The notes under the pieces were generated by a model. That model was not told where the DNA came from. It searched no databases and saw only the letters and a program-made list of their open reading frames with translations. A stretch of DNA of 64,000 nt, from contig JBDRCT010000033.1 of the NCBI GenBank assembly GCA_043821445.1, positions 5,391 through 69,390 of the forward strand, given 5' to 3'. The translations under genes were made by a program, and so were the position numbers. This DNA comes from Candidatus Omnitrophota bacterium. Its GTDB lineage: Bacteria; Omnitrophota; Omnitrophia; Omnitrophales; Aquincolibacteriaceae. Positions 1 through 64,000 of this stretch are shown here, piece after piece; the first letter of the stretch is position 1, and every line of letters starts with the position of its first letter.

Positions 1-180
1 CATCTCAGGCATAGCAATATCCAACAGAATAAGATCGGGCTGCCACATCTTTGCTTTTTCAAGAGCGCTTATGCCATCCGTTGCGATCTCGACAAGAAAT
101 CCGCGCGATGCGACACGGACCTTCAAGAGCGTCACCACCACAGGCTCATCATCCACAATCAGGATCTTTTTGGGCGCCAT
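1..180 (-). CDS. response regulator receiver-domain protein (N-terminal part only; gene runs off the window start)
   Basis: Minus-strand ATG at 178-180 preceded by AAGGAGG; translation MAPKKILIVDDEPVVVTLLKVRVASRGFLVEIATDGISALEKAKMWQPDLILLDIAMPEM has the CheY-like receiver layout (DD...D...K spacing). Confidence 0.7.
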   Translation of the reverse strand, partial: MAPKKILIVDDEPVVVTLLKVRVASRGFLVEIATDGISALEKAKMWQPDLILLDIAMPEM

Positions 181-183
181 GAT

Positions 184-264
184 CCCTCCTTAATTAAAAA
201 ATAAATCGAAAATTGGGACATTTCAAATCGCCGTTCGGAAAAAGAAAATAAAACTCGGGCGCCA
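184..264 (+). repeat. ~75-bp hairpin element, family CTCCTTAATTAAAAAA...AATTGGGAC...GCCCAAGTC...GACTTGGGCG (copy a, degenerate)
   Basis: Abuts the RBS/start codon of the response-regulator gene; 12-bp direct repeat GGGCGCCATGAT at 172-183 and ~253-264. Confidence 0.55.
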
Positions 265-327
265 TGATTCTTTTCAAATCTTGTTCTAAAGCCCCTCCAG
301 TAGGTTTCGGAATCCTCCTCCATAAAC

Positions 328-1002
328 TTAAAGCCTATTTCCAGCCCTTCGGGGGGCTGCTTTATATGCTGAGGGACACAAATCTTGAATCTCACAATGC
401 CAACAATCCGGCCGCCGGGCAAAACAACGGACACGGCCATGATGAATGATCAGATGCGCATAGAGCGTCCAATCCTTTTCCGGCACTAACTCCATCAAAT
501 CGAATTCGATCCTCACGGGATCCACGTGGCGCGTCGCCCCCAACAAACGATTGATGCGGATCATATGCGTATCCACCGGGATCCCGGGGATCCCGAAAGC
601 GTTCCCCAAAATGACATTGGCCGTCTTCCGGCCCACTCCCGGGATCGTAATGAGATCTTCCATCCGGGCCGGTACTTCTCCGCCAAATTTTTCAAGGATC
701 GCCTTCGCGGCGCCAAGAATATTCCTGGTCTTGTTCCTGTAAAAGCCCGTGCTCCGAACCGCTTTCTCAACCACCCCAGGATCCGCGGCTGCAAAGGCAC
801 ACATGTTTGGATACTTTTTAAAAAGAGCCGGCGTTACCCGATTCACGAGCTTATCAGTGCACTGGGCGGAAAGAACCGCCGCCACCAGAAGCTCCCACGG
901 TGTCCGAAAATAAAGGGCGCACCGGGTATCCGGATAAGACTTACGCAACCGGAGAAATATCGTACGCACGCGCCTTTTTTTGTCCGCAAATGTCTCTTTC
1001 AT
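328..1002 (-). CDS. nth: endonuclease III (DNA glycosylase/AP lyase)
   Basis: ORF 328..1023 trimmed to MKETFADKKRR; HhH-GPD motif (LITIPGVGRKTANVIL) and C-terminal C-x6-C-x2-C-x5-C [4Fe-4S] cluster loop. Confidence 0.9.
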   Translation of the reverse strand: MKETFADKKRRVRTIFLRLRKSYPDTRCALYFRTPWELLVAAVLSAQCTDKLVNRVTPALFKKYPNMCAFAAADPGVVEKAVRSTGFYRNKTRNILGAAKAILEKFGGEVPARMEDLITIPGVGRKTANVILGNAFGIPGIPVDTHMIRINRLLGATRHVDPVRIEFDLMELVPEKDWTLYAHLIIHHGRVRCFARRPDCWHCEIQDLCPSAYKAAPRRAGNRL

Positions 1003-1076
1003 GGATAATAATATACTACACACAAGCTTTAGTGTTGAAATCTATCCTGACTTTTATTTTCTTTTTTAAAATGGTG

Positions 1077-1128
1077 GTCAGGATTGCCCCAATTTCCACG
1101 CGGTAGAAATTGAAGAGGATTGGGACTC
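1077..1128 (-). repeat. GTCCCAAT(N)...GAAATTGGGGC repeat (family B), intergenic copy
   Basis: Reverse complement reads GAGTCCCAATCCTCTTCAATTTCTACCGCGTGGAAATTGGGGCAATCC; divergent promoter region of nth/adh. Confidence 0.5.
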
Positions 1129-1191
1129 AATGTCATCCGCATTGTCCTCTGTTTATATTTCAAGTATACTTCGCAAAGAGGAAGAATTTTT

Positions 1192-2229
1192 ATGGCAAAG
1201 ATGAAAGCTGTTGTTTTCAAAAAGCATGGTACGACGGCAGAACTTGAAGAAGCTTACGTGCCCATCCCGGAACTCGGGAAAAAGGACGTCCTGATCAAGG
1301 TCAGGGCTTGCGCGCTGAACCATTTGGATCTTTGGACGCTTGCGGGCATGCCCGGCATCAAGATCAGCATGCCGCATATTCTCGGTTGCGATATCGCGGG
1401 CGAAATCGTTGAAAAAGGCAAAAAGGCTCATGGGATCCCGCTTCATAAACCCGTGATCGTCGCGCCCGGCATTTCCTGTGGTAAATGCTCTTACTGCAAA
1501 TCGGGCTGGGACAGCCTTTGCGCCCATTATGAGATCGTCGGATTTCAGAACAATGGCGGGTTCGCGGAATATGTCAAGGTCCCTGCACGGAACATCATCC
1601 CTGTCGCCGGTAATCTTGGCCTGGAATCCTGGGCCGCGGTGCCGCTTGTGTTCTTAACGGCGTGGCATATTCTCGTGACACGGGCCGCTCTCCAGAAAAA
1701 AGAGACGGTGCTTGTTCAAGCCGGCGGAAGCGGGATCGGCAGTGCGGCGATTCAGATCGCAAAACTTCTGGGGGCACGGGTGATCACCACAGTGGGAAGC
1801 GAAGAAAAAGTCAAGCGGGCCAAAGCGCTCGGCGCGGATTCTGTTATCAATTATAAACTAAAAGATTTCCGGACCGAGGTCATGCGCCTGACCCAAAGTG
1901 AAGGCGTTGACGTTCTTTTCGAACATGTCGGAGGCCCCACATTCACCCAAAGCGTGTTGTGCCTCAAGAAAAAAGGCCGGATCGTCACCTGCGGAGCCAC
2001 CACCGGCCGCACCGTTAGTTTTGATCTGCGTTATCTTTTCACGCGCCAGCTTTCCGTCATGGGCTCTTACATGGGCGGCATTCCTGAGCTTCAACGCATC
2101 GTCCGACGCATTCAAGACGGTCGCTTGCGGCCTGTGATCGACCGGATATTCCCGTTGCGGGAAGCGCGCCAGGCCTTGAATCGCATGGCCTCCCGGGAGA
2201 ATTTCGGAAAAATTATTTTAAAACCTTAA
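1192..2229 (+). CDS. zinc-type alcohol dehydrogenase / medium-chain dehydrogenase-reductase family oxidoreductase
   Basis: MAKMKAVVFKKHG...; GHE-like Zn ligand region (CALNHLDL, GCDIAGEI), structural-Zn Cys cluster (CGKCSYCKSGWDSLC), Rossmann motif QAGGSGIGSAAIQ; RBS AAGAGGAAG upstream of ATG 1192. Confidence 0.85.
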   Translation: MAKMKAVVFKKHGTTAELEEAYVPIPELGKKDVLIKVRACALNHLDLWTLAGMPGIKISMPHILGCDIAGEIVEKGKKAHGIPLHKPVIVAPGISCGKCSYCKSGWDSLCAHYEIVGFQNNGGFAEYVKVPARNIIPVAGNLGLESWAAVPLVFLTAWHILVTRAALQKKETVLVQAGGSGIGSAAIQIAKLLGARVITTVGSEEKVKRAKALGADSVINYKLKDFRTEVMRLTQSEGVDVLFEHVGGPTFTQSVLCLKKKGRIVTCGATTGRTVSFDLRYLFTRQLSVMGSYMGGIPELQRIVRRIQDGRLRPVIDRIFPLREARQALNRMASRENFGKIILKP

Positions 2230-2309
2230 CAGCCGGATGGAGAATGACGGAGGACGGATGACGGAAACTTGACATCATCCGCCATCCTCGATCCACGACC
2301 CCTGCTCCC

Positions 2310-3203
2310 ATGAAACGCTCTAGACTTTATCTCTCTGGCATTCAATTGATGTCTCAAAGCGCGGTTTGTTTTTCCATCATGGCGCTTTGCGTCAAATATG
2401 CAAGCGTGTCACTTTCTCCGTTCCAGATCGTTTTTTTCCGGAGTTTTTTTGGTATGCTGATGGTGCTCCCCTTTATCTGGCGCAAAAAAGTACCGCTCTG
2501 GGGTAAAGAACGGTTCAAGTTGACGTCCCGCGGCGTCTGCGGCTTTGGTGCTCTGATCCTTCACTTTTACACCATCGCCAAACTTGATCTCGGGCTTGCA
2601 ATCATGCTCAATTACACGGCGCCCATCTTTACAGTACTCTTCTCTGTTTTCTTCTTGAAGGAGCGCCCGAGCCCCTCCCTTTGCTTTCTGATCCTTTTGT
2701 CTTTCGTCGGAGTGATCCTGCTGAATACCCGTTCCGGCACGGCGTGGAGCCCGGCAGTATGGCTAGCGCTACTCTCCTCGATCTTCGCCGCGCTCGCTTA
2801 TCTTTCGATCCGGACGATCCGGCAACGGGAGTCGCCCTACACCGTGATTTTTTATTTCACGCTAATCTCGACTGTGGGTTCGCTTTTTTTTCTGAAAGAA
2901 TGGAAGTGGCCGGACCTCGGGGCCTGGGGATTGATCGCCGGCGTAGTAATTTTTTCTTTCTTCGGGCAGGTCTGGATGACCACCTCTCTGAGACGCGCAC
3001 CCGCCTACCTGGTCACGCCATTCTCTTACCTTCATCCGGTGCTCTCGTTCGCGTATGGATGGTTGCTATGGGGGGATGCCATCACCTGGATCACTGCGGC
3101 TGGCATCTTCCTGATTGTGGGAAGTGGCTCGCTTATTTCCTACTTTGAAACAAAACGCGAAAAAAAACTCCCGGCATCCTTCGCGAGCGAATCCTGCCTC
3201 TAG
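2310..3203 (+). CDS. EamA/DMT-superfamily transporter
   Basis: 297-aa polytopic membrane protein with two EamA-like halves (~10 TM helices), typical DMT hydrophobic repeats. Confidence 0.75.
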   Translation: MKRSRLYLSGIQLMSQSAVCFSIMALCVKYASVSLSPFQIVFFRSFFGMLMVLPFIWRKKVPLWGKERFKLTSRGVCGFGALILHFYTIAKLDLGLAIMLNYTAPIFTVLFSVFFLKERPSPSLCFLILLSFVGVILLNTRSGTAWSPAVWLALLSSIFAALAYLSIRTIRQRESPYTVIFYFTLISTVGSLFFLKEWKWPDLGAWGLIAGVVIFSFFGQVWMTTSLRRAPAYLVTPFSYLHPVLSFAYGWLLWGDAITWITAAGIFLIVGSGSLISYFETKREKKLPASFASESCL

Positions 3204-3302
3204 CACAGCTTCGAGATTGAAATTGTGAGCGGCACAATTTCAATCTGCTTTATGTGCTGTACCGTTCTCACCGAAAAAATTATAAATGAAACGGTATTAA
3301 GC

Positions 3303-4118
3303 TTACATCTTGGCGTCTTCGACATCCGTTATTTTGAATGCAATGAACATATAAACCAAATTGACCAGGATCATGACCCCGAACGGCAGTGGCAGCTTCC
3401 GAAGAGGCGTCATGATCTGAAACCATGTCAGGGTGAAGGACACGGTCGTAGCAAAACACGTGAGAGAAAGAATAGCTCCGTAACGAAGTTTTTGCTTCCT
3501 CATTATGTTGAACAAAAGCCCGACAAGCGAATAAAGGAGGTCCGCGATCATGATGAAAAAGAAGAACAGGGCGATCATCACGGGCGGAACGATCACAAGC
3601 ATCGTGCTTTTGATAACTCTAAAGAGACCTCCCACGACTTCGCCGGTGATCCGGACCTTGGGCGGCAGTTGTTTCTCTGTCTGGATCCCCGCCTTGGTAA
3701 TATCCCGCTCTTCGATCTGCCCCGGTGCCCGTTTCACAAAAACTTTTGTCGATGTCACAAACAAGGGAGCCTTGTCCATATCCGCTTCACTCGCGGATGT
3801 TTTGGTCATATCAAAGGCAACGACTGGGCCGTACCGGGGATGGGACAAAAGGGCGGTCGTCTGACCATTCTCCAGAGAAATTCCCTCGGGCGTCCAGATT
3901 ACGACCGGCATGGTCTCCTGAGCCCAGGAAACAAATTCATTTGCGACGGGCAACATCCTGCCGAGCATCAAAACCGCGGTCAATACGCCGGCGATCACCG
4001 AAAGATAAAAAACATAAAGCACTCCCTTCCAAGCGGATCTCTTTGCGGCATCATGAAAAACGCGCGGATGGAAAAGCGCGGTAACGGGAGCGAGCCAAAA
4101 AGAGAGGATGTTATTCAT
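3303..4118 (-). CDS. hypothetical integral membrane protein
   Basis: 271-aa ORF with N-terminal and C-terminal TM helices flanking a soluble loop; overlaps greA stop by 8 nt (operon). Confidence 0.5.
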   Translation of the reverse strand: MNNILSFWLAPVTALFHPRVFHDAAKRSAWKGVLYVFYLSVIAGVLTAVLMLGRMLPVANEFVSWAQETMPVVIWTPEGISLENGQTTALLSHPRYGPVVAFDMTKTSASEADMDKAPLFVTSTKVFVKRAPGQIEERDITKAGIQTEKQLPPKVRITGEVVGGLFRVIKSTMLVIVPPVMIALFFFFIMIADLLYSLVGLLFNIMRKQKLRYGAILSLTCFATTVSFTLTWFQIMTPLRKLPLPFGVMILVNLVYMFIAFKITDVEDAKM

Positions 4119-4584
4119 AGTGGATCTCCATGATTTTGAGTTTGATCTTCCCTGCCGGAACTTGAATAATGGTTTCTTCGTTTAAAGATTTTCCCAGTAT
4201 GCCGCGGCCGATCGGCGAGCTCACCGAGATCTTCCCTTCGTCAAAATTCGCTTCATCCTGAGAAACAAGCGTGTAATCAAAAATATCGCCGCTGTCGAGA
4301 TTCTTCACTTTGACTTTAGCGCTCAAATAAGCTTTGTCCTGGGCGATATCCCCTTTATCGAGAATGCGCGCATTCGCGAGACGCGCCTCCAACTGACCGA
4401 TCCGGATCTCCAACTGGTGCTTGGCTTCTTTGGCGGTCTCCCAATCGGCATTTTCGCTGAGATCGCCATGCGCGCGGGCCTTTTCAAGCTGGTCGGCAAC
4501 TTCGCGACGCTTCTTAGTCTTAAGAAAATTCAACTCCTCATAAAGCTTGTCATAGCCTTGCTGCGTCAAGATCACTTTATCCGG
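4111..4584 (-). CDS. greA: transcription elongation factor GreA
   Basis: MPDKVILTQQGYDKLYEELNFLK...GDLSENADWETAKE... classic GreA coiled-coil and FKBP-like C-domain; ORF 4111..4641 trimmed to internal Met. Confidence 0.9.
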   Translation of the reverse strand, partial: PDKVILTQQGYDKLYEELNFLKTKKRREVADQLEKARAHGDLSENADWETAKEAKHQLEIRIGQLEARLANARILDKGDIAQDKAYLSAKVKVKNLDSGDIFDYTLVSQDEANFDEGKISVSSPIGRGILGKSLNEETIIQVPAGKIKLKIMEIHYE

Positions 4585-4670
4585 CATATATAAAATCCTT
4601 TGACGATTTGATTTAATCCGCCAAAGAACCCGGCGGATCAAATTCGCACCTGTAACTTACGTGCCGTAAG

Positions 4671-5756
4671 CTACGTGCTCATTTGATAAGAACTATCCAC
4701 TAAGCAGGGGTCAAACCCTGCATCCGCGGCACATCGGATAAGGTCGTCGGGATTTAACCCTTCGGGAGCATGGCTCCCCGCTTCATGCATGACCTTCTCA
4801 TGAAGATTCGTCCCGCCCATATCATCCGTGCCGAACGAAAGTGCGACTTGAACGAACTTCAAATCCGTCGCCGACCCGTGGACCTTGACGTGGGGGATAT
4901 TATCCAGAAGAAGTCTCGAAATAGAAAGTACTTTTAGGTCTAAAAAACCACTCTCCCGTTCCACGCCTCGGAGCACGTTATTCCCGGAATGATAGGCGAG
5001 CGGCACAAATGCGTAAAATCCTTGCGTTTCATCCTGAAGCTCGCGCAGCTTCAAAAGATGCGACACACGCTGCTCGTCGGTCTCGATGTGCCCGTAAAGC
5101 ATCGTAGCGTTGGTTTTGATCCCCGCTTTATGTGCGATCCGGTGAATCTCGATCCATTTTTCTCCCGATATCTTTTGGGGACAAATTTTAGCCCGCACCT
5201 CGGGATCAAAGATCTCGGCTCCCCCTCCCGGCATCCCGTCTAACCCGGCCGCTTTTAAGCGGCACAGGACCTCGGCCCAGGGAAACCCCGACTGATTGGC
5301 CATAAAATCGATCTCGGAAGCGCTGAACGCTTTAATAAAAATCTCTTTCGATATCCGTCGTATACACCGTATCATCTCCAAATAATAGTCGAACTCAAGC
5401 GCAGGATTATGACCACCCACGATATGGACTTCGTTGATCCGCCGCCGATCGACCGCATCCCGGACTTTTTGTTCGATTGCATCAAGTGTCAGCGTGTAGG
5501 CGCCGGGCGCATCCACATCGCGAGAAAAGGCGCAGAATTCGCAACGAGTCGAGCAAACGTTTGTGGGATTAAGGTGAAGGTTCCGGGCATAAAAAGCATG
5601 CCGGCCATGCATCCGTTCGCGGACCTGATGTGCCATCCGGCCGATCGCAAGAATATCCGTGCTCTTAAAAAGCTGCACGCCATCTTCGAAAGAAAGCCTT
5701 TCCTGATTCTGAACCTTCTGAAAGACATCCTTGATGGGATTTGAAGACCGCTCCAT
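4671..5756 (-). CDS. futalosine-pathway radical SAM enzyme (MqnC/MqnE family; menaquinone biosynthesis)
   Basis: CSTRCEFCAF radical-SAM CxxxCxxC motif with the MqnC/MqnE/CofH-type N-terminal region (ERLSFEDGVQLFKSTDILAIGRMAHQVRE). Confidence 0.75.
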   Translation of the reverse strand: MERSSNPIKDVFQKVQNQERLSFEDGVQLFKSTDILAIGRMAHQVRERMHGRHAFYARNLHLNPTNVCSTRCEFCAFSRDVDAPGAYTLTLDAIEQKVRDAVDRRRINEVHIVGGHNPALEFDYYLEMIRCIRRISKEIFIKAFSASEIDFMANQSGFPWAEVLCRLKAAGLDGMPGGGAEIFDPEVRAKICPQKISGEKWIEIHRIAHKAGIKTNATMLYGHIETDEQRVSHLLKLRELQDETQGFYAFVPLAYHSGNNVLRGVERESGFLDLKVLSISRLLLDNIPHVKVHGSATDLKFVQVALSFGTDDMGGTNLHEKVMHEAGSHAPEGLNPDDLIRCAADAGFDPCLVDSSYQMST

Positions 5757-5765
5757 GGGAAATGT

Positions 5766-6854
5766 TTAAGTTTTGCGGTTCGTGCTTTGCGTTCTGCGCT
5801 TTTCAATTTCTTTGAAAAGTTCGTCGACAAGCTTATCCTCATCGACCACGCGTTCCTGCTTGCCCTCCACGTAGATCATGCCTTTTTTCTGGCCGCCCGT
5901 GATCGCAAAATCCGCCTCTTGCGCCTCACCGGGGCCGTTCACCGCGCATCCCATCACGGCAATGGTAAGAGGTCCCGCAAGCTTCATCGCGCGCGCCTCC
6001 ACTTCCTGAGCGAGTTTGGCGGTATCGATCTCGGTGCGCCCACAAGTCGGACAAGAGATCACTCGCACCCCTTGACGAAGGTTTAAAGATTCAAGGATCA
6101 TCTTTGCGACTTTGACTTCTTCGACAGGATCCGCAGTAAGCGACACGCGGATCGTATCCCCGAGCCCTTCCTGGAGAAGCGTCCCGATCCCGATCGCGTT
6201 ATAAACACTGCCACGGATGAGCGTCCCAGCCTCGGTAACGCCAAGATGCAAGGGATAATTGAACTTCTGGCTTGCCAAGCGATACGCCTCGATCAAAGTC
6301 GGCACATCCGTGGTTTTAAGCGAGATCACGGTATCATGGAAATCCATCGCCTCCAGGATTGCCACATGCCGAAGCGCACTTTCGACCAAAGCCTCGGGGG
6401 TAGGCCCGTATTTTTCCATCAGATCTTTCTCAAGCGACCCGGAGTTCACCCCGATGCGGATCGGAATGTGACACCGCTTGGCTTTTTTCACGACTTCGGC
6501 CACGTGGTCTTTGTCGCCGATATTACCGGGATTCAGGCGCAATTTGTCCACACCTTCGTCGATCGCCATCAAAGCAAAACGATAATTAAAATGAATATCC
6601 GCCACAAGCGGGATCTTGATCCTGGACTTGATCTTCCCGAGGGCCTTGACATCCTCTTCGCCAGGACAGGCGACACGCACAATCTCACAGCCAGACTCGA
6701 CCAGACGGTCGATCTGCTCAAGCGTTGCTTGTACGTTACGCGTCGGGACCTTGGTCATGGACTGGATACGGATCGGCTGGCCGTCACCGAGAATAAGATC
6801 GCCAACTTTGACGGCTCTTGTGCTTTTTCTTTGGATCGTACTTGGCTTTTTCAT
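5766..6854 (-). CDS. ispG: 4-hydroxy-3-methylbut-2-en-1-yl diphosphate synthase
   Basis: Full-length GcpE: [33 protein letters not shown] motifs. Confidence 0.9.
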
Positions 6855-8254
6855 TTTTTCTTAGAAACCCGTTCCGTTTCTCCCGCCTTGCCCAACGGGT
6901 GCGGCTCGCCGCTTCGCAGGCGGCCTGTTTCCGTTAAACACTGCGAAAGATTCATAGCGCAAAATCCTTCCCCGCACATCGAACAATATTCCGCATGCCG
7001 CGCTTTCCCTTCCGGAAGGCCTTCATCATGCATTTTCTTCGCATTCTCCGGATCAAGCGACAGGGCATATTGCTTTTCCCAATCGAAATCAAATCGAGCC
7101 TTCGCGAGCATGTCATCTCTCTCCCGAACACCCGGCCGGTGGCGCGCAACATCCGCAGCGTGCGCTGCGATCTTATAAGCAATCACACCCTGCTTCACGT
7201 CATCGAGATTCGGAAGTCTCAGATGTTCGCACGGCGTCACGTAACAAAGCATGGCCGCGCCCGCTTGAGCGGCGATCGCCGCACCGATCGCGGAGGTAAT
7301 ATGGTCATACCCAGGCGCGATATCCGTTACAAGCGGCCCTAACACATAAAAAGGTGCGCCGTGGCAAACTTTGATCTGACGCTCAATGTTCATGGGGATC
7401 TGGTCCATCGGCACGTGGCCCGGACCTTCCACCATCACCTGCACGTCCTGCTCCCAGGCCCGTAAGGTCAAAGCCCCGAGCGCATCCAATTCCGCGAACT
7501 GTGCCGCGTCACTCGCATCGGCGAGACACCCCGGACGCATCCCGTCCCCGAGACTGATCGTCACGTCATATTTTTTACAGATCTCAAGTAACCGGGCGAA
7601 GTGCGTAAAAAGAAAATTCTGTTTTTGATGAGCTTTGCACCAGCGCGCGAGGATCGCCCCGCCACGGCTCACCACGCCCGTCACCCGGCTCTCGATGAGG
7701 GGTAGATGTTCCAATAACACTCCTGCGTGAATCGTCATAAAATCCACGCCCTGCCGGGCTTGATGTTCGATCACTTCGAACATGATCTCCGGCGTCAATG
7801 CCTCCGGTTTGCCATTCGCCCGTTCGAGCGCTTCGTAAATCGGCACGGTTCCCACCGGCACCGTGGTCTCACGGAGGATCGCCTCACGCGTTTCATCCAG
7901 CTGTTTTCCAGTCGAAAGATCCATCACGGTATCTGCTCCGAATTTGACCGCGAGCTTCACCTTCTCCACTTCCGTCTGAATGTCCGAACCCAACGAGGAA
8001 TTCCCGAGATTCGCGTTGATCTTGCAGCGAACACCTATTCCGATCCCCACCGGCCGCAGGTCCCGGTGATTTATATTCGCACAAATCACAAGCCGTCCGG
8101 CCGCCACCTCCTCCCGAATAAGCTCCGATGAGAGCCCTTCCTCGACCGCCACGTGGTTCATTTCTTCCGTCACGATCCCCCGGCGAGCGTAGTGCATCTG
8201 AGAACGGTTTGCATCTTTTTCTCTTTTTATCACCCAGGGATCCCGAAAAGCCAT
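6851..8254 (-). CDS. thiC: phosphomethylpyrimidine synthase
   Basis: 467 aa; ThiC hallmarks ([17 protein letters not shown]-terminal CSMCGxxFC cluster motif); overlaps ispG start by 4 nt. Confidence 0.9.
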
Positions 8255-8280
8255 TTGCCCCTTTCAGATCAGATCAATGC

Positions 8281-9435
8281 TCAATGAAATGCCGTTTCAA
8301 CAACATGGTGGTTCTCGCACCACCACACATCCAATTCCTTGGGAAAATACTTCATCGGCTTTTTTTTAAGCTCGCGAATTGTCACCAGGGCCCGGTAGGG
8401 CCACTTCCCGATACGCCCCTGTATGCGCTGCGCCAAGATCTCAAGCTCCGTCGAAGCGCTAGCACGGACCATTGTGTAAAGTGAGTACGGAAACTCCTTG
8501 AAGACCGGCCGCCGGTCCGCATAAAGCACTTCGCTAAATCCTGCGATCTCGGATCCTACCCGTTCGAGTTTTTCTTCTGGAATCTGCCAAACCACCAAGG
8601 TCCTCGTACCCGAAAGAAAGACCTCGGGTTTTAGAAAGCTTCCGATCCGTTTGAGATATCCTTTTTTCGCTAGCGCCTTTATCCGCTCCAGTGCTTGATC
8701 CTCTGAAATCTCGAGATCCGTAGCAATCTGCCGGTAAGGCGCGTCCGTAAGCGGAAACGGCTCCTGCAATCGCCGGATCATCTCGATCTCTTCCGCTGAA
8801 GGCCAGTCCTTCAGCGCGGCTCCAGTGGGAGCTTGATGCCCCTGTCCGATCCGTACCGTAAAATCTGGAGATCCTACGGCGTGCCGCCTCTCAAAGTGCT
8901 CATCCATGGCCGGAAATGTTTCCGCATCCAAAGAACTCAAAAGATCGGATCCCTTGAACACCTTGCGCACGGGCAGGAATAAGGTCCTCTGAATGCCCGC
9001 AAGTTTTTCAAGACATCTGACATGCAGTTCTAGATCATGACCCGCCGGAACTGTGATAAAAAACCAGAGATTGAACTCATGTTCGCGTTCGCAGCCATAG
9101 ACCACACCCGGATGCCGCCCAAAAACCTCCGCGCAGGATTCGAGTTCTTCAGAGCCGAGCTGCGCCGAAGGCCCATCCTCCGGCGCAGCTTCGCCGGGAG
9201 CTTGACGCTCCGGCCCGGCCCGTACCGCAATCCAGGCGCTTTGATAGTGGAATGCGCGCGGGTTCAGGATGGCCTTAATCCCTGCAAAAATCCCCTCCTG
9301 TTTAAGACGCTGGATACGAACCAGTAGTTCTGCGCTGTCCGTATCGATCTTCGCGGATAAAACATCGAAGGGCCGCAGAGTCAGCGAGAGCCCGTTCTGG
9401 AGATAAGTCAAGAGAAGACGATCTTTTTCATCCAT
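8281..9435 (-). CDS. fused AhbA/AhbB-like siroheme decarboxylase (tandem Lrp/AsnC-type NirD/L/G/H-like domains)
   Basis: Two consecutive NirD-like modules (DEKDRLLLTYLQNGL...; EEIEMIRRLQEPFPLTDAPYRQIA...); ORF 8281..9486 trimmed to MDEKDR. Confidence 0.6.
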   Translation of the reverse strand: MDEKDRLLLTYLQNGLSLTLRPFDVLSAKIDTDSAELLVRIQRLKQEGIFAGIKAILNPRAFHYQSAWIAVRAGPERQAPGEAAPEDGPSAQLGSEELESCAEVFGRHPGVVYGCEREHEFNLWFFITVPAGHDLELHVRCLEKLAGIQRTLFLPVRKVFKGSDLLSSLDAETFPAMDEHFERRHAVGSPDFTVRIGQGHQAPTGAALKDWPSAEEIEMIRRLQEPFPLTDAPYRQIATDLEISEDQALERIKALAKKGYLKRIGSFLKPEVFLSGTRTLVVWQIPEEKLERVGSEIAGFSEVLYADRRPVFKEFPYSLYTMVRASASTELEILAQRIQGRIGKWPYRALVTIRELKKKPMKYFPKELDVWWCENHHVVETAFH

Positions 9436-9567
9436 AGGAGCTATTGTTCGGGACCTCCGGAAGGTTCGCTCAACACCTGGAAGCATGATAACCGAGGGAG
9501 CGTGATTTGTCCATCAACGCAAGTCGCACTCAACGGGAGTAGAAGTCAGAAGATCTCTGAGGAAAAA

Positions 9568-9876
9568 CTAGAGCGCCAGGGCTGCGTATTTGGCGTAAGG
9601 AGCGCTGCCGCGGGCGACATCCACCACCCCGCCCACCACTCCCGTCACGGTCTGAACGGTCCCGCGAACCGCTCCGGTCACGAGCCCGAGAGGAAACATT
9701 ATGCGCCCGGAATCCTGAAACATGGCTTTAGGAATAGCGAACACACTTCCCACGATCTTGCCAACTCCACGCGTGGCGTAGGCAATGTCCTCACCCGTTC
9801 CGGCATAGACAGGAAAAGACGCGAGCAACACGCCAAAAATCAGTAAGAGAGCCGAGAAGGTTTTGAGTTTTTTCAT
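9568..9876 (-). CDS. small secreted protein (signal peptide), unknown function
   Basis: MKKLKTFSALLLIFGVLLASFPVYA signal peptide followed by Gly/Val-rich mature region. Confidence 0.5.
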   Translation of the reverse strand: MKKLKTFSALLLIFGVLLASFPVYAGTGEDIAYATRGVGKIVGSVFAIPKAMFQDSGRIMFPLGLVTGAVRGTVQTVTGVVGGVVDVARGSAPYAKYAALAL

Positions 9877-9949
9877 CGTCGGATACCTTCTTCTACTATC
9901 GGCATTAAAGATTTGAACTTTCGTGGATTTTGGTTATGATAACGCACCT

Positions 9950-10867
9950 ATGAAGAATATCCTCGTGACGGGCGGTTCCGGTTTTATTGGCTCGAACATC
10001 GTTCTTGAACTCCAATCTCGCCTCCCTGAAGCCAACATTACGGTCCTAGAGGACTTCCGCAGCTCCTGTTTTAAGAACCTCCTCGGCTTTAAGGGCGACC
10101 TGCTGGCTTACGACTGTTCGGACAAGGCCTGGATGAACTGGGCCAAGGGCAAAAAGCTTGACATAATTTACCATATGGCCGCCATCACGGACACGACTAT
10201 CCTCGATGAGCAAAAGATGATGTTTGATAATGTTGAAGGCTTTCGTAATGTCCTCGACCTTGCTGTCGAGAAGAAAGCCTCCGTGGTCTACGCCTCCTCC
10301 GCCGCAACCTATGGCTCGATCGACCGGCCCATCAAAGAATCTGACGCGGGTCACCCTAACAATATTTATGGCTACTCCAAATGGACCATGGACCAGCTTG
10401 CTCCCTCCTATTATGGCAAGACCAAAGTGGTCGGACTGCGGTTCTTCAACGTCTTCGGCCCCCGGGAATATTACAAGGGACATGCTGCCAGCATGATCTA
10501 CCAACTCGCGCTCAAAATGATGGAGGGCCACCGTCCCCGCATTTTTAAATGGGGTGAACAAAAGCGTGATCATATCTATGTCAAAGATGTCGTCACCGCC
10601 ACGCTTATGGCGCACAAGGCCAAGGCGTCCACCGTCATGAACCTCGGCACCGGCCAAGCAACTTCCTTCAATGAGATCGTAGACGCGCTCAATGAAGCGC
10701 TCGGAACAAATCACAAGCCCGATTACTTCGACAATCCCTACAGTTTTTACCAGAACTTCACGCAGGCGGACATGGGCCATCATGAAAAAATGACGGGCTT
10801 CCGCTGCCGCTACACCACTCGCGAAGGCATCCTCGATTACGTCCGGAACTACCTCCTTAAAAAATAA
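9950..10867 (+). CDS. NAD-dependent sugar-nucleotide epimerase/dehydratase (HldD/RfaD-like)
   Basis: N-terminal VTGGSGFIGSNIV Rossmann motif, YGYSK catalytic YxxxK; overall similarity to ADP-L-glycero-D-manno-heptose 6-epimerase. Confidence 0.8.
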   Translation: MKNILVTGGSGFIGSNIVLELQSRLPEANITVLEDFRSSCFKNLLGFKGDLLAYDCSDKAWMNWAKGKKLDIIYHMAAITDTTILDEQKMMFDNVEGFRNVLDLAVEKKASVVYASSAATYGSIDRPIKESDAGHPNNIYGYSKWTMDQLAPSYYGKTKVVGLRFFNVFGPREYYKGHAASMIYQLALKMMEGHRPRIFKWGEQKRDHIYVKDVVTATLMAHKAKASTVMNLGTGQATSFNEIVDALNEALGTNHKPDYFDNPYSFYQNFTQADMGHHEKMTGFRCRYTTREGILDYVRNYLLKK

Positions 10868-10975
10868 ACCCCATTACGGAAGGGTAAATCGCGTAAGAAA
10901 AATCCGTTATTTTTTTCCCGTTCCCCCACCCCTTGTTCTACTTGCTAAAATAAAGGAATCCGCTAGACTGAAGCC

Positions 10976-12028
10976 ATGAAACGCGAACAATTCATCTCTT
11001 TTTTCTTCATCGCTATCCTGGGTTTCATTATTTACGAGGTTTTTAACATCTTCGCGCCGTTCTTCACGGCTATTTTCTGGGCGGCGATCCTCGCGTTCGC
11101 GTTTTATCCTCTCTATGAAAAACTGCGCAAATGGTTCCCTAAACGGAACAATTCTATCGCACTCCTTATGACCGTTGCGGTATTCCTCGTGGTCATTCCC
11201 CCTCTCGTCTTTATTATTATCAACATGACCACACAGATCATCGAATTTTCCCAGTGGGCCTATAGTTATGTCCGCGATGGAAAGCTGGAACAACTGGTCG
11301 ACCAGGTCCGGGAGCTTCCCTGGTTTCAAAATATTCAGTCTCATATCTTCGCATCACAAACGCTCAAAGACAGCCTGTCTTCGTGGTCCCTCGGAACCAC
11401 CAAGACGCTCGGAAACCTCGCCGCGACTCAGGCCGGGGCTTTCACCAAAAACATCTTCTTTATCATTTTGAACGTTTTTTTCATGTCCTTTCTGACCTTC
11501 ATCTTTTTCAAACATGGGGAAAAGATCTACAATTTCATTTACGAGATTGCGCCGTTCGAGAAAGAGACCAAAAAGGCTCTTTTTAAACAGATCCATGAAA
11601 CGTTTGTCGCAGTCATCCGGGGACAGCTCCTGACAAGTGTCACACAAGCGGCCGTGGCGGGCATTACTTTTACAGCTTTGGGGGTCCCACTCCCGCTTTT
11701 TTTCACATTCCTGATCTTCCTGACCTCGCTCATCCCAGTCCTCGGCGCGGCAAGCGTGTGGTTCCCGATCGCAGTCTATCTTTTGATCATGCAGCTCTAC
11801 GGCAAGGCGATCGCTCTTTTCGTGGTGGGTTTTCTCGGGATCAGCTTAATTGATAATTTCATGAAACCGGCAATCATCGGAGAGAGAACCAAACTCCCCT
11901 ATTTTCTTCTTTTCTTTGGGATCATGGGGGGTATGAAATTTTACGGCCTGATGGGGATCTTCCTGGCACCAGCAGTACTTTCGATCTTTTTTGCGTTGAT
12001 CAAGATCTACCGCGAAAAATACGTCTGA
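10976..12028 (+). CDS. AI-2E family transporter (PerM/UPF0118)
   Basis: 350-aa polytopic membrane protein with AI-2E family topology and conserved central loop. Confidence 0.8.
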   Translation: MKREQFISFFFIAILGFIIYEVFNIFAPFFTAIFWAAILAFAFYPLYEKLRKWFPKRNNSIALLMTVAVFLVVIPPLVFIIINMTTQIIEFSQWAYSYVRDGKLEQLVDQVRELPWFQNIQSHIFASQTLKDSLSSWSLGTTKTLGNLAATQAGAFTKNIFFIILNVFFMSFLTFIFFKHGEKIYNFIYEIAPFEKETKKALFKQIHETFVAVIRGQLLTSVTQAAVAGITFTALGVPLPLFFTFLIFLTSLIPVLGAASVWFPIAVYLLIMQLYGKAIALFVVGFLGISLIDNFMKPAIIGERTKLPYFLLFFGIMGGMKFYGLMGIFLAPAVLSIFFALIKIYREKYV

Positions 12029-12039
12029 CCTTCCGGAAT

Positions 12040-12078
12040 ATTTTTCCTTCTTAAAGTCCCCCGCCCCGTCCGACGGGC
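12040..12078. terminator. GC-rich hairpin between convergent AI-2E transporter and pilT genes (candidate bidirectional terminator)
   Basis: GCCCCGTCCGACGGGC-type hairpin in the 77-bp convergent intergenic gap; no clean U-tract. Confidence 0.3.
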
Positions 12079-12105
12079 AAGGCAACCCGGGGAATTGACC
12101 CTCTC

Positions 12106-13212
12106 CTAATCTCCGAGGATCTTTGTCCCCTGACCGATCTGGATGCCTTTCATCAGAGATTGAAGATCTTCCGGCGATGGGCTCGCGGCGATCGCGGTCT
12201 CTTGGCTGATCCGCCCGGTTTTCCAAAGTTCCAAAAGCGACTGGTCCATCGTCTGCATCCCTCCTTCACGGGCATTGCGGATCGCCTGCGGGATCTTGTC
12301 GATCTTTTTTTCGAGGATCAACTGCTTGATCGTATAATTTCCCAAAAGCACCTCGACAGCCGGCACGAGTGTTTTCCCGTCTTTGGCCCCTAAAAGTTTC
12401 TGAACCATAATGCATGATATGTTGGCCGCAAAATAACGTAAGATTGCTTCTCTCTCCGGGGGGGGGAAGAACCCCAAAACGCGATCAAAAACCTGACTCG
12501 CGGATTGGGCGTGAACGGTGGAGATCACAAGCCTCCCTACCTCGGCCGCGGAAAGTGCGAAGCTGAAGGATTCCGCGTCCCGCATCTCACCGATCACGAT
12601 GACGTCGGGAGACTGACGCACCACGTATTTCAGGGCCGAACTAAAACTTTTTGCATCTCGCCCGATCTCGCGCTGCTGAATGAGACACTTTTCGTCTTCG
12701 TGTATATATTCAATAGGGTCTTCGATCGTGAGAATATGTTTCTGGACACTTTCGTTCATGGTCCGGATCATGGCCGCCACTGTGGTGGTCTTCCCGGAAG
12801 AGACCGTCCCCCCGATCAAAACAATACCGGATTTTTCGAGTGCGACCCTTTTTAGAATGGGAGGTAGCCCGAGATCTTCAAAACTCGGCATGCCTCTCCA
12901 AAGCAACCGGAACACCAGGGAGATCTCTCCCTGCTGGAAGAAGGCATTGGCCCGAAAACGGCAGTCTTTTTCGCGAAAGGAGAGGCCAAAATCCACACTT
13001 TTATTTTTTTGAAGGATCTCCTTCTGTAGGAGATCCAGAAGCTCACCCACAAGCTCACGGATCTCTGTTGCAGAAGGCGCCTTCAAGGGTAGCACTATCA
13101 CCTGTCCGCCAAGACGCATACGGGGGGGCGTACCGGCCTTTAAAAAAACGTCCTGCCCTCTTTGTTCAATGACCTTTTCAAGGTAGTATTTCAAGAAAGC
13201 ATTCGTGTCCAT
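12106..13212 (-). CDS. pilT: type IV pilus retraction ATPase PilT (twitching motility)
   Basis: GIVLIGGTVSSGKTTT Walker A, TIEDPIEY, PDVIVIGEMRD, Asp/His boxes; ORF trimmed to MDTNAFLKYY; no other pilus genes adjacent (orphan). Confidence 0.85.
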   Translation of the reverse strand: MDTNAFLKYYLEKVIEQRGQDVFLKAGTPPRMRLGGQVIVLPLKAPSATEIRELVGELLDLLQKEILQKNKSVDFGLSFREKDCRFRANAFFQQGEISLVFRLLWRGMPSFEDLGLPPILKRVALEKSGIVLIGGTVSSGKTTTVAAMIRTMNESVQKHILTIEDPIEYIHEDEKCLIQQREIGRDAKSFSSALKYVVRQSPDVIVIGEMRDAESFSFALSAAEVGRLVISTVHAQSASQVFDRVLGFFPPPEREAILRYFAANISCIMVQKLLGAKDGKTLVPAVEVLLGNYTIKQLILEKKIDKIPQAIRNAREGGMQTMDQSLLELWKTGRISQETAIAASPSPEDLQSLMKGIQIGQGTKILGD

Positions 13213-13295
13213 GAGACTCCTTTCATGCTGTGCACCCTTCAAAGCGGCGATTCATTTTAACAGTCTGACAAGGACACCGCAATAGTCCTTTCGCT

Positions 13296-14774
13296 TTGGA
13301 GAGAAAAATAGGTTTCCTTTTTATAGCGAACTTGGCTATCATGAGAACACTTTTGCTTGAAGGGACACATAAACCTTTGAGGGCGCGCAGCATGAGGATC
13401 ACGGAGAAGACCCCGGTCGGAGAGATTTACAAAAAAGCCTACCAGCTTTACCAACTCCGCATTCTCGCTATTCTCTTCCTCATCCCCCTTTATGTTCTGA
13501 CCTGCAAGTGGGGAAATTTCACGGTCGAAAACCTTTGGCCGCTTTATCTTGTGATCACGATCGAACTCTTCGTAAACCGTCCTTATAAGATCTTTTTCCG
13601 CGATTCCCGATCGGGGACCGAAGCCCTGGTCGGTTCGGTCATTATCGACTTCTTGGCAGAAACAACTGCTTTGCATCTTCTGGGGAACGTGGATCTTTTC
13701 ATTTACACTTCCTGTTTCTTCATCTCCATCGTTTACTGCGCGTTGAATCTACCGACCATCCTGACCCTGCAAATGGCCACGCTTGCCTCGGCCCTTTATG
13801 CGGGGCTGATCGTTCTCGGACGTTTTCATGTTATCCCTAATACCGTCTCGTTCGGCCCCGGCTTGAGTCCGGTCCAGGAAACCGCCATTATCTTCCGGCA
13901 CATCGCTTTCTTTTACTTGATCGCGATCTTTACAGGACTCCTTGCTTCGGCTCTTGTGAAAAAGGACGATCGTCTTGAGGAACTTCTTCGGGAACTCCGA
14001 AAAACAAGCGCTAGCGTCAAGTACGCTTACCACATACAAACCGATTATTTCGCCCGTATGAGCCATGAGATCCGGGCACCGTTGAACTCGATCCTAGGCT
14101 TTTCCCAGCTCTTACTCGAAAGCCAAACCGAACCGCTCACGGAAAAACAAAAGGACTTCCTTTCCCGCGTCGAGCGCAGCGCCAGGCATCTTCGCGAACT
14201 GATCAATGACATCCTTGATCTGTCAAAGATCGAATCCAAAAAAGCGCGGCTGGAACTCCGCGAGATCGAGCTCGTCAAGATCATCCATACAGCGCTCGAA
14301 GTTTTTAATGAAGAAGCTCTCACAAAACGTTTGCTCCTTGGATTTACAAAAAAACCGGCCAGTCTCCGAATCACGGCGGACGAACTCAAGATCAGGCAGG
14401 TGCTCTACAATCTCCTCTCGAACTCTCTCAAATTCACCCGTCAGGGCTTTGTCTCTATCGCCTTGGAAAAAGAGACCGATGGCGGAGCAAGAATCACGGT
14501 CGAAGATTCGGGACCGGGAATTGCCTCGAAAGATCAGGCGGCCATCTTCCAACCTTATGAGGTGACAGGGCGCATGCTTAGTGAGGGCGGCCATAAGGGG
14601 ACAGGATTGGGACTCGCCATCAGCAAACAGTTAGTGGAAATGCACGGCGGAAAAATCTGGGTCGAAAGCGAGTCCGGAAAAGGGGCCCGGTTCGTTGTCA
14701 CACTCCCCCCAACGCCTCCAGCACCGAAGCCCGAGGAAAACGCTTTGCCGGCAGACCCCACCGCGACCGCTTAG
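13296..14774 (+). CDS. membrane sensor histidine kinase
   Basis: N-terminal multi-TM region, HisKA H-box MSHEIRAPLNSILGFSQLL, HATPase_c N/G boxes (LYNLLSNSLKF, DSGPGI, GTGLGLAISKQLV); exact start uncertain. Confidence 0.85.
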   Translation: MERKIGFLFIANLAIMRTLLLEGTHKPLRARSMRITEKTPVGEIYKKAYQLYQLRILAILFLIPLYVLTCKWGNFTVENLWPLYLVITIELFVNRPYKIFFRDSRSGTEALVGSVIIDFLAETTALHLLGNVDLFIYTSCFFISIVYCALNLPTILTLQMATLASALYAGLIVLGRFHVIPNTVSFGPGLSPVQETAIIFRHIAFFYLIAIFTGLLASALVKKDDRLEELLRELRKTSASVKYAYHIQTDYFARMSHEIRAPLNSILGFSQLLLESQTEPLTEKQKDFLSRVERSARHLRELINDILDLSKIESKKARLELREIELVKIIHTALEVFNEEALTKRLLLGFTKKPASLRITADELKIRQVLYNLLSNSLKFTRQGFVSIALEKETDGGARITVEDSGPGIASKDQAAIFQPYEVTGRMLSEGGHKGTGLGLAISKQLVEMHGGKIWVESESGKGARFVVTLPPTPPAPKPEENALPADPTATA

Positions 14775-14792
14775 TACCGCTCGCCAGCAGTG

Positions 14793-15158
14793 CTAGACTT
14801 TTTTCATCCCTTCGCAGTAATGTTGACTTCTCTCTGTTTGCCAACTCAAAGGAAAGTCGCGGCACTGCGCGGGTCTCGCAGCATAGACCGTACATCCGTT
14901 GGCCCCCTCAAAAAGGCATGTCTCATTCGGACGCTTTTTAAGTGCGAGATGCTGCCGATCCATGAGAAGGCATTGCGCTTCCGTGAATTGGTAAATGTCC
15001 ATCTCGAGATACGCGGCAAGACGTTCGGCATCTCCCTCTTTAAGATAGACAAAGCCGGGCTGTCTGCAACAGGCGTTGCAACGCTGGCATTGGAAGGCGG
15101 CCATAGGAAAAGGATAGAGGAAGGATAGAGGATGGGGGATGGCATTAAACGGCTCCAT
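14793..15158 (-). CDS. YkgJ-family (UPF0153) Fe-S/Zn cluster protein
   Basis: CQRCNACCRQPG CxxCxxCC motif plus downstream Cys pair; start uncertain (GTG at 15224 or ATG MEPF at 15158). Confidence 0.6.
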   Translation of the reverse strand: MEPFNAIPHPLSFLYPFPMAAFQCQRCNACCRQPGFVYLKEGDAERLAAYLEMDIYQFTEAQCLLMDRQHLALKKRPNETCLFEGANGCTVYAARPAQCRDFPLSWQTERSQHYCEGMKKV

Positions 15159-15192
15159 CTTCCATCCACCGTCCACCGCCCCGTTTTCGGAG

Positions 15193-15534
15193 TTATTTCC
15201 CGAGTTGTTGTTCGACGAAATCACCGACCACGGGTAATTTGTAACGCTCGCCTTTGTAGGCCTTCACCATCAACACGATCCAGAGTACGATGCTGAGGGG
15301 CCAGAGAAGCAGGTTGGCCAGGACTCCCAGAACCGGAATGAACCCGATTACCAAAGTGATGATGAAAAGACCGAGAAACGTCACGAGAGACTGCATCGCG
15401 TGGAAACGTACGAAAGCGTTTTTCTGCTCAAGTAACAGAAAAACAAGCCCCGTGACCCATCCCAGAGCATAGCAGAAAAGCCCTTCGAGATTCTCCGTGA
15501 CACCCAAAACCGTATTTTTATTTTCGTCTGCCAT
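15193..15534 (-). CDS. DUF4870-family small membrane protein
   Basis: MADENKN... with conserved HAMQSL motif and 3 TM helices typical of DUF4870. Confidence 0.65.
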   Translation of the reverse strand: MADENKNTVLGVTENLEGLFCYALGWVTGLVFLLLEQKNAFVRFHAMQSLVTFLGLFIITLVIGFIPVLGVLANLLLWPLSIVLWIVLMVKAYKGERYKLPVVGDFVEQQLGK

Positions 15535-15555
15535 CTGGAACCCCCTTATTTTTTA

Positions 15556-15602
15556 GTCCCAATACCTATCAATCTCAAACTTTTTGAAATTGGGGCAATC
15601 CT
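15556..15602 (+). repeat. family B repeat, intergenic copy directly upstream of DUF4870 gene start
   Basis: GTCCCAATACCTATCAATCTCAAACTTTTTGAAATTGGGGCAATCC. Confidence 0.55.
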
Positions 15603-15833
15603 TGTCAATCATTTAGAAAAAAATACAAGACAAGGATAGAAGCTCATTGCGGAATATTGTACCTCACTTCCAGGAAAAAACGATACCCTTCTTTCTCTGG
15701 CAAGATTAAAATAGGCCCTGTTCCGCCGACAATGCTTCACATCCCGTGTTGTGAAATATGAGACTTGCATATCATGCGCCGGATGTGGAAGGGGTGGCCA
15801 CTTGCCCCCCTCATTCCAAAAAAGGAGACAGTT

Positions 15834-16229
15834 ATGCCTACCGTTTTCACCAAAATCCTCGCGGGAGAGATCCCCGCCCACAAGATCCTTGAAAATGACG
15901 CATATCTCGCATTCCTTGATATTCGTCCCATAAATCCAGGTCACACGCTCGTCATTCCAAAACAAGAGATCGATTACATCTTTGATATTGAAGATGACCT
16001 TTTGAAAGGACTTGTCGTCTTCGCTAAGAAAGTCGCCAAGGCCCTCGGCAAGACCATCCCCTGTAAGAAGGTCGGCGTGATGGTCGCAGGGCTCGAAGTC
16101 CCCCACGCACACATCCATCTGATCCCGATCATGGAAAGCCTTGCCGAACTTAATTTCGCGCGCGCAAAGGCCATGCCGCAGGAAGAACTCGCTGTGATCG
16201 CTGCAAAGATGCGAGCGAACCTAAGGTAG
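15834..16229 (+). CDS. HIT-family (histidine triad) nucleotide hydrolase
   Basis: HVPHAHIHLIP histidine-triad motif; ORF 15765..16229 trimmed to MPTVFTKILAGEIP with AAGGAG RBS. Confidence 0.85.
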   Translation: MPTVFTKILAGEIPAHKILENDAYLAFLDIRPINPGHTLVIPKQEIDYIFDIEDDLLKGLVVFAKKVAKALGKTIPCKKVGVMVAGLEVPHAHIHLIPIMESLAELNFARAKAMPQEELAVIAAKMRANLR

Positions 16230-16231
16230 GT

Positions 16232-16828
16232 TTAGACGGTTTTTAGGAAAGCCAAGAGGAGTTCGTCGTAGGTGTTCGTGACCGGAAATCTCGGAAATTG
16301 GCGAACGATCTTCTCAGGAGGACGAAAAAGTATCCCCTGGTCGGCGGCCCGGAGCATGGCGATGTCGTTATAGGAATCCCCCGCAGCGGCCACCTTGAAT
16401 CCAAGACTTTGGATCCCCCGCACAGCTTCTCTTTTTCCATTCTTTTGGCGTAAGTGGTAATTCGCAATAAAACCCCTTGGGTCTGTCGAAAGCCAATTGC
16501 AAAAAAGGGTTGGGTATCCCAGTTTTTTCATCATCGGTCCGGCAAATTCGTAATAAGTGTCGGAAAGAACGATCACCTGATATCTTTCCTGAAGTTTTCG
16601 CAAGAATTCCTTCGCCCCCGGAAGCGGATTCATGCGCCTGATCACAGCTTGGATAGTGCAAAGCTTGATCTCCTCTTTCTTCAGGATCGCAAGCCGGTAG
16701 CGCATGAGCTTGTCGTAGTCGGGCTCATCGCGCGTGGTGATCTCCAGCGCTTTGATGCCGGTCTTCCTCGCGACGTTGATCCATATCTCCGGGATCAACA
16801 CACCTTCCAGATCAAGACAACAGATCAT
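16232..16828 (-). CDS. HAD-superfamily phosphoserine phosphatase, ThrH-like
   Basis: N-terminal DLEGVL (DxD-type HAD motif I), motif II/III (VLSDT...AAGDSYNDIAML); overall ThrH/PSP-like. Confidence 0.75.
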   Translation of the reverse strand: MICCLDLEGVLIPEIWINVARKTGIKALEITTRDEPDYDKLMRYRLAILKKEEIKLCTIQAVIRRMNPLPGAKEFLRKLQERYQVIVLSDTYYEFAGPMMKKLGYPTLFCNWLSTDPRGFIANYHLRQKNGKREAVRGIQSLGFKVAAAGDSYNDIAMLRAADQGILFRPPEKIVRQFPRFPVTNTYDELLLAFLKTV

Positions 16829-16946
16829 GTTTTACTCCTCCGATCGGTTCGAGGCGGGAATTATATCCGAACGCGGAATCTTTGAGAAACAATCTTTTGC
16901 GGCATCTTACTTCAAGCAATCGATAATCCCCATGCGAGGACGCGCG

Positions 16947-17774
16947 CTAGGCAAAATGATTCACGGGTCCCACGCCATGCCCGAAGCCGGGACCCGTGCG
17001 AATGGCGCGTGTGATGAACTTTTTGGCAAGTGTGATCGCTGAAAAAAGGTCCTTTCCTTTGGCGAGTTCGGCGGTAATGGCGGCAGAGTACGTGCAGCCG
17101 GTCCCATGCGTATGCCGCGTCCTGATCCGGGGAGCTTTGAATCTATGGATATGCCCTTCGCGCCACAAAAGGTCCATGGCTTCCCCTTTCCGCCACAATG
17201 CGCTGGACGGATCCGTCCTCTGGCGGAGAAGATGGCCTCCTTTGATAAGCACTGCTTGGGGACCGAACCCGGCAATGATCCGCGCGGCTTCCTCCATGGA
17301 TTCCGGATCACGGACCTTGATCCCGCTCAAAACTCCGGCTTCACCAAGATTGGGCGTGACCAAAGCGGCGTAAGGCAGCAGTTCTTTGATAAAAATATGA
17401 ACATCGCTTCGCTTGAAAAGCGGCGCACCGTGCTTGCTCACCATGACCGGATCCACCACGAGAGGAAACCGGAATTTCCTGGCTGCCCTCGCGACCTCCC
17501 GGAGAATCTTTTCATCTCCTAATGCTCCCGTCTTGGCCGCTTGGGGCGGGATGTCCGCAAGCACGGCTTCGAGTTGACGGATCACTTGGGCAGGTTTCAT
17601 GACATAAACGGCCTGGACACCGCGTGTGTTTTGAGCCGTGAGAAGCGTGATCACCGCCATTCCGTAGACCTTATGCTGATGGAAGGTCTTGAGATCGGCT
17701 TGAATGCCAGCTCCGCCTGAAGGATCGGAACCGGCGATGGAAAGTGCTCTCGGGATGAGTGGTGCTGCGTTCAT
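16947..17774 (-). CDS. thiD: hydroxymethylpyrimidine/phosphomethylpyrimidine kinase
   Basis: ALSIAGSDPSGGAGIQADLKT... ThiD/PdxK ribokinase-fold motifs; trimmed to MNAAPLIP. Confidence 0.85.
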   Translation of the reverse strand: MNAAPLIPRALSIAGSDPSGGAGIQADLKTFHQHKVYGMAVITLLTAQNTRGVQAVYVMKPAQVIRQLEAVLADIPPQAAKTGALGDEKILREVARAARKFRFPLVVDPVMVSKHGAPLFKRSDVHIFIKELLPYAALVTPNLGEAGVLSGIKVRDPESMEEAARIIAGFGPQAVLIKGGHLLRQRTDPSSALWRKGEAMDLLWREGHIHRFKAPRIRTRHTHGTGCTYSAAITAELAKGKDLFSAITLAKKFITRAIRTGPGFGHGVGPVNHFA

Positions 17775-17842
17775 TTTATTTTTAGAGGATCGTGGTTCGG
17801 CAGGCATCCTCGATGGAAGTCATCAATTCCATGGGGGGCGCT

Positions 17843-18337
17843 CTACTCGAGGACTTGTTTGAAAAATTTGACGAACATTTCGGGGGTAACGCCAGTTGAA
17901 AGTTGTACGGCCCTGCCAGGCTGGGGCGGGTGAAGGAAAAAAGATGGATATCCGCGGACCCTGTATTGAAACGCGATATCATCCTCGCGTCTCCCGGATT
18001 CGGGATTGATATTGACTTTGATCATGTCCTTCATCATATCTTTGACAAGAGGCGACGACAGCACCCCTTTTTCGAACTTGCGGCAATAAGGGCACCACCT
18101 GACGCTCATATAAACGACCATCGGTCTATTGGTCTGCTTGTATTCTTCGACCGCCTGATCGTACCCGGAAGCACCCTGGTACCAACCCTCGGACCACTGA
18201 CCCGTAGCCGGTGCCCCGGCAGGCGTTGAAACGAATGGTGTGTACGATGCCCGTGGATCTTCGGCGTAGCATTCCGAACCCATGAGTAGAAGAGATAACA
18301 AAAAGAGCGAAACGATTTTTCTAGAATTCACATTCAC
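17843..18337 (-). CDS. secreted thioredoxin-fold protein
   Basis: Signal peptide; WCPYC CxxC active-site motif. Confidence 0.55.
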   Translation of the reverse strand: MNVNSRKIVSLFLLSLLLMGSECYAEDPRASYTPFVSTPAGAPATGQWSEGWYQGASGYDQAVEEYKQTNRPMVVYMSVRWCPYCRKFEKGVLSSPLVKDMMKDMIKVNINPESGRREDDIAFQYRVRGYPSFFLHPPQPGRAVQLSTGVTPEMFVKFFKQVLE

Positions 18338-18345
18338 CCCGTTAG

Positions 18346-18452
18346 AGATAGGAAACGTTTTTAAATAAACGCTTCCGTTTATGGCACAAATGCCCGCCTA
18401 AAGTTCATTCCCCTTCTATGGCAAATCGCCCGCAGAAAAATCTCTAACGGGG
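18346..18452 (+). mobile_element. MITE-like element, TIR family CCCCGTTAGAGATAGGA...TCTCTAACGGGG (copy 1, ~107 bp)
   Basis: Left terminus CCCCGTTAGAGATAGGAA, right terminus TCTCTAACGGGG (exact reverse complement); intergenic. Confidence 0.6.
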
Positions 18453-18615
18453 CAAGCCTCCCGAAATATTTTTTATATTCTAACATGGAGTCTCCCGGAA
18501 AATACGTTTCTTTTCAAACTCTAACCCCCTCATGCATTCGAGCGAGATTGCGAAGACATTTAGCCCTTTAAAAAAGCAGCGAAGTAGCGGGGTTTCTGGA
18601 TCCGAGGCAAACCCT

Positions 18616-19065
18616 TTACACCGTCTGAGCCGACTTCATGAGCCGTTCCAGGAACGAAGCCGTAAACGTCATGACCGCGATCGATAGAAGCGCGATACTA
18701 ATAACAACAACGGTCCAGACGATCTTCGATCGGTGCGAAAATTTCTGACTCTGCCATAAAAGAGGAAAAGCGAACGGACCGATCACGAGAAGCATAACAA
18801 TTACATAAGGAATCGCATCTTCTGAAAAAGTCCGCGGTCGACCTGAGGCAGTCTGGAAAGCATCCAAAGCCGCAGGGATCATCACGGCCAAATAGATCCC
18901 CCCCATTAAAAAGCAGGCCACTGCCGTGTGGCTGATGATCAGACTCACCGCGACCCCGACCCCCATACATAAAAAAGTCCATCCTTTGGCTCGTTCCCCG
19001 AGATAGATCTGACCGAGACCTGGAATAACCAATGAATAAAATAAGGCGAGACGGGGATCTTTCAT
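18616..19065 (-). CDS. hypothetical membrane protein (PGxGQxYLG motif)
   Basis: 149 aa, 4 predicted TM helices, VIPGLGQIYLGE motif near N-terminus. Confidence 0.5.
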   Translation of the reverse strand: MKDPRLALFYSLVIPGLGQIYLGERAKGWTFLCMGVGVAVSLIISHTAVACFLMGGIYLAVMIPAALDAFQTASGRPRTFSEDAIPYVIVMLLVIGPFAFPLLWQSQKFSHRSKIVWTVVVISIALLSIAVMTFTASFLERLMKSAQTV

Positions 19066-20117
19066 GCAGGGGCTTGAGTTCCGGTAGGTATTATTTTCTT
19101 TTCAAGGAATTTTCCGCTCCGTTCGATCTGGAATACTTGTACTTCCCCATCTTTTTGGGCCAGGATCGCACGGTAATAGTTCTTCCAGCCGTCGAGCAGA
19201 AAGTTATTCTGTTTGAGCAGGATATCCCCCGGCAAAAATCCTTCCCGTGCTGCCGGAGAACCGGCGCGCACCTCTGTGATCTTAAATCGGAGTGTTTTGG
19301 GATCACGCTCCACACGGAATCCCATATGGGGCGCATCGGAATTCAGAAAAAAAATGCTCACTGGCAATTCCATTTCTCCCTCCTCACGAAGGATCGTGAA
19401 TTTCTTGAGGGATTCGCCCTGAACATTCAAAAAGAACCCGAAGAGATTCCCGGGCGTCACGTCCTGACCCGCGATCTTCAAGAGAACATCCCCATTGCGG
19501 AGCCCCTGTTCGTAAGCAAGCGTTGAGGGATCGGCCCCTGCAATGAAATAATGCGCCGTCTTGTCATCATAATGAAGATCGCAACCCAAGATCACGCTTT
19601 TGATGGCCGGAAACTTCGCCTCCACAAGCCGTTCATGAATATTCTTGCCCAGCAGTCCTTCGAACCTGCCGCGAGACCCGTCCTTCTTCCGGAAGCCCTT
19701 GGATGAAAAACCGGTTTTCCTTTTAAAATAGGCTCGGATCCCCACGACGGTCATAGTCGGATCTTTTTCCACAATGCCGATCTCGAGCGCGCAAAACCCG
19801 CTTGAGGACAGGCTTGGGGCTTTGGCCCACTCTTTATACTCTTTTTTATACAGAGGAAATGTCGCGGATTGGATATAACCACGGGCTTTGTCGGCCGTGG
19901 CGAGCGGAATCTTCTCAGCCTCCAGCGTCGCGAGCGTGGCGTTCCAGACCTCTTCAAAATTCCCGGGCAACGGGAACGAGCGGCCTTCGGACTTCGAGGA
20001 AGAGAGGGAAAATCCGGAAAAAAGAAGGCATAAAAAAAGCAGGCCGCAAAGTTCCCACGGCCTGCTTTTTTTAAAAGAAAGAACGGATCCCAAAGAATTA
20101 ACGCTCGAGCGTCTCAC
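19062..20117 (-). CDS. PDZ-domain lipoprotein
   Basis: Lipoprotein-like signal peptide; C-terminal PDZ domain (GSPAAREGFLPGDILLKQNN); 4-nt overlap with downstream gene. Confidence 0.6.
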   Translation of the reverse strand: MRRSSVNSLGSVLSFKKSRPWELCGLLFLCLLFSGFSLSSSKSEGRSFPLPGNFEEVWNATLATLEAEKIPLATADKARGYIQSATFPLYKKEYKEWAKAPSLSSSGFCALEIGIVEKDPTMTVVGIRAYFKRKTGFSSKGFRKKDGSRGRFEGLLGKNIHERLVEAKFPAIKSVILGCDLHYDDKTAHYFIAGADPSTLAYEQGLRNGDVLLKIAGQDVTPGNLFGFFLNVQGESLKKFTILREEGEMELPVSIFFLNSDAPHMGFRVERDPKTLRFKITEVRAGSPAAREGFLPGDILLKQNNFLLDGWKNYYRAILAQKDGEVQVFQIERSGKFLEKKIIPTGTQAPA

Positions 20118-20475
20118 CCTTCATCGCCACCTCAGGCCCCACCGGAACCTTAAAAAAAGCGTCCGAGGCGCTCCAGATGTGGTTGAACATCAGGATCCCG
20201 ATACCGACCCAGATCACGGGATAACCGACGAGCGTTCCGAGAAGGATCGTGGTCACAATGCCCCCGATCTCGAGAACGATCATGGTACCGGTCTTGATCT
20301 TGCCGCTCTTGGTGTCCATTTCGTTGTTCAGGTATTGCCCCCAACCCGGCAGCACCAACGATGCCGCGCCGCGGGTCAAGCTTTTGTCCGCGTTGCCTTC
20401 TGCGGCATAAGCCACGCCGCTTACGGCCATGAACATGGCCACGGCCACCGTCATACTAATGATCTTCTTGAACAT
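20098..20475 (-). CDS. small secreted/membrane protein with PGWGQYL motif
   Basis: Signal peptide MFKKIISMTVAVAMFMAVSGVAYA; LPGWGQYLNN motif related to the 18616..19065 protein. Confidence 0.45.
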   Translation of the reverse strand: MFKKIISMTVAVAMFMAVSGVAYAAEGNADKSLTRGAASLVLPGWGQYLNNEMDTKSGKIKTGTMIVLEIGGIVTTILLGTLVGYPVIWVGIGILMFNHIWSASDAFFKVPVGPEVAMKGETLER

Positions 20476-20598
20476 AATCGCCTCCCTTTGTTTATTTCTA
20501 TGACGCCCCTAGTTATCGACCATTCCTCGAGAAGTTTAATTACAAGCCTACGCCGCGTCAAGAATCTCTTTAGAACAGAAGCCTGAAGTGCTGAAGGC

Positions 20599-22569
20599 CT
20601 ATTTGCTCGGTATAAGCCCGAATGCAAAACCTTTTTTTACCTTAGCGATAAGCTCGGGGAGAACTTCCTGATAATCGCGGACCATACCGAAATCCGCATG
20701 GCGAAAGATCGCGGCCTGAGGGTCCTGATTGATGGCGATGATCTTACCGGATTCTTTCATCCCCGCGAGGTGCTGGATAGCTCCGGAGATGGCGACGGCG
20801 ACATAGATCTTCGGACGGACGGTCTTTCCGGTCTGCCCGACCTGACGCGCATAGGGAGCATAGCCGTTGTCCACCGCGTGACGGCTCGCGCCCCAATCCG
20901 CGTTAATACCCTGATCTTGCAAGGCCTTCGCGAGTTCCTGGACCAGCTTGAAATTGTCGTGATCGCCGGCCGGCCGGCCCCCGGAAATAATGATATCCGC
21001 CACAAAGAGGTTGTCGCCGCCTCCCGCCTCGCGCTTGACTTCGATCACCTCCACCGCGAAATCACTTTCCCTGAAGGTGGGCATAAATTCGCGAACGGTC
21101 CCTTTCCGGTTTGTGTCTTTTGGCAATATTTTGAAAGTCCCGGCTCGCGCGGTCGCCATCTGCGGACACCAGAACCCGATGATGGTCGCAAGCTTACTTT
21201 CGCCGTAAGTCGGACGGATGGATTCAAGGCATGGATACATGATCGCTTTTCGAATGCGGTGCACATATTCCCCGACATTTAGGCTTGTGCAATCCGCCGT
21301 CACGCCGGCCCTCACGCGGCTCGCGAGCCTCGGTGCGAGTTCGCGGCCCGAAGTCGTTGCTCCAAAAAGCGCGATCTCAGGCCGTTGATGCTCCATCCAC
21401 TGCGCGAGAACAGCCGCCACCGGAAGGATCCTGTACTCTTTGAGGCGCGGATCATCCACGATCACGACCTCGTCGGCGCCTTGCGCGATGATCTCGGAAG
21501 CCACGTTCTTGATGTTATGCCCGGTCACGACCGCAGTCACCTGGGTCTGGAGTTGGTCCGCCAGCTTCCTTGCAGGATTCAGGATCTCAAGGGAAGAGCG
21601 TGCCGGTGTTTGTCCGTGCATTTCGATCCAGGTCAGAATGCCCCGTGCGCCGTTGCGGAAATCCACTCTTGGAAAGTCTACATCCGCTGTGGCCTTTTCC
21701 CCATCCGCACCTTTTTCATCTCCGGACCCCGCATGTTCTCCGTGGCCTCCGCTGATCGTGTCCTTGATCTTTTCGATCTCGGAGACAAAAGCCTCCACAA
21801 GATCTTTGGGCTCACGACCGGAGATCATGTTGACCGGCGGCCTGTCTTTTTGAATATCCACGACCTTCGACACGAGCGTCGGTGACCCATTGAGACCTAC
21901 CACGCTGGCGTCAGCCCCGGTTTGATCAAGCGTCCAAACCTCCGTCTGGGTGTTCTTCGCACGGATCGCTCCTTTGAGAGAGGGCCGGCGCGCCGGGGTC
22001 GCGGTCGGAGCAATAGAAATAAGACACGGGATGGGAACTTTGAGGACTTGATACCCCCCTTCGATGATGCGGCGGACCTTCAGATGGTCTCCCTTGAATT
22101 CTACCTTTTCTACAAAGGTCGCTTGAGAGATCCCAAGATTTTCCGCGGTCTGAGAAGGCACATGCGCCGTATCCCCGTCTGTTGTCTGGCGCCCGGAGAA
22201 AATGATGAAGGGATCCTTACTCTCTTTGGAGAATCCGAGCTTTTTGAGAAGCGAAGCGATCGCATGGCCGGTGGCGAACGTGTCCGACCCTCCAAGCTTC
22301 CTATCCGAGAGCAGTACCGCGCGGTCATACCCCATGGCCAAGGCCTTTTTAAGCGATTGTTCAAAACTCATGGGCCCCATCGAAACCACGATCAATTCCG
22401 CGTCCGGAACACACTTTTTGATCTGAAGCCCTTGCTCCAGGCCGAACGTACAGTCGGCATTGATCGAGGATTTCGCCTTGGTGCGGTCCATAAGCCCGTC
22501 GGCGCCCATCCGCATCTCGGTCGGGAGCGGCACTTGCTTCATGATGGTGATGATCTTTAAGCCCATATC
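20599..22569 (-). CDS. electron transfer flavoprotein, fused beta (N-terminal) and alpha (C-terminal) subunits
   Basis: Single 657-aa ORF: residues ~1-260 are EtfB-like (MGLKIITIMKQVP...VSMGP), a Gly/Asp-rich linker, then an EtfA-like domain with FAD-binding C-terminus (IYVAVAISGAIQHLAGM...IIAINQDPQAAIF). Confidence 0.8.
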   Translation of the reverse strand, partial: DMGLKIITIMKQVPLPTEMRMGADGLMDRTKAKSSINADCTFGLEQGLQIKKCVPDAELIVVSMGPMSFEQSLKKALAMGYDRAVLLSDRKLGGSDTFATGHAIASLLKKLGFSKESKDPFIIFSGRQTTDGDTAHVPSQTAENLGISQATFVEKVEFKGDHLKVRRIIEGGYQVLKVPIPCLISIAPTATPARRPSLKGAIRAKNTQTEVWTLDQTGADASVVGLNGSPTLVSKVVDIQKDRPPVNMISGREPKDLVEAFVSEIEKIKDTISGGHGEHAGSGDEKGADGEKATADVDFPRVDFRNGARGILTWIEMHGQTPARSSLEILNPARKLADQLQTQVTAVVTGHNIKNVASEIIAQGADEVVIVDDPRLKEYRILPVAAVLAQWMEHQRPEIALFGATTSGRELAPRLASRVRAGVTADCTSLNVGEYVHRIRKAIMYPCLESIRPTYGESKLATIIGFWCPQMATARAGTFKILPKDTNRKGTVREFMPTFRESDFAVEVIEVKREAGGGDNLFVADIIISGGRPAGDHDNFKLVQELAKALQDQGINADWGASRHAVDNGYAPYARQVGQTGKTVRPKIYVAVAISGAIQHLAGMKESGKIIAINQDPQAAIFRHADFGMVRDYQEVLPELIAKVKKGFAFGLIPSK

Positions 22570-24250
22570 ACAAGTTCTCGTATTCCGGTCCGTCGCCGCC
22601 ATACGGCACGGCCCATTCGATGTTCCCGAAGGGATCTTTGATGTCACAGGTCTTGCAATGCACGCAATTGGCCGGATGAAGATGAAGGTCTTTTTTCCCG
22701 GTCTTTGAATTTGTTACGATCTCATAAACCTCGGCCGGACAGAAATACTGGCACGGCCCGCCGTATTTCGGGATACAGACGTCCCGGCAAAGATTGAAGT
22801 CCAGTACCCGGAGATGGCACGGTTGCTCTTCGTCGTGCTTGGAACCGGAGAAAAAAACGTCGGTCACTTTGTCGAACGTCAGCTGTTTGTCAAAAATGAG
22901 TTCCTTCGCGAAATTCTTGCAAAATGGTTTTTTGACGTCCGAGAGTTTCCTGTAACAAGCCGCGTCCTCGTGTGTCTTCATCTTTCCCGAAGGCGTGATG
23001 CCGCGTCCGCCGGTCAATATCTGCATCGCGAAATGGAACGCCCCGAGGATCATCCCGTGCCCGAACCCGGCCCGGAAATTACGCGTGCGGGACAGGGTTT
23101 TGAATCCGGCGCTTTCCTTGAACAACTTCTCGTAAAGACCGAGTTTCTTCGCCGAGAAATCATTTTCCTTTAAGGCGCTGAACGCGGACTTCGCGGCAAG
23201 CATCCCGGACTCGATCGCGAGATGAACACCCTTCAGGCTCGGCATGCTGAGAAATCCCGCGGAGTCCCCGACGATCATGACCCCGTCATGGCAAAGCTTA
23301 GGCAAAGAATAAAGGCCCCCTTCCGGGATCGTCTTGGCACCGTAGCACAGAAGCTTCCCCTTTTCGAAGATCTTGGCGATGAAAGGATGTTTTTTATAGA
23401 CCTGGAGCGCCGCGTGGGAATCGAACGTGGGGTCCGTATAATCCAGCCCCGCCGCGATCCCGACCACGGCCTGGCGTCCGTTCAGGCCGTAAATGAAACC
23501 GCCGCCGAAGTGATTGAAAGAGAAAGGAAACCCGAGCGTGTGCATGATACGCCCGGCCTCAAAAGTCCCTTCCGGAAGGTCCCAAAGCTCCTTGACGCCC
23601 GTGGAATAAACCTGAGGATTGGAGTTTTCTTCCAAATTCAGTTTGCGGCAGAGCGCCTTGGTCAGACTGCCGCGGGGCCCTTCGGCCAGGATGGTAACCT
23701 TGGCGCGGATCTCGTTACCCGCCTGGAAATTATCCATCGGGTGTCCGTGCTTATCCACGCCGGTATCGATCGTCCTCGCCCCGATGACGCGGCCGTTCTC
23801 ATAGAGCATTTCGGAGACGCTGAACCCCGGATAAACTTGCACGCCCTTTTTCTCCGCGATCTCAGCCAGCCACCGCGTCATTTTCCCGAGAGAGACCACG
23901 AAATTCCCGTGATTTCCCATGAAAGGAGGCGTGAAAGGAGCTTTTAAAGCGAGTTTCGGGGTCAAAAAATAAACGCCTTCTTTTTTGACGGGAGATTCGA
24001 ATGGAAAATCCTTGGGGTCGACTCCGGGGAGGAGTTCCTTCAGCGTAGACGGATCGACCACAGCACCGGAAAGCGTGTGGCTCCCGATCAAACTTCCCTT
24101 TTCAAGGACCAGAATGTTCCAGGGAAGCTTGGCGTCCTCTCCTTTGGGAGCAGAGGCGGCCGCGAGGTCCGCAAGATGGATGGCAGTCGCGAGACCCGCA
24201 ACACCGCCGCCCACGATCAGAATGTCTGTTTCAACCACTTCGAACTTCGA
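22568..24250 (-). CDS. electron-transfer-flavoprotein:quinone oxidoreductase (FixC-like flavoprotein with C-terminal 4Fe-4S ferredoxin domain)
   Basis: N-terminal FAD motif ILIVGGGVAGLATAIHL; C-terminal CVHCKTCDIKDP ferredoxin motif; stop overlaps start of the EtfBA fusion gene. Confidence 0.85.
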   Translation of the reverse strand, partial: SKFEVVETDILIVGGGVAGLATAIHLADLAAASAPKGEDAKLPWNILVLEKGSLIGSHTLSGAVVDPSTLKELLPGVDPKDFPFESPVKKEGVYFLTPKLALKAPFTPPFMGNHGNFVVSLGKMTRWLAEIAEKKGVQVYPGFSVSEMLYENGRVIGARTIDTGVDKHGHPMDNFQAGNEIRAKVTILAEGPRGSLTKALCRKLNLEENSNPQVYSTGVKELWDLPEGTFEAGRIMHTLGFPFSFNHFGGGFIYGLNGRQAVVGIAAGLDYTDPTFDSHAALQVYKKHPFIAKIFEKGKLLCYGAKTIPEGGLYSLPKLCHDGVMIVGDSAGFLSMPSLKGVHLAIESGMLAAKSAFSALKENDFSAKKLGLYEKLFKESAGFKTLSRTRNFRAGFGHGMILGAFHFAMQILTGGRGITPSGKMKTHEDAACYRKLSDVKKPFCKNFAKELIFDKQLTFDKVTDVFFSGSKHDEEQPCHLRVLDFNLCRDVCIPKYGGPCQYFCPAEVYEIVTNSKTGKKDLHLHPANCVHCKTCDIKDPFGNIEWAVPYGGDGPEYENL

Positions 24251-24382
24251 CATAGGAATATGAGATCTCTCGAGAGGAAATTCTAAAAATTGAGGCGGTA
24301 TTTTAACATAAATTTGTCGGCGAAAAAGAGAAAAGTTGTTTTTTGCTCTAGAGAACAGCCACTGGAAGAAAATCAACCCCTG

Positions 24383-24488
24383 CCCCGTTAGAAAAAAACG
24401 GGATGTTGCTTTTGGTTATTTTACGCGTCTCTTCTCGCCACGCTTCTTCCTGTGTTCTGCAACAACCGGTGTCAGTTTTCTAACGGGG
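24383..24488 (+). mobile_element. MITE-like element of the same TIR family (copy 2, ~106 bp)
   Basis: CCCCGTTAGAAAAAAACGGG ... TTTTCTAACGGGG; right terminus provides the last three codons and the TAG stop of etfA. Confidence 0.55.
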
Positions 24489-25517
24489 TGAAGCGAGGAG
24501 CTCGTTCACCTTGGCCATAACGGCGAAGGCATCGGCCACGTAGAGCACATCGGCCTTCCCTTGGGCCCAGCCGCAATTGGCGTCCATATTGACCGCGCGG
24601 CGTTCGTTGATAAAGCGCCAGCCGACCACGTGCGGTTCTTCTCCGTGACAGCAGGTGGAAAGGCCCTTCGGATGACGCGGCGTGGCGCCGGTCTGTCCGA
24701 CCTGGTTGAGATGGCTCATGAAGGAAAGCACCGCTTCCCCTTCCGACCCCTGGTCCACGAGCGATTTGCTGCTCCCGAGCGAGGCCTTGGCGTGTTTCAA
24801 GAAATCAAGAATATGTTTTTCGGCTTCCTTGGCATGGATCTGGCCATCCACCTGTTTTTTGGTCCATCCGGCACCCGCTACGAGCAGCACCGCGGCCTCC
24901 GGGCGAATGGTCTGCGCGTCTGCGGAAGGCGCTTCAACACCCGTCACTTTTGTGCGCTTTTCCTGGTCCGTCACAGCAACGGCAACCGCTTCCATTTTCG
25001 CCGCGCCTTTGGCCCCCTGCCACACCTCGAACACGCCGGAATCCACGGCGAGGATCCACGGCCGCGCCGCGCGAGTCAGTGTCGCCAACATGCGCTGACG
25101 ATAGTACCAGCGCTGGACCTGCAAAACGCCGCCGGTGAACTGTAGGCCGCTCACATGCGTATCGATCGTGGCCTTTAAACGGAATGCCGCGCCGGGCAAT
25201 GCCCTGGAAAAACGGGACGTTGCAGGGGCAACGATGATCGTCGCTCCCGAAGCGGTTCCGATGGCTTCCGCGGCTTTCACATCCGTTGCGTAACGCGAGG
25301 TCCCGAAATCAGCACCGCTCACGCCGAGCATTTTTGCTGCGCCGCATGCCGCGATCGAATCCGCGGCGGCCTGGACATTCTCCCCGACAAGACCGACGGT
25401 AAGCGTGGAACCCGCGAGGCCTTTCTGGACCTCAAGCGCCGCGTTTAAGGTTTCAAGCGCGACCTTCGGAAGAAGGCCGTTTGCATCCGTATGAGCTAAA
25501 AAGAGTATTTTTTCCAT
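24480..25517 (-). CDS. etfA: electron transfer flavoprotein alpha subunit
   Basis: 345 aa, EtfA N-domain and FAD-binding C-domain; last codons (SPR-stop) are encoded by the terminal inverted repeat of a MITE copy. Confidence 0.85.
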   Translation of the reverse strand: MEKILFLAHTDANGLLPKVALETLNAALEVQKGLAGSTLTVGLVGENVQAAADSIAACGAAKMLGVSGADFGTSRYATDVKAAEAIGTASGATIIVAPATSRFSRALPGAAFRLKATIDTHVSGLQFTGGVLQVQRWYYRQRMLATLTRAARPWILAVDSGVFEVWQGAKGAAKMEAVAVAVTDQEKRTKVTGVEAPSADAQTIRPEAAVLLVAGAGWTKKQVDGQIHAKEAEKHILDFLKHAKASLGSSKSLVDQGSEGEAVLSFMSHLNQVGQTGATPRHPKGLSTCCHGEEPHVVGWRFINERRAVNMDANCGWAQGKADVLYVADAFAVMAKVNELLASPR

Positions 25518-25786
25518 TATAGCCGTCCCCCCGTTAGAGATAGGAAGCGCTTCAATCGATTCTTCAAAAAACGTTTCCCCATCCCTGTTTTTAAATATCG
25601 TTCCCTTACTACAGCATCATTGATATCTATACAAGCTTCGTAATAAATTACCTCGAAAGGACCGCGCCCTTTAGTTGAAGCAACCCTGCCCTGCGAATGC
25701 TCCTTGAAGCGCTTCCGTAAATCTTTGCAAAATCCGGTGTAGAATTTTTTATCCCTCTGACTTTGCAAAACATACGTATAAAACAT
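25517..25786 (-). CDS. small stand-alone GIY-YIG nuclease-family protein (YhbQ/UPF0213-like)
   Basis: MFYTYVLQSQRDKKFYTGFCKDLRKRFKEHSQG...GPFEVIYYE...ERYLK matches the GIY-YIG catalytic core; lies between etfB and etfA, inside a 281-bp element with CCCCGTTAGAGA/TCTCTAACGGGG termini; its TAA stop overlaps the etfA ATG. Confidence 0.75.
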   Translation of the reverse strand: MFYTYVLQSQRDKKFYTGFCKDLRKRFKEHSQGRVASTKGRGPFEVIYYEACIDINDAVVRERYLKTGMGKRFLKNRLKRFLSLTGGRL

Positions 25787-25809
25787 TCCTCAACCAATCT
25801 CTAACGGGG
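25529..25809 (+). mobile_element. 281-bp member of the same TIR family carrying the GIY-YIG ORF (candidate autonomous or cargo-bearing copy)
   Basis: CCCCGTTAGAGATAGGAAGCGCTTC at the left, TCTCTAACGGGG at the right; fills the etfB-etfA intergenic space exactly; internal 89-aa GIY-YIG gene with SD supplied by the terminus. Confidence 0.6.
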
Positions 25810-26619
25810 TTAACCTCTTATCCAGGTTACGATCTCTTGGGCGATCTCTTCGACCGGCGTATCTTTGACGATGCGTGTCTGGCGCTGCTGCTTCGGCAGC
25901 TCCACGCTTGCGAATTTGATGGCGTCGGTCTTGAGCGCCGCGGGGGTCGCCTTCTGAAGGGCCGGCATAATGGTACGCATGTTCGTCATCCCGACCTGAG
26001 GATTGTTCGGCGGTTCCGGAAGATTTCCGGTCGCCCATCCGATCACGGCCGGGGCCCCGGCGCATGTGGAAACCAGGTATTGCCCGCCCTCGATACGCTC
26101 GAGGACCCTGAACGAGCCGTCCGGCTGGACCTTGAGTTCGTCGGCTGCAAGAAATACGTCATGGATCCCGAGCTGTTCGGCGATCATCTGCATCGTGGTC
26201 CCCGCGTCACGCGAAGCGGAGGAACAGCCGCCGAAGACGAGAAGCTTCGTTTTATCAAGTCCCGGGATCTTCTCGATCGCCCCGGCCAGGGCCGCCGCGA
26301 CTTCCCTTGAATCCATAAAACCGCTCGCGGAACCGTCAAGGCACACAAGCTCGAAGGGGACCTTCTGGGCGATGATCATCATGAGCTGTTGGAGCTTGGC
26401 TTTGGGCCCGAGGCTTAGGAGCGTCACCTTGCTTCCCGGGTTCTGCTTCGCGAGATTTGAGGCCTCAAAAAGGGAGTGCCCCGCCCACGGGTCCAGCACC
26501 GAAGGCAGCATCATTTCATTCTTAAGAGCGGGTCCGGTCGCCCCCTGGATCGGCTCCAGCGTCTGGAGCGGGTCCGGCACCAGACTCCCGCAGACTACGA
26601 TGTTAAAAGCTGTCGTCAT
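25810..26619 (-). CDS. etfB: electron transfer flavoprotein beta subunit
   Basis: 269 aa, EtfB fold (MTTAFNIVVCGSLVPD...LLSLGP...). Confidence 0.85.
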   Translation of the reverse strand: MTTAFNIVVCGSLVPDPLQTLEPIQGATGPALKNEMMLPSVLDPWAGHSLFEASNLAKQNPGSKVTLLSLGPKAKLQQLMMIIAQKVPFELVCLDGSASGFMDSREVAAALAGAIEKIPGLDKTKLLVFGGCSSASRDAGTTMQMIAEQLGIHDVFLAADELKVQPDGSFRVLERIEGGQYLVSTCAGAPAVIGWATGNLPEPPNNPQVGMTNMRTIMPALQKATPAALKTDAIKFASVELPKQQRQTRIVKDTPVEEIAQEIVTWIRG

Positions 26620-26627
26620 AATTCCCC

Positions 26628-26697
26628 TCCTTAAAAAATCAATTGAAAATTAGGACTGCCCAAGTCGCCGTTCATTAAAAGAAAACCAAGACTTGGG
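26628..26697 (+). repeat. hairpin element of the same family (copy b)
   Basis: TTAAAAAATCAATTGAAAATTAGGACTGCCCAAGTCGCCGTTCATTAAAAGAAAACCAAGACTTGGGCG; flanked by 14-bp direct repeat CGTCATA(A/G)TTCCCC containing the etfB start codon. Confidence 0.6.
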
Positions 26698-26708
26698 CGT
26701 CATAGTTC

Positions 26709-26838
26709 CCCCGTTAGAGATAGGATGCGCTTCTACTTTAAGAGCGCATCCGCTTGTTAATGAAATATAACCTTTTAATCCTTTACCCTCCGATAGAAAT
26801 CTCTTTCAAAAATATCGTCAAACCGATCTCTAACGGGG
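26709..26838 (+). mobile_element. MITE-like element of the same TIR family (copy 4, ~130 bp)
   Basis: CCCCGTTAGAGATAGGATGCGCT... (9-bp perfect hairpin GGATGCGCT/AGCGCATCC) ... GATCTCTAACGGGG. Confidence 0.6.
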
Positions 26839-26929
26839 TAAACCTTCCCTATTGAATGATTTCTGGGGAAACCGCGTCTTTATTGGGTCACTGGGCGGAC
26901 ATTATAATGAGGGAACTACTTTTCGGCTA

Positions 26930-27012
26930 GTCCCAATTCCATTCAATCGAAGCGAAGCTGAGATTGGGGCAATCCTGGCTACCATTTTTCAAAAGAAAAC
27001 AAAAGTCAGGGC
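26930..27012 (+). repeat. family B repeat with downstream hairpin module
   Basis: GTCCCAATTCCATTCAATCGAAGCGAAGCTGAGATTGGGGCAATCCTGGCTACCATTTTTCAAAAGAAAACAAAAGTCAGGGCAG. Confidence 0.5.
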
Positions 27013-27108
27013 AGTATCTTTTTGTTCAAGTACGCTAAAGACCCGGTCTTAAAAGGCTCTCAAAGACCGGGTCTTGGAATGGGTGTGCGGGGACTCACCC
27101 GTCTCTGC

Positions 27109-27222
27109 CTAAAATTTTCTTTCCCTCCTTTTTTCTTCCTTGATCTTTCTCTTCTCCATCAGCGTATGTTTGGCAGCCTTCTTCTGCGAACCTCTTTCTT
27201 TTCCCTTGTCTTGCGTTCCCAT
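27109..27222 (-). CDS. candidate 37-aa highly basic small protein
   Basis: Not in ORF track (<60 aa): ATG at ~27220-27222 (minus) preceded by AAGGAGA at -8; MGTQDKGKERGSQKKAAKHTLMEKRKIKEEKRRERKF. Confidence 0.3.
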   Translation of the reverse strand: MGTQDKGKERGSQKKAAKHTLMEKRKIKEEKRRERKF

Positions 27223-27282
27223 AAATTTTCTCCTTGATCATTGGGCCATTAGAATTGAAAAGAAAACGTCGGCATATACATT

Positions 27283-27696
27283 CTATTCTTCCGCGGGCCG
27301 GGCGCGGAGTTTTTTAAGCGCGCCGTGTTTCTGCTTAGCGTCGAGCATTTTGTCTTTAGCCCGCTTGGAACGTTTCCGTTTCTGCCGCCGGACCTTGGCG
27401 GTCCGTCGGGCCTCCTCACTCTCCCGCCCCAGGACCCGCTCTTCCAGTTTTTCCGTCAACATCCGGCGTGCCCGGTACCGGTTCATGGCTTGCGTGCGTT
27501 CTTGCTGGCATTTGACGATCAGTCCGGTGGGCTTGTGTTTCAGAAGAACGCACGTGGAGACTTTGTTGACGTTCTGACCCCCCGGTCCCCCGGAGCGCAC
27601 GAACGATTCCTCAAGATCTTGCTCGCGGATCCCGAGCCGCTCCATTTTCCCCGCAAGCCCCTGTTGCTTCTTTTCAGATACCGGATAAATATTCAT
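27283..27696 (-). CDS. arfB: alternative ribosome-rescue factor ArfB (peptidyl-tRNA hydrolase, GGQ family)
   Basis: 137 aa, [14 protein letters not shown] motif and basic C-terminal tail, as in ArfB/YaeJ. Confidence 0.8.
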
Positions 27697-27883
27697 AGGA
27701 TCTTTGGGAGTTAAGTGATGTGACTCCGGAATTGAACGGGCTTACCTCTCCCCGCGGACGGCATCCGGTTTACTGTAGTGGGTCCCCCGAATTTAAAAGG
27801 GAGCTGTCCGAAATGACCAGCCCCCTTCATCAATGAAGCTAACAAACATTCCTTGAGCTTTATCGCTTTCCGTTTCTTATTTA

Positions 27884-28249
27884 TTACGTTTTAACTGGCT
27901 TCAGCTCCGCATAATAATGTTCATTTTCAAATCGATAAGCCGCCCCAGTAATTAAATCGATAATACTGCCAAAGAGCCAAAACCACGGGGATAGCTCATT
28001 TGCAACCAACATTGTCTTATCTTCATACCCTTCTTTCTTGAACGTAATGTATTCGTCCCTTTTTCTTTTTAATATCGCTGCCGTCGGCGTTTCGCCCAAA
28101 CCGACTCCTCCAGCACTAAAGATTTTGGCTCCAGTAGGGGCAGAATCAAAAGAAATTTGCTCCTTTCCTCCATTAGCTATAGTCATACAACCCGAAAAGC
28201 TAATTAGCACTATTGGAATCAAAAATACAGCTAACGCTCTCTTCATCAT
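27884..28249 (-). CDS. lipoprotein, unknown function (low-GC island)
   Basis: MMKRALAVFLIPIVLISFSGC lipobox; region ~40% GC versus ~57% for the window. Confidence 0.5.
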   Translation of the reverse strand: MMKRALAVFLIPIVLISFSGCMTIANGGKEQISFDSAPTGAKIFSAGGVGLGETPTAAILKRKRDEYITFKKEGYEDKTMLVANELSPWFWLFGSIIDLITGAAYRFENEHYYAELKPVKT

Positions 28250-28441
28250 ACGCCCCCCCTTGCTTTGTGATTTTTACAGTTAGATTGCATTTTACTCCCG
28301 CCTCCTAGTCCTGCCTATTCAAAAAAGTCGAATGGTACCCCGCCAGAGGCGGACAGGCGGGTTCACCACAGTGCTGCTTCGCTGCAAAAAGAGCGGCTAC
28401 TTTGGGATCACGTTATGCGCCTGTCCCCTTTTCGGTGACTG

Positions 28442-29452
28442 TCACCCGCCTAGAAGCAGATACCCTTCTGGAAGCTTTGCGGCACCTTCTATAATTATTT
28501 CTTCTTCACATGTAAAGGTTTGGGCTCCTTTGCTATAGTCTTTCCATCGTTTATCATAAATTTTGCGATCAATAAGAGATATGTCATCTGTGCGCTCTTT
28601 TGCTACAGTCTTGAGATGAAAACTTCTTCCGAGCAAAATTCCGCCACAATCTGTTAGTATATATCGGTTATGCAACTCATCGCCGCCTTCTCTCTTCCGC
28701 CATCTAATAAATGTAACTTTTAAGCCTTTGGGAATACATCGTGGCAGAAGCTTTTCACAACAATCCTTAAAATACTTAGGATCTTTGCTATTACAGGATT
28801 CGAAGTTAACATGCATTTCAACAACTATGTCTTTGAGACTTCCCTCTTCACGATATTTGCAAAGCTCTTCCAAAAAATGTTTTAAAAAAATTGTAATTTT
28901 AGAATCTTCTGGCGAAAAATGAGGATCAATAAATTTAACGAATTGACAGATTCGAAGCATTGGCGAAACTGCTTGAGCCATTGCTACCGGCTCCATATTG
29001 ATAGTTTCGCCCAGGGACATTTCCCATTTCGCAGATCCTTCATGCTTTAAATCCTTTGGATTAATAATGGCCTTTTCAAGATCCGTAGCAACTTCTGCAA
29101 CGATTGCTTGAAATGGTATGGATTCATGAGCCGATAAAGCATTTTCGAGCCAACTATCTCCTTCTCTCCAATTATGATAAACGCGCTGTACCATAACCTC
29201 ACAAACACTTTGTATAAATTCCGTTAAAGCATGTAACTCCTGCTGCCTCTTTGCTTCCTCTTGCGGATTTTGAGGGGGTGAAATTGAGACTTCTTTTTGG
29301 TAGGCTCCTTCAACTTTTTTTTTCCAGTCCTTAGGAAAACGAGACAAAATGCGCGGCTTCCCAATGCCGAATTCCCCCTTGAAATCTTTCGCAGAATTTC
29401 GGTGGTAACACTTGGCTGCTACGTTTGGATCGAGAGCGTATTCGAAAATCAT
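28442..29452 (-). CDS. uncharacterised 336-aa partner protein of the island ATPase (candidate effector)
   Basis: ATG 3 nt downstream of the ATPase stop (translational coupling); no domain confidently recognisable by eye; C-terminal ELHNRYILTDCGGILLGRSF loosely resembles an HxK/R(x)4D(x)6G HKD/PLD-type motif. Confidence 0.6.
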   Translation of the reverse strand: MIFEYALDPNVAAKCYHRNSAKDFKGEFGIGKPRILSRFPKDWKKKVEGAYQKEVSISPPQNPQEEAKRQQELHALTEFIQSVCEVMVQRVYHNWREGDSWLENALSAHESIPFQAIVAEVATDLEKAIINPKDLKHEGSAKWEMSLGETINMEPVAMAQAVSPMLRICQFVKFIDPHFSPEDSKITIFLKHFLEELCKYREEGSLKDIVVEMHVNFESCNSKDPKYFKDCCEKLLPRCIPKGLKVTFIRWRKREGGDELHNRYILTDCGGILLGRSFHLKTVAKERTDDISLIDRKIYDKRWKDYSKGAQTFTCEEEIIIEGAAKLPEGYLLLGG

Positions 29453-29455
29453 TGA

Positions 29456-31102
29456 TTAAAAGAGCTCCTTTGATCGTTCTGCAAAAAAACCTTCCGGCCA
29501 AGGCCTTAAAAATTCACCTTCCGCGTTAATCGGAATATGAATTATTTCGGATCCTTGCTTTCCTCTCTGAGCATATAAAACAGCCAGCTGTTCTGGTTTT
29601 AATGCAAACTCACCCTTAGATAACTCGCCATGCGTTGTCTCTCGGATGCGACGCAATAAACGGAGAATTAAATGTTCACTGTGCGTTTCGATTATAAAAT
29701 GATTGTTGCGTGGCTCTTTAATACTGCTGATGAGCAAATCTCCAAGATCGGCTTGTAGACGTGGGTGTATATGAACCTCGGGCTGCTCAATAGTTATAAC
29801 TTGTCTATCCGCTGCCAGACTTTGCACGATGAACGGAAGAATTTGGCTGATGCCAAATCCGACATCTTGAAGACAGACATCAACGCTCGGTTTTCTCAGG
29901 CTATCAACTAAACGAACTTCGAAAAGATCTTTAGCTCGTTTTGTTAGCGGAGAAACTTTTAGTTTATACCCAATTTCTAGCTGTTTCAGCCATTGATTGG
30001 TTTGTTTCAAAAGTTTTGGGTTCCTAAGCAAAAGATCGGGTAAGTGATCTCCTTTATATCCAACATTTTTTGGATTTGTACCCGTAAATATATACCACCG
30101 TTCCGGAGGCATCCTATAGGGCCCCAAGGGAAACACTTCCTGTAAATTATTTTGCAGTCCTCTTCCAATAATCGTGGCCATTCGTTCTAAGTCCAAATAA
30201 AATACCATATCAGTTTCATCCATCGTTCTGATGACATCTTGTTCGGGCAGCTCTTCGTTTGAAGAAAGTGGAATGCCAAATGGGATAAATCCGCTTAACC
30301 CTAGAATGGTTTTCACCTCTCGTTTTATTATTCTGTCTACAAATGCTTTATAATCAAAATTCCCGGAATAAAACTCAACGGCCGCATTGATCTCTTTTAT
30401 CCGTTTTTCGTAAATCTCGGAGCCCTCTTGCTCATCAACAATTCTTGAATCTTTCCTGCGCTGTTGAACTTTTAACGATCTTTGCAGCTCGGTAACGATT
30501 GTTTGAGCATTTGTTTTTGCATTTTTAAAAAAAGAATCCCATATTAAAGGATTGTCTGTAATCCAAGAACATTGGACGCCGCTAATATCCCTTTTTAATG
30601 TTTGCCGCTTTGATCGAGGAAAGAAGAGAAGTCCTCCCATTTCGTGTTGCTGTTCTGCTGTAAAGGTAATTGGAATAAGTTTTGCGAAATGCACGTCCTC
30701 ATTTTGGCAATACATATAAAGATCGATTTCTTTTAATTGCACTTCACTTTGTACTGAGCGTCGTTGAAATGACACCTTTATTCCACAGAGAGAAGATGGC
30801 CATTTTTTAACGTAACGCGTAGGCGGCATACTAAACCTTAAAAAGAATTTTAATTCTCTTTCTAAATCGTGATCAAATATCAACTCTTGAAAGCTTCCTA
30901 AATCAACCAGCCCATTTTCAGCTCGAGGCAATAATGTTGCATTGTCACGGTCTTCCACTGTTTGCTTCAATAAACTTATAGCCTGCAACACGGAGCTTTT
31001 GCCTGCACTATTCTGTCCAAAAATTAATGTTATGGGTGCAAATGGTATTCGAGTTCTTTCACCGAAAGCTTTGAAATTTTCAAGCTCCAATAATTCCAAC
31101 AT
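29456..31102 (-). CDS. ABC/SMC-type AAA ATPase (AAA_15/AAA_21-like; OLD/AbiL/PARIS/Septu-class defence ATPase architecture)
   Basis: N-terminal MLELLELENFKAFGERTRIPFAPITLIFGQNSAGKSSVLQA Walker A; C-terminal VITIEQPEVHIHP Walker B and IIETHSEHL H-loop; long central insertion; trimmed from ORF 29456..31189. Confidence 0.8.
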   Translation of the reverse strand: MLELLELENFKAFGERTRIPFAPITLIFGQNSAGKSSVLQAISLLKQTVEDRDNATLLPRAENGLVDLGSFQELIFDHDLERELKFFLRFSMPPTRYVKKWPSSLCGIKVSFQRRSVQSEVQLKEIDLYMYCQNEDVHFAKLIPITFTAEQQHEMGGLLFFPRSKRQTLKRDISGVQCSWITDNPLIWDSFFKNAKTNAQTIVTELQRSLKVQQRRKDSRIVDEQEGSEIYEKRIKEINAAVEFYSGNFDYKAFVDRIIKREVKTILGLSGFIPFGIPLSSNEELPEQDVIRTMDETDMVFYLDLERMATIIGRGLQNNLQEVFPLGPYRMPPERWYIFTGTNPKNVGYKGDHLPDLLLRNPKLLKQTNQWLKQLEIGYKLKVSPLTKRAKDLFEVRLVDSLRKPSVDVCLQDVGFGISQILPFIVQSLAADRQVITIEQPEVHIHPRLQADLGDLLISSIKEPRNNHFIIETHSEHLILRLLRRIRETTHGELSKGEFALKPEQLAVLYAQRGKQGSEIIHIPINAEGEFLRPWPEGFFAERSKELF

Positions 31103-31166
31103 AGGACACCTCTTTGTTTTGTAATAGGTACAGAAGGACTGGTGACAGTCACCTTTTGGGGGACAG

Positions 31167-31460
31167 TCATTCGCTAACGCGAACGGCATGTCCTTTTTCG
31201 ATGAGTTCGTTATTCAGATACAGATTGCTGCCGTTCTTTTGTTCTACGAAAACGTCACCCAGATATCGGTCGTACTTGTCGGACTTGACGGTTTTGATGG
31301 TTAGATAATCTACCCCTTTGAGGGTGGTTTCAACGAATTCCTTCGCTTCTATGCCGTCGCGGGTTTGGATCTCGGGGCAGTCGATACCGCGAACGGAAAT
31401 CGGAGGCGTTACTGCCAGTGCCAGGCTATTCCCCCACCCTAACTTTAGACTGCAGACCAT
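31167..31460 (-). pseudogene. 5'-truncated staphylococcal-nuclease (SNase)-like gene fragment
   Basis: Encodes only the C-terminal ~70 aa of an SNase domain (RGIDCPEI...KEAKEFVE...KSDKYDRYLGDVF...YLNNELIEKGHAVRV), paralogous (~75-80% nt identity) to the 3' end of gene 34331..35554; N-terminal VxDGDTI strands missing. Confidence 0.55.
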
Positions 31461-31641
31461 AGACCATCACCAAACCCCATTGGTTTGGTGCACCTTACGT
31501 GCCTGCCCTCCGATTTATCCGCCAAAGCGGTGTGGCGGACGCTTCAGTGGCGGGTCCCCGAGGCAATGGAATAGCACCGTGGTGTACCTGGTACCTTTCT
31601 ATTAGAAGTGCTTTTCCTGCCTTTGGATACGTTTAGCATAT

Positions 31642-31682
31642 CTTAGTATCCGTTAGTATCCGGTTGCATCCGGTTGTATCGA
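31642..31682. repeat. tandem ~10-bp repeats (TAGTATCCGGTTG-like x3.5) in the non-coding region at the island/purL boundary
   Basis: TAGTATCCGT TAGTATCCGGT TGCATCCGGT TGTATCG. Confidence 0.45.
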
Positions 31683-31878
31683 AATTAGCATAATTCTAGC
31701 ATAGTAGGAGGATCGGAAGAACTCTGGCCCATTCTGGGACTGGATGACTCCCCGAACTGGCCGGAAACATCATCTTCAAACTTTGGGTCAGAGTCCGTTA
31801 TAACCCCATCGCCTTATTTACATTTTGTATCAAGAAAAAGTGGTCTATTAAAACTTATCTCGTCTGTTTATCTTTTAC

Positions 31879-34209
31879 TCAACCCCAATGTTTGTTGATG
31901 TAATCCTGAATTTCATAGTAGAGGGCCTTCAAGTTTTTGCTGTTTTCTTTGGGCAAAGGAGCCGAAAGGCCCGTCTTCATCGGAATCGAACCGCGCCATA
32001 CATCACTTAAAGTCTGAATGGCAAGATCAATCACGTCCTTATCTTTATTCTTTACTACCAAATGATCACCCTCGACCGTTCCAAGCTTTAAACACGGCAC
32101 GGAATGTTTGGCTGCGATTTTTTCAAACTCGGCGAGATCCTCTGGGTTCACCGTTACCAGAATGCGCGACGGGGCTTCGCCAAATAAAATTTCATCGAGC
32201 CGGTTGCCTTTTTGAAAAAGTGCTTCTACTTGAATTCTGGCTCCGCGCATTTCCTTTTTGTTGCTGATACAGGATTCCGCCACACAGACGGCAAGGCCGC
32301 CTTCTGACGGATCGTGCGCGCTTTTTACCAATCCAGCCTGAATCGTTTCAAGACACGCCGTTTGAACCTTTTTCTCAAACTCGATATCGATCTCGGGATT
32401 ACCCCTCTTTTGTTTGTGGATCCGGTAAAGATACTCACTGCCCGCCAGGCTGCCTGAGGGGTTCCCCAACAATACGATCACGTCACTTTCCTTTTTGAAA
32501 TCCTGCGTGACATATTTCGTGGCGTCCTCGATCAAACCGACCATACCGACCATCGGCGTCGGATCCACCACCCCCTTGGGATTTTCATTGTAAAAACTCA
32601 CATTACCACTGATCACAGGCGTCTCTAAAGCGCGGCAGGCCGCCGAGAGTCCTTCGATGCACTTCTTGAACTGCCAGTAATTTTCGGGTTTCATGGGATT
32701 TCCGAAATTAAGGCCGTCAGTGATCGCCAGCGGCTGACCTCCGGAACAAATAACATTTCGTGCCGCTTCGGCTACAGCGAGCATGGCTCCCCGGTAGGGG
32801 TTCAAATAACAATAGCGGCCGTTGCAATCTACGCTGATAGCAAGCGCTTTGCGGGTTCCTTTGACCGAAATAACTGCGGCATCCGATCCCGCACCCACGA
32901 GGACGGCTTCCTTATCCCGGAACGTAAAACTCTGATAAGCAGCTTCTTTGCTGGCGATCGTGGGGGAATCAAGAAGCGCAAGCAATACGGTATTGCAATC
33001 TTCGGGCCCCGGGATTTTCTCAAGTGCCAAGCTCTGAGCTTCTTTTAAATAAGCGGGCTCCTGGTCTGGGCGATCGTAAAGCGGCGCGTTTTCCGTAAGT
33101 GCCTTGGCCGGCACTTCAGCCACGACCTTCCCTTTTTCTTTTATGCGGACCATGCCGTCCGGCGTTACGGATCCGATCTTCGCGACAGGAACGTCCCATT
33201 TCTTCAGAACTTCGATCGCCTCGTTTTCTTTTCCTTCTTTCAGGATCGCAAGCATCCGCTCCTGCGATTCGGAGAGAAGAATTTCATAGGGCGTCATCTT
33301 TGATTCGCGCTGCGGGACCAATGCAACGTCGAACTCGATCCCTGTGTTTCCTCGCGAAGCTGTTTCGCAAGTTGAACAAATAAGTCCTGCGGCACCCATG
33401 TCCTGCATCCCGACCACAAGTCCTTTTTCGATCAACTCAAGGCAGGCCTCTCTTAAGCGTTTGCCGAGTTCGGGATTGCCGATCGCCACCGCGCCCGAAG
33501 AAGATGAAGATTCTTCCGTGATTTCCTGGGAAGCAAAACTCGCGCCTCCCACTCCGTCGCGGCCCGTATCCCCGCCGATATAGTAAACCGCTTTCCCGGC
33601 GCCGACCGTCGTTCCGTGTATGATATTTTTTTGCTCCACAATCCCGATGACGAAGGCGTTCACCAAGGGGTTCCCCTCGTAACTTTCGTCAAAATAGGTT
33701 TCCCCGCCTACGGCATTGACTTCCGCCTTGTTGGCGTAATGCGCAAGTCCTCGGATGACTTCTTTAAACAGGTGTTTTACCTTTTCATTTTCGAGACTGC
33801 CAAAGCGGAGAGCGCCTAAAACCGCAATCGGCTTCGCGCCCATAGTAAAAATATCCCGCAGGCATCCGCCGATCCCGGTAGCCGAAGCCTCGAAGGGTTC
33901 GACTGCGGAAGGATGATTATGGGACTCGATCTTGAACGCAACGCCCATCCCGTCCCCGATATCCACAATGCCCGTATTTTCTTCGCCGGCACCGACCAGC
34001 ACCTGCTTCCCCTTGGTGGGGAAAAGTCTGAAAAGTTTTTTGGAATTTTTATAGCTGCAATGCTCCGACCACATGGCGGAAAAAAGTCCGAGCTCCGTAA
34101 AATTAGGGTCGCGTCCGAGTAGTTTTTGGATCATGATATATTCTTCTTTCGTGAGACCCAGCTTCTCCGCTAAACTTGCATCTGCCTTAACTTCGGTATT
34201 TGTTGTCAT
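31879..34209 (-). CDS. purL: phosphoribosylformylglycinamidine synthase subunit II
   Basis: FGAM synthase II AIR-synthase-related tandem domains (MWSEHCSYKNSK, GIVDIGDGMGVAFKIESHNHPS). Confidence 0.9.
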   Translation of the reverse strand: MTTNTEVKADASLAEKLGLTKEEYIMIQKLLGRDPNFTELGLFSAMWSEHCSYKNSKKLFRLFPTKGKQVLVGAGEENTGIVDIGDGMGVAFKIESHNHPSAVEPFEASATGIGGCLRDIFTMGAKPIAVLGALRFGSLENEKVKHLFKEVIRGLAHYANKAEVNAVGGETYFDESYEGNPLVNAFVIGIVEQKNIIHGTTVGAGKAVYYIGGDTGRDGVGGASFASQEITEESSSSSGAVAIGNPELGKRLREACLELIEKGLVVGMQDMGAAGLICSTCETASRGNTGIEFDVALVPQRESKMTPYEILLSESQERMLAILKEGKENEAIEVLKKWDVPVAKIGSVTPDGMVRIKEKGKVVAEVPAKALTENAPLYDRPDQEPAYLKEAQSLALEKIPGPEDCNTVLLALLDSPTIASKEAAYQSFTFRDKEAVLVGAGSDAAVISVKGTRKALAISVDCNGRYCYLNPYRGAMLAVAEAARNVICSGGQPLAITDGLNFGNPMKPENYWQFKKCIEGLSAACRALETPVISGNVSFYNENPKGVVDPTPMVGMVGLIEDATKYVTQDFKKESDVIVLLGNPSGSLAGSEYLYRIHKQKRGNPEIDIEFEKKVQTACLETIQAGLVKSAHDPSEGGLAVCVAESCISNKKEMRGARIQVEALFQKGNRLDEILFGEAPSRILVTVNPEDLAEFEKIAAKHSVPCLKLGTVEGDHLVVKNKDKDVIDLAIQTLSDVWRGSIPMKTGLSAPLPKENSKNLKALYYEIQDYINKHWG

Positions 34210-34330
34210 GGTTCGTTCTCCTTTGCACAAAAGTAGGCGTCCTACGCATGGACACCCTAGTTTTTAATTATTCCCTCACCCTGACGGCACTTGTACCTTT
34301 GTACAAGTACGGCAGAGTCACTCTTTAGTG

Positions 34331-35554
34331 TCAATCGTGTACCCTGACCGCCAACCCTTTTTCTAAAAGTTCGTTATTAAGGTAGACCTCTTGCCCTTTA
34401 GCGTCAATAAGGAAGACATCCGCGAGGTAGCGGTCGTATTTATCTGATTTGACGGTCCTTATCAGAACCGGAGTAGCAGAGAGGCCGGAGGCAAGAGGCA
34501 GAGATCTTTCTTGTTTCTTTGTCTCTGTGCTTCTCAGCTTCTGTTCTACGAACTCTTTGGCTTCTTTACCTTCTTTGCTTTCGATCTCAGGGCAGTCAAT
34601 GCCGCGAAGGCGCAGGGTCTGAACACTACGCACGCCAAAGCCAAGATCGATAACGGCTTCGATCGTGTCGCCGTCGAGAACGCGGGACACCCAGGCGTGG
34701 TAAGTATAGAGGTCCTCAGAGGTCCGATGCGAGAGTCTGATCAGGTCCGAAGGCGACGAGCCCGCTTCCGGGAACGCTGGCTTCACTTCGATGATGGCCT
34801 CTTCCTTGAAACGGAGGTCTTTGGACGTTCTGTAATAATTGGAGAACCCGAGGTCAATGACCACCTTCCCGGTCTCAGGGCCCGCGGTGGCCTTGACCAT
34901 CTTGTAAGTCCCGGGCTTCCCGGGCTTGGCCGTGAGCGGGGTCTCTTCTTCCGGTGCTTGCGTTTCATTCCTTGCAGCTTTGCGCTTTTTCACTTCTTCA
35001 CGAAGCTTTCTGACCGGCCATTTTTCTTTGGAAGCAAGCGCTTCGACTTCTTCTCTTTCCTGGGTGTCATTGAGAGCAAGAAGTGATTCATAATGACCCC
35101 ACGTCAATTCATCGGACGTCCGATAAATCGGGTAGGTACGGGCAAATTGAAGCATGTACCGGAGCTCGGTTTCGCTGGTCCCCAGGTCCCCGGCCAATCG
35201 GACGAGGGTCCGGTCCGCATAATCCGCACGCTCTTTATGTTGAAGGACATGTTCGTCGATGAGTTTGCCGGTTTCCCAAGCCTCCCGGACCTTCTCCTGC
35301 TCCACAGCTTTTTCGACCCGGGCCTGGCTCTCCGAGCGCACCCCGCGGATCGCGGCCACCAGCTGATCGTAAGTCCCAACCTTTGACCCTTCATTCCAGA
35401 CCGGGTCTGGAATGGGTATCGCGTCCTCGGCCTGCAAAGACGGAGCCACAAGGATCATCATGAGGAAAACAGCGAGGGCACCAATCCCCAGTCCCACAGG
35501 GACTGCTGGGGAACGCTGTAGATTGGTACTGCGATCTGGGATCGTCTTTTTCAT
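34331..35554 (-). CDS. membrane-anchored/secreted nuclease: DUF1016_N (YhcG N-terminal)-like domain fused to a C-terminal SNase (thermonuclease) domain
   Basis: TM/signal segment; KLIDEHVLQHKERADYADRTLVRLAGDLG...LRYMLQFARTYP resembles the YhcG/DUF1016 N-domain; C-terminus VLDGDTIEAV...RGIDCPEI...DRYLADVF is an SNase fold; start trimmed to MKKTIPD. Confidence 0.65.
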   Translation of the reverse strand: MKKTIPDRSTNLQRSPAVPVGLGIGALAVFLMMILVAPSLQAEDAIPIPDPVWNEGSKVGTYDQLVAAIRGVRSESQARVEKAVEQEKVREAWETGKLIDEHVLQHKERADYADRTLVRLAGDLGTSETELRYMLQFARTYPIYRTSDELTWGHYESLLALNDTQEREEVEALASKEKWPVRKLREEVKKRKAARNETQAPEEETPLTAKPGKPGTYKMVKATAGPETGKVVIDLGFSNYYRTSKDLRFKEEAIIEVKPAFPEAGSSPSDLIRLSHRTSEDLYTYHAWVSRVLDGDTIEAVIDLGFGVRSVQTLRLRGIDCPEIESKEGKEAKEFVEQKLRSTETKKQERSLPLASGLSATPVLIRTVKSDKYDRYLADVFLIDAKGQEVYLNNELLEKGLAVRVHD

Positions 35555-35582
35555 CGCGAAGGACCCTTCCTTTTTTTCAAGC

Positions 35583-35610
35583 GCAACGCTCAACGGGCAA
35601 CGCACAACGC
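35583..35610. repeat. second CAACGC heptad array
   Basis: GCAACGC TCAACGG GCAACGC ACAACGC, upstream of the DUF1016-SNase gene. Confidence 0.45.
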
Positions 35611-35669
35611 CGGCCGACAAGAAGGTAAAAACTAAAAACCCAGATTCAGAGCCAGGCTTTGAATTTCCT

Positions 35670-36050
35670 TTAAGCCCCGACCAGGGGGATCTCTTTTTCG
35701 ATCTTGAAAATGACAAGATAACGGTCCTTGCCGTCCGATTCTTTTTCTTCATTGCAGAGACAGCTGCGGCGCATCGTCTTGATGCGCTCGGAATTTTTTT
35801 CGTCGGAGATCTTCTTCAAAAAGAGCCTCTTCCCCTGGTACATCCCCTGGGTTTCGATAAAAAGATAAGCTGCCTGAGGATTGGACTGAAGATTGTGGTG
35901 CGTCAGGCGGTCCGCCATGATGAAAGCAAGCGTCCCGTCCTCAAGCATGTGGGGCCGCGCGTAAAGCGCCGCGTCCACCTTGCCGGAGCTGTCCGCCGTT
36001 GCAAGCACGCCGGTGCCTTTTGTTTTTTCGAAATATTCACGAAGGTCCAT
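35670..36050 (-). CDS. pyridoxamine 5'-phosphate oxidase-family FMN-binding protein
   Basis: MDLREYFEKTKGTGVLATADSSGKVDAALYARPHMLEDGTLAFIM split-barrel PNPOx-like pattern; upstream ORF extension is translation through REP-like palindromes. Confidence 0.6.
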   Translation of the reverse strand: MDLREYFEKTKGTGVLATADSSGKVDAALYARPHMLEDGTLAFIMADRLTHHNLQSNPQAAYLFIETQGMYQGKRLFLKKISDEKNSERIKTMRRSCLCNEEKESDGKDRYLVIFKIEKEIPLVGA

Positions 36051-36096
36051 GGGTGCCTCCTGAGAAATGGGTTGAGAATTAAAGCCATGCGCGAAT

Positions 36097-36165
36097 ATTT
36101 CCCTCTCCCTTGGGAGAGGGTCAGGGTGAGGGTTGCTCCCCCTCATCCCATCCTTCTCCCTGAGG
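36097..36165. repeat. cluster of three GC-rich REP-like palindromes
   Basis: CCCTCTCCCTTGGGAGAGGG, GGGTGAGGG...CCCTCATCCC, CCTTCTCCCTGAGGGAGAAGG; generate spurious PLPxGEG-type ORFs on both strands. Confidence 0.5.
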
Positions 36166-36175
36166 GAGAAGGAGA

Positions 36176-38029
36176 TTAATTGATATTGGAATGTAACCCG
36201 CCGGAACCGGCGCGGAAATCGACGTTCGTAAGATCGCATCCCTCTTCGCGCGCGTAGGCGCAATTCCAGAGGCAGGCCGCACAGTGGATGCATTTCTCGC
36301 GGTCAAAGAGGGGCACCCCGCCGTCGGAACCCGCGGTGATGGCCTGGCCGGAGCACATTTCGATGCAGATCTTGGTGCGGCATTTCTGGCACTTGCCGGC
36401 ATCCATGAAAATGATGTGGTCCGCATACCCGTCCGCGGCCTGGACTTTCCCGCCCAAAAGCAGCGCATCCTGGTGGGAGACCAAAAGCTTGCCGTCGTAT
36501 GGGATCTTGGGCCACCCGGCAGCGTCCATCAAAGCGTCATGCATCGAAGTATTCGTCTCGTTCGCTTCCTTGCAGGCTTTTTCGATCACTTCCGGAGTGA
36601 CCTTGCCTTTGTAATATTTTTCGAGCGAAGGGACCCGCGCGTAAACAGGTTTGAGTGTCGCGGGAATATTAAGGAGCCCGTTCGTGAACCCCGCCATTCC
36701 CATTCCCATCATCCCGAGCACAAAATTATGGCTGAAACCGTCGCGTGCTTTCTCGGCGATCTTGTTATCTTTCTCGACCCAGCTCGAGCGGCGGGCCTTT
36801 AAATACGTTGCTTCAAGATTTTCCTTGGTGAAAGGTTTCTTCTCTTTCAAAAGCCGGACCATGCCTTCTGCAAGCTGAACGCCTGTCGTCCAGGCCTCAT
36901 CGACCCCGGAGCCTTTGAGCATATTCGTACTGCCGGAACCTTCGCCGATACGGGCGAATCCGTCGCCCACGATGAAAGGCTCGCCGCGCTTGCCGGCTTC
37001 CTGAAGGCTCTTTCCGCCCCAGGACTTCAACGTCGCGCCCTCGAGATGTTTCCAGAGCTTGGGGTGCTGCATCCAATGCTGAAGATAACGGTAGGCCGAG
37101 CGCATCGGGTTATCGAGCCAGGACGGGACAAAAATACCGAGGGACGCCATCCGGTTGGGATAGACATAAAGAAAACCGAAGATCTCCGGCTCCGGAAAGC
37201 CGAACGTGTGAATGACGGTGCCCGGTTCGAGTTGGGTATTCTCAGGAAGTTCCACCACGGCCTTCATCCCGAGCGCCCACTCGCGCTGATGATTTCCTTC
37301 CGGGAGTCCGAGCTTCGTATCCAGGTTCTGCCCCACGGGCCCGTAAGGCCCGTCCCCGATCACGGTGAATCCCGCGTGAATATCCATACCGGGCATAAAA
37401 GACCCGGTGGGTTTCCCGGATTTCTCAACACCCTGGTCCGCGAGCCTGACCCCGGCCACACGATTGCTGTCAAAAAGCGGTTCCTTCACAGGCATCCCGG
37501 GCCACACCTGGACAAGCCCCGAGCCCATGAGATTCGACCCGAGCCACTGCGTGAACTGGCCCATGGAAAGCACCCACCCGCCGTGTTTGGCCATAAAAGG
37601 CGGGATAAAAGGGAGCCGGAACGCGTGATCTTTATACCAGGGAAGGATGAAACCGAAGGTGCGGAAAAACCAGTCGACGAGTTTTAAGACCCAGGAACGA
37701 CGGCTCGCGCCCACGGGATCGAGAAGATAATAGACCTCTTCATGCTTCACGGGATGCGCCATCGGGATCTGGGCAAGTTCCTCGGCCGTGAACGCGGCCT
37801 TGATCCCCTTCGCCTCGGTCACGATCCCTGAAACGCCGAACCCGATATCATCGGAGCGTTCATAACAGATCACCTGAAGCGGCATGCCGGGCATGGCCTT
37901 GCTTTGGAAATGTTCGGCCGCGGGGTCTTCCGCCATGGCCTTCGCGAGTGTGTGAAGAAATCCCGCGCTCGCCGGCCCGAACCCTACGCAAACAACATCC
38001 ACATCCATCTTCTGACGTTCAACGGTCAT
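36176..38029 (-). CDS. electron-transfer-flavoprotein:quinone oxidoreductase (ETF-QO) with 4Fe-4S domain
   Basis: 617 aa; N-terminal FAD motif VVCVGFGPASAGFL; UQ-binding region; C-terminal CQKC...CIHCAAC ferredoxin cysteines. Confidence 0.85.
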   Translation of the reverse strand: MTVERQKMDVDVVCVGFGPASAGFLHTLAKAMAEDPAAEHFQSKAMPGMPLQVICYERSDDIGFGVSGIVTEAKGIKAAFTAEELAQIPMAHPVKHEEVYYLLDPVGASRRSWVLKLVDWFFRTFGFILPWYKDHAFRLPFIPPFMAKHGGWVLSMGQFTQWLGSNLMGSGLVQVWPGMPVKEPLFDSNRVAGVRLADQGVEKSGKPTGSFMPGMDIHAGFTVIGDGPYGPVGQNLDTKLGLPEGNHQREWALGMKAVVELPENTQLEPGTVIHTFGFPEPEIFGFLYVYPNRMASLGIFVPSWLDNPMRSAYRYLQHWMQHPKLWKHLEGATLKSWGGKSLQEAGKRGEPFIVGDGFARIGEGSGSTNMLKGSGVDEAWTTGVQLAEGMVRLLKEKKPFTKENLEATYLKARRSSWVEKDNKIAEKARDGFSHNFVLGMMGMGMAGFTNGLLNIPATLKPVYARVPSLEKYYKGKVTPEVIEKACKEANETNTSMHDALMDAAGWPKIPYDGKLLVSHQDALLLGGKVQAADGYADHIIFMDAGKCQKCRTKICIEMCSGQAITAGSDGGVPLFDREKCIHCAACLWNCAYAREEGCDLTNVDFRAGSGGLHSNIN

Positions 38030-38048
38030 AGGAAAACCTCATTGGTAG

Positions 38049-38110
38049 CTCAACGCACAACGCGCAACGCTATGTTTTTGCGTTGACCGTTGAGCGTTGT
38101 ACGTTGCGCT
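38049..38110. repeat. heptad (CAACGC-N) tandem array folded as an inverted-repeat hairpin between acyl-CoA dehydrogenase and ETF-QO genes
   Basis: CTCAACGC ACAACGC GCAACGC tatgttttt GCGTTGA CCGTTGA GCGTTGT ACGTTGC. Confidence 0.5.
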
Positions 38111-38112
38111 TG

Positions 38113-40221
38113 TTAAAGCGGATAATCGAGCGCTTCCGGGATCATGATCTGCGCCACGGCTTCCGCGGCACGGTCTTTGGAAAAACGCAGCCCTGAGAAA
38201 CATGCGTCGGTCTTCGCGCGCAACTCCGCGAAAGCCTTAAGTTCCGGGCTCGCCGCGGAGCAACAACCGCTCGAAGCCTGATAGCCGTAAACAAGCTCGG
38301 CGCAGATCTTTCCGACTTCGCCTGCGGCCCGCGCGGACTGAACGCCGCTCAAGTCCGAATAAAAATTCACCACGCCGGCAAGGCCTTCCGCGAGCGTGGG
38401 ATTCTCAGGCCCCTTCTTCTCGAGCTCGAGCGTATCGAGGATGAGCTGGCGCGCGCCCAGGAGCCACGCAAGCGCATCGGTCATCGGGAACATGACGCCC
38501 TGGCGCTGACCGCCGTAAAGCGTTTTCCCGTTCACATCTTTGTGGGACTGGAGATACTCGAGGGACCAGAGCCAAAGTTCCATCGCCCCGGCGAGGGCGC
38601 AGGCGCCCATTTCCGGTTTGCGTTTTGCGATCTCGCGAAGGTCCTTGATCCAGTTCTTGAACTGAGCGAGGAAAATATCATTTTCCATCGTACGGCTCAT
38701 CTGGAGGCGCTGCACACATTCAGGCCCTTCGTACGTCGCCTCGAGCTGGGCATCCGACCATTTCTGCGTGAGGAATCCCGGGCAATCTTCCGTGATCCCG
38801 TAACCGCCCATCAAACTCACGGCCTCGCGCAACATGGTCGCGCCGTAGCCCGTATTCCAGAGCTTCCCGGCCGGGCAATACACATCCGCAAGCGACTCCT
38901 TGATGAGATACTGGACCAGGAGATCGCCTTCGAGTTCCGCCACGCGTTTTGCGTCACGTTTCGCTTCGGGCTGAGCCATGAGCGCGATATATTCGAGCGC
39001 TTTCTTGCGCGGCTCCGCGAACGCCTTCATCTGCGCGCGAGCGCCCTTGATCCCCTGCTCGGCGAAGATCTTGTCCTTTTCGTGTTCCATCACATCGAAG
39101 GCGTCGAAAAGCCGGGCCCCTTCGAATCCGAGGGACGCGCCCGCTTCCCCGGTCGCCCAAACATCGACGAGACGGTGGCAGGGGTCCTCTTTCTGCTGGA
39201 TCCCAAGATCATAGCGGGGCGTTCCGGCAGAAACCGAGCCTCCGCCGCGGAAACGCGTGCGCTGGTAACGGATCACGGGCTCGATCGCGGAAAGAAGCTT
39301 CGCGGTGGTCATGATCCCCACCGTGACGCGCGTCCTGCGGAAAACCGCTTCGATCACTTCGCTGTTGTTGAAATTCGGGATGATCACTCCGTCTTTAACG
39401 GTGTATCCGCCGATGATGCGGCTGGCCGGGACCTTCAAATTAAAGATCGGATCGTGGGTGCTGGAAAGCTGGTGCACAAGTTTCAGGGTCGGGGCGCCCC
39501 GGTCATAAAGTCCGGGATCATTTTCCTCGAGGATCACCATGCAGCTGGATTTGATGCGGGGGTCATCGCTGTCCACAGACGCGGTGACAAAATTCGCGTA
39601 GCCCATGTTCGTAATAAAACGGCCGCGTTTTTCGACTTGAAGGACCGGCTCCTGGCCTTCTTTCCACTCCGCGACACGGATACGTCCCGAAAGCATCCCG
39701 GCGTCCACACCGACATAAGGGAGCGGTTCGGTGAGCGCGAAAGAACCCCGGATGATCTTTCTTTTCTCTCCGGCTTTCGGAGGGACACAGCCGCCCATGT
39801 ATTTCTGGATCTGCTCGGGAGTACCTTTTTCATGGATGGGTTCAAGTGCGAGATTATTCGCAAGACTCGCCGTCGCGGCGCCCGCGTCCACCCAGCAAAG
39901 TTCGAACGCGATCATGGCAAGCACGAGGTTCTTGGGCCCCTCAATATAGCCCCCCTGTTCGGGTTCCATGAAAGCAGCCGTAATGCCGGCTTCGTCAAAA
40001 GACTTGAGCATGGCGGCCTTCTCGGGCGTCCACTCATGGGTGTGGCGCTGTTTGTCCGCCACCATACGGGCCACCACCCCGCGCGCTACGGCACGGGTCG
40101 ACTGGACCACCATCTGGAGGTCATAACGGTCCGTGAATCGCCACATGATCTGGCGGACATCGTCCCCCGGGAGCGTGCTCATCAAGGCTCTTTTCTCAGC
40201 ATTGGCAGTACTCATGGACAT
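38113..40221 (-). CDS. large acyl-CoA dehydrogenase-family protein
   Basis: 702 aa with ACAD N-, middle (beta-barrel) and C-terminal helical domains; adjacent to ETF-QO. Confidence 0.75.
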   Translation of the reverse strand: MSMSTANAEKRALMSTLPGDDVRQIMWRFTDRYDLQMVVQSTRAVARGVVARMVADKQRHTHEWTPEKAAMLKSFDEAGITAAFMEPEQGGYIEGPKNLVLAMIAFELCWVDAGAATASLANNLALEPIHEKGTPEQIQKYMGGCVPPKAGEKRKIIRGSFALTEPLPYVGVDAGMLSGRIRVAEWKEGQEPVLQVEKRGRFITNMGYANFVTASVDSDDPRIKSSCMVILEENDPGLYDRGAPTLKLVHQLSSTHDPIFNLKVPASRIIGGYTVKDGVIIPNFNNSEVIEAVFRRTRVTVGIMTTAKLLSAIEPVIRYQRTRFRGGGSVSAGTPRYDLGIQQKEDPCHRLVDVWATGEAGASLGFEGARLFDAFDVMEHEKDKIFAEQGIKGARAQMKAFAEPRKKALEYIALMAQPEAKRDAKRVAELEGDLLVQYLIKESLADVYCPAGKLWNTGYGATMLREAVSLMGGYGITEDCPGFLTQKWSDAQLEATYEGPECVQRLQMSRTMENDIFLAQFKNWIKDLREIAKRKPEMGACALAGAMELWLWSLEYLQSHKDVNGKTLYGGQRQGVMFPMTDALAWLLGARQLILDTLELEKKGPENPTLAEGLAGVVNFYSDLSGVQSARAAGEVGKICAELVYGYQASSGCCSAASPELKAFAELRAKTDACFSGLRFSKDRAAEAVAQIMIPEALDYPL

Positions 40222-40395
40222 TGATTCCTTTCGATTGATATTGTTCTATGAGATCAAACCCCGAAGAAGGGATTATAGGACCTGCTCCGCAGGAACAAAG
40301 TTACGTTATCTTATTCAGAGAAGACCTGTGAGGCAAGGGGAAAAACGGAGGGAATAGGGCTGAGTTTGGCCCCGGAAAACCGTGCGTAGCGGCTC

Positions 40396-41082
40396 TCAAT
40401 TTCTTGGATTCCCGATACCCGCCCCGTCACAAATGATGGCGCGCCGCCTCAATTCGAAGAAGCATTTCACGCAACAAAGCACATCGGACGCCGCATTGTG
40501 CTGATCTTCAAAATCCACATCGAACAGCTTGACATGAAGCTCGGATAATTTCGGCCACTTGTTGCCGCCCAAACTTTTCATTTCTTTTCCAGGATGGTAG
40601 TTTGGACGGCCCCAATCTCCGCTTTGCTTCGATTGATTGGTATTGGGACCGTACGACCTCGGGATCTTGCAAAACTTCGTCGAGCTTTTCATGGTGCATA
40701 TTTTTTTGATCGTCCGTAGCCCATCCGGCATTCCCCGGCGCAAAAGCTCCACCCGGACCATTTTTTCATCGAAATCCAGATTATGCGCCACAAGACACGC
40801 GACACCCGGGATCGCTCCGGAGAACTCCCTCAAAACCTCCGCGGCCGGGCGCCCTTCTTTCAATGCCCTTTCGGTGCTGATGCCGTGGATCGCCGTCGCG
40901 CTTTCGGGGATCACGAAACCTTCCGGTTGGATCATGTGATCGTGAAGCTCAAGCTGTGTCCCGTCTTCGTCAAAAAGCGCCCAGGCGATCTGAACGATGT
41001 GCGGCCAGTTCCCGAGATCGGAAACGGGGGCCTTCCAGCTTTTCGGCAATCCGGTCGTTTCCGTATCAAAAAAAAGATACAT
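40396..41082 (-). CDS. DnaQ-like 3'-5' exonuclease (DEDDh family) carrying an in-frame repeat insertion
   Basis: MYLFFDTETTG Exo I motif, HNLDFD Exo II, NAASDV Exo III; ~30-aa segment (GPNTNQSKQSGDWGRPNYHPGK) is encoded by a copy of the GTCCCAATACC...ATTGGGGC repeat. Confidence 0.7.
   Translation of the reverse strand: MYLFFDTETTGLPKSWKAPVSDLGNWPHIVQIAWALFDEDGTQLELHDHMIQPEGFVIPESATAIHGISTERALKEGRPAAEVLREFSGAIPGVACLVAHNLDFDEKMVRVELLRRGMPDGLRTIKKICTMKSSTKFCKIPRSYGPNTNQSKQSGDWGRPNYHPGKEMKSLGGNKWPKLSELHVKLFDVDFEDQHNAASDVLCCVKCFFELRRRAIICDGAGIGNPRN
40600..40649 (-). repeat. family B repeat inserted in-frame inside the exonuclease CDS
   Basis: Minus-strand GGTCCCAATACCAATCAATCGAAGCAAAGCGGAGATTGGGGCCGTCC translated as GPNTNQSKQSGDWGRP. 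Confidence 0.55.
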
Positions 41083-41193
41083 TTTTACACCTTTATTGAG
41101 ACGCGTTTTCCGGCATGACAATATTTGTAAGTAATCGCCTTCCAGGAGGGAAAACCGGAAAAGATATTTGCGTTTAAGAGATCTTTCATGACG

Positions 41194-41805
41194 TTACTTC
41201 CCGGCCACGAATTCGAGCACCACATCTGCTTGCTTAGCCGCGGCAACACTGACCCGTGGCGATAAAGCTGGTGCTTTTTCGATGTCCGACGCAAGGTCCC
41301 CGATCAGAATGAGGTTCGGTTTGAGCTTTCGGACCTTCAGATCATCACTGGAGCCCCATCCCCCCAGTCCGGAAGCGGAGACGATCAATTTTCCGGTCGG
41401 GAGTATTCCGGACACGAGCATGCTCTTGGCTTCGGCCCGGTCGAGACACTCCACCACGACGTCGCAGTTCCGGAATATTTCCGGGATATTGGCGGGTTCT
41501 AGCTTCACGGACAGCATTTGAAGTTCGAGCCCGGGATTGATGCGGAGGAGATTGGTCCGTAATGCTTCGACTTTTTCCATCCCGACCTGATCCGCGAAAT
41601 AGAATTGCCGGTCCAAATTGGAAGGATCGATGCGATCGAAATCCACGATCGTAAAATGCCTGAAACCGACCCGGACGAGGCAGGCCGCGCAATTGGAGCC
41701 CAGGCCGCCCGCGCCCGCAATGCCGATCTTCGCTTTTTCGATCTTCGCGAGCTTCGCTTCACCGAGCTTTTCAATAAGGTCCTGCCGGAACGCGTCCATC
41801 ATCAA
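41194..41805 (-). CDS. thiF: ThiF/MoeB-family adenylyltransferase (ThiS activation)
   Basis: IGIAGAGGLGSN Rossmann/ATP motif, E1-like fold; last gene of the thiS-G-H-F string. Confidence 0.75.
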   Translation of the reverse strand: MMMDAFRQDLIEKLGEAKLAKIEKAKIGIAGAGGLGSNCAACLVRVGFRHFTIVDFDRIDPSNLDRQFYFADQVGMEKVEALRTNLLRINPGLELQMLSVKLEPANIPEIFRNCDVVVECLDRAEAKSMLVSGILPTGKLIVSASGLGGWGSSDDLKVRKLKPNLILIGDLASDIEKAPALSPRVSVAAAKQADVVLEFVAGK

Positions 41806-42998
41806 ATTTGCATCCAGTCTTTCAACACCGGCTGGTACCCTTTGGCGACGAGCATCGCTTTGAACTCTTCGACGCTCCGCGGGTCCGAGATCTCAAACTG
41901 GGAAGCATCCTCCCCTTCCGCCCCGACTTTTATTTTCTTTTGATCAACGGTAGTCGGGACGGCCCCAATTTCAACCCCGTTAAAATTGATAGGTATTGGG
42001 ACCGGAGATCCGAGCGTGTGGCCGCCGACGCGTGTCGTCGAGCCCGCCGACATGCGCGTGACCCCGAGAGGCAAAAGATGCTCGCGCAGCGAAGCGCTTT
42101 CCCGCGTGGAAAGCGTGATCCCGATCCGCGGCAGGAAAAGCCTCAAGGCCACGATGATCTGCGTCATGTTCCTGTCGCTTACCTCCGTCATTTCTTTGAA
42201 ATCCCCGGCATGCGGCCTCAGACGCGGAAGCGAAACTCCGATCTCGACCTCTCCGTAGCGGTCCTGCAAATACCGGGCGTGAAGGCCCACCCAGAAAACT
42301 TCTTTCCGCCAATCATTCAATCCCAGAAGCGCCCCGACGTTCACGCTTCTCATTCCATTCTTCGCGGCGCGCTCCGGCGCGTCAAGCCGGAAGCGGAAAT
42401 CTTTTTTAGGCCCCGCCTTATGCACCTGCTCATAAACCTCCGCATCATAGGTCTCCTGATATAAGGTCAATCCATCGACACCTGAACGTACGAGGTCCGC
42501 GTATTCCTCTTCCGTGAGTGCGTAGATCTCGACGGCAAGAGAGCTGAAATATTTTTTGAGTACTTTGAGGCATTTTTTGATATAGGACAGCGGACTTTTT
42601 TCCCTCGAATCTCCCGTCAGGATAAGAAGATGCTCGATCCCTGTCGAAGCGATGAACGCGGCCTCTTTTTCCACTTCTCCCAAAGTCAGTGTTCTCCGAG
42701 GTATTTTGTTCAGGGTATTGAACCCGCAATAAGCGCACTCATTCTCGCAATAATTCGAAAGATACATCGGCGTGTAAAGCTGGAGGGTCCTGCCAAAGTG
42801 CATCAGGGTCAAGGCATGCGCCCTTTGCGCCATGGGCTCTAACAATCTTTCCGCAGCCGGAGAAAGAAGCGCCAAAAGACGCGCGGGATCTTGCGCGTCG
42901 GAATGGATCGAACGCTCAACGTCTTGGAGTGAAATCTCACGGAAGATCTTCTCGGAAGGAAGGTCCTTATATTTCAGAAGGGTATCGTAGTAGCTCAT
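41802..42998 (-). CDS. thiH: 2-iminoacetate synthase (tyrosine lyase, radical SAM) with in-frame repeat insertion near C-terminus
   Basis: CENECAYCGF radical SAM motif, ThiH-specific C-terminus (...QFEISDPRSVEEF...PVLKDW); ~25-aa insertion VPIPINFNGVEIGAVPTTVDQ encoded by repeat copy at ~41952-42003. Confidence 0.8.
   Translation of the reverse strand: MSYYDTLLKYKDLPSEKIFREISLQDVERSIHSDAQDPARLLALLSPAAERLLEPMAQRAHALTLMHFGRTLQLYTPMYLSNYCENECAYCGFNTLNKIPRRTLTLGEVEKEAAFIASTGIEHLLILTGDSREKSPLSYIKKCLKVLKKYFSSLAVEIYALTEEEYADLVRSGVDGLTLYQETYDAEVYEQVHKAGPKKDFRFRLDAPERAAKNGMRSVNVGALLGLNDWRKEVFWVGLHARYLQDRYGEVEIGVSLPRLRPHAGDFKEMTEVSDRNMTQIIVALRLFLPRIGITLSTRESASLREHLLPLGVTRMSAGSTTRVGGHTLGSPVPIPINFNGVEIGAVPTTVDQKKIKVGAEGEDASQFEISDPRSVEEFKAMLVAKGYQPVLKDWMQI
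41952..42003 (-). repeat. family B repeat inserted in-frame inside thiH
   Basis: Minus-strand GTCCCAATACCTATCAATTTTAACGGGGTTGAAATTGGGGCCGTCCCGAC translated as VPIPINFNGVEIGAVPT (different frame from the exonuclease copy). Confidence 0.55.
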
Positions 42999-43111
42999 GG
43001 CCGTCTCGTTGTGAGGTAAAAGAGAATTCTGAACTTTTTCGTTCTACTCCATGATGCATTAAGAATTTTCGGGGATCCGTAAACGCGCTCCGAAGGTCGA
43101 GCGGGCAAGGT

Positions 43112-43260
43112 GGCACTCAAAAGACCCGTCGTCACCGGCGGATCGATCCTTCCAGCGAGAATCGACCGCCTTCGAGTCTCGCTCCCGGGATCCGCCTACA
43201 AAACAAGGCGGAACCAAGCTCCCAGGAGCTCGAACGCTGCCTCTTGGTCTTTTGAGTGCC
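43112..43260. repeat. ~150-bp element closed by a perfect 15-bp inverted repeat, between thiG and thiH
   Basis: GGCACTCAAAAGACC (43112-43126) ... GGTCTTTTGAGTGCC (43246-43260); internal sub-hairpins GCGAGA...TCTCGC and CCGCC...GGCGG. Confidence 0.5.
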
Positions 43261-43354
43261 GAGCGAGACCAGAGGCGCGAATGAGTTTTTCCTCGCTGGG
43301 GAAAAACGAATGGCGGTAAAGGAGCCCCGGAAAATTCTCTTTTCCATTACTCGT

Positions 43355-44137
43355 TCATTTTGTTTCATGCAAAAAACCGGTCAAGGGCGAGGAGGCGCTG
43401 GCACCGCTTCCGGCAGAAGCAAGTCCTGCAAGATGGGCGGCACGACCCGCGCTTACAGCCTCCTTGAAAGCTCGGGCCATAGTTACGGGGTCCCGCGCGA
43501 TCGCGATCGCCGTATTCACAAGCACTGCCGCGCAACCCATTTCCATACATTCGCAGGCGTCCGAAGGACTGCCCAAGCCCGCGTCCACGATCACGGGCGC
43601 CTTGATCTCACGCACCAGGATCTCCACAAGCTCCCGGGTCTTCACGCCTCGGTTACTGCCGATAGGCGACCCGAGAGGCATGACCGCCGCCGCGCCCGCA
43701 TCCACCATGCGTTTGGCCATGGAAAGGTCCGGGCTCATGTAAGGAAGCACGATGAATCCTTCTTTGGCGAGGATCTCCACCGCTTTGAGCGTTTCAAGAT
43801 TATCCGGCAAAAGATATTTATGATCCTGAACCACTTCGATCTTGATCCAGTTCCCCTGCCCGCCCGCTTTTGCGAGTCTCGCGATCCGCACAGCCTCATC
43901 CGCGTTTCTTGCGCCGGAAGTGTTGGCCATGAGCATGCAGGCCTTTGGAATATATTCCAAAATATTGTCCGCCTGAGAACCGAGATCGACGCGCCGGAGC
44001 GCAACGGTCACGATGTCGGGTTGGGCGGCCTCCAGAGCTTTTTGCATGAGGGAATAGCTCGAGAATTTTCCGGTTCCGATCAAAAGACGGCTCTTAATCG
44101 AACGGCCGCCGAGCGCAAGCAGGTCTTCCATGGTCAT
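43355..44137 (-). CDS. thiG: thiazole synthase
   Basis: 260 aa; ThiG TIM-barrel motifs ([27 protein letters not shown]). Confidence 0.9.
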
Positions 44138-44334
44138 CCGCCTCCGACAAAACTGACGATCTCGACCCTATCCTGATCCTTGAGCGCGATCTTGGGCCAG
44201 TCCTCTTTGGAGATGATGCTGAAGTTGTGCTCGACCACGATCTTGTCGGGACACAATCCCTTGGCCGCGACAAGCGCGTCGAGACTCAAGGACTTATCGA
44301 TCGATTCTTGTTTGCCGTTCAGGGTGAGGATCAT
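44134..44334 (-). CDS. thiS: sulfur-carrier protein ThiS
   Basis: 66 aa ending in GG; overlaps thiG start by 4 nt. Confidence 0.8.
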
Positions 44335-44431
44335 GTACTCTTTTCCTTATTCGTGGGAACCATGTGCGTTATCTTAAACGAATTTTGTCTCTATTGAAAG
44401 GCCGCGGATACCCCCTGTGATTGTCGATATT

Positions 44432-45361
44432 TTAGATCTTTAATTTCGAGAAGTTAACACGCACGTCCTCCGCGGAGGCATGGAGCGCTTTCCGTTCACC
44501 GTCGCTTAACGGAATCTCGACGATCTTCTTCACGCCTTTGCGCCCGAGTTCCACCGGCACGCCGCAATAAACATCGCTCAATCCGTACTGCCCTTTGAGA
44601 TAAACACAGGACGGGATCACTTCTCCGGTATCCTGAAGGATCGCACGGACCATTTTCACGACAGAAGAAGATGGTGCATAATAAGCGCTGCCGGTCTTAA
44701 GGAGTTTTACGATCTCTGCCCCGCCGTCACGGGTCCTCTGGTTGATCTCCTCAATCGTTGCGGCGTCCAAAAGTGTGGTGACCGGCTTTCCGTTGACCTG
44801 GGTCAGCTCCGGCACCGGGACCATTTGATCGCCGTGCCCGCCGAGCACCGTCGCCCTGACATCGGAAGGTTTGCAGCCAAGTTTTTCCGCGATGAAATAA
44901 GCGTACCTTGACGAATCCAGTTCGCCGGCCATCCCGATCACGCGTTCGAAAGGAAATCCCGACTTTTTCTGAGCGAGCCAGGTCATCACATCAAGCGGGT
45001 TCGTGACCATCACCAGGACCGCATTCGGAGAATACCGGGCACACTCCGTCACGATCCCTCCGACGATCTCGGCATTCTTGAAAAGCAGGTCGTCCCGGCT
45101 CATGCCGGGCTTGCGGGCAAGTCCCGCTGTGATCACGACGACGTCTGAACCAGCCGTGTCTTGATAACTGTTCGTGCCGGTGATCTTGGAGAGAAATCCT
45201 TCGACCGGCGCGGATTCCATCATATCCAGGGCCTTGCCCTGCGGGAGTCCTTCCACAATATCGATAAGAACAACGTCCGCGAGATTTTTCTCGACGATGC
45301 GTTGCGCGGCTGTCGCGCCGACAAAACCTGCTCCGACAACGGTCACTTTGAAATTCGTCAT
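44432..45361 (-). CDS. mdh: malate dehydrogenase (LDH-like MDH family)
   Basis: VTVVGAGFVGAT NAD motif, substrate-binding Arg and catalytic His region (VLGGHGDQMV). Confidence 0.85.
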   Translation of the reverse strand: MTNFKVTVVGAGFVGATAAQRIVEKNLADVVLIDIVEGLPQGKALDMMESAPVEGFLSKITGTNSYQDTAGSDVVVITAGLARKPGMSRDDLLFKNAEIVGGIVTECARYSPNAVLVMVTNPLDVMTWLAQKKSGFPFERVIGMAGELDSSRYAYFIAEKLGCKPSDVRATVLGGHGDQMVPVPELTQVNGKPVTTLLDAATIEEINQRTRDGGAEIVKLLKTGSAYYAPSSSVVKMVRAILQDTGEVIPSCVYLKGQYGLSDVYCGVPVELGRKGVKKIVEIPLSDGERKALHASAEDVRVNFSKLKI

Positions 45362-45464
45362 AATACCATCCTCCGTTAAAAGCGCTCTTAAGGAACCAGG
45401 AACATGTTTTCGCGTTCACGGATCGCTCCGTGAAGACCTTTTTTATATCAAAAAAGAACAGGGA

Positions 45465-45704
45465 TTAGTAGTTAAAAAGGTCCCGGTGTGCGAATTTTTG
45501 TTCGGGGAGCGCGTTGTGCAAGGCGCTCAGGATCTTGGCCTTGGCCCGGACCGTAAGGCGCCTCCCCTTGCGTGCCTTTTGCACCACCTTGTGAGACAGC
45601 TGCTCGGTCGAGGCCGCAACAAGCGCGTGGTTTGAAAGCCCATGCTTGGCCATAAGGGCATCCAGGGGCTGCGCACCGAGGTCGTTCGTTCCCTTGATCG
45701 TCAT
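45465..45704 (-). CDS. small conserved hypothetical protein
   Basis: 79-aa ORF directly downstream of rho (4-nt overlap). Confidence 0.45.
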   Translation of the reverse strand: MTIKGTNDLGAQPLDALMAKHGLSNHALVAASTEQLSHKVVQKARKGRRLTVRAKAKILSALHNALPEQKFAHRDLFNY

Positions 45705-46720
45705 TGTAACTTGCTCACGGCAGTGAGAAGGTCTTTTGTCACAGGATATTTCTTGAACTGTTCGATCAACGCGCTGATTGCTTCGATGGGCTTAAGCCCG
45801 GCCAAGGCGCGGCGTATCCGGCGCGACGGTTCCAGTTCCTGTGGCGTAAAAAGAAGTTCTTCCTTACGCGTTCCGCTTTTGGATATGTCCACCGCCGGAT
45901 AAATACGCTGGTTCGAGATCTCACGCGATAGAAAGATCTCCATATTTCCCGTTCCTTTGAATTCTTCAAAAATGAGCTGGTCCATGCGGCTCCCGGTATC
46001 CACAAGGATCGTCGCGAGGATCGTAAGCGACCCTCCGTGTTCGATCTTGCGGGCCGATCCGAAGATCCGCCGCGGCACTTCCATGGAACGCGCATCCACG
46101 CCCCCGGAAAGTGTCCGGCCGCTGGAACGTTGTTCCGCATTATGCACGCGCGCCAAACGGGTCAAAGAATCGACTAGGACCATCACGTTCGCGCCGGCCG
46201 CAACCTCGCGATACACTTGTTGCATGAGCTCCCGGGCGGTCTGGATATGATGGTCATAAGTTTGGTCGGATGAAGACCACCGGACTTCGGCCGTCACGCT
46301 GCGACGGAAGTCCGTGACCTCCTCGGGCCTTTCATCGATCAAAAGACAATAAAGCTTCATCTCCGGCCGGCTTTTTGCCACGGCCTGACAAAGATGCTTG
46401 AGAAACGTTGTTTTTCCGGAACCCGGAGGCGCCACGATCAGTCCACGCTGACCCATCCCGATCGGTGTGATAAGATCCATGACGCGCATCGTAAGTTCCT
46501 GAGAGCCGTCTTCAAGCCGGATCCGTGGCGAGGGATCGACGGCCGTACTGGCAAAAAACTTCTGCTCATCTTCAGCCACCACGCGCTGAGGTTCCCCATG
46601 CGGCGGTCGGTGAGCATGACGATGGGAATGGGAACCCCGGTTGGGGCGACGCTCGCCGCGGTGTCTTTGATCGGTATTGGGACCACGCCCTGAACGCTCC
46701 CGGTGTTCAAAGTTTCTCAT
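45701..46720 (-). CDS. rho: transcription termination factor Rho, atypical (no N-terminal OB-fold RNA-binding domain; Arg-rich N-tail)
   Basis: Q-loop, Walker A GSGKTT, R-loop and C-terminal Rho motifs all present from LTMRVMDLITPIGMGQRGLIVAPPGSGKTT onward, but only ~75 residues precede them and they are Arg/His-rich low complexity; start overlaps ABC-F stop by 14 nt. Confidence 0.8.
   Translation of the reverse strand: MRNFEHRERSGRGPNTDQRHRGERRPNRGSHSHRHAHRPPHGEPQRVVAEDEQKFFASTAVDPSPRIRLEDGSQELTMRVMDLITPIGMGQRGLIVAPPGSGKTTFLKHLCQAVAKSRPEMKLYCLLIDERPEEVTDFRRSVTAEVRWSSSDQTYDHHIQTARELMQQVYREVAAGANVMVLVDSLTRLARVHNAEQRSSGRTLSGGVDARSMEVPRRIFGSARKIEHGGSLTILATILVDTGSRMDQLIFEEFKGTGNMEIFLSREISNQRIYPAVDISKSGTRKEELLFTPQELEPSRRIRRALAGLKPIEAISALIEQFKKYPVTKDLLTAVSKLQ
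46634..46684 (-). repeat. partial family B repeat forming part of the rho 5' coding region
   Basis: GGTCCCAATACCGATCAA... encodes GPNTDQ within the Arg-rich N-tail of Rho. Confidence 0.45.
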
Positions 46721-48524
46721 GCTTGAAATTTCCCCATTTTTTTTCTAAAGAATTCCACTCCGCCTCGGCAGCTTCGATCTGGATCTGCAGTTCTTTTAAG
46801 CGCACATTGCGCTCCTTAGAAAAATGAAGCGGGTTCTTCGCCATCTCCTCCAAGACCTTGTTCCGCTCCTCTGTGAAATGCCGCGCACGTCCTTCGGCTT
46901 TTTCCATGCTCTTGCGGAGCTTCGTAAGCTCGACCTTGTGCTCATTCTTCTTAGGCTGCTGAATTTCGACAGGGGGCTTGGAAGCCTTATGGGGGAGAGA
47001 CGCAGACGCGTTGTTTTCATCGCTGTCTTCTTCCTCGCCCCGGGCCACCTGCTCCAGGTGATAAACATAATCCTCATAGCTTCCGGGGTAGTGCAGGATA
47101 CGGCCTTTCTTCACTTCGAGAATGCTTGTCGCCAGAAGATTGACAAAAGTCCGGTCATGGCTGATGAAAAGCACGGTGCCGGAAAAGGCTTTAAGCGCCC
47201 GACCCAAGGCCTCCACCGTTTCGAAATCCAAGTGGTTCGTCGGCTCATCGAGAAGCAGGACATGGCTCTTGGAAAGAAGCAGTCCGGCCAGAACGAGACG
47301 CGCGCGTTCACCGCCGCTTAGAACCTTCACTTTTTTTGAAACGTCATCTCCTTTAAAAAGAAAGCACCCGGCCATGTTCAGCACATCCTGATTGCTGACC
47401 CCTGCCGCGCTTTCGCGCGAAAGATAAGTGTAAATATCATCCTCCGGGTCAAGCACCGCAAAGACATGCTGCGCGTAATAGGCCACTTTGAGCCCGGTTC
47501 CCCAACGAAAACTGCCCCCTTTGGGCGCGAGATCCCCCGCGAGCGTCATGAGAAAGGTCGTCTTCCCCTCACCGTTATTGCCGAGCACCGCGACATGCTT
47601 TCCCCGGTCGATCTCGACTTGGATCTTTCGCGCGATATCTTTTTCCGGATAGCCGATGACAAGATCTTCACAGCTGACCGCCACTCCCGCTTTCGGCTCC
47701 ACAGGCGGGATATGGATCTTAACCGTGCTCATGGGGTGTGCGATCTCGATCGTTTTAAGTTTTGCGAGTTGTTTCATTTTCGACTGTGCACGCGTCGCCG
47801 TGGAAGCCTTCGCCTTGAACCGGTCAATGAAGATCTGGAGTTGTTCCCGTTTCTTGTCGAGACCGCGGTTATAGGCCTGTTTCTGGGCGAGTTGCTCCTC
47901 CTTGAATTCGAAATACTCTTCAATGTCCCCGGGATAAAGGGCAAGCCCTCCGTTCTCGACCTCAAGCGTGTGATCACAGGTCCGCTTCAAGAATTCCCGA
48001 TCGTGGGAGACGACCAGATACCCGCCTTTGAAATCGAGCAGAAAATTTTCTAAAAGGATCAACGTGCTCAAATCTAAATAGTTGCTAGGTTCGTCAAGAA
48101 TCAGGAAATTGGGGTCGCCCAAAAGCATTGCCGCAAGCTTCACGCGCGTCTGAAAACCTCCCGGAAGATTCCGTACGGATTCTTCAAGGATCTCATTTTC
48201 AAGCTGGAACCGCGCGGCGATCTGCCCGCACTCCCAATGCTCGCTCCGCGTGGTGCGCATCAGGAAGTCCACCACCCGCTCCCCGGGCTTGAACGTATCA
48301 TGCTGTTCGAGATAGGAGAGGCGCAACGCAGCGTTGCGCGTGACGGTACCGCTTTCAGCCGATTCGTGTCCGGTGATGATACGGCAAAGCGTGGATTTCC
48401 CGGCCCCGTTGCGGCCGATCACACCGATCTTTTGATCATCTCCGAATGACGCGGTGGCGTTATCGAGGATCGTTACAGCGCCATAGGCCTTGTGCAATTC
48501 ATTGACTTGTAATAAGACGGTCAT
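46707..48524 (-). CDS. ABC-F family ATPase (two ABC domains, no TMD; Uup/YheS/EttA-like)
   Basis: Two Walker A (GRNGAGKST, GNNGEGKTT), two LSGGE signatures, C-terminal coiled-coil. Confidence 0.85.
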   Translation of the reverse strand: MTVLLQVNELHKAYGAVTILDNATASFGDDQKIGVIGRNGAGKSTLCRIITGHESAESGTVTRNAALRLSYLEQHDTFKPGERVVDFLMRTTRSEHWECGQIAARFQLENEILEESVRNLPGGFQTRVKLAAMLLGDPNFLILDEPSNYLDLSTLILLENFLLDFKGGYLVVSHDREFLKRTCDHTLEVENGGLALYPGDIEEYFEFKEEQLAQKQAYNRGLDKKREQLQIFIDRFKAKASTATRAQSKMKQLAKLKTIEIAHPMSTVKIHIPPVEPKAGVAVSCEDLVIGYPEKDIARKIQVEIDRGKHVAVLGNNGEGKTTFLMTLAGDLAPKGGSFRWGTGLKVAYYAQHVFAVLDPEDDIYTYLSRESAAGVSNQDVLNMAGCFLFKGDDVSKKVKVLSGGERARLVLAGLLLSKSHVLLLDEPTNHLDFETVEALGRALKAFSGTVLFISHDRTFVNLLATSILEVKKGRILHYPGSYEDYVYHLEQVARGEEEDSDENNASASLPHKASKPPVEIQQPKKNEHKVELTKLRKSMEKAEGRARHFTEERNKVLEEMAKNPLHFSKERNVRLKELQIQIEAAEAEWNSLEKKWGNFKHEKL

Positions 48525-48542
48525 TGTCTAAGATTCTTTTCC

Positions 48543-48679
48543 ATTAGGGTTGATGATAACCGCCCAATTTCCGCCCAAGTCTTTGTTTTCTTTTAATCAA
48601 TGGCGACTTGGGCGGCACTGATTACCTTCATTTTGAAACAGAATCAAGTGCCGCTACGTAGAAATTGATAGGTGTTGGG
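48543..48679 (-). mobile_element. 137-bp composite repeat element inserted at the pyk/ABC-F junction with a 26-bp flanking direct duplication
   Basis: Contains GCCGCCCAAGTCGCCATTGATTAAAAGAAAACAAAGACTTGGGCGG hairpin (reverse orientation) plus TCCCAACACCTATCAATTT module; flanked by ACGGTCATTGTCTAAGATTCTTTTCC (48517-48542) and ACAGTCATTGTCTAAGATTTTTTTCG (48680-48705). Confidence 0.6.
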
Positions 48680-48683
48680 ACAG

Positions 48684-49703
48684 TCATTGTCTAAGATTTT
48701 TTTCGGTAAATTTAATGATCTGGCTCATCATTTCAACGCATTGAACGGGATAAAGGCCAGCGGCAGATTCGGCGGAAAGCATCACGTAGTCCGTTCCATC
48801 GAGAATTGCGTTCGCCACATCACTGACTTCGGCGCGGGTCGGGATGGGATGTTCCGTCATGCTCTCAAGCATCTGGGTCGCCGTGATCACGAATTTCTTC
48901 GCCTTATTGCATTTCTTAATGATCTTCTTCTGAATCGAGGGCACTTCATAAATCGGAACAGAGATCCCCATATCCCCGCGTGCGACCATGATCCCTTCGC
49001 AAACGCTTATGATTTCATCGATATTTCGGATCCCTTCCCGGTTCTCAATCTTGGCGATCACGTCGCATTCGTGGGAGTGGCTTTTCAGATGAGACCGGAG
49101 ATCTAAAATATCCCTTTTATTCCGTACGAAAGATTGTGCGATATAATCCACTTTATGCTCGATGCAAAAATGAATGTCCTCCCTGTCCTTCCGGGTCAGC
49201 CCCGTGACATCCAATTGCACGCCAGGCATATTGATTCCTTTGCGTTCTTTGATCGCACCTCCAACGATCACGCGAGTCTTGAGATTTTTTTGATCACGAG
49301 CCTCGACTTTGAGGGCAATAAGACCGTCGTCAATGTAGATAAGCTGGCCTGGTTTGATAGGTCGCAAAGAACCCACCCAATCAAAGGGAATATGGGAATT
49401 TTCTCCGACCGTGTTTTCCGTCGTGAGCCAGAGAATCTGCCGCTTCTTGACCTCGACCGGCTTCTGCCCCTTCAGCTCACCAATCCTCATTCGATAACCT
49501 TCGAGATCTCCCAGGATTTGGATGCGGCGGCGATATTTTTTGTTCAGCGCTCTGATGAGACAGATCTTCTCCCGGTGCTCCGCAAGCGTTCCGTGGGAAA
49601 AATTAAGCCGTACCACATCCATTCCCGCACGCATCATCTGCCGCAGGACATTGGCCCGGCTTGAAGCGGGACCCAGCGTGCAAATGATCTTTGTGCTCGT
49701 CAT
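48684..49703 (-). CDS. pyk: pyruvate kinase (short form lacking C-terminal regulatory domain)
   Basis: [14 protein letters not shown]..., [16 protein letters not shown]+/Mg site motifs; 339 aa. Confidence 0.8.
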
Positions 49704-49727
49704 GGAGATGCTCCTTGGGTAGAAAAC

Positions 49728-50870
49728 TCAGACGCGGGAAGCAATGATCTTTGCCACGGCATCAGGCGTAATGTCGCCGTGTTCACCAAAAACAGAGTCT
49801 CTCTCTTTGAAGCGTTCACGCACTTTGCGAGCGGCCTCCTTGGCGGAGATCTTGTAGTCGCCAAGACGCGTCGGCATCTTCATGGAATGAAAAAACGTTT
49901 CGGTTTTCAGGATGGCCTCTTTCGCGGTCTTAACATTCCAAATGCGTTGCCCATACTGTTCCAGTTTTTTCTTTTTTGCGGTCAATTTATATTGCCAGAC
50001 CCCCGGAAGAACAATCGCCAGGGTTTCCGCGTGATCAAGCCCGTAAAAAGCGGTCAACTCGTGGGCGATCATGTGTGTCGACCAATCCTGCGGCACGCCG
50101 CAACCGATCAAAGTATTCAACGCAAGCGCCGCGCTCCACATGAATGTCGCGCGGGCCTCATAGTCCTTGGGCTTGTTCAAGGCCAAAGGCGCCACTTCGA
50201 TCAAGGTTTGAAGAAGCGATTCCGCCATCCGGTCCTGGAGCGGAGCATGCGCCGGATATGTCATGTACTGCTCCATCACGTGCACGAACGCGTCCACGAT
50301 CCCATTGCGCACTTGCTTGACGGGTAATGAAAATGTCGTTTCGGGATCCAAGACAGAGAACCGGGGAAACACGTGAGGCGAAAAAAAATAAAGCTTTTCC
50401 CGGGTCGCCCCCCGGGAGATCACAGAATTTCCGTTCACTTCGGAGCCCGTCGCGGGAAGCGTCAACACGGTGCCGATCGGGAGCGCTGTTTTGACATTGG
50501 CGCCGTCTTCCAGAAGAATAGTCCATGGATCTGCTCCGCTGAAGCACGCTGCGGCCGCGATGAATTTCGCGGCGTCCAGGACCGAGCCACCCCCCACCGC
50601 CATGATAAAACCGATCTTTTCCTTTTTAACAACCTCGACGGCTTTAAGGCAGGTTTCATAGAGCGGGTTGGGTTCGACACCGCCGAATTCGGTCACGCGA
50701 TGGCCTTTGAGCGCGGCCTTGACCTGCGTGTAGACGCCGTTCTTTTTGATCGATCCACCGCCATAAAGAAAAAGCACGCCGAGATCTTTGGGAACACGTC
50801 CCGTGATCTCGCGGATCATGCCTTTGCCAAAAAGGACCTCGGTGGGATTTTTGTAAATAAAATTTTGCAT
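49728..50870 (-). CDS. iron-containing (group III) alcohol dehydrogenase, YqhD/butanol-DH-like
   Basis: GGGSVLDAAK NAD(P) motif, His-rich Fe site (HxxxH...H). Confidence 0.85.
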   Translation of the reverse strand: MQNFIYKNPTEVLFGKGMIREITGRVPKDLGVLFLYGGGSIKKNGVYTQVKAALKGHRVTEFGGVEPNPLYETCLKAVEVVKKEKIGFIMAVGGGSVLDAAKFIAAAACFSGADPWTILLEDGANVKTALPIGTVLTLPATGSEVNGNSVISRGATREKLYFFSPHVFPRFSVLDPETTFSLPVKQVRNGIVDAFVHVMEQYMTYPAHAPLQDRMAESLLQTLIEVAPLALNKPKDYEARATFMWSAALALNTLIGCGVPQDWSTHMIAHELTAFYGLDHAETLAIVLPGVWQYKLTAKKKKLEQYGQRIWNVKTAKEAILKTETFFHSMKMPTRLGDYKISAKEAARKVRERFKERDSVFGEHGDITPDAVAKIIASRV

Positions 50871-50956
50871 GAATAGCTCCTATCAAAGTGGACGCAAAGC
50901 CACAAACCATTGCCGGAGGGCTAGCTCAGGATGAGGCACCGCGACAACCCGCCTGT

Positions 50957-52396
50957 TTAATATTTATAATGCTCGGGTTTGTAGGGACCATCGAGAGGAA
51001 CGTCAAGATACTCGGATTGTTTTTTCGTAAGCCTTGTGAGCCGGGCGCCCAGTTTTTCCAAATGGAGCCGGGCCACTTCCTCATCAAGCTTCTTCTCAAG
51101 GCGATAAACGCCGGGCTTTTTAGGGTTCATCACCAGATCGATCTGCGCGAGCGTCTGATTCGTGAAGGAGTTCGACATCACAAAGCTCGGATGGCCCGTG
51201 GCACAGCCAAGGTTCACGAGACGGCCTTCCGCAAGAAGAATGATCGAATGCCCGTCCGGGAAAACATATTTATCGACCTGCGGTTTGATGTTGATCTTTT
51301 TGATGCCCGGCCACTTTTGAAGCTGAGCGACCTGGATCTCATGATCAAAATGTCCGATGTTGCAGACGATAGATTCGTCCTTCATCTTGGACATGTGTTC
51401 GGCGGTGATGACGTCGATATTGCCCGTCGTGGTCACATAGATATCCCCGATATCAAGCACATCCTCCAGTCGCGCGACTTGAAAACCGGCCATTGTCGCC
51501 TGGAGCGCACAGATCGGATCGATCTCGGTCACGATGACGCGAGCTCCGAAACCGTGCATGGCCTGGGCGCTGCCTTTGCCCACGTCCCCGTAGCCTAACA
51601 CCACGGCAACCTTGCCCGCGATCATTACATCGGTCGCTCGTTTGATGCCATCCGCCAGGGATTCGCGGCACCCGTAGAGATTATCAAATTTGGATTTGGT
51701 CACAGAATCGTTCACGTTGATTGCCGGGACCAGAAGTTTCCCCTGTTCCTGCATTTTGTACAGGCGACGAACGCCCGTCGTCGTTTCCTCGGAAACGCCT
51801 TCCCATTCCTTGACCACTCTGTGCCATTTCCTGGGATCGTCCTTCATGACCTTTTTCAGAAGTTTGAAAAGTTCGATCTCGTCCTGAGTGCCGACCTTCT
51901 TGTCGAGGATCTTCGGATCTTTCTCCGCGTCATAACCCAAATGGATCATGAGCGTCGCATCGCCCCCGTCGTCCACGATAAGATTCGGGCCCTTGCCGCC
52001 CGAAAAGTTGAGCGCCTGGAGCGTACACCACCAATATTCTTCCAGAGTCTCTCCTTTCCAAGCGAACACCGGAATGCCCTTCACGGCCAAAGCGGCCGCG
52101 GCATGGTCCTGTGTGGAAAAAATATTACAGGAGCACCAACGAACATCGGCCCCAAGCTCGATCAAAGTCTCGATCAGTACTGCGGTCTGGATCGTCATGT
52201 GGAGACTGCCCATGATCCGCTTGCCCTGAAGAGGTTTCTTGGGCCCGTACTTCTTGCGGGTCGCCATCAGCCCCGGCATTTCTTTCTCGGCCATATCGAG
52301 TTCCTTACGGCCCCAGTCGGCAAGCGAAAGGTCCGCGACCTTGAAATCGTTCTTCACTTTGAAAGCATGGACTTTCTTTTTGCCTTTTTTTGTCAT
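50957..52396 (-). CDS. ahcY: adenosylhomocysteinase
   Basis: SAHH motifs ([16 protein letters not shown]-like N-terminus, [13 protein letters not shown] motif); trimmed to MTKKGKK. Confidence 0.9.
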
Positions 52397-52412
52397 GGTC
52401 TTTTCTTCTAAG

Positions 52413-53597
52413 TTAAGCTGCACAGACGACTTTTCTGCAACCACAGTTGTCTTTGAGCTTCAGCGCTTTTCGAAGTTGATCGACCGCATCCGTTTTTTCC
52501 CATGTAAAACCGGCTTCCGAACGGCCAAAATGCCCGTACGCGGCGGTCTTATTGTAGATAGGACGGCGAAGATCCAAGGTCGCGATGATGCCTTTAGGCG
52601 TAAAATCAAAAACTTTCCGGACCGCTTCCACGATCTCTTCGTTGTCGAACTTGCTGGTCCCGAATGTTTCCACGCGGATCGAAACGGGTTCTGCCACGCC
52701 GATCGCGTAGGAAACCTGGATCTCACAACGCTTGGCGATGCCGGCGGCAACGATATTTTTTGCGACATAACGGGCAAAATACGCGGCCGAGCGGTCCACT
52801 TTGGAAGGATCCTTACCGCTGAACGCGCCGCCCCCGTGACGGCCCATGCCGCCATAGGTGTCCACGATGATCTTGCGACCCGTAAGACCTGTGTCTCCAT
52901 GTGGTCCGCCTACCTCGAAACGTCCGGTCGGATTGATGAATATCTTGGTGTTCTTGTCCATCAAGTTGGCCGGGATGACCTTCTTGATGACTTTTTCGGT
53001 CAGGTCCTTGGTGATCGTCGGAAGCGTCACATCCCCATCATGCTGAGAACTAAGCACCACGGCATCCACGCGCACCGGCACATCGCCATCGTATTCCACC
53101 GTAACTTGGCTCTTCGAATCCGGCCGAAGATACTTGATCTTGCCGCTTTTACGAACGGCGGTCAAATAACGGACGAGTTTTTGAGCGAGCATGATCGGAA
53201 GCGGCATAAGTTCTTTTGTCTCATTTGACGCAAACCCGAACATCATGCCTTGGTCCCCGGCGCCGCCCGTATCCACGCCCATCGCGATATCGGGCGACTG
53301 GGTATGGAGCGCAATATCCACCCGGCAGGTCTTATAATCGAAACCGATCTTGGGATCCACATAACCGATCTTCCGGATGATGTTTCGCGCAACTTTTTCG
53401 GCATCGACCTTGGTTTTGCTCGTGATCTCGCCGGCAATGGTCAAGCGGTCAGTCGTGGCCAGACATTCGCAGGCCACGCGCGACGTAGGATCTCCCGCAA
53501 GGTAGGCGTCCAGGATCCCGTCCGAAACCTGGTCGCAAACCTTGTCCGGATGTCCCTCGGAAACAGATTCAGATGTGAAGAAATAATGCCCTTTTTT
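52413..53597 (-). CDS. metK: S-adenosylmethionine synthetase
   Basis: [28 protein letters not shown]-terminus, [19 protein letters not shown] signature; the 510-aa track ORF is a spurious 5' extension through the upstream gene. Confidence 0.9.
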
Positions 53598-53607
53598 CAT
53601 AGTGGTG

Positions 53608-54366
53608 TTACTCCTTTGGATTTGTTGGGGTATTAACAATGGCGTTGGCTTTCCGATAAGAGTCGAGGTCACCGATATCCAACCATTTTCCCTTAAGAGA
53701 AGAAGCAAAGAGGCCTGACGTTTCAGCCAGCCAACGCATATAATGGCCGGGTTGGTCGGTATTATGGCCGCTTGTGATATACCTGTCAAGCAGGCTCCAA
53801 GTCTCCCGGGGAAGCCAATAGATACCGCTCGAGGCCAGCGTGGTGGCGGGTTGGGGCGGTTTTTCCTGAAATTCCAGGATCTTTCCCTCCTGATCGATCC
53901 TGACAAGACCGTAGCGCTTGGCCAGCTCTTTATCCCCAACATCATAGGCCGCGATCACTCCGTGTGGCCGTTTTTTTATTCCAAAATCAACGAACGATGC
54001 CAGGTCAAAATCGAAGAAATTATCTCCTGCGATCACTAAAAGATCGCAAGGACTGACTTTCTTGATCCTGATCACATAAGCCAGGTCCCCGATGGCCCCA
54101 AGGCGGGTCTCATTACTCATCGTGTGGTCGTTCACGACCTCAAGCGGCCAGGGATATTTCATTTTCGCCGCCCAAGCTTCAAAATGCCCGGCGAATTTTT
54201 GATTGCTCACGAGATAAACGGCCTGAACACCTTGAACTTTTTGGACGCGCTCCAGGATCCATTCCAGAATAGGTTTATCCCCCACTAAAAGCAGAGGCTT
54301 CGGCATATTCTCGGTCAGCGGGTAAAGACGCGTCGCATATCCCGCGCAAAGAACGATGACCTTCAT
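53608..54366 (-). CDS. sugar-phosphate nucleotidyltransferase (NTP_transferase family)
   Basis: [27 protein letters not shown]-x-G-T-R motif. Confidence 0.75.
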
Positions 54367-54373
54367 AAGTTCA

Positions 54374-54488
54374 CCCCATTAAAGGCAGGAAGCGCCTGCG
54401 GCACTTCCGTATGCTTCGAAAATCTCATCCGCGTATCTCTCCTTGTTTTCTGCAAACCCAAGAATTCTACCGTTGATTTCTAACGGGG
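54374..54488 (+). mobile_element. degenerate member of the same TIR family (copy 5)
   Basis: Degenerate left end CCCCATTAAAGGCAGGAAGCGCC; right end TTTCTAACGGGG overlapping the stop and C-terminal codons of the PGI/PMI-family gene. Confidence 0.45.
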
Positions 54489-55459
54489 CAGGCCTTTTTG
54501 ATCCGGTCGATTACCTCGACCGACATGGGATCAACCTTGTAGAGCTTTGCCAACTCGCAACTCGTCCAGTCCCCCAGCATGATCATAGAAAAAATCCGGG
54601 CAAGGACCCCCTCGCCTCGGGCCTTGACCTCCACAACCTCGGCACCATGTTCCAGGATCGCCTCCATCGCAACCTTCTTTTTCTTGCGAAGCCACTCCGG
54701 CTCGTTCCGATCCGTCAGAAAAATAGCCGCCGAACGCTTGATCTTGAATTTCGGAAAAATCCAACCTTCGACCTCATGGTGGAACATCTCAGGCAGCGCT
54801 TCGCAAGAAGCAAGCGTCTTTGCGTTCTCAGCGAATTGAGTGCGCCACCGGAGCGCCACGGATTGCATCAACCCTCCACCGTAGATCGCGATATTCTTGT
54901 CGACAAGTTGCTTCGCGAGTTTGCGTGCCTCCATCTCTGGAAAGTGACGGCTCCCGCGAAGCACTTCCCCGATCTCCTTGTCGGAGACTGAGAACCACCG
55001 GCAACGCATAAAAAGAAAAAGAAGCGAAAAAGCCGTGTATCCGATCGTAAAACGCGGCGGGTACCCCTGGGGCAAACGGAAAAACGGGATCTTTCTCTTG
55101 AGAGCCTCCTCCGCGAGCCGTCCCCCGGACGCCACGATAAGAAAATGCGCTTTGCGCGCGACCGCTTGTTCAAAGATCGATTCGACTTCATCCGTATTGC
55201 CGGAGTAGCTTGAAAGGATCACGACAGTTTTAGAATCGACCCATTCGGGAAGCCGCGAGGTCCGGTTCACCGTCCAATGGATGCGCGAACGGCTTTGGGC
55301 AATGGTCCCAAGAATATCTCCACTGATGGCAGAACCGCCCATCCCGCAATAAAGGACCTCCTCAGGCCTTCGGATGAACGAGGACGGAAGGCTGATGCCT
55401 CCGGCGATCACGCGGGCCTTCATGACCTGATTGGCCAAATCCTTCAGATAAACTTCCAT
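54467..55459 (-). CDS. bifunctional phosphoglucose/phosphomannose isomerase-family protein (SIS domains)
   Basis: Tandem SIS domains (CGMGGSAISGD, SYSGNTDE); C-terminal PVRNQR-stop encoded by a repeat terminus (CCCCGTTAGAAATC). Confidence 0.7.
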   Translation of the reverse strand: MEVYLKDLANQVMKARVIAGGISLPSSFIRRPEEVLYCGMGGSAISGDILGTIAQSRSRIHWTVNRTSRLPEWVDSKTVVILSSYSGNTDEVESIFEQAVARKAHFLIVASGGRLAEEALKRKIPFFRLPQGYPPRFTIGYTAFSLLFLFMRCRWFSVSDKEIGEVLRGSRHFPEMEARKLAKQLVDKNIAIYGGGLMQSVALRWRTQFAENAKTLASCEALPEMFHHEVEGWIFPKFKIKRSAAIFLTDRNEPEWLRKKKKVAMEAILEHGAEVVEVKARGEGVLARIFSMIMLGDWTSCELAKLYKVDPMSVEVIDRIKKACPVRNQR

Positions 55460-57222
55460 TATTCGTCGGCAAGCTCCGCGCAAACATTTTTGAGCTTCTC
55501 TTTTAGAAAAGCATAGGACTCTTTACCGGTATGGAACGCGAGGGCCTTTTGGGCGATCTCTTTGGCGTCGGAATAGCGGATCGAACGGATCGCCTTCTTG
55601 ATCTTGGGCAGCATGACAGGACTGGCGCTGATCTCGTCAATCCCAAGCCCCACCAGGAGGATGGCGATCGCCGGATCCGAGGACATTTCTCCGCAGCTTC
55701 CCACCCAAATATTGTGGCCGTGCCCGTTCCGAATCGTCAGGTCGATTAGACGAATGATCGCCGGATGGGTCGGCTCATAAAGATGCGCGATCTTTTCGTT
55801 CATGCGATCGATCGCAAGTACATACTGGATCAAATCGTTCGTCCCGAGGGAAAAGAAATCCACTTCCTTGGCCAATACGTCGCTGGCCAATGCCGCCGAA
55901 GGGATCTCGATCATGGCCCCGACAGGAATGTTCTTGTTGAAAGGAATGCCTTCGTTTTCGAGTTCGGCTTTCGCTTCATTTAATATTTTAAGTGCAGCAC
56001 GGATTTCGTAAACGCCCGTGATCATCGGATACATGATCTTCAAATTTCCTGGGGCACTTGCCCGGAGGATCGCCCGAAGCTGGGTTTTAAAGATATCTGT
56101 GCGCGTCAGACAGAAGCGAATAGCGCGCCAACCCAGATAAGGATTCATCTCGTGGGGGATCTCGAGCGTGGAAGCGAATTTATCGCCTCCAAGATCGAGG
56201 GTGCGAATGATCACCGAATGCGGGTGCATCGCTTGCGCGATATTGCGGTAGGCCTCGTATTGTTCCTGTTCGGTCGGAAGCGTCGCCCGGTTCATGTAAA
56301 AATATTCCGTGCGGAAAAGCCCGACCCCTTCGCCGCCATGAGAAATGACAGACGATGCCTCGTGATGAAATTCGATATTGGCGGCCAGCGCGATGCGTTT
56401 TCCGTCCAGCGTTTCGGCCGGAAGGTCGCGCAACTTATCCAACTCCCCCGTGAGCTGAATAAAACGGTTCCCTTGGGAGTTGAATTTGTCGATGGTCGCT
56501 GGATCGGGATTGATAATCACGACTCCATGCAGCCCATCCACGATGATCGTATCGTCATCCTGAAGTTCATTGACGATCTCTTCAAGTCCCACGACGGCCG
56601 GGATCTCAAGCGAACGCCCGAGGATCGCCGTATGCGATGTCGCCCCGCCGATCTCGGTCATGAACGCCATAACTTTGCTCCGATCAAGTGAAGCCGTATC
56701 CGACGGCGAAAGATCGTGGGAAGCGATGATCACTTTTCCTTGGAATTCCTCTAGGCGTTTTTTTTCTTCGCCACAAAGATTCGCGAGAAGACGTTTGCCC
56801 ACATCGCGGATATCTGAGATGCGCTCTTTGAGGTATTCGTCATTGATCTGGGAAAAGGCCTGAAAGTAGCGCTGGATTACAGCCGCGAAGGCGTATTCCG
56901 CTCCAACCTTTTCGCCCTTGATGACTTCGATCACATCTTCAATCAGGGTCCGGTCTTCGAGAATCAAAAGATGCGCCGTAAAGATATCCGAACTCTCCCG
57001 ACCGATCTGTCCCGAAAGTCTCCGGCGAATGCCGAGAATCTCGGTACGGGTGCGCGTAAGAGCTTCTTCGAACCGGGCGATCTCGTTGGAGATCTGCTCG
57101 GGACCCACGGAACGTTTGGGAAGATTGAAAGAGCCTCCGCTATGCAGGATAAACACCTTCCCGATCGCGATGCCGGGAGATACCCCGATCCCTTGATACT
57201 CTTTCATTATTTTATTCTCCAA
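55459..57222 (-). CDS. ptsI: phosphoenolpyruvate-protein phosphotransferase (PTS Enzyme I)
   Basis: 587 aa; phospho-His region (GGATSHTAILGRSLEIPAVVG), PEP-utilising C-terminal TIM barrel. Confidence 0.9.
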   Translation of the reverse strand: MENKIMKEYQGIGVSPGIAIGKVFILHSGGSFNLPKRSVGPEQISNEIARFEEALTRTRTEILGIRRRLSGQIGRESSDIFTAHLLILEDRTLIEDVIEVIKGEKVGAEYAFAAVIQRYFQAFSQINDEYLKERISDIRDVGKRLLANLCGEEKKRLEEFQGKVIIASHDLSPSDTASLDRSKVMAFMTEIGGATSHTAILGRSLEIPAVVGLEEIVNELQDDDTIIVDGLHGVVIINPDPATIDKFNSQGNRFIQLTGELDKLRDLPAETLDGKRIALAANIEFHHEASSVISHGGEGVGLFRTEYFYMNRATLPTEQEQYEAYRNIAQAMHPHSVIIRTLDLGGDKFASTLEIPHEMNPYLGWRAIRFCLTRTDIFKTQLRAILRASAPGNLKIMYPMITGVYEIRAALKILNEAKAELENEGIPFNKNIPVGAMIEIPSAALASDVLAKEVDFFSLGTNDLIQYVLAIDRMNEKIAHLYEPTHPAIIRLIDLTIRNGHGHNIWVGSCGEMSSDPAIAILLVGLGIDEISASPVMLPKIKKAIRSIRYSDAKEIAQKALAFHTGKESYAFLKEKLKNVCAELADE

Positions 57223-57457
57223 AATTAGATCCTATGAGTTTGGCCAACGTCTCCATGGCCTCCGCGGCGTCCTTGCCGGTCACGCGCACCGTGATCGACG
57301 ATCCCATTTCGGCCGCAAGGGTCATAATGCCCATGATCGATTTACCATCGGTCTGGATATCTTCTTTTTGAACCTCGACCGACGCCTCAAACCGGTTGGC
57401 CGTCTGGACAAAAACGGCGGCGGGCCGGGCGTGAAGGCCCAGTTTGTTGCTGATCAC
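57212..57457 (-). CDS. ptsH: phosphocarrier protein HPr
   Basis: LGLHARPAAVFVQ His-15 region, Ser-46 region (KSIMGIMTLAA); apparent GTG start, preceded by an A10 homopolymer and a repeat element. Confidence 0.8.
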   Translation of the reverse strand: MISNKLGLHARPAAVFVQTANRFEASVEVQKEDIQTDGKSIMGIMTLAAEMGSSITVRVTGKDAAEAMETLAKLIGSNFGE

Positions 57458-57518
57458 AAAAACTCGCTCAATCGATTCTTGTTTGATTTTTTTTTTGTCG
57501 CTTCGGCATGATCTTCCT

Positions 57519-57589
57519 TAATTAAAAAAATGAATTGGAAATCATGGCTGCCCAAGTCACCCTTATTAAAAAAAACAAAGACTTGGGCG
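57519..57589 (+). repeat. hairpin element of the same family (copy c)
   Basis: AATTAAAAAAATGAATTGGAAATCATGGCTGCCCAAGTCACCCTTATTAAAAAAAACAAAGACTTGGGCG; flanked by CATGAT(C/T)TTCCTT 13-bp direct repeat; between yvcK-like and ptsH. Confidence 0.6.
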
Positions 57590-57618
57590 TCATGATTTTC
57601 CTTGATCAAAATGGGCAA

Positions 57619-58878
57619 TCATTCTTCCGTTCGCTCGGTATATTCCCGGTAATGCTCTAAAACAAGCTTCATCAAAAGCTCGGCATCATGGCGAACCTGC
57701 TCGCCCGCCTGAAGCACATCCCCTTGGATGATCTGATAGCCTTTTTCCCGGATCTTTTCGACATCCAGTTTCACCGGCGCCGCGCCCTGTTGGGCATAAC
57801 GCCGGAGCATCGCCTCTGGAATGGTCGCCGTGTTCACAAAACAAGCATCGATGATCCTCGGATCCGTATGGTCCAAGATCACGTTCAGATGATCCCACGC
57901 ACTCATCCCTGTTGTCTCACCGGGTTGCGTCATCGCGTTCATGATATAGACCTTGTACGCATCGGACCGAAGCACCGCATCACAAATATCCTTGATCAAA
58001 AGATTCGGCAAAATACTGGTATAAAGACTTCCCGGACCCATAAGAATGAGGTCCGCAATCTCGATCGCGTCCAAGGCTTCTTGGCACGCCCTGCAATCGT
58101 CCGGCCGGAGACGGATGCTACGAAGCGGTCTTTTCAGATCCGTGATGTTCGTCTCGCCTTCTACCGACGTCCCGTCCATGAATTCGCCCACAAGTGTCAC
58201 TTTTTCAAGCGTCGACGGAAGCACCCGTCCTCGGATGGCCAGAACCTTGCTGGATTCTGCGATCGCTTTTTCAAAATCGCCCGTCACTTTCGAAAGTGCG
58301 GTAATAAAAAGATTCCCAAAACTGTGTCCCTTCAGTCCTTCCCCAAGCTCGAAACGGTACTGGAACAAATCACGGATGAGCGGCCCTGCGTCGGCGAGCG
58401 CCACTAGACAATTGCGGATATCGCCCGGCGGCAGCATGTCCATTTCATCGCGCAAACGGCCGGAACTCCCGCCTGTGTCCGTTACCGTCACGATCGCAGT
58501 GATATTGCTCGTAAATGCTTTGACGCCCGAAAGTATGGTGCTCAAGCCGGTTCCGCCGCCGATCGCCACAACACGCGGTCCATGTAACAGGGACTCCACC
58601 CGGCGCTTCTGGTAAACAATATCCACAAGCGAATCGTGCCCGTTCAAGGGCATCAGCGCACGCACGAAGATCCGGACCATATTTTTGATCGAGGTATAGA
58701 TAAGAAAAATCCCGAGGATTAAAAGCGCCGTCGCGAACGAGGCCAGCAACACGCTCGTTTTGGCCATGGTCTGCACGGTCAAAAGAGCCACTAACACGAT
58801 AAATCCAAGCCCCAACGCACAAAGAACGATCCATCGTTTGATCCCGATACCAGGATAGAACCACTTAAAGAATTTCAT
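57619..58878 (-). CDS. YvcK/CofD-like (UPF0052) gluconeogenesis-factor-family protein with N-terminal transmembrane extension
   Basis: VVAIGGGTGLSTIL...GGSSGRLR... YvcK core preceded by ~80 aa containing 2-3 TM helices. Confidence 0.75.
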   Translation of the reverse strand: MKFFKWFYPGIGIKRWIVLCALGLGFIVLVALLTVQTMAKTSVLLASFATALLILGIFLIYTSIKNMVRIFVRALMPLNGHDSLVDIVYQKRRVESLLHGPRVVAIGGGTGLSTILSGVKAFTSNITAIVTVTDTGGSSGRLRDEMDMLPPGDIRNCLVALADAGPLIRDLFQYRFELGEGLKGHSFGNLFITALSKVTGDFEKAIAESSKVLAIRGRVLPSTLEKVTLVGEFMDGTSVEGETNITDLKRPLRSIRLRPDDCRACQEALDAIEIADLILMGPGSLYTSILPNLLIKDICDAVLRSDAYKVYIMNAMTQPGETTGMSAWDHLNVILDHTDPRIIDACFVNTATIPEAMLRRYAQQGAAPVKLDVEKIREKGYQIIQGDVLQAGEQVRHDAELLMKLVLEHYREYTERTEE

Positions 58879-58905
58879 AGAGAGTTGCTAGAGAGCCGGT
58901 CCTGA

Positions 58906-59370
58906 TCAGACCTTGCGGCTCTCTTCTTTTGCGATCAAATCAAAAATGTCCTTCGGGGTTTTGCACTTTCTGATAAGTTCGCAAAAATAAGTGTCCCGGA
59001 GAAGTCTCGAGATTTGCGCCAATGCTTTGAGATGCGGCCCGGCGGTGTCCTTAGGTGCGACAAGCAGGAATAGGATATAGACCGGTTCACCGTCCAAGGC
59101 TTCAAAGTTCACGCCTTTGCGGCTTACGCCGAGCACGGCCACGAGTCCGTCCACTTTATCGGTCTTTCCGTGCGGGATCGCGATCCCCTGCCCGATACCC
59201 GTAGAACCCAGGTTCTCGCGCTCAATCAGAGCGCGAAGGATGTTTTTTTTATCCCCCACGTCCTTGACCTCGGCCAAAAGGTCGACCATTTCTTTGAGAA
59301 TACCTTCTTTGTCGGTCGCTTCCAAATCGACTTTGATACCCTTGATGTTGAGAAAATCGGTGATCTTCAT
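58906..59370 (-). CDS. ptsN: PTS EIIA-Ntr (PtsN) family protein
   Basis: 154 aa, GIGQGIAIPHG phosphorylatable-His motif. Confidence 0.75.
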   Translation of the reverse strand: MKITDFLNIKGIKVDLEATDKEGILKEMVDLLAEVKDVGDKKNILRALIERENLGSTGIGQGIAIPHGKTDKVDGLVAVLGVSRKGVNFEALDGEPVYILFLLVAPKDTAGPHLKALAQISRLLRDTYFCELIRKCKTPKDIFDLIAKEESRKV

Positions 59371-59405
59371 GGATGTATTCCTCCTAATTGAAAAAGGTTG
59401 TGGGA

Positions 59406-59963
59406 CTAGACTCCCGGCTCGATCAGCCCGTGATCCCCGTCCTTGCGCTTATGGATCACATTCACACTATTGGTATTTTGATTTAAAAAAACAAGGAAGG
59501 TCTCAGGAGAGATCTCGAGCTGGAGACTGGCCTCTTCAGCAGACATCGGCTTGAGCGCGAACTCCGAGGAACGAACGATCTTCGGATGATCTTCGGGCAA
59601 AACGCTTTCCGTTTCAATCATGCCGAGTGCCCGGGCGATCTTCGCCGAAGCTTTGGCGTTTTTTGTGTGATGCCCCTTGGATTTCGAGCGGAATTTTTTT
59701 AACTGTTTCTCAACGCGCTCATAGGCCTCGTCGATCGCCGCGAAGATATTGTCTTTAGCCTCGCCCATCCCGAAAGCATGGAAGTCCTTGGCCGCAAGAG
59801 TGATCTCCGCCTTAAAGATGTATTTCTCTTTTTTGAGGAATATATGTGCTTCTATGATCCGCGGAGCGTACTTTTCGAATCTGGGAAGTCTTTCCTCCAA
59901 GTGCTCCTTCATCCCCGCGGTGATCTTAAGATTCTGTCCCGAAAAACGAATATCCACTATCAT
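59406..59963 (-). CDS. hpf: ribosome hibernation-promoting factor (long form)
   Basis: S30AE/RaiA N-domain plus C-terminal dimerisation domain. Confidence 0.8.
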   Translation of the reverse strand: MIVDIRFSGQNLKITAGMKEHLEERLPRFEKYAPRIIEAHIFLKKEKYIFKAEITLAAKDFHAFGMGEAKDNIFAAIDEAYERVEKQLKKFRSKSKGHHTKNAKASAKIARALGMIETESVLPEDHPKIVRSSEFALKPMSAEEASLQLEISPETFLVFLNQNTNSVNVIHKRKDGDHGLIEPGV

Positions 59964-60012
59964 TTCCTCCTTGAGGGTCTTTAATGAATCGATGCAAAGC
60001 GCGGATGTCGGA

Positions 60013-60738
60013 TCAAGCTAAGGTGAACCTCTCCCCAAGATAGATCTCCCTAGCCTTGGAATCGGAGGCAAGAAACTCCGAGGTCCCGGAGACCTCGACC
60101 TTGCCCTCAAAAAGAAGGTAAGAACGGTCGGTGATGGAAAGCGTTTCGCGAACGCTATGATCCGTCAACAAAATACTAAGGCCTTGGGCCTTGAGCCGCT
60201 GAAGGATCTTCTGCACCTCAAAGACCGCAATGGGATCCACGCCGCTAAAAGGTTCGTCTAAAAGAATAAGAGACGGATTTGTCACGAGAGCGCGCGTGAT
60301 CTCAAGCCGCCGCCGTTCGCCTCCGGAAAGCGTGTAGGCCTTGTTCTTCGCAAGATAGGCGATATCGAGGTCGTTTAAGAGCCGCTTGAGGCGACGGTCG
60401 CGCTCTTCCTGGGGGATCTCCAAAGTTTCCAAAATGGCCATGATGTTTTCTTCTACGGTCAATTTGCGAAAAACGGAGGGCTCCTGGGAAAGATAACCGA
60501 TCCCAAGCCGTGCCCGCTCAAACATCGGAAGATTCGTGATCTCTTCACCCCGGAAAAAGATCTGTCCGGATTCCGGACGGATGACCCCGACCACCATGTA
60601 GAATGACGTAGTCTTTCCGGCGCCATTGGGACCCAAAAGCCCTACGATCTCGCCACGCGACATCTGGATATTCACACTGTTCACGACCGTGCGACCTTTG
60701 TAACTTTTTGTCAGCCGTTTCGTCTCAAGCAAATTCAT
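60013..60738 (-). CDS. lptB: LPS export ABC transporter ATP-binding protein
   Basis: GPNGAGKTT Walker A, LSGGERRR signature, LLDEP Walker B, H-loop. Confidence 0.9.
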   Translation of the reverse strand: MNLLETKRLTKSYKGRTVVNSVNIQMSRGEIVGLLGPNGAGKTTSFYMVVGVIRPESGQIFFRGEEITNLPMFERARLGIGYLSQEPSVFRKLTVEENIMAILETLEIPQEERDRRLKRLLNDLDIAYLAKNKAYTLSGGERRRLEITRALVTNPSLILLDEPFSGVDPIAVFEVQKILQRLKAQGLSILLTDHSVRETLSITDRSYLLFEGKVEVSGTSEFLASDSKAREIYLGERFTLA

Positions 60739-60740
60739 GA

Positions 60741-61625
60741 TCAGACAACTCCCTTCCCAAGGCCTTCGGGAGCATCCCCGCCAAAATAAAGGGCTTCTGT
60801 ATCCCCGCCCAAAATAATCCGCCCTTCGTCTGCCAGATAGATCACGCTATCCGAGTAGGTCTTGTTCCCGTCGGGGTTTTCGATCACTACATCGCCTGCG
60901 GATACAATCTTTGAAACATGACGACTCACACGGTTGTAATAAACGTCCATCGTATCGGCCGTAAGCTTCCCACGGGAATCCTGTGCCACGACATTGTCTT
61001 TGAAATGCGCTATATTTTTTTCGTAATCGACCACAAGAGGCCCGTCGCAAGTAATGGTCGTCGGCCCGGTTTCTTTATCCTCGGTGTTTTGTACCACCAC
61101 TGTTACGTTTTTTTGAAATTTCACTTTTTTCAGGTTTGTTTCTGCCCGGGCGCCGGTGCCTTCCACATTAATATTGTCCTTCTTAACTTGTGTCGGGAGA
61201 TCGGTTTCCACAATGTGTTCAGAAGGGCTCATGTCCAGAGCCTCGGTCACAAGGCGCGTTCCGTCATCGGTCGTGGCCACCACATTTTTTTCAAGATGGA
61301 TCTTGTTCTTTTTCTTGTCGTAATTGCCGCGATCCGCCGTAACGGTCACGGGAACCTCTTCGGCGTACGCCTTGGCCATCACATTCATCAGCTGTACCGT
61401 GTTAGAAAGGATGTCCGCGGAATCGCCTTCGATCTCGATCTCGCGCTGCCCTTCGATCGTATACTTGGTGAATGAAAAAGAGAGGACTTTCTGCGGTTTC
61501 TGCTCGGAGGGTTGCACGGTCCCTTGTTCGGCCCTTTGCTTGCGGGTGATCACCACCTGCATCTGCACGAAAAACACATAGAACACCACCAGCACGGCAA
61601 AGATAAAAATAAGACGTTTAATCAT
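60741..61625 (-). CDS. LptC/LptA (OstA-like) family LPS-transport protein
   Basis: N-terminal TM anchor followed by beta-jellyroll-like repeats; located between lpxL-family gene and lptB. Confidence 0.6.
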   Translation of the reverse strand: MIKRLIFIFAVLVVFYVFFVQMQVVITRKQRAEQGTVQPSEQKPQKVLSFSFTKYTIEGQREIEIEGDSADILSNTVQLMNVMAKAYAEEVPVTVTADRGNYDKKKNKIHLEKNVVATTDDGTRLVTEALDMSPSEHIVETDLPTQVKKDNINVEGTGARAETNLKKVKFQKNVTVVVQNTEDKETGPTTITCDGPLVVDYEKNIAHFKDNVVAQDSRGKLTADTMDVYYNRVSRHVSKIVSAGDVVIENPDGNKTYSDSVIYLADEGRIILGGDTEALYFGGDAPEGLGKGVV

Positions 61626-62566
61626 GCGTGTTTCACTGTCTCCTTAAGTTCCGCTGCGGCAACCTCGTCGGGTTTCGTTTTCCAGCGGTCATGCATCCAT
61701 CCCCATTGCTCCGGGTAACGGCGAATCATTTCTTCAAAATCTTTCATCCAGGCTTCCGTGTATTTCCTGATCGAGGCCGTCCGATCATAGTCTTTGATCT
61801 TCGGCCGTATCAGATTACCCAAAAAGAGCTTGTAGCGATTTCCGGGCATCCGGATCATAAAAGCCGGTAGGATCGGTGTTCCTGAAGCTATGGCAAATTT
61901 CACCGGCGCCACGGACGTATAAGCCGGTCTCCCAAAAAAATCCACGAAAATGCCCCGGACATTATCTCGATCTTGATCCGGTAAAAGCCCGACGATCTCA
62001 CCCGTCTTCAAACAAGTGTGAATTTGCCTAACGGCCTCATCTTGATAGATAGTCCGAACGCCCACGGCGCTCCGCAAACTTACGATCCACCGGTTGTACG
62101 GTTCATAATAGATCCGTCGGCCGACCACGGCGCCCCGGAAACCCTGCAGGCCAAAAATCCCGGCCAAAAGTTCCCAGTTGCCCATGTGCGCCGTCATTAT
62201 AATGAGCCCTCTCCCTTCTTGCAAAATATCTTTGCAAAAAGAATAGGCATCACCTGCTTCCACGAACGAGGCCGCCTGGTCACGTGAAAGTGTGGCAAAA
62301 CGCAGGAAATCTACGGCCGTCTGGAGCATATGCCCCATCACCCGCCGGCCGATCGTTTCCAATGCCGCAGGACTTTCCGTATTGCCGTAAGCAAACTTCA
62401 GATTTTCAAGGATTTTGGTCCTTTGGCGTGAAACGATCCAGTATCCTAAATACCCGACCCCGTTCGCGAGCGCCAACGCCCAGCTTCGCGGCAGGACCAG
62501 CAGAAGCCCCGCTCCGAACCTTGTTAAAAGATAGAGCGGATAGCGATAAAATCTGCGCTTGGCCAT
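61622..62566 (-). CDS. lipid A biosynthesis (Kdo2-lipid IVA) acyltransferase, LpxL/HtrB family
   Basis: HMGNWE acyltransferase HX4D-type motif; true start MAKRRFYRY (~62566); track ORF start at 62623 is read-through of a repeat element. Confidence 0.75.
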   Translation of the reverse strand: MAKRRFYRYPLYLLTRFGAGLLLVLPRSWALALANGVGYLGYWIVSRQRTKILENLKFAYGNTESPAALETIGRRVMGHMLQTAVDFLRFATLSRDQAASFVEAGDAYSFCKDILQEGRGLIIMTAHMGNWELLAGIFGLQGFRGAVVGRRIYYEPYNRWIVSLRSAVGVRTIYQDEAVRQIHTCLKTGEIVGLLPDQDRDNVRGIFVDFFGRPAYTSVAPVKFAIASGTPILPAFMIRMPGNRYKLFLGNLIRPKIKDYDRTASIRKYTEAWMKDFEEMIRRYPEQWGWMHDRWKTKPDEVAAAELKETVKHA

Positions 62567-62567
62567 A

Positions 62568-62680
62568 GTCCCAATACCTATCAATTTTAACGAAGTTGAA
62601 ATTGGGGCTGCCCTGATTACCATTTAGGAAAAGAAAATAAAAATCAGGGCTGTCCCAACTACTCTTTATATAAAAAAATC
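62568..62680 (+). repeat. family B repeat plus hairpin module, abutting the lpxL-family start codon
   Basis: GTCCCAATACCTATCAATTTTAACGAAGTTGAAATTGGGGCTGCCCTGATTACCATTTAGGAAAAGAAAATAAAAATCAGGGCTGTCCCAAC; three GTCCCAA/TTGGGAC-type units. Confidence 0.55.
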
Positions 62681-62699
62681 TAAAGTTGGGATAGGCGGA

Positions 62700-63671
62700 T
62701 CAAACCCGTCCTGCCCTCATAAGGTCCTGAACATCCAAAAGGCCTACGACACGCCGGGCTTTGTCCACCACTGGCAATTCATCAATGCGAAGGGATTCCA
62801 TGATATGGAACGCTTCTTCTGCAAGTTTTTCCCTCTGAATATAGCGAGGTTTGAGCGTGGCCAATTGGACCACAGGCCGGTTCAGAATCTTTTCGCCCTG
62901 GGATCTCAGGTGACGCCGGAGATCTCCGTCCGTAAAGACACCCATCAATTTTCCGCGCCCATCGACGATCGTACAACTTCCAGCCCTTGAGGCCGTAATC
63001 TTAAGAAGTGCCTGACGCACCGTAGTCTTCACCCCTACGAGTGGATTGGCCTTTCCGGTGCGCATGATCTCCCCAACCTTCAGCAGCCGTCTTCCAAGAC
63101 TTCCCGCCGGATGCAATTCTGCGAAATCTTCGGAACAAAAATCTTTTTTCTTAAGAAGCGAAAGCGCGAGCGCGTCCCCCATCGCAAGCGAAGCGGTCGT
63201 TGAAGCGGAAGGCGCCAAGTTCAAAGGGCAGGCTTCGCGCCGCACGCCGAGATCAAGCACCATGTCCGCATTTTTCCCAAGAGTGGAGCCCGGAACACTT
63301 GTCAATGCGACAAGTTTCACTCCTTTTTTCTTCATCAAAGGGAGAAGCCTCACGATCTCTTCACTTTCCCCGCTTTGCGAGATCGCGATTACAAGATCCT
63401 TGGAAGTCACCATCCCAAAATCACCGTGTACCGCTTCGGCAGGATGAAGAAAAAAAGCGGGCGTTCCCGTTGAGGCCATGGTCGCGGCGATTTTACGGGC
63501 GATAAAACCGGGTTTTCCCATTCCGGTAAGTATCACGCGTCCTTTGCAATCCGCCATCCATTGAACTACCGTCTCAAAATTCTTGCCGATCCCGGAACGA
63601 AGCCGCGAGATGGCGCGGGCTTCGATCCTGAGAACCTCTTTGGCAAGTCTTACCACATTCGATGTTTTCAT
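62700..63671 (-). CDS. kdsD: arabinose-5-phosphate isomerase (SIS + tandem CBS)
   Basis: SIS domain (GMGKPGFIARKIAATMASTGTPA) and two C-terminal CBS motifs. Confidence 0.85.
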   Translation of the reverse strand: MKTSNVVRLAKEVLRIEARAISRLRSGIGKNFETVVQWMADCKGRVILTGMGKPGFIARKIAATMASTGTPAFFLHPAEAVHGDFGMVTSKDLVIAISQSGESEEIVRLLPLMKKKGVKLVALTSVPGSTLGKNADMVLDLGVRREACPLNLAPSASTTASLAMGDALALSLLKKKDFCSEDFAELHPAGSLGRRLLKVGEIMRTGKANPLVGVKTTVRQALLKITASRAGSCTIVDGRGKLMGVFTDGDLRRHLRSQGEKILNRPVVQLATLKPRYIQREKLAEEAFHIMESLRIDELPVVDKARRVVGLLDVQDLMRAGRV

Positions 63672-63675
63672 AATC

Positions 63676-64000
63676 TTAGTTTTCCTTGTCGACGCATGCT
63701 TTGAGTGCGATCAGTTTTTGGAGCAAGGGGCCCAATTGAGAGAGAGCGAGGGCATTCGGCCCGTCCGAAAGCGCCTTGTCCGGAGTCTCATGGATCTCCA
63801 TGAAAATAGCATCCGCCCCGGCCACGACCGCGCAGCGCGCGAGCGTGGGAATGAATTCCGACATACCGCCAGAAGCCGTGCCCTTCCCGCCCGGGATCTG
63901 TACCGAATGGGTGGCATCATAGACCACGGGATACCCGAATCCACGCATGATGGGTATCGCGCGAAAATCGTTCACGAGGTTGTTATATCCGAAACTCGTG
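63676..64000 (-). CDS. kdsA: 2-dehydro-3-deoxyphosphooctonate aldolase (3' part; gene starts beyond window end)
   Basis: C-terminal KdsA sequence (...[14 protein letters not shown]...[17 protein letters not shown]...). Confidence 0.85.

Follow-up and report, generated by a model that had tools for sequence, protein, structure and literature searches.

The window, a 64,000-nucleotide stretch of an Omnitrophota genome, contains a low-GC island (27750–31166, left edge approximate) that carries a cassette of 2 adjacent minus-strand genes, encoding an ABC ATPase and a partner protein, together with a lipoprotein-like gene. Sliding-window GC content is 0.37 to 0.46 within the island versus 0.51 to 0.63 in the flanks, and the GC3 of the island genes is 0.33 to 0.38 versus 0.56 to 0.75 in arfB, purL, and etfAB. 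A first, sequence-only reading of this DNA had described an island of ~40% GC in a chromosome of ~57% GC; the former value was borne out (40.6% over 27880–31110; 39.5%, 40.1%, and 40.7% for the ATPase, partner, and lipoprotein-like genes, respectively), whereas the latter was too high for the window as a whole (52.3%), with local flanks reaching 55% to 62%. The 2-gene pair is compositionally foreign in this genome. One border of the island is formed by arfB (RF-1 domain, Pfam, 2e-27) and the other by an SNase-like remnant (31167–31460, minus strand; Pfam SNase, 1.1e-8), both as that reading had anticipated; the remnant is 5′-truncated relative to its full-length homologue of 367 aa in L107, and both end in VSE followed by a stop codon. 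The tandem repeat claimed at this side was located at 31644–31680 (period 10, 3.7 copies), and, in line with the claimed absence of an integrase, no integrase-like match was seen among the ORFs at 25–34 kb (ORF list and Pfam). The lipoprotein-like gene (27884–28249, minus strand, 121 aa; GC 0.407, GC3 0.377) lies within the island, outside the repeat-bounded cassette; it matches PEGA weakly and under the Pfam cut-off (3.8e-3) and is not conserved as a neighbor of the ATPase–partner pair at other loci.

A 26-nt inverted repeat flanks precisely the 2-gene cassette. The upstream arm of this REP-like element (31141–31166; CTGTCCCCCAAAAGGTGACTGTCACC on the coding strand) begins directly after the stop codon of the SNase remnant, and the inverted downstream arm (28421–28446) overlaps the stop codon of the partner gene. 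The arms are 81% complementary to each other, and their core palindrome, GGTGACNGTCACC, occurs at 2 sites in 64 kb, namely the 2 arms (expected 0.07; z = 6.9 for the repeat versus shuffles). The same motif follows the VSE terminus of the 367-aa SNase-like gene in L107 and is present in 47 metagenome contigs.

The first gene of the cassette (29456–31102, minus strand) encodes a 548-aa ATPase of the AAA_15/OLD-ABC type with a DUF3696 tail, most similar to NsnB and HEC-03 ATPases by Pfam and PADLOC searches. A ribosome-binding site, AAAGAGG, was read from the sequence 6 nt 5′ of its ATG (31109–31115, minus strand); a longer, 577-aa version (to 31189) is unlikely because it would cross the repeat element and extend to within 22 nt of the stop codon of the neighboring ORF. 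The AAA_15/AAA_21/DUF3696-like layout put forward by the sequence-only reading was recovered in full (Pfam, 1.6e-23, 8.2e-18, and 7.3e-6, respectively), with the DUF3696 C-terminal helical tail spanning residues 501 to 547 (29462–29602, minus strand; 26.6 bits versus a cut-off of 22). In PADLOC, the best match was the HEC-03 ATPase model PDLC04148 (HEC-03B, 1.2e-53, 180.8 bits), followed by NsnB (6.6e-53), PDC-M55A (7.2e-51), and AriA (1.7e-24); the matching model is labeled HEC-03B, whereas the preprint describing the system uses HEC-03A for the ATPase. RecF, SbcC, and Rad50 identities were rejected (27 bits versus a cut-off of 172, 14 versus 478, and 20 versus 700, respectively), as was that of OLD or Gabija GajA: the protein ends in DUF3696, without a fused TOPRIM nuclease domain, and the GajA and Old models match it at the P-loop and Walker B segments only (PADLOC).

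All 4 motifs named in that reading were found in the translations. In the ATPase, these are Walker A GQNSAGKSS (residues 29 to 37; 30992–31018, minus strand), which is invariant as GxNSxGKS[ST] among 80 family ATPases; the Walker B segment EQPEVHIHP (29762–29788, minus strand); and the H-loop ETHSEH (29672–29689, minus strand), kept in 75 to 80 of the 80. The Walker B is non-canonical, with E-Q in place of the usual D-E of ABC ATPases; Of the 80 sequences, 79 have E439 and Q440, and the P, E, H, H, and P residues are invariant. To judge from the motif, this family-wide substitution suggests that the protein acts as a switch in its ATP-bound state rather than as a fast motor. The ABC signature is likewise altered, with GxG replacing SGG (GFGISQ; 29843–29860, minus strand) and G415, G417, and Q420 kept in 79 to 80 of the 80 ATPases. 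NsnB carries the same GxG substitution, and its Walker B has E-N at the corresponding position (Li et al. 2025, PMC12065111).

The partner gene (28442–29452, minus strand, 336 aa) is translationally coupled to the ATPase gene through a TAA-TCA-ATG junction with a 3-nt gap, as had been described. No match to the protein was found in Pfam, NCBIfam, PADLOC, PHROGs, or PDB sequences. Its AlphaFold 2 (AF2) model (pLDDT 91.1, pTM 0.89) resolves into an N-terminal domain with a PIN fold (residues 1 to 140; 29033–29452, minus strand) and a C-terminal domain with the alpha/beta fold of PLD enzymes, of the MIT_C or “HRD” type (residues ~145 to 325; 28478–29020, minus strand), so that, according to the model, the partner joins a PIN-like domain to a PLD-fold domain that occurs once and has a conserved D...HxR site. 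Among 182 partner sequences, conserved acidic positions of the PIN-like domain are E4 (87%) and D/E8 (93%), with E/D103 in only 63%; canonical PIN domains require 4 acidic residues, and the N-terminal domain resembles the “inactive PIN” found in NsnC.

In the PLD-fold domain, D176 (codon 28925–28927, minus strand) lies right after a beta strand in the motif F-[VI]-D-P-[HY]-F, the position described as “D/E after beta2” in PB-PLD1/MIT_C (PMC12065111); both D176 and P177 are present in 97% of the 182 sequences. The second element of the site is HNRYILTD (28649–28672, minus strand), in which the HKD motif takes the form HxR(x)4D, with H261 in 98%, N262 in 76% (D in 13%; N/D in 89%), R263 in 99%, and T267 in 97% of the family, and D, E, or N at position 268. 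Compared with HxK(x)4D(x)6GSxN, the site retains H261 and D/E/N268, has R263 instead of K, and lacks the GSxN part; the motif occurs once per chain. With strand positions taken from the AF2 model, the acidic residue after beta2 and the H-[DN]-R before beta5 that characterize MIT_C, PB-PLD1, and BrxL-HRD are both found, and at the sequence level 5 of 38 family partners match the PADLOC BrxL model (best E 1.3e-5) and 1 of 38 matches MIT_C (1e-3). The K-to-R change also occurs in BrxL-HKD (“HRD,” PMC12839542) and PB-PLD1 (“HDR,” PMC12065111), and both comparative papers interpret the HxR variant as an active nuclease. The guess of a degenerate HKD/PLD motif was thus essentially right, because the PLD fold of the model and the D176 and H261-x-R263 positions, conserved in 97% to 99%, match the site type of MIT_C, BrxL “HRD,” and Menshen “PB-PLD1.”

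Clustering at 50% identity divides the partner family into 3,090 clusters; cultured carriers of the pair include Methylocella tundrae, Corallococcus exiguus, and Geomonas azotofigens. Of the 82 loci that could be assessed, distributed over many phyla, 80 have the partner gene directly 3′ of the ATPase gene in the same order and with the same coupling, the 2 reading frames either overlapping by 4 or 1 nt or lying 2 to 3 nt apart. The 2 proteins co-evolve (Mantel r = 0.48, p ≤ 0.001), and the comparison includes 75 intact coupled pairs. Within tandem arrays, the ATPases are 53% to 92% identical versus 20% to 26% for the partners, and the PIN-like domain is the part that has diverged beyond recognition; judged from these sequences, the divergence is a polymorphism typical of immune effectors. 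The pair is sporadic and scattered over phyla, and downstream of purL it is absent in 3 relatives (PurL 80% to 84% identical). The sequence-only reading was to be dropped if the partner had a clearly non-defense function and the 2 genes did not co-occur elsewhere; the 80 paired loci support it instead. A housekeeping repair system, syntenic in relatives at native GC, is contradicted by the foreign GC content, the absence from 3 relatives, the low RecF/SbcC/Rad50 scores, and the sporadic distribution.

At 33 of 83 loci, the pair is found at the 3′ end of a type I restriction–modification (R-M) operon, with hsdR/M/S directly upstream on the same strand and hsdS at a median of 8 nt. At least 24 loci place it next to a gene for an RtcR-like sigma54 activator, and the sigma54 promoters there come close to the consensus. 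Other neighbors include HEPN/MNT pairs, OLD-TOPRIM, and ThiF-JAB genes; a Methylocella plasmid shows the order hsdRMS-A-P-SIR2-HerA (DUF87), and on a Deinococcus plasmid the pair lies beside DUF2357 and AAA-ATPase genes that are McrBC-like in appearance. The pair is located in defense contexts. Because it recurs across phyla, often inside R-M operons, the pair most likely belongs to a known anti-phage class as a variant that has yet to be named, and on balance we favor the view that the island carries a 2-gene conflict system, most likely anti-phage, of the “ABC ATPase sensor/transducer + sequestered effector” class.

Some features would also suit an addiction or toxin–antitoxin-like module (partner as toxin, ATPase as antidote) that mainly maintains its element. 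The composition is foreign and a dispersed repeat flanks the cassette; the pair resides on 4 plasmids, with one copy adjoining a plasmid replication gene; an IS lies near the Corallococcus copy; and HEC-03 is toxic on induction (10.1101/2024.01.29.577857). However, most copies are chromosomal, within R-M operons or under dedicated regulators, a search of ~50,000 phage records yielded no member of the family, and the tested ATPase–effector pairs of this class act in defense (10.1101/2024.01.29.577857, PMC11464382), HEC-03 being experimentally protective with both genes required (Payne et al. 2024, 10.1101/2024.01.29.577857). We consider mainly an addiction role improbable, and note that addiction and defense roles are not mutually exclusive.

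Where the pair stands behind an RtcR-like sigma54 activator, it is probably expressed in response to an RNA-damage signal. Such control would also fit a function in stress or repair, in which a Tdp1-like PLD phosphodiesterase, a PIN-like domain that binds RNA, and an ATPase resembling RecF/Rad50 would form a nucleic-acid repair or processing module activated as rtcBA is. Yet RtcR homologues are already known to head defense superoperons that include type I R-M (PMC11090510), the same pair is built into R-M operons at 33 loci, its distribution is sporadic and island-like with hyper-diverged partners in tandem arrays, and its nearest ATPase homologues belong to validated defense systems while the RecF/SbcC/Rad50 scores are negligible, all of which makes a repair module unlikely.

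For the favored conflict system, the analogy of Menshen models, PARIS, and Septu allows a mechanism to be proposed. Partner monomers would be bound to oligomers of the ATPase by contacts between the DUF3696 tails and the PIN-like domain, and the effector would thereby stay inactive. Since single-HKD PLD enzymes such as Nuc, Zucchini, and BfiI need 2 copies per active site, release of the partner upon a trigger would lead to its dimerization and activation, followed by phosphodiester cleavage, most likely of nucleic acid, which would stop the invader or the infected cell. To our knowledge, no catalytic activity has been reported for the MIT_C domain of MITD1, the nearest solved relative of this PLD subtype, and the PLD-like domain might instead bind membranes or ligands, leaving the PIN-like domain or the ATPase complex as the effector. 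We rate this as unlikely: the 97% to 99% conservation of D176, H261, and R263 is expected of catalytic residues, the HxR variant is read as an active nuclease (PMC12065111, PMC12839542), and the PIN-like domain has 2 conserved acidic positions versus 4 in canonical PIN domains and diverges beyond recognition in tandem arrays. The sequestration step has published parallels. AlphaFold 3 models of Menshen show the DUF3696 tail clamping the PIN-like domain of the effector, as with the inPIN domain in the predicted NsnB4-NsnC2 complex (PMC12065111), and in the PARIS complex AriA6-AriB3 the ATPase scaffold sequesters effector monomers until a trigger causes ATP-dependent release and AriB dimerization, the dimer being the active nuclease (PMC11464382).

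PARIS shares with the pair the combination of an OLD-type ABC ATPase with a separately encoded nuclease and, conceptually, the link to R-M, as it senses anti-restriction proteins. It differs in its DUF4435/TOPRIM effector, AriB, versus PIN-like plus PLD here, and is usually found on phage satellites, whereas the new family was not found in phage records; AriA models match the ATPase far more weakly and mostly in its C-terminal part. Identity with PARIS was rejected, as neither TOPRIM nor DUF4435 matched the partner (Pfam, PADLOC), which has a PLD fold instead. PrrC and RloC are likewise accessory effectors built into type I R-M operons, although PrrC combines an ABC-type ATPase and an anticodon nuclease in a single protein, and the effector domains are unrelated in sequence and fold. 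By analogy, the parallel suggests guard or back-up logic, and for pairs that close a type I R-M operon it seems plausible that they sense anti-restriction proteins or R-M failure, as PARIS and PrrC do. PrrC is almost exclusively R-M-embedded (Payne et al. 2024, 10.1101/2024.01.29.577857). BrxL-HRD has the same lysine-to-arginine PLD subtype, but its domain, a C-terminal endoDNase (PMC12839542), is fused to an MCM-type AAA+ ATPase in BREX, whereas the partner described here joins it to a PIN-like domain and has its ABC ATPase encoded by a gene of its own. HEC-03, whose ATPase model gave the best PADLOC match, also pairs an ABC ATPase with a PIN-fold partner and is nested in another defense system; that system is Hma, not type I R-M, and the HEC-03 effector is described as a VapC-like PIN protein, whereas the PIN-like domain here is short of catalytic acids and fused to a PLD-type domain. 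Neither the window partner nor 38 family members matched the HEC-03 partner model (PADLOC, E ≤ 1).

Menshen (NsnA-NsnB-NsnC), reportedly described by Millman in 2022, shares the architecture of both proteins: an NsnB-type ATPase with an AAA_15 core, a DUF3696 tail, the GxG signature, and an altered Walker B, and an NsnC-type effector with an N-terminal, apparently inactive PIN-like domain and a C-terminal effector domain. It is an experimentally validated defense system, and some NsnC effectors already combine PIN-like and MIT_C-type PLD domains (Li et al. 2025, PMC12065111), so that the partner architecture has precedent and the pair is a new variant, not a wholly new kind. The suggestion of an undescribed 2-gene system accordingly holds in that the pair is unnamed, with no published description of this ATPase plus PIN-PLD pair found in the literature searched, but not with respect to the architecture of the partner. 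The differences from Menshen lie in the Walker B (E-Q versus E-N), in the PADLOC NsnC model, matched by only 1 of 38 family partners (E 0.03), and in the RtcR-like sigma54 control of many copies, unreported for Menshen in PMC12065111. The NsnA sensor gene (ParB-DUF262/ParBDB) was found neither beside the window pair, where the SNase remnant and then purL lie upstream of the ATPase gene, nor at the 83 loci by neighbor clustering, nor was DUF262 found by Pfam in the ORFs directly upstream of bare pairs; because of this absence, the pair is a 2-gene unit, unlike Menshen. There is no direct link to the effectors of validated systems, because the partner is absent from the ~50,000 phage records and from PADLOC. 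The pair is probably an anti-phage ATPase-plus-effector system, a 2-gene, NsnA-less variant of Menshen/HEC-03. That it is instead a degraded, non-functional Menshen remnant, as the NsnB match, the NsnC architecture (PIN-like plus PB-PLD1-like), the single weak NsnC match, and 2 atypical residues near the active site of the window copy might suggest, is very improbable, since no ParB-DUF262 gene adjoins any of these pairs and the 3,090 clusters, the invariant catalytic motifs in both proteins, and the 75 intact coupled pairs indicate selection as a 2-gene unit.

The window copy itself could be weakened or differently regulated, because G277 is replaced by S (G in 96%) and D281 by K (D in 89%) just C-terminal to the HxR motif, and it has neither an R-M nor a bEBP neighbor and no sigma54 promoter. 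For the family, we tentatively envisage a widespread, unnamed, autonomous relative of Menshen that dispenses with NsnA, acts by release and dimerization, and is deployed in 2 ways. If so, pairs at the end of R-M operons would be guards that fire once restriction is disabled, while an RtcR-like CARF-sigma54 activator would couple an RNA-damage signal to transcriptional induction of an ATPase-held PLD (HxR) effector, and the hypervariable PIN-like adaptor would insulate paralogous pairs within tandem arrays.

The low-GC island of the sequence-only reading is borne out at 27.8–31.2 kb, where a ~40% GC block contains three minus-strand genes (ATPase, 39.5%; partner, 40.1%; lipoprotein-like gene, 40.7%), with GC3 values of 0.33–0.38 versus 0.56–0.75 in arfB, purL, and etfAB. 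The ~57% GC quoted for the surrounding chromosome is somewhat high, because the window averages 52.3%. The ATPase gene (29456..31102, minus strand) encodes 548 aa, with AAAGAGG preceding the ATG; a longer, 577-aa reading is unlikely, as it would cross a repeat element. The partner gene (28442..29452, minus strand) encodes 336 aa, and the junction between the two reads TAA-TCA-ATG, in agreement with the coupling across a 3-nt gap proposed earlier; all the motifs quoted at that stage are likewise present. The lipoprotein-like gene is low in GC too, yet lies beyond the repeat-bounded cassette, and neighbour clustering revealed no conserved association of this gene with the pair at other loci. No tRNA gene was found in the window and, as previously noted, no integrase-like ORF was seen near the island by ORF and Pfam inspection.

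The ATPase matched the Pfam families AAA_15 (1.6e-23) and AAA_21, with the C-terminal DUF3696 scoring over its cut-off. Among the PADLOC models, HEC-03B (1.2e-53), NsnB of Menshen (6.6e-53), and PDC-M55A (7.2e-51) were well ahead of the others. A housekeeping repair function, the alternative raised by the sequence-only reading, is unlikely, the ATPase reaching only a small fraction of the cut-offs of the RecF, SbcC, Rad50, and SMC models. Assignment to PARIS, Gabija, OLD, AbiL, or Septu can also be set aside: the AriA (1.7e-24), GajA, PtuA, Old, and AbiLi models match mostly at the P-loop and Walker B, a generic similarity, and Pfam and PADLOC detected no matching effector. In 80 family ATPases taken from related loci, Walker A (GxNSxGKS[ST]), the signature (GxG[IV]SQ), Walker B (E-Q-P-E-x-H-x-H-P), and the H-loop (ETHSEH) are essentially invariant. 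A GxG signature and a noncanonical Walker B dyad are the peculiarities of NsnB described by Li et al. 2025 (PMC12065111); the signature is common to both groups, whereas the dyad is E-Q in the family ATPases and E-N in Menshen NsnB. The naming of HEC-03 is inconsistent between PADLOC and the preprint, which matters when reading PADLOC output: the PADLOC-DB v2 model PDLC04148 that matches the ATPase is labelled “HEC-03B,” whereas in Payne et al. the ATPase is HEC-03A and the PIN protein is HEC-03B.

The partner is named “hypothetical protein” in RefSeq. Neither its sequence nor its profile gave a significant match when compared with Pfam, NCBIfam, PADLOC, PHROGs, and PDB sequences, the matches to the last being at chance level. 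A word-indexed search recovered 38 homologous clusters, all at ≤39% identity, and an exhaustive profile search yielded 3,090 representative clusters (clustered at 50% identity) at E ≤ 1e-3, 1,226 of which reach 1e-30; nearly all of these homologues are stand-alone proteins of ~300 aa. Two motifs stand out in the alignment, F-[VI]-D-P-[HY]-F and L-H-N-R-Y-I-L-T-D-x-G-G, and the conservation across 182 sequences centers on D176 (97%), H261 (98%), R263 (99%), and T267 (97%). The window protein deviates in the post-motif loop, where S277 replaces a 96%-conserved G and K281 an 89%-conserved D. Several lines point to the PLD fold. The comparison table for the partner lists, as unlabelled figures, Streptomyces PLD (9.8), the MIT_C domain of MITD1 (2ymb; 9.2), NucT (6ehi; 9.1), SauUSI (8.7), Nuc (8.2), Zucchini (8.1), NgoAVII (6.9), BfiI (6.8), and Tdp1 (6.3). 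The PADLOC BrxL model is matched by 5 of the 38 family members (best, 1.3e-5), and single members match Pfam MIT_C (1e-3), PLDc_2 (weakly), and NsnC (weakly). PB-PLD1, the MIT_C-like effector domain of Menshen NsnC, carries an acidic residue after beta2 as well as H-D-R and also occurs at BrxL C-termini (Li et al., PMC12065111), and a 2026 survey of BREX found, on 1,030 of 2,913 BrxL proteins, an HKD endoDNase in which R takes the place of K (PMC12839542). The acidic residue and HxR motifs of the partner, together with the BrxL and MIT_C matches, fit both descriptions, so that the “degenerate HKD” motif suspected earlier was correct in substance: no other feature of the family is as strongly conserved as the HxR site, which is a recognised subtype of the PLD fold.

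The association of the two genes extends far beyond the window. An AAA_15/DUF3696 ATPase precedes the partner in every metagenomic context examined, and another 80 loci were retrieved from genomes representing individual species. The nonredundant set comprises 83 loci, 82 of them long enough to judge. The sampled hosts include Acidobacteriota, Binatota, Latescibacterota, Desulfobacterota, Planctomycetota, Gemmatimonadota, Chloroflexota, Betaproteobacteria, and Leptospira, among others. The co-occurrence anticipated for a two-gene system was found in 80 of the 82 loci, where the ATPase lies directly before the partner and ends within a few nucleotides of its start, either overlapping it by 4 or 1 nt or leaving 2–3 nt between the genes. 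Distances among ATPases and among partners correlate (Mantel r = 0.48; maximum of 0.13 over 999 permutations). No homologue was found in ~50,000 phage records.

Three genomic settings could be distinguished when neighbouring genes were clustered. In 33 of the 83 loci, the pair closes a type I restriction-modification (R-M) operon in the order hsdR > hsdM > hsdS > ATPase > partner, all on one strand, with a median of 8 nt between hsdS and the ATPase gene. A sigma54 enhancer-binding protein (bEBP) gene immediately adjoins the pair in 22 loci, and two more were recognised through Pfam. At the remaining loci, the pair stands bare or is present two or three times in tandem. The R-M and bEBP settings never occur together within the fetched flanks; a Corallococcus locus carries a bEBP gene upstream of hsdR. 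Other genes nearby include HEPN/MNT pairs, OLD-TOPRIM, ThiF-JAB, and UvrD-PD-(D/E)xK, and a Methylocella tundrae plasmid carries the series hsdRMS-ATPase-partner-SIR2-DUF87/HerA, while on a Deinococcus plasmid the pair adjoins DUF2357 and AAA-ATPase genes of McrBC-like appearance. The HEPN/MNT (nucleotidyltransferase) pairs are recurrent (loci L012, L014, L015, L017, L029, and L065), either adjoining the ATPase–partner pair or sitting within the neighbouring R-M operon.

The best NCBIfam model for the neighbouring bEBPs was RtcR, at 327–341 bits against an equivalog cut-off of 650, with an alignment that reaches into the N-terminal CARF region; the remaining bEBP models align solely from the AAA+ domain onward, and one of the proteins also has a weak Pfam RtcR match. 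Such RtcR-like activators adjoin the pair in loci L001, L002, L016, L019, L021, L027, L031, L035, L037, L039, L044, L046, L050, L060, L063, L068, and L079, among others. Scanning 33–270 nt upstream of the ATPase genes for near-consensus sigma54 promoters (TGGCACG-N4-TTGCW, 10–12 of 12 positions) identified candidates for 13 of 25 bEBP-linked genes, 6 of 27 genes without a recognised neighbour, and 0 of 32 R-M-embedded genes, with 0 of 84 in the reverse-strand controls; in the window, the same scan found no sigma54 promoter, and no bEBP gene is present there. RtcR homologues head defence “superoperons” with type I R-M genes (Bell et al. 2024, PMC11090510), and the RtcR-like link to the pair therefore has precedent in defence.

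The arrays, in which the pair is repeated two or three times (loci L004–L006, L034, L067, L072, L080, and L084, mostly from Latescibacterota), show how unevenly the two genes diverge. Within arrays, the ATPase paralogues are 53%–92% identical and the partners 20%–26%, with 92% versus 23% in L034. In the divergent partners, the PLD half alone can still be found by sequence search, the N-terminal PIN-like part having changed beyond recognition. Such a combination of a conserved ATPase and a diverged partner is what arms-race selection typically produces and resembles Menshen, in which NsnB is conserved and NsnC (inPIN) polymorphic.

Given the defence-type homology of the ATPase, the coupling, and the defence-island settings, the earlier interpretation as a defence pair holds, and we regard the locus as probably a defence-type ATPase/effector pair. 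Membership in HEC-03 fails on the partner. With Menshen the locus shares an NsnB-type ATPase and an effector of NsnC architecture, but the defining sensor of Menshen is absent: neighbour clustering and Pfam analysis of neighbouring ORFs found no ParB-DUF262 (NsnA) gene at any locus. We therefore classify the pair as a two-gene, NsnA-less Menshen/HEC-03-like system. PARIS, Septu, Gabija, Menshen, and HEC-01 to -03 make pairs of an ABC ATPase and an effector a major theme in bacterial immunity, and the family described here is not a new principle but a large branch, of ~3,090 clusters spread over many, mostly uncultured phyla, that is invisible to current annotation and has two unusually informative genomic settings. 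The survey of Li et al. was anchored on NsnA (PMC12065111) and Payne et al. retained only candidates present in >100 RefSeq genomes (10.1101/2024.01.29.577857), so that a family mostly from uncultured phyla would be missed by both. No description of an ABC ATPase paired with a PIN-PLD protein was found in the literature searched, and Krishnan et al. 2020, a survey of ABC-ATPase conflict systems, may list the dyad. Judging from gene content, a Menshen-type ATPase/effector core apparently occurs without the ParB-DUF262 sensor, which would bear on the question of which component senses infection.

The domain identities, catalytic-type conserved residues, ATPase–partner coupling, co-evolution, and defence-island settings are shown by the analysis; the detailed mechanism we hold with less confidence than the defence-type class. 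An oligomeric ATPase would retain partner monomers, its DUF3696 tails clamping the PIN-like domain, until a trigger leads to ATP-dependent release of the partner. Single-motif PLD domains, such as those of Nuc, Zucchini, and BfiI, require a second copy to complete the active site, and, with one motif per PLD domain, dimerisation after release would be a natural way to switch the effector on. The invariant E-Q of Walker B hints at an ATPase that hydrolyses slowly and behaves as a switch. Embedding in R-M operons suggests that these pairs may guard against anti-restriction, as in PARIS, a role also played by PrrC, and RtcR-like control suggests that the pair may be induced by RNA damage; the two settings, one at the 3′ terminus of a type I R-M operon and the other beside an RtcR-like activator with clear sigma54 promoters, offer testable hypotheses on the trigger. 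The conserved D...HxR site is a tractable model for the K-to-R variant of PLD, which also occurs on about one-third of BrxL proteins, and for the putative activity of that variant. The proposed clamping parallels AlphaFold 3 models of NsnB4–NsnC2, which show DUF3696-tail clamping (Li et al., PMC12065111), and the proposed release parallels PARIS AriA6–AriB3, for which ATP-dependent release has been shown and AriB dimerises (PMC11464382).

The borders of the island largely agree with those first described: Pfam confirmed arfB on one side and an SNase-like ORF of 97 aa (31167–31460) on the other. Truncation of the SNase gene at its 3′ end by cassette insertion was first suspected because the Pfam match covered only profile positions 2–75 of 107, but a 367-aa homologue in L107, a metagenome contig carrying the REP-like element described below, shares the ...VSE* end and is then followed by that element, which rules out such an insertion; moreover, there is no SNase remnant on the far side of the cassette. 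The ORF in the window is therefore a 5′-truncated remnant, as the sequence-only reading had it. A second, longer SNase-like paralogue (~34331–34740, minus strand), homologous to both the 367-aa protein and the remnant, lies just upstream of purL, which therefore has an apparently fuller copy on one side and a fragment of the same family on the other. The ~420 nt of noncoding DNA between purL and the remnant (31461–31878) contain the tandem repeat mentioned earlier, a short one of 10-nt units (TAGTATCCGG, 3.7 copies, 31644–31680), and an Rfam scan of the noncoding flanks gave no match at E ≤ 0.1. In the three closest PurL relatives (80%–84% identity), synteny downstream of purL is absent and there is no usable empty site, so that the insertion boundaries are not definable.

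Exactly flanking the two genes is a 26-nt inverted repeat (31141–31166 and 28421–28446; pairing z = 6.9 versus shuffles), a REP-like element of sequence CTGTCCCC-N5-GGTGACNGTCACC, the core palindrome of which has only two sites in 64 kb (0.07 expected). We rejected the idea that these repeats are mobile-cassette ends typical of the pair: a comparable flanking repeat was found at 0 of 70 other pair loci, and the element is dispersed elsewhere, with exact matches in 47 unrelated metagenome contigs (L091–L137), none of which carries the pair. In those contigs, the element lies mostly directly 3′ of stop codons, often has a terminator-like hairpin (GGGGACAGGC-loop-GCCTGTCCCC-TTTT) before it and TGTTTT after it, and is sometimes paired, in direct or inverted orientation, 0.7–2.4 kb apart. 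The only two copies in the window flank the defence cassette in inverted orientation, and the REP-like pair may mark the route by which the cassette was acquired.

Two further features lie on the arfB side. Between arfB and the ORF at 25810–26619, an intergenic stretch of ~87 nt (26927–27013) is 77%–80% identical to noncoding-looking DNA in three REP-containing contigs (L103, L128, and L114), with a conserved core GTCCCAA...AATTGAAGCGAAGCTGAGATTGGGGC. It has no Rfam match; covariation supports 7 of the 29 predicted pairs, but the 3 distinct sequences available are too few to judge structure, and the stretch might instead be a short coding region (ORF 26852–27052, plus strand). A stand-alone GIY-YIG ORF of 89 aa (25517–25786, minus strand; Pfam, 5.7e-14) is wedged between the large ORFs 24480–25517 and 25810–26619, which we take to be an electron-transfer-flavoprotein gene pair from their resemblance, at a point where the GC content dips to ~48%, and could represent a small insertion of a selfish or homing type.

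What the first reader, a model, noticed from the sequence alone, without database searches (positions are those of the whole stretch)
40600..46684. RPE-like behaviour: a second repeat family (GTCCCAATACCTATCAAT...GAAATTGGGGC) is inserted in-frame into thiH, a DnaQ-like exonuclease and rho
The ~50-bp motif occurs intergenically at 1077-1128, 15556-15602, 26930-27012 and 62568-62680. It also occurs inside three coding regions without breaking the frame. In thiH (41952-42003) it encodes VPIPINFNGVEIGAVPTTVDQ in an otherwise conserved C-terminus. In the exonuclease (40600-40649) it encodes GPNTNQSKQSGDWGRPNY between Exo II and Exo III. At the rho 5' end (46634-46684) it encodes GPNTDQ... The copies are read in different frames and all are stop-free. 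This is the behaviour described for Rickettsia palindromic elements. Intergenic copies abut start codons (lpxL-family, DUF4870 gene). Spurious upstream ORF extensions such as LIGIGT come from translating the repeat.
Basis: partly seen in the sequence, partly recalled or inferred. Interest (0 to 1): 0.7.

Follow-up and report, generated by a model that had tools for sequence, protein, structure and literature searches.

The report
In-frame hairpin-pair repeat in Omnitrophota genes
An 84-base selfish DNA repeat made of two hairpins is scattered through this Omnitrophota genome and its relatives. Copies sit between genes and also inside working genes, where each adds a floppy 28-amino-acid loop, much like the palindromic elements of Rickettsia.

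Summary
The unit is about 84 nt, not about 50. It has two head-to-tail hairpins, A (GTCCCAAT...ATTGGGGC) and B (variable covarying stem, loop TACCATTT..AAAAGAAAATAAAA).

The window, from a Candidatus Omnitrophota MAG, holds:
- six full copies
- one 18-nt remnant
- four diverged relatives

Orthologue alignments and filled-versus-empty DNA show that thiH and the DEDDh exonuclease each gained exactly 84 nt (28 codons). The closest orthologues lack the insert. AlphaFold2 gives low confidence only over the inserts.

The window's rho keeps only an 18-nt remnant, but two relatives carry full copies in the same N-terminal region.

A scan of one genome per species found the motif in 21 assemblies: 20 labelled Omnitrophota/Omnitrophica or unclassified "uncultured bacterium", and one labelled proteobacterium. 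Other in-frame hosts include ArgC, KdtA, two histidine kinases and an AddA-like helicase.

A 3-nt YRG direct repeat flanks copies, and its first base pairs with the junction between the hairpins. There are no terminal inverted repeats. The top strand carries a conserved G·T wobble. I infer single-strand mobilisation by an enzyme that recognises hairpins, but no transposase was found.

It works like RPEs and intragenic REP dimers but belongs to neither family.

The parts
41919..42002 (-). Full 84-nt element inside thiH, read at offset 0. It encodes VPIPINFNGVEIGAVPTTVDQKKIKVGA (ThiH residues 333-360).
   Evidence: CM 103.3 bits. Absent from the closest orthologues. The empty site in L001 differs by exactly 84 nt. 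AF2 pLDDT is below 50 only at residues 332-362.
40566..40649 (-). Full 84-nt element inside the DEDDh (DnaQ-like) 3'-5' exonuclease gene, read at offset 2. It encodes GPNTNQSKQSGDWGRPNYHPGKEMKSLG (residues 145-172).
   Evidence: CM 95.1 bits. Only P0121 and P0122 carry it. Empty sites in L001 and L003 differ by exactly 84 nt. AF2 pLDDT is below 50 at residues 146-170.
46666..46683 (-). 18-nt remnant (GTCCCAATACCGATCAAA) of the 5' arm of hairpin A, in the Arg/His-rich N-terminal region of the rho-like gene. It encodes GPNTDQ.
   Evidence: The window has about 21 nt more than L001 at this point. Full copies lie in the same region in L108 (P0244, 91 bits) and, about 5 codons away, in L057.
1043..1126 (-). 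Full intergenic copy between divergent genes (endonuclease III-like, 328-1023 minus strand; Zn-dependent dehydrogenase, plus strand).
   Evidence: CM 94.5 bits. Pfam of the neighbours. An orthologous copy is present in L005.
15556..15638 (+). Full intergenic copy, 83 nt, TA-linker type. It lies 21 nt from the start of the DUF4870 gene and is antisense to both flanking genes.
   Evidence: CM 83.7 bits. Pfam DUF4870.
26930..27013 (+). Full intergenic copy in a divergent intergenic region.
   Evidence: CM 92.9 bits.
62568..62693 (+). Full A+B copy (62568-62651) followed directly by a third B-like hairpin (62652-62693), sharing the 2-nt linker. It overlaps the spuriously extended start of the lipid-A acyltransferase ORF.
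   Evidence: CM 103.4 bits. Sequence. Pfam Lip_A_acyltrans. L054 has only one A+B unit at the orthologous site.
48569..48685 (-). Diverged composite copy: hairpin A 5' arm, an extra hairpin, then a B-type hairpin. It lies between the ABC-F gene and the pyruvate-kinase-like gene.
   Evidence: CM 48.6 bits. Sequence. Orthologous copies are present in L001, L108 and L109.
26611..26702 (+). Relative that keeps mainly hairpin B: a remnant of a reversed hairpin-A end (..ATTAGGAC) plus a forward B-type hairpin, lying against a gene start.
   Evidence: CM 41 bits. Sequence.
57501..57592 (+). Relative that keeps mainly hairpin B, immediately upstream of the HPr gene start.
   Evidence: CM 40.7 bits.. 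Pfam PTS-HPr.
177..264 (+). Degenerate relative that keeps mainly hairpin B. In L005 the orthologous site also holds a reversed full A+B copy nested at its linker.
   Evidence: CM 10.1 bits, E 3.4, weak on its own. B-loop motif at 229-252. Alignment with L005.
41802..42998 (-). Host gene thiH (2-iminoacetate synthase), 398 aa against 370 aa in most listed orthologues.
   Evidence: TIGR02351, 482 bits, in two stretches. Pfam Radical_SAM + BATS, with BATS stretched over 134 residues for an 88-position profile.
40396..41082 (-). Host gene: DEDDh 3'-5' exonuclease, 228 aa.
   Evidence: Pfam RNase_T, interrupted after profile position 124. P0121 is 100% identical.
45701..46720 (-). Host gene: rho-like ATPase that lacks the N-terminal RNA-binding domain.
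   Evidence: NCBIfam PRK09376, 371 bits, profile positions 127-411 of 413 only. Pfam ATP-synt_ab only.

Best explanation
This is a family of small, non-autonomous, selfish DNA repeats. In the one-genome-per-species scan it was found in 21 assemblies. Twenty are labelled Omnitrophota/Omnitrophica or unclassified 'uncultured bacterium'. One 3.5-kb contig is labelled proteobacterium.

Structure. The unit is 84 nt with two head-to-tail hairpins of about 40 nt joined by a 2-nt linker. Hairpin A has an invariant stem (GTCCCA/TGGGGC) with a fixed T·G wobble. Hairpin B has a conserved A-rich loop and a stem that differs between subfamilies but stays paired.

Insertion (shown). Insertion adds exactly 84 nt. 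Because 84 nt is 28 codons and several frames of the element carry no stops, copies that land in tolerant places in genes survive as 28-residue segments. These places are loops, inter-domain linkers and low-complexity tails. The segments are probably disordered. Copies that land elsewhere are presumably lost by selection.

Mobility (inferred, not shown). The element probably moves as single-stranded DNA. It would be handled by a trans-acting enzyme of the HUH/Y1 type that recognises hairpins, as for IS200/IS605 elements and REP-RAYT. The insertion point, a YR dinucleotide before a G, would be read by base-pairing with the junction dinucleotide between the two hairpins. That same dinucleotide also pairs with the element's own 3' end. 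This would account for the matching 3-nt YRG at both ends, the tandem and nested arrays that share linkers, and the presence/absence of exactly 84 nt at each of four compared sites.

Sub-confidences: about 0.9 that it is a mobile repeat tolerated in frame; about 0.35 for the single-strand, guide-type mechanism.
For: Repeat and structure.
- Searches show copy numbers far above chance.
- Across 141 aligned copies, 91.5% of pair cells are paired, against 75.6% in shuffles (0 of 500 reach it) and 31-45% in slid controls. All 23 pairs show double changes.

In-frame insertion.
- Orthologue alignments.
- Filled-versus-empty DNA differs by exactly 84 nt at three CG-type sites (thiH, the exonuclease, the 3' end of the exonuclease gene) and one TG-type site.
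- AF2 low confidence is confined to the inserts.
- Other hosts with intact flanking Pfam domains: ArgC, KdtA, two histidine kinases, and an AddA/UvrD-like helicase carrying a reversed copy.
- The same gene is hit at different positions in different genomes: three positions for the exonuclease, two for rho.

Mobility.
- Copies 98-99% identical lie in unrelated flanks within one genome.
- Insert-bearing ThiH proteins fall in at least four places in the ThiH tree.

Distribution.
- No hits in viral contigs.

Mechanism clues.
- Flanks are random except -2 (Y), -1 (R) and +1 (G in 60 of 63).
- The flanking dinucleotide equals the terminal one in 93 of 135 copies (permutation mean 28.6, maximum 43).
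- Its first base is Watson-Crick to the junction base in 120 of 135 copies for the flank and 124 of 135 for the terminus.
- The T·G wobble is present in 118 of 141 copies.
- The top strand folds better than the bottom strand as ssDNA in 4 of 4 copies tested.
- Intergenic copies show no orientation preference relative to neighbouring genes.
- In IS200/IS605 elements, guide sequences at the foot of the hairpins read the cleavage sites. REP binding by TnpA-REP needs a stem mismatch, and cleavage is at a dinucleotide (PMC3333891).
Against: - No transposase of any kind was found. ORFs lying between inverted copies are ordinary host genes. Only about 1% of each genome was held, so this is a weak negative.
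- A 3-nt direct repeat is also what a classical DDE transposase would leave.
- The geometry differs from IS608. There the guides lie 5' of each hairpin and the cleavage sites lie some distance away; here the linkers abut the stems.
- The second linker base follows an odd rule (A with A, T with T, G with C) that simple pairing does not explain.
- The alignment used for the pair counts was fitted to the model's structure, which inflates pairing somewhat.
- That the inserts are translated is inferred. No proteomic data were available.
- Detection of genic copies required an open frame, so copies that break a frame were not counted.
Confidence: 0.7

Rival explanations
1. It is a classical miniature inverted-repeat element moved by a DDE transposase. 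That enzyme prefers YRG targets and duplicates 3 bp on insertion. The hairpins are incidental.
For: Conserved YRG on both sides with random sequence beyond. Insertion adds 84 nt, which equals an 81-nt element plus 3 nt. In some subfamilies the 3' end is a weak inverted match to the 5' end (TCCCAA).
Against: There is no conserved terminal inverted repeat. The 3' arm of hairpin B varies between subfamilies (TGAC, TTGTC, CAAAC, CCGAC) while the 5' end is invariant. A target-derived duplication should not covary with an internal base, yet the first flank base pairs with the junction base in about 90% of copies. No parent insertion sequence was seen.
Confidence: 0.2
2. The repeats are mainly host-useful cis elements that have been retained by selection: for example protein-binding sites, mRNA-stabilising or terminator hairpins, or portable translation starts. 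The genic copies are side effects.
For: Many intergenic copies lie within a few tens of bases of gene starts. Some intergenic copies are kept at orthologous sites in several genomes. The relatives that keep mainly hairpin B carry a ribosome-binding site, an ATG and a 17-23 codon ORF on the reverse strand, just upstream of real starts (my reading of the sequence).
Against: Orientation relative to neighbouring genes is uniform (18/18/13/13), which does not fit an RNA-level role. There is no run of T after either stem (sequence). No Rfam family matches. Presence is patchy between close relatives and near-identical copies sit at unrelated loci, which points to mobility. This reading does not exclude mobility.
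Confidence: 0.1
3. The extra peptides are ancestral or convergent protein features, or MAG assembly artefacts, and not insertions of repeat DNA.
For: None beyond the bare fact that the ORFs stay open.
Against: The same 84 nt occurs between genes and inside unrelated genes at 80-94% identity. The closest orthologues lack it. The same inserts are seen in independent NCBI, JGI, ENA and Logan assemblies. The peptide matches only 19 representatives among 1.84 billion proteins, and 18 of the 19 are 33-97 aa. At 84 nt the element is shorter than typical sequencing reads (my general knowledge; the read lengths of these assemblies were not checked).
Confidence: 0.01
4. The genic copies are removed before or during translation, in the manner of an intron or translational bypass, so the mature proteins are unchanged.
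For: The element is strongly structured on the coding strand in thiH, the exonuclease and rho.
Against: Every genic copy examined keeps the frame and has no stop. The modal length is a multiple of three (69 of 141 copies are 84 nt). The frames used in genes are ones that are open in that subfamily. A reversed copy is also tolerated in frame, which a strand-specific RNA removal signal would not explain. Caveat: frame-breaking genic copies were not looked for.
Confidence: 0.03

Closest known systems
Rickettsia palindromic elements (RPEs; Ogata et al. 2000, as summarised in PMC10969869)
   Same: - High-copy palindromic repeat with no coding capacity for its own mobility.
- Found both between genes and in frame inside unrelated housekeeping genes.
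- Adds a peptide segment compatible with the host fold.
- No transposase known.
   Different: - Different phylum: Omnitrophota, not Rickettsia.
- 84 nt with two separate head-to-tail large-loop hairpins, against about 100-150 bp for the classical RPE families.
- Linker/flank pairing rule and shared-linker tandem arrays.
- Sequence relatedness to RPE families could not be tested here.
Intragenic REP dimers (GTAG- and CGTC-tagged REPs; Di Nocera et al. 2013, PMC3733652), including Opitutus terrae in the PVC superphylum and R. conorii RPE-4/RPE-6
   Same: - Short stem-loop repeats.
- Often paired with 1-2 bp between partners.
- Some lie inside ORFs, where dimers encode 20-30 aa.
- The same gene can be hit more than once.
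- Replication and repair genes are among the hosts.
   Different: - No GTAG or CGTC tag. Only YR|G is conserved, and position -3 carries no information.
- Loops of about 23 nt, against 2-20 nt (GTAG) or 4-5 nt (CGTC).
- The two hairpins are different modules in head-to-tail order, an arrangement described as absent or rare for REPs.
IS200/IS605 ends and REP-RAYT systems (HUH Y1 single-strand transposition; PMC3333891)
   Same: - Hairpins rather than terminal inverted repeats.
- Strand asymmetry (conserved wobble or mismatch in the stem).
- The flank base correlates with an internal base at the foot of the hairpins, as guide sequences do.
- Presence/absence of exactly 84 nt at four compared sites.
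   Different: - No Y1 transposase was found.
- The recognised flank is 2-3 nt, not 4-5 nt, and abuts the stem.
- One junction dinucleotide appears to serve both ends.
- A matching trinucleotide at both ends resembles a target duplication, which IS200/IS605 elements do not make.

Membership tests
Rickettsia palindromic elements (RPE) | Repeat occurs in frame inside functional protein-coding genes as well as between genes | tested here: met
   thiH and the exonuclease in the window. ArgC, KdtA, histidine kinases, an AddA-like helicase and rho in relatives.
Rickettsia palindromic elements (RPE) | Inserted peptide lies where the host fold can tolerate it (surface loop) | tested here: met
   AF2 models have mean pLDDT 87. 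The only long segments below 50 are residues 332-362 (ThiH) and 146-170 (exonuclease), apart from the exonuclease C-terminal tail 222-228. These coincide with the inserts. This is a prediction, not a solved structure.
Rickettsia palindromic elements (RPE) | Sequence belongs to one of the described RPE families of Rickettsia (about 100-150 bp palindromes) | not testable with these tools
   No RPE consensus sequences were available. The host phylum (Omnitrophota), the length (84 nt) and the two-hairpin layout all differ.
REP / REPIN-RAYT | Imperfect palindrome of 20-40 nt with a conserved GTAG (or CGTC) tetranucleotide at the foot | tested here: not met
   The flank logo conserves only -2 (Y), -1 (R) and G. 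Position -3 has information content 0.14. Each hairpin is about 40 nt with a loop of about 23 nt.
REP / REPIN-RAYT | Units paired mainly in inverted (head-to-head or tail-to-tail) orientation | tested here: not met
   The A and B modules are head to tail in essentially all full copies, and arrays are direct.
REP / REPIN-RAYT | Associated RAYT (Y1 HUH) gene flanked by the repeats | tested here: inconclusive
ORFs between inverted copies are host genes. Only a small part of each genome was held.
IS200/IS605-derived miniature elements | Hairpins at both ends, no terminal inverted repeats, structure specific to one strand | tested here: met
   U·G in 118 of 141 copies; top strand more stable in 4 of 4 copies. 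The 3' arm varies while the 5' arm is invariant.
IS200/IS605-derived miniature elements | Insertion 3' of a specific short target read by an internal guide, with no target duplication | tested here: inconclusive
   The first flank base pairs with the junction base in 120 of 135 copies, which resembles a guide. But the matching YRG at both ends cannot be told apart from a 3-bp duplication with the four filled/empty pairs available.
Classical MITE (DDE transposase) | Conserved terminal inverted repeats matching a parent insertion sequence | tested here: not met
   There is no conserved inverted match between the ends across subfamilies. No parent element was seen.
Classical MITE (DDE transposase) | Target-site duplication of fixed length | tested here: inconclusive
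   A 3-nt YRG direct repeat is present, but it covaries with an internal base.

The most novel reading that the evidence does not exclude
The element is a new type of miniature single-strand transposon whose target is set by its own 2-nt junction between two hairpins. Subfamilies with different junctions (AA, CG, AG, TG) would then home to different YR|G sites. CG-junction copies are enriched inside genes. The mobilising enzyme is an as yet unrecognised HUH-type or other hairpin-recognising protein of Omnitrophota. In that case the family would be a natural, minimal, base-pair-programmed insertion system that routinely remodels proteins by 28-residue loops.
Probability: 0.25. Interest if true: 0.8.

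Novelty: new variant of a known kind. Interest (0 to 1): 0.62.

Why it matters
This gives a second well-documented, independent case of selfish DNA routinely living in frame inside essential genes. It comes from an uncultivated phylum far from Rickettsia.

Exact filled and empty sites were recovered. The same genes are hit repeatedly at different positions. Some genomes hold copies that look recent.

The linker rule gives a concrete, testable handle on how such hairpin repeats choose their targets. That question remains open for RPEs and for CGTC-type REPs, which still lack a known transposase (PMC3733652).

Practical consequences:
- The element explains spurious ORF extensions and small false ORFs in Omnitrophota MAG annotations.
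- It explains length outliers in otherwise conserved proteins.
- The covariance model can be used to mask it.

Tried and rejected
- Transposase search.
- ORFs between inverted copy pairs in L082, L071 and L078 are ordinary genes, judged from their translations: a CrcB-like membrane protein, a flavin-reductase-like protein, EF-Tu and lipoproteins. None looks like a transposase.
- Viral contigs: 0 matches to the motif.
- Rfam: nothing at gathering thresholds in the window. Only microRNA hairpin noise far below threshold on a copy.
- Peptide census. The 34-aa insert peptide searched against 1.84 billion representatives gave only 19 hits, 18 of them 33-97 aa. This did little to count host proteins, because clusters at 50% identity are usually represented by members without the insert. 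It does show that the peptide is not a protein domain.
- RNA-level cis element: rejected as the main explanation because orientation relative to neighbouring genes is uniform.
- Intrinsic terminator: rejected because no run of T follows either stem.
- IHF-site reading of TATCAAT..: considered from memory of the consensus. The 3' TTR part does not fit. Not pursued.
- Literature: no paper in the searchable library combines Omnitroph* with MITE, REP or palindromic-element terms.
- Single ancient thiH insertion with precise losses versus repeated hits at one site: not resolved. The B-half peptide is shared by all five insert-bearing ThiH proteins, which favours one origin. The A-loop subtype and the host tree disagree, which favours conversion or re-insertion.


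Full report
**Source.** The ThiH and exonuclease proteins of the window are 100% identical to proteins annotated from a Candidatus Omnitrophota MAG on a 149.5-kb contig.

**Is the repeat real?**
- The 18-mer GTCCCAATACCTATCAAT, with up to 3 mismatches, occurs 7 times against 0.05 expected.
- It consists of two hairpins.
  - Hairpin A is GTCCCAAT..ATCAAT-inner stem-ATTGGGGC.
  - Hairpin B has a 9-bp stem around the loop TACCATTTnnnAAAAGAAAAnAAA.
- RNAalifold on nine copies finds 23 pairs, 12 of them with compensatory changes.
- A covariance model built from these copies finds the following in the window:
  - six full copies (84-103 bits)
  - three diverged relatives (41-49 bits)
  - one weak relative
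- The B-loop motif alone occurs 9 times against 0.15 expected.

**Are the genic copies insertions?**
- *ThiH.*
  - The protein is 398 aa where most listed orthologues are 370 aa.
  - The alignment places a clean 28-residue block between ..HTLGSP and EGEDASQFEISD. The closest orthologues (P0004, P0005, P0007, P0008; 88-91% identical) lack it.
  - At the DNA level the syntenic contig L001 reads ..CATCCCCCGAAGGGGAGG. The window reads ..TCTCCG[84 nt]GAAGGGGAGG.
- *Exonuclease.*
  - It carries a 28-residue block between ..IPRSY and GNKWPKLSELH, shared only with P0122.
  - The empty sites in L001 and L003 read TACG|GCGAT and TACG|GAGAT.
- *Host identities.* TIGR02351 scores 482 bits in two stretches. 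Pfam BATS and RNase_T are interrupted.
- *Structure prediction.* AlphaFold2 with orthologue alignments gives mean pLDDT 87 for both proteins. The only long segments below 50 are residues 332-362 in ThiH and 146-170 in the exonuclease, which are the inserts. The exonuclease C-terminal tail (222-228) is also low.
- *rho.*
  - Only 46666-46683 matches. The window has about 21 nt more than L001 there.
  - P0244 has a complete 28-residue insert at that place, confirmed as a 91-bit copy in its DNA (L108). L057 has another full copy about five codons away.
  - The window's rho therefore holds a decayed remnant.

**Spread.**
- The hits come from 21 assemblies:
  - fifteen are labelled Omnitrophota or Omnitrophica
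  - five are unclassified 'uncultured bacterium'
  - one 3.5-kb contig (L084) is labelled 'uncultured proteobacterium'
- None was found in viral contigs.
- The model finds 141 copies in 646 kb.
  - 91.5% of pair cells are paired, against 75.6% in shuffles and 31-45% when partners are slid.
  - The alignment is model-fitted, which favours pairing.
- Length is modal at 84 nt (69 of 141 copies).
- By a longest-ORF heuristic, 24 of 113 copies lie inside ORFs. A few of these are antisense artefacts.
- Copies checked by Pfam sit in these hosts:
  - ArgC, splitting the dimerisation domain into two stretches
  - KdtA, after the N-domain
  - two histidine kinases
  - an AddA/UvrD-like helicase-nuclease, in reverse orientation
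- A giant ORF that holds two copies was not scanned.
- In other genomes the exonuclease gene carries the element at a second internal site (P0177, P0180, P0194; confirmed in L109) and at its 3' end (P0123, P0157; L001).
- Frames +0, -0 and -1 of the element are open in 48-72% of copies, against about 20% for shuffled sequence.

**Mobility.**
- Some genomes hold copies 98-99% identical in unrelated flanks.
- The window's exonuclease copy is 94% identical to the rho copies of L057 and L108 and is read in the same frame.
- Insert-bearing ThiH proteins fall in at least four places in a tree built without the insert. So either the same nucleotide position was hit repeatedly or the 84 nt was lost precisely several times.

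**Ends and target.**
- In 63 copies of exactly 84 nt, the flanks carry no information except -2 (C/T), -1 (mostly A/G) and +1 after the element (G in 60 of 63).
- The conserved block is therefore 87 nt, while insertion adds 84 nt. A YRG trinucleotide is present on both sides.
- The flanking dinucleotide equals the terminal one in 93 of 135 copies (permutation mean 28.6). The first base of both is Watson-Crick to the second base of the junction dinucleotide between the hairpins, in 120 and 124 of 135 copies.
- The common triplets are TA/AA/TA, CG/CG/CG and CA/AG/CA.
- CG-type copies are enriched in genes: 16 of 24 against 20 of 89, Fisher p = 1e-4.
- Tandem arrays share the linker.
- In L005 a reversed full copy is nested exactly at the linker of the window's degenerate copy at 177-264.
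- The 3' arm varies among subfamilies while the 5' arm is invariant, so there is no conserved terminal inverted repeat.
- A T·G wobble in hairpin A is kept in 118 of 141 copies.
- As ssDNA the top strand folds better than the bottom strand in 4 of 4 copies tested.
- Intergenic copies show no orientation preference relative to their neighbours.

**Interpretation.**
- *Shown:* a mobile, structured 84-nt repeat tolerated in frame.
- *Inferred:* movement through a single-stranded, hairpin-recognised intermediate in which the junction dinucleotide reads both the element's 3' end and the target.
- This follows the principle described for IS200/IS605 guide sequences, and for REP-RAYT with its stem mismatch and dinucleotide cleavage (PMC3333891).
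- The main rival is a DDE-type element that makes a 3-bp duplication. It explains the YRG repeat. It does not explain the covariation with an internal base or the lack of inverted repeats.
- No transposase was found.

**Comparison with what is known.**
- In-frame palindromic repeats are known as RPEs in Rickettsia (PMC10969869).
- They are also known as intragenic GTAG/CGTC REP dimers in several bacteria, including the PVC member Opitutus terrae (PMC3733652).
- This family behaves like those but fails the REP tag, loop-size and dimer-orientation criteria. Its layout also differs from RPEs.
- No paper in the searchable library links Omnitrophota with such repeats.
- I rate it a new variant of a known kind.

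Noticed in passing
window 18328-18363, 25520-25555, 26700-26735 with inverted partners at 18435-18459, 25792-25816, 26821-26845: A different repeat family with terminal inverted repeats (CCCCGTTAGAGATAGGA / ATCTCTAACGGGG), arranged as pairs about 100-270 nt apart. It looks like a classical MITE. One copy abuts the relative at 26611-26702.
   Followed up: no
window 177-264, 26611-26702, 57501-57592: The relatives that keep mainly hairpin B lie directly upstream of minus-strand gene starts. They are flanked by 13-20 nt near-duplicates of the ribosome-binding site plus ATG (for example CATGATnTTCCTT). On the reverse strand each has its own RBS-ATG and a 17-23 codon ORF. In two of the three that ORF ends at a TAA directly against the real RBS. 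I do not know whether these act as leader ORFs or portable starts.
   Followed up: partly
window 45701-46720 (-): The gene annotated as rho matches only positions 127-411 of the 413-position Rho model. It has an Arg/His-rich low-complexity N-terminus instead of the RNA-binding domain. This short form is the one seen in all the relatives aligned.
   Followed up: partly
L110 10371-10439 (ThiH P0045; also P0054 and P0056): Other Omnitrophota ThiH proteins carry a different in-frame 19-aa (57-nt) insert, LRPAKTGTTSSRERAGGKG, at another position. It is flanked by a duplicated LRP and contains a CGGGAAC/GTTCCCG hairpin. No second copy was found in the DNA held.
   Followed up: partly
L041, L073, L036, L067, L028, L091 (assemblies CAYMER and JAZDFE): In these genomes the 84-nt element is embedded in a longer shared context (..GAGGCACGCTA[element]GAAGGACGAGCGGGCAGGGAYTCCGCGAAGCGGAGGA). 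This includes a further CTCCGC-GAA-GCGGAG hairpin and suggests larger composite repeats built from several hairpin modules.
   Followed up: no
window 35568-35610 and 38080-38122: A 43-nt inverted repeat (77% complementary) made of GCAACGC-like motifs brackets the 617-aa ORF at 36176-38029. The syntenic ORF in L001 carries Pfam ETFQO_UQ-bd.
   Followed up: no
L084 (CAILAO010001019.1, 3.5 kb): The only motif hit outside assemblies labelled Omnitrophota or unclassified is a short contig in a MAG labelled 'uncultured proteobacterium'. It is probably a mis-binned contig.
   Followed up: no
L108 3535-3625: In the genome with the full rho insert, a second copy (73.7 bits) overlaps the rho stop codon and the start of the next called 95-aa ORF. 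That small ORF may be an annotation artefact of the repeat.
   Followed up: no

What the first reader, a model, noticed from the sequence alone, without database searches (positions are those of the whole stretch)
45701..46720. Rho lacking its N-terminal RNA-binding (OB-fold) domain, with an Arg/His-rich tail partly derived from a repeat element
The ORF has every C-terminal Rho ATPase motif (Q-loop, GSGKTT, R-loop, C-terminal helices). It begins only ~75 residues before the Q-loop region with MRNFEHRERSGRGPNTDQRHRGERRPNRGSHSHRHAHRPPHGEPQ. Canonical Rho has ~130 residues (helix bundle + CSD-like OB fold) forming the primary RNA-binding site. The start overlaps the ABC-F stop by 14 nt, so there is no room for an unannotated upstream exon. 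Part of the tail is encoded by a family B repeat copy. Either Rho here loads RNA by a non-canonical basic tail, or the gene was 5'-truncated by repeat-associated rearrangement and a second rho exists elsewhere.
Basis: partly seen in the sequence, partly recalled or inferred. Interest (0 to 1): 0.55.

Follow-up and report, generated by a model that had tools for sequence, protein, structure and literature searches.

The report
Rho factor without its RNA-binding domain
This gene encodes a transcription-termination motor (Rho) that lacks its whole RNA-recognition domain and has only a short, positively charged, floppy tail in its place; the same short form is the norm across a large group of Omnitrophota bacteria, so it is a conserved natural variant, not a broken gene.

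Summary
ORF 45701-46720 (-), 339 aa, matches Rho only from E. coli residue ~127 onward. It has no helix bundle and no OB fold. Residues 1-48 are an Arg/His/Pro/Gly-rich tail that AlphaFold models as disordered. The start overlaps the ABC-F stop by 14 nt.

It is not a local truncation or assembly error. More than 120 protein clusters and about 21 species-representative genomes labelled Omnitrophota carry the same architecture. All start M-R/K-x-F/Y and have a 30-75 aa basic tail. The tail sequence diverges fast (38-51% identity where the core is 96-97%), but its composition is kept. All catalytic, Q-loop and R-loop residues are conserved.

The "repeat-derived" part is an 18-nt remnant (GPNTDQ) of an 84-nt palindromic element. 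Three relatives carry the whole element in frame in the rho tail. The same element is also inserted in frame in two other genes of this window.

My best reading is a functional Rho-family RNA translocase whose primary RNA-binding site has been replaced by a basic disordered tail.

One question stays open: I could not test whether a canonical rho also exists elsewhere in these genomes. No paper in the searchable library describes this form. I rate it a new variant of a known kind, of moderately high interest.

The parts
45701..46720 (-). rho homologue, 339 aa, ATPase-only form (includes the stop codon)
   Evidence: ORF list. NCBIfam PRK09376 scores 371 bits against a cut-off of 315, matching model positions 127-411 only. 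tblastn with E. coli Rho aligns residues 127-413 at 46% identity.
46577..46720 (-). N-terminal tail, residues 1-48 (MRNFEHRERSGRGPNTDQRHRGERRPNRGSHSHRHAHRPPHGEPQRVV): basic, His-rich, predicted disordered
   Evidence: AlphaFold pLDDT is about 46-50 with no secondary structure for residues 1-~45. The tail is 38-51% identical where the core is 96-97%.
45704..46576 (-). Linker plus RecA-type Rho C-terminal domain, residues 49-339
   Evidence: AlphaFold pLDDT above 90. Foldseek top hits are Rho chains, 283-286 aligned columns, rmsd 1.6-1.8 A. phmmer against PDB finds Rho chains only from about residue 136 onward.
46406..46435 (-). Walker A / P-loop (VAPPGSGKTT, residues 96-105)
   Evidence: Residue mapping to E. 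coli Rho: K184->K103, T185->T104.
46319..46336 (-). DERPEE: catalytic Glu (E130 = Ec E211) and Arg valve (R131 = Ec R212)
   Evidence: These columns are invariant in 56 homologues.
46094..46132 (-). Q-loop of the secondary RNA-binding site (QRSSGRTLSGGVD, residues 197-209)
   Evidence: Ec K283->R202, T286->S205, G287/G288 conserved.
45983..45997 (-). R-loop (TGSRM, residues 242-246)
   Evidence: Ec T323, G324 and S325 are identical; K326->R245.
45860..45874 (-). Arg finger region (GTRKE; R285 = Ec R366)
   Evidence: Invariant in the alignment.
46667..46684 (-). 18-nt remnant of the 5' end of the 84-nt palindromic repeat element (GGTCCCAATACCGATCAA = G13-Q18)
   Evidence: Pattern search gives 8 hits against 0.44 expected. 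Alignment with element copies and with relatives carrying the full element in frame.
46707..46720 (-). 14-nt overlap of the rho start with the 3' end of the ABC-F gene
   Evidence: ABC-F-rho adjacency is conserved in relatives with at least 71% identity.
46707..48524 (-). Upstream ABC-F family ATPase, 605 aa. It is complete, which leaves no room for a hidden Rho N-terminal domain.
   Evidence: Pfam ABC_tran x2 plus ABC_tran_Xtn; NCBIfam ABC-F models.
45465..45704 (-). Conserved 79-aa ORF whose ATG overlaps the rho stop (ATGA); function unknown
   Evidence: Conserved at 62-92% directly downstream of rho in the same clade. No Pfam or NCBIfam hit.

Best explanation
This is the normal rho of its lineage, a large clade of the candidate phylum Omnitrophota. 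It is not a damaged copy.

**What it encodes.** The protein is a Rho-family, RecA-type, ring-forming ATP-dependent RNA translocase. It keeps the complete motor and the central-channel (secondary) RNA-binding site. It has lost the whole canonical primary RNA-binding domain, meaning both the N-terminal helix bundle and the OB fold.

**What replaces the lost domain.** Each subunit carries a 30-75 residue disordered tail rich in Arg, His, Pro, Gly and Ser (net charge about +7).

**Proposed mechanism (inferred).** Six such tails around the ring entrance capture nascent RNA electrostatically, with little sequence specificity. They feed the RNA to the Q- and R-loops, after which ATP-driven 5'->3' translocation proceeds as in canonical Rho.

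**Shown:**
- the domain architecture;
- its conservation across the lineage;
- conservation of the catalytic and secondary-site residues;
- predicted disorder of the tail;
- conservation of tail composition despite fast sequence change.

**Inferred:** hexamer formation, RNA binding by the tail, and termination activity.

**Repeat remnant.** The short repeat-like stretch in the tail is a remnant of an 84-nt palindromic element. That element repeatedly lands in frame in this tolerant, disordered segment.
For: **Architecture.**
- The Rho models match only model positions 127-411, or E. coli residues 127-413.
- There is no Rho_N or Rho_RNA_bind hit.
- AlphaFold gives a disordered region for residues 1-~45 and a confident C-terminal domain. 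That domain superposes on solved Rho C-terminal domains at 1.6-1.8 A.

**Lineage norm.**
- All of the top 120 clusters are 285-380 aa, carry PF00006 only, and where named are Omnitrophota/Omnitrophica Rho, apart from one cluster labelled Verrucomicrobiae.
- All 28 loci with at least 62% identity have too little open frame for an N-terminal domain, and none gives an NTD hit.
- All start M-[RKHN]-x-[FY] and have basic tails of 30-75 aa, with R 22%, H 9% and median net charge +7.5.
- An apparently tail-less homologue proved to be a miscalled start.

**Function retained.**
- Walker A/B, E211, R212, R366 and the Q- and R-loop residues are identical or conservatively replaced.
- They are invariant across 56 homologues.
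- The core is 96-97% identical between species whose tails are 38-51% identical.

**Recurrence.** Other representatives in the 50%-identity library have the same layout of a basic low-complexity tail plus Rho C-terminal domain: P0122, P0135, P0125, P0136, P0170.

**Tail is translated and tolerant.** Tail length varies only by whole codons. An 84-nt element is retained in frame in three relatives.

**Precedent.** Basic disordered regions of other Rho factors are reported to raise RNA affinity (PMC11347177, as cited there for Bacteroides fragilis).
Against: - There is no direct evidence that the tail binds RNA, or that a ring without N-terminal domains loads RNA or terminates transcription.
- Deleting only the first 27 residues of E. 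coli Rho is reported to abolish RNA binding (PMC11347177). A Rho without a primary binding site therefore runs against what is known for the model protein.
- I could not search whole Omnitrophota genomes, so a second, canonical rho that supplies OB folds (possibly in mixed hexamers) is not excluded.
- One MAG labelled Omnitrophota (L086/P0271) encodes an OB-containing ~370-aa Rho.
- A Marinobacter genome carries an ATPase-only relative (L027). Marinobacter is a gammaproteobacterium and presumably also has a normal rho (own knowledge; not checked here). If so, this architecture can exist as an extra copy.
- The tail is His-rich, which could point to metal or pH sensing rather than RNA capture.
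Confidence: 0.6

Rival explanations
1. Accessory paralogue. The genome also encodes a canonical, OB-containing Rho elsewhere. The short protein then either joins it in mixed hexamers, with RNA recognition supplied in trans, or has a separate RNA-remodelling role.
For: - Species with two rho genes are known, mainly in the PVC group and Actinomycetota, and mixed hexamers have been proposed (PMC11347177).
- In a rough neighbour-joining tree, the short clade is sister to the ~370-aa OB-only 'Group B/Type 4' forms. In several phyla these are second copies.
- A close ATPase-only relative sits in a Marinobacter genome.
- One MAG labelled Omnitrophota has an OB-containing Rho.
Against: - No canonical Rho was seen in any Omnitrophota sequence I could reach. 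The 64-kb window has none.
- The 28 loci of up to ~21 kb (10 kb each side of rho) around short rho genes show only the short gene.
- In 830 kb of metagenome contigs carrying this lineage's repeat element, the only rho found is the short type. This sampling is far from exhaustive.
- The relatives of the OB-containing protein from the Omnitrophota-labelled MAG are labelled Aminicenantes, Acidobacteria, Deferrimicrobium and Planctomycetota, not Omnitrophota.
- The short gene sits among housekeeping genes, in conserved synteny, and its conservation is typical of housekeeping genes.
Confidence: 0.27
2. Rho-derived motor with a function other than transcription termination. Examples would be an RNA chaperone/helicase linked to translation (it is co-transcribed and translationally coupled with an ABC-F factor) or to RNA decay.
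For: - The 14-nt overlap with ABC-F and the 4-nt overlap with a conserved 79-aa ORF suggest one co-expressed unit, conserved in the closer clade.
- Loss of the domain that contacts rut sites, and in E. coli complexes also RNAP and NusA (own knowledge), fits a change of role.
Against: - The synteny is absent in the more distant members that share the same architecture: L007, L022, L026-L028.
- Every residue known to matter for Rho's translocation chemistry is kept.
- Nothing specific points to another pathway.
Confidence: 0.1
3. Artefact or decay: a frameshift, misassembly, wrong start or recent repeat-mediated 5' deletion of a normal rho.
For: Only the repeat remnant inside the tail, and the unusual absence of the N-terminal domain.
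Against: - Independent assemblies from many studies show the same gene structure.
- The upstream DNA is a complete ABC-F gene.
- No NTD-like sequence exists in any frame of the window.
- The core is under strong purifying selection.
Confidence: 0.02

Closest known systems
Canonical Rho (E. coli type; NCBIfam PRK09376 / TIGR00767; PDB 1PV4, 3ICE, 5JJI)
   Same: The C-terminal RecA-type ATPase domain is 46% identical. Walker A/B, catalytic Glu, Arg valve, Arg finger, Q-loop and R-loop are all present. The predicted fold superposes at 1.6-1.8 A.
   Different: The whole N-terminal domain is missing (Ec residues 1-~126: helix bundle plus OB-fold primary binding site). A 48-aa disordered basic tail takes its place. 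The protein passes the PRK09376 cut-off but not that of TIGR00767.
Short Rho forms: 'Group B' / 'Type 4' of PMC11347177, and NCBIfam NF041509 'Rho, short form' (~360-370 aa)
   Same: Both are shortened at the N-terminus. In a rough tree, the OB-only forms found here are the nearest neighbours of the short clade.
   Different: Those forms keep the OB-fold RNA-binding domain and lack only the helix bundle (PMC11347177). The window protein matches NF041509 only from position 75 and scores 321 bits against a cut-off of 628.
Rho factors with basic disordered insertions ('Type 2': Mycobacterium tuberculosis, Bacteroides, Micrococcus)
   Same: They carry a low-complexity, positively charged, disordered N-terminal segment. 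The literature links such segments to RNA affinity, site selection or condensate formation (PMC11347177; PMC13650167, abstract).
   Different: In those proteins the disordered segment is added to an intact helix bundle and OB fold. Here it is the only N-terminal element, and it is much shorter.
'Rho-like' single-domain sequences listed in PMC11347177
   Same: That survey would class an ATPase-domain-only protein as 'Rho-like' rather than 'functional Rho'.
   Different: The survey treats them only in its supplement. It used complete RefSeq genomes, its main text does not mention Omnitrophota, and it describes no lineage in which this is the conserved form with a conserved tail.
Rickettsia palindromic elements (RPE): short palindromic repeats inserted in frame in protein-coding genes (own knowledge)
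   Same: The 84-nt element here is a multiple of three and folds into two hairpins. It is present or absent in frame in orthologous genes: rho tail, ThiH-like gene, RNase T-like gene.
   Different: There is no sequence relationship and the phylum is different. In the window's own rho only an 18-nt remnant is left.

Membership tests
Rho transcription termination factor (canonical) | RecA-type ATPase C-terminal domain with Walker A/B, catalytic Glu, Arg valve and Arg finger | tested here: met
   All are present and aligned to Ec K184, T185, E211, R212, D265 and R366. They are invariant in 56 homologues. The fold matches Rho C-terminal domains.
Rho transcription termination factor (canonical) | Secondary RNA-binding site: Q-loop and R-loop | tested here: met
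   SSGRTLSGGVD and TGSRM, with only K->R and T->S changes.
Rho transcription termination factor (canonical) | Primary RNA-binding site: OB-fold (Rho_RNA_bind, PF07497) | tested here: not met
   No Pfam hit at E<=0.01. The Rho models start at position 127. phmmer with Ec residues 1-130 gives no hit in the relatives' loci (L001-L028), and tblastn with full-length EcRho matches nothing from residues 1-126 anywhere in the window. Forty-eight disordered residues cannot hold an OB fold.
Rho transcription termination factor (canonical) | N-terminal helix bundle (Rho_N, PF07498) | tested here: not met
   No Pfam hit. No predicted helices before residue 50.
Rho transcription termination factor (canonical) | Curated model cut-offs | tested here: inconclusive
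   PRK09376 scores 371 bits against a cut-off of 315 (passes). TIGR00767 scores 357 against 509 (fails).
Rho transcription termination factor (canonical) | Homohexameric ring; RNA-dependent ATPase; termination of transcription | not testable with these tools
   This needs biochemistry. Only a monomer was modelled.
Short-form Rho (NF041509 paralog_Rho2; Type 4 / Group B) | Retains the OB-fold RNA-binding domain and lacks only the helix bundle | tested here: not met
   The window protein aligns only to NF041509 positions 75-359. The comparison protein P0271 aligns to positions 3-358 and has a Rho_RNA_bind hit.
Short-form Rho (NF041509 paralog_Rho2; Type 4 / Group B) | Curated cut-off of NF041509 | tested here: not met
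   321 bits against a cut-off of 628.
Rho with disordered insertion (Type 2) | Disordered basic region combined with an intact N-terminal domain and OB fold | tested here: not met
   The disordered basic region is present. The N-terminal domain and OB fold are absent.
In-frame palindromic repeat elements (RPE-like) | Length a multiple of 3, hairpin-forming, present or absent in frame within orthologous coding genes | tested here: met
   The insertions are 84 nt = 28 aa, exactly absent from the L002 orthologues of the ThiH-like and RNase T-like genes. Full in-frame copies sit in the rho tails of L001, L013 and L024. The element folds into two hairpins, with z-scores of -2.7 to -5.

The most novel reading that the evidence does not exclude
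The short protein is the only Rho of these Omnitrophota. A whole bacterial lineage would then terminate transcription with a Rho that has no structured primary RNA-binding site. RNA would be loaded through six basic, His-rich disordered tails, possibly with RNA-driven condensation or pH/metal tuning of the charge. Terminator choice would not depend on the YC-dinucleotide reading that defines rut sites elsewhere. The divergent clusters with the same layout (P0125, P0135, P0136, P0170) would then mean this solution evolved more than once.
Probability: 0.4. Interest if true: 0.78.

Novelty: new variant of a known kind. Interest (0 to 1): 0.6.

Why it matters
**A natural knock-out of the primary binding site.** In every studied case, Rho's OB-fold primary binding site selects terminators, and it is treated as part of the definition of a functional Rho. 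A conserved, lineage-wide Rho that keeps the motor and replaces that site with a short disordered basic tail is a natural knock-out of it. The protein is small, soluble-looking and easy to express. It makes several questions testable:
- whether a Rho ring can load and terminate without structured RNA recognition;
- what a basic disordered tail can contribute on its own;
- how terminator specificity is set in such organisms.

**Annotation.** Pipelines name this protein plain 'Rho' (it passes one curated model), while domain-based surveys would count the same genomes as lacking functional Rho.

**Side observation.** An 84-nt palindromic element inserts in frame into coding genes, as Rickettsia RPEs do, in an unrelated phylum.

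Tried and rejected
**1. Hidden N-terminal domain.** tblastn with full E. coli Rho against the window found nothing beyond the C-terminal domain. The upstream DNA is a complete ABC-F gene. Rejected.

**2. Second rho.** No tool gave whole-genome access, so I tried three indirect routes.
- A genome-contig scan with the short protein returned one OB-containing Rho from a MAG labelled Omnitrophota (L086). Its protein relatives carry labels of other phyla. It does not show a phylum-typical second rho.
- I used the lineage's repeat element as a probe to sample metagenome contigs (120 loci, 830 kb). The only rho among them is the short type. The sample is too small to exclude a second gene.
- Literature searches for Omnitrophota plus Rho, a recent Omnitrophota complete-genome preprint and a 2025 Rho review turned up nothing on this form.

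**3. 'Tail-less' homologues as evidence that the tail is dispensable.** The one I could check at DNA level (P0112/L007) is a miscalled start, with a conserved MRKF start 24 codons upstream. Others look like internal starts or fragments. Rejected as evidence.

**4. The downstream 79-aa ORF, and the 110-aa ORF upstream of rho in L007, as trans-acting RNA-binding partners.** Neither has a Pfam or NCBIfam hit. The 79-aa ORF is absent near the more distant short rho genes. Left open.

**5. Rfam scan of the window** for the repeat or any leader RNA: no hit at gathering thresholds.

**6. Supplement of PMC11347177** on 'Rho-like' sequences: not held.

**7. Context of the Marinobacter copy:** uninformative.
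Full report
**1. The observation**

ORF 45701..46720 on the minus strand encodes 339 aa.
- Its ATG is the first start codon after an in-frame TAG ten codons upstream. It overlaps the last 14 nt of a complete 605-aa ABC-F gene (46707..48524).
- Pfam finds only the generic ATP-synt_ab nucleotide-binding domain. It finds no Rho_N and no Rho_RNA_bind.
- NCBIfam's Rho model PRK09376 matches residues 49-333 to model positions 127-411 of 413. The score is 371 bits against a cut-off of 315. The stricter TIGR00767 is not reached, at 357 against 509.
- tblastn with E. coli Rho aligns only residues 127-413, at 46% identity. It finds nothing resembling residues 1-126 anywhere in the 64-kb window.

The description is therefore correct, with two small corrections.
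The true Q-loop is at residues 197-209.
- The repeat-derived part is 18 nt, not a full copy.

**2. It is the lineage norm, not a truncation**

Protein search:
- It returned at least 8000 relatives.
- The best 120 clusters (68-94% identical) are all 285-380 aa and carry PF00006 only.
- Where they have a name, they are called Rho of Candidatus Omnitrophota/Omnitrophica, apart from one cluster labelled Verrucomicrobiae.

Scan of one genome per species:
- It gave about 21 Omnitrophota-labelled or unlabelled MAG loci with at least 62% identity.
- It also gave one locus labelled Planctomycetia and one on a 636-kb contig of Marinobacter sp. BW6.
- In all 28 such loci, the open frame upstream of the conserved core is too short for an N-terminal domain. 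phmmer with E. coli residues 1-130 finds nothing. In the same run it does find OB folds in many of the more distant (at most 54% identical) Rho genes.

After correcting gene starts, every member begins M-[R/K/H/N]-x-[F/Y] and has a tail of 30-75 residues. The composition is R 22%, P 11.5%, G 11%, S 10% and H 9%, with a median net charge of +7.5. The only Omnitrophota member whose called start leaves almost no tail, and that I could check at DNA level, is a miscalled start: L007 has a conserved MRKF start 24 codons upstream. The Marinobacter copy (L027) is the one exception: its N-terminal tail is Lys/Glu/Ala-rich and not net-basic.

Synteny is conserved in the clade with at least 71% identity. 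The order there is ABC-F, then an overlapping rho, then an overlapping 79-aa ORF. More distant members lack this arrangement.

**3. The motor is intact and the tail is disordered**
- Mapped onto E. coli Rho, K184, T185, D210, E211, R212, D265, S266, R269, R272, G287, G288, D290, T323, G324, S325, M327, R353 and R366 are identical. K283, T286 and K326 are replaced conservatively by R, S and R.
- These columns are invariant in an alignment of 56 homologues.
- AlphaFold2, run with that alignment, gives pLDDT of about 46-50 and no secondary structure for residues 1-~45. Almost all of the rest is above 90.
- The model superposes on solved Rho chains over 283-286 columns at rmsd 1.6-1.8 A.
- Every solved Rho matched by sequence has another ~135 or more residues N-terminal to the aligned part.
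- Between species whose cores are 96-97% identical, the tails are only 38-51% identical. The tails always stay in frame, basic and of similar length. This pattern is expected of a functional disordered region, not of an untranslated leader or a decaying segment.

**4. Wider distribution**

In a library clustered at 50% identity, the family collapses to a few representatives. Several other clusters, more than 50% divergent, show the same layout of a basic low-complexity tail followed directly by a Rho C-terminal domain:
- P0122;
- P0135;
- P0125, whose tail is RGG-like;
- P0136;
- P0170, whose tail is Gly/Gln/Arg-rich.

None of these has a Rho_RNA_bind hit.

A neighbour-joining tree of C-terminal domains gives only a rough picture, with no support values.
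- The Omnitrophota clade, the Marinobacter copy, P0122 and P0170 form one group.
- That group sits next to the ~370-aa OB-only forms.
- P0125 and P0136 fall elsewhere, which hints at more than one origin.

**5. The repeat**

The window holds at least seven copies of an ~84-nt element. Its 5' end reads GGTCCCAATACCnATCAAT. It folds into two hairpins, and the second stem covaries between copies.

The rho tail contains only the first 18 nt, read as GPNTDQ (46667-46684). Three relatives carry the whole element in frame in the rho tail, adding 28 residues (NTNQSKRSGDWGRPN.HS.KEMK.LGG):
- L001, a JGI metagenome contig;
- L013, a species representative;
- L024, a species representative.

The insertion point in L001 lies five to six codons away from that in L013 and L024. 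Other relatives have no trace of the element. The window's 18 nt line up with the L001 site, so a mostly deleted insertion is the simplest reading.

The same element is also inserted in frame in two other genes of this window, and each insertion is an exact 28-residue gap in orthologues:
- a ThiH-like gene (copy 41920-42002);
- an RNase T-like exonuclease gene (copy 40567-40649).

The repeat did not create the short Rho.

**6. What it most likely does**

Shown:
- a conserved, translated Rho-family ATPase;
- complete translocation chemistry and central-channel RNA-binding loops;
- no structured primary RNA-binding domain;
- a conserved-composition basic disordered tail.

Inferred:
- It forms a hexameric ring.
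- The six tails give non-specific electrostatic RNA capture that substitutes for the OB-fold crown.
- It acts in transcription termination.

The literature reports that basic disordered insertions raise RNA affinity in other Rho factors. It also reports that removing even the first 27 residues of E. coli Rho abolishes RNA binding (PMC11347177). Some replacement for the lost site is therefore needed, and the tail is the only candidate in cis.

The main rival is that a canonical rho exists elsewhere in the genome and the short form is an accessory subunit or paralogue. I could not run a genome-wide search. The indirect attempts found no canonical Rho in any Omnitrophota sequence, but the sampling is thin.

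**7. Comparison with what is known**

The 2024 survey of Rho diversity (PMC11347177) defines four types of 'functional' Rho.
- All four have the OB-fold RNA-binding domain. Its shortest class (Type 4 / Group B) lacks only the helix bundle.
- Proteins with the ATPase domain alone are set aside as 'Rho-like' and are treated only in a supplement I could not read.
- That survey used complete RefSeq genomes, and its main text does not mention Omnitrophota.

NCBIfam's 'Rho, short form' model also includes an OB-fold region that this protein lacks.

Searches of the paper library for Omnitrophota together with Rho found nothing on this form. Neither did a 2025 Rho review or a 2026 complete-genome study of the phylum.

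I therefore file it as a new variant of a known kind. It works like the Rho motor. It fails the membership test for canonical Rho on the primary binding site, and it fails the test for the known short forms on the OB fold.

**8. Verdict**

The truncation and artefact reading is rejected. The basic-tail reading is the best supported, though still inferential. Whether this is the sole Rho is unresolved. Interest is moderately high, because a lineage-wide Rho without a primary binding site would surprise specialists and is directly testable.

Noticed in passing
window 41920-42002 (in ORF 41802-42998, -) and 40567-40649 (in ORF 40396-41121, -): An 84-nt palindromic repeat element is inserted in frame in a ThiH-like radical-SAM gene (28 aa, VPIPINFNGVEIGAVPTTVDQKKIKVGA). 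It is also inserted in frame in an RNase T-like exonuclease gene (28 aa, PNTNQSKQSGDWGRPNYHPGKEMKSLGG). Both insertions are exact 28-residue gaps in the orthologues of a 94%-related genome (L002). This is behaviour like Rickettsia RPEs, in Omnitrophota.
   Followed up: partly
window 1046-1130, 15552-15628, 26930-27012, 48572-48681, 62567-62650 (with related shorter copies at 196-265, 26633-26703, 57525-57593): These are intergenic copies of the same repeat family, or of a related one that shares the second hairpin. The element folds into two hairpins, and the second stem changes in a compensatory way between copies (GTCCAAACT/AGTTTGGGC, GTCCCGACT/AGTCGGGGC, GCCCTGATT/AATCAGGGC). There is no Rfam match.
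   Followed up: partly
L001:2479-2562; L013 and L024 rho tails: The complete 84-nt element sits in frame inside the rho tail in three relatives. There are two insertion points five to six codons apart, which suggests independent insertions into the same disordered segment.
   Followed up: yes
window 45465-45704 (-): A 79-aa basic ORF has its ATG overlapping the rho stop (ATGA). It is conserved at 62-92% directly downstream of rho in all closer relatives. It has no Pfam or NCBIfam match. It could be a Rho partner; this was not tested.
   Followed up: partly
L027 (Marinobacter sp. BW6, NZ_VIRN01000061.1, 636-kb contig), ORF 9899-10894: An ATPase-only Rho relative, 65% identical in the core, sits in a gammaproteobacterial assembly. 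Its N-terminus is Lys/Glu/Ala-rich rather than Arg/His-rich. Its neighbours are unrelated genes, including a ParE/RelE-like ORF and an SMR-type transporter. Horizontal transfer or contamination is likely.
   Followed up: partly
L086 (JBLMYT010000043.1, MAG labelled Candidatus Omnitrophota), protein P0271: This is a ~374-aa Rho with a weak but full-length Rho_RNA_bind match (OB-only 'Type 4' form). Its closest relatives carry labels of Aminicenantes, Acidobacteria, Deferrimicrobium and Planctomycetota. It is either a basal state, a second copy, or a binning error.
   Followed up: partly
P0001, P0003, P0004 (N-terminal MEFFGKENEETSS... extension); P0112, P0014, P0016 (shortened); L007:9929: Gene callers disagree on the rho start in this family. 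Some extend it into the ABC-F overlap, and some start at internal Met codons. Database lengths (285-380 aa) therefore misstate the real tail length.
   Followed up: yes
L056 and L075 (both from assembly JAZDGZ01, MAG labelled Pseudomonadota): Two separate loci encoding ~370-390-aa short Rho forms occur in one MAG. This is an example of duplicated short-form rho genes.
   Followed up: no
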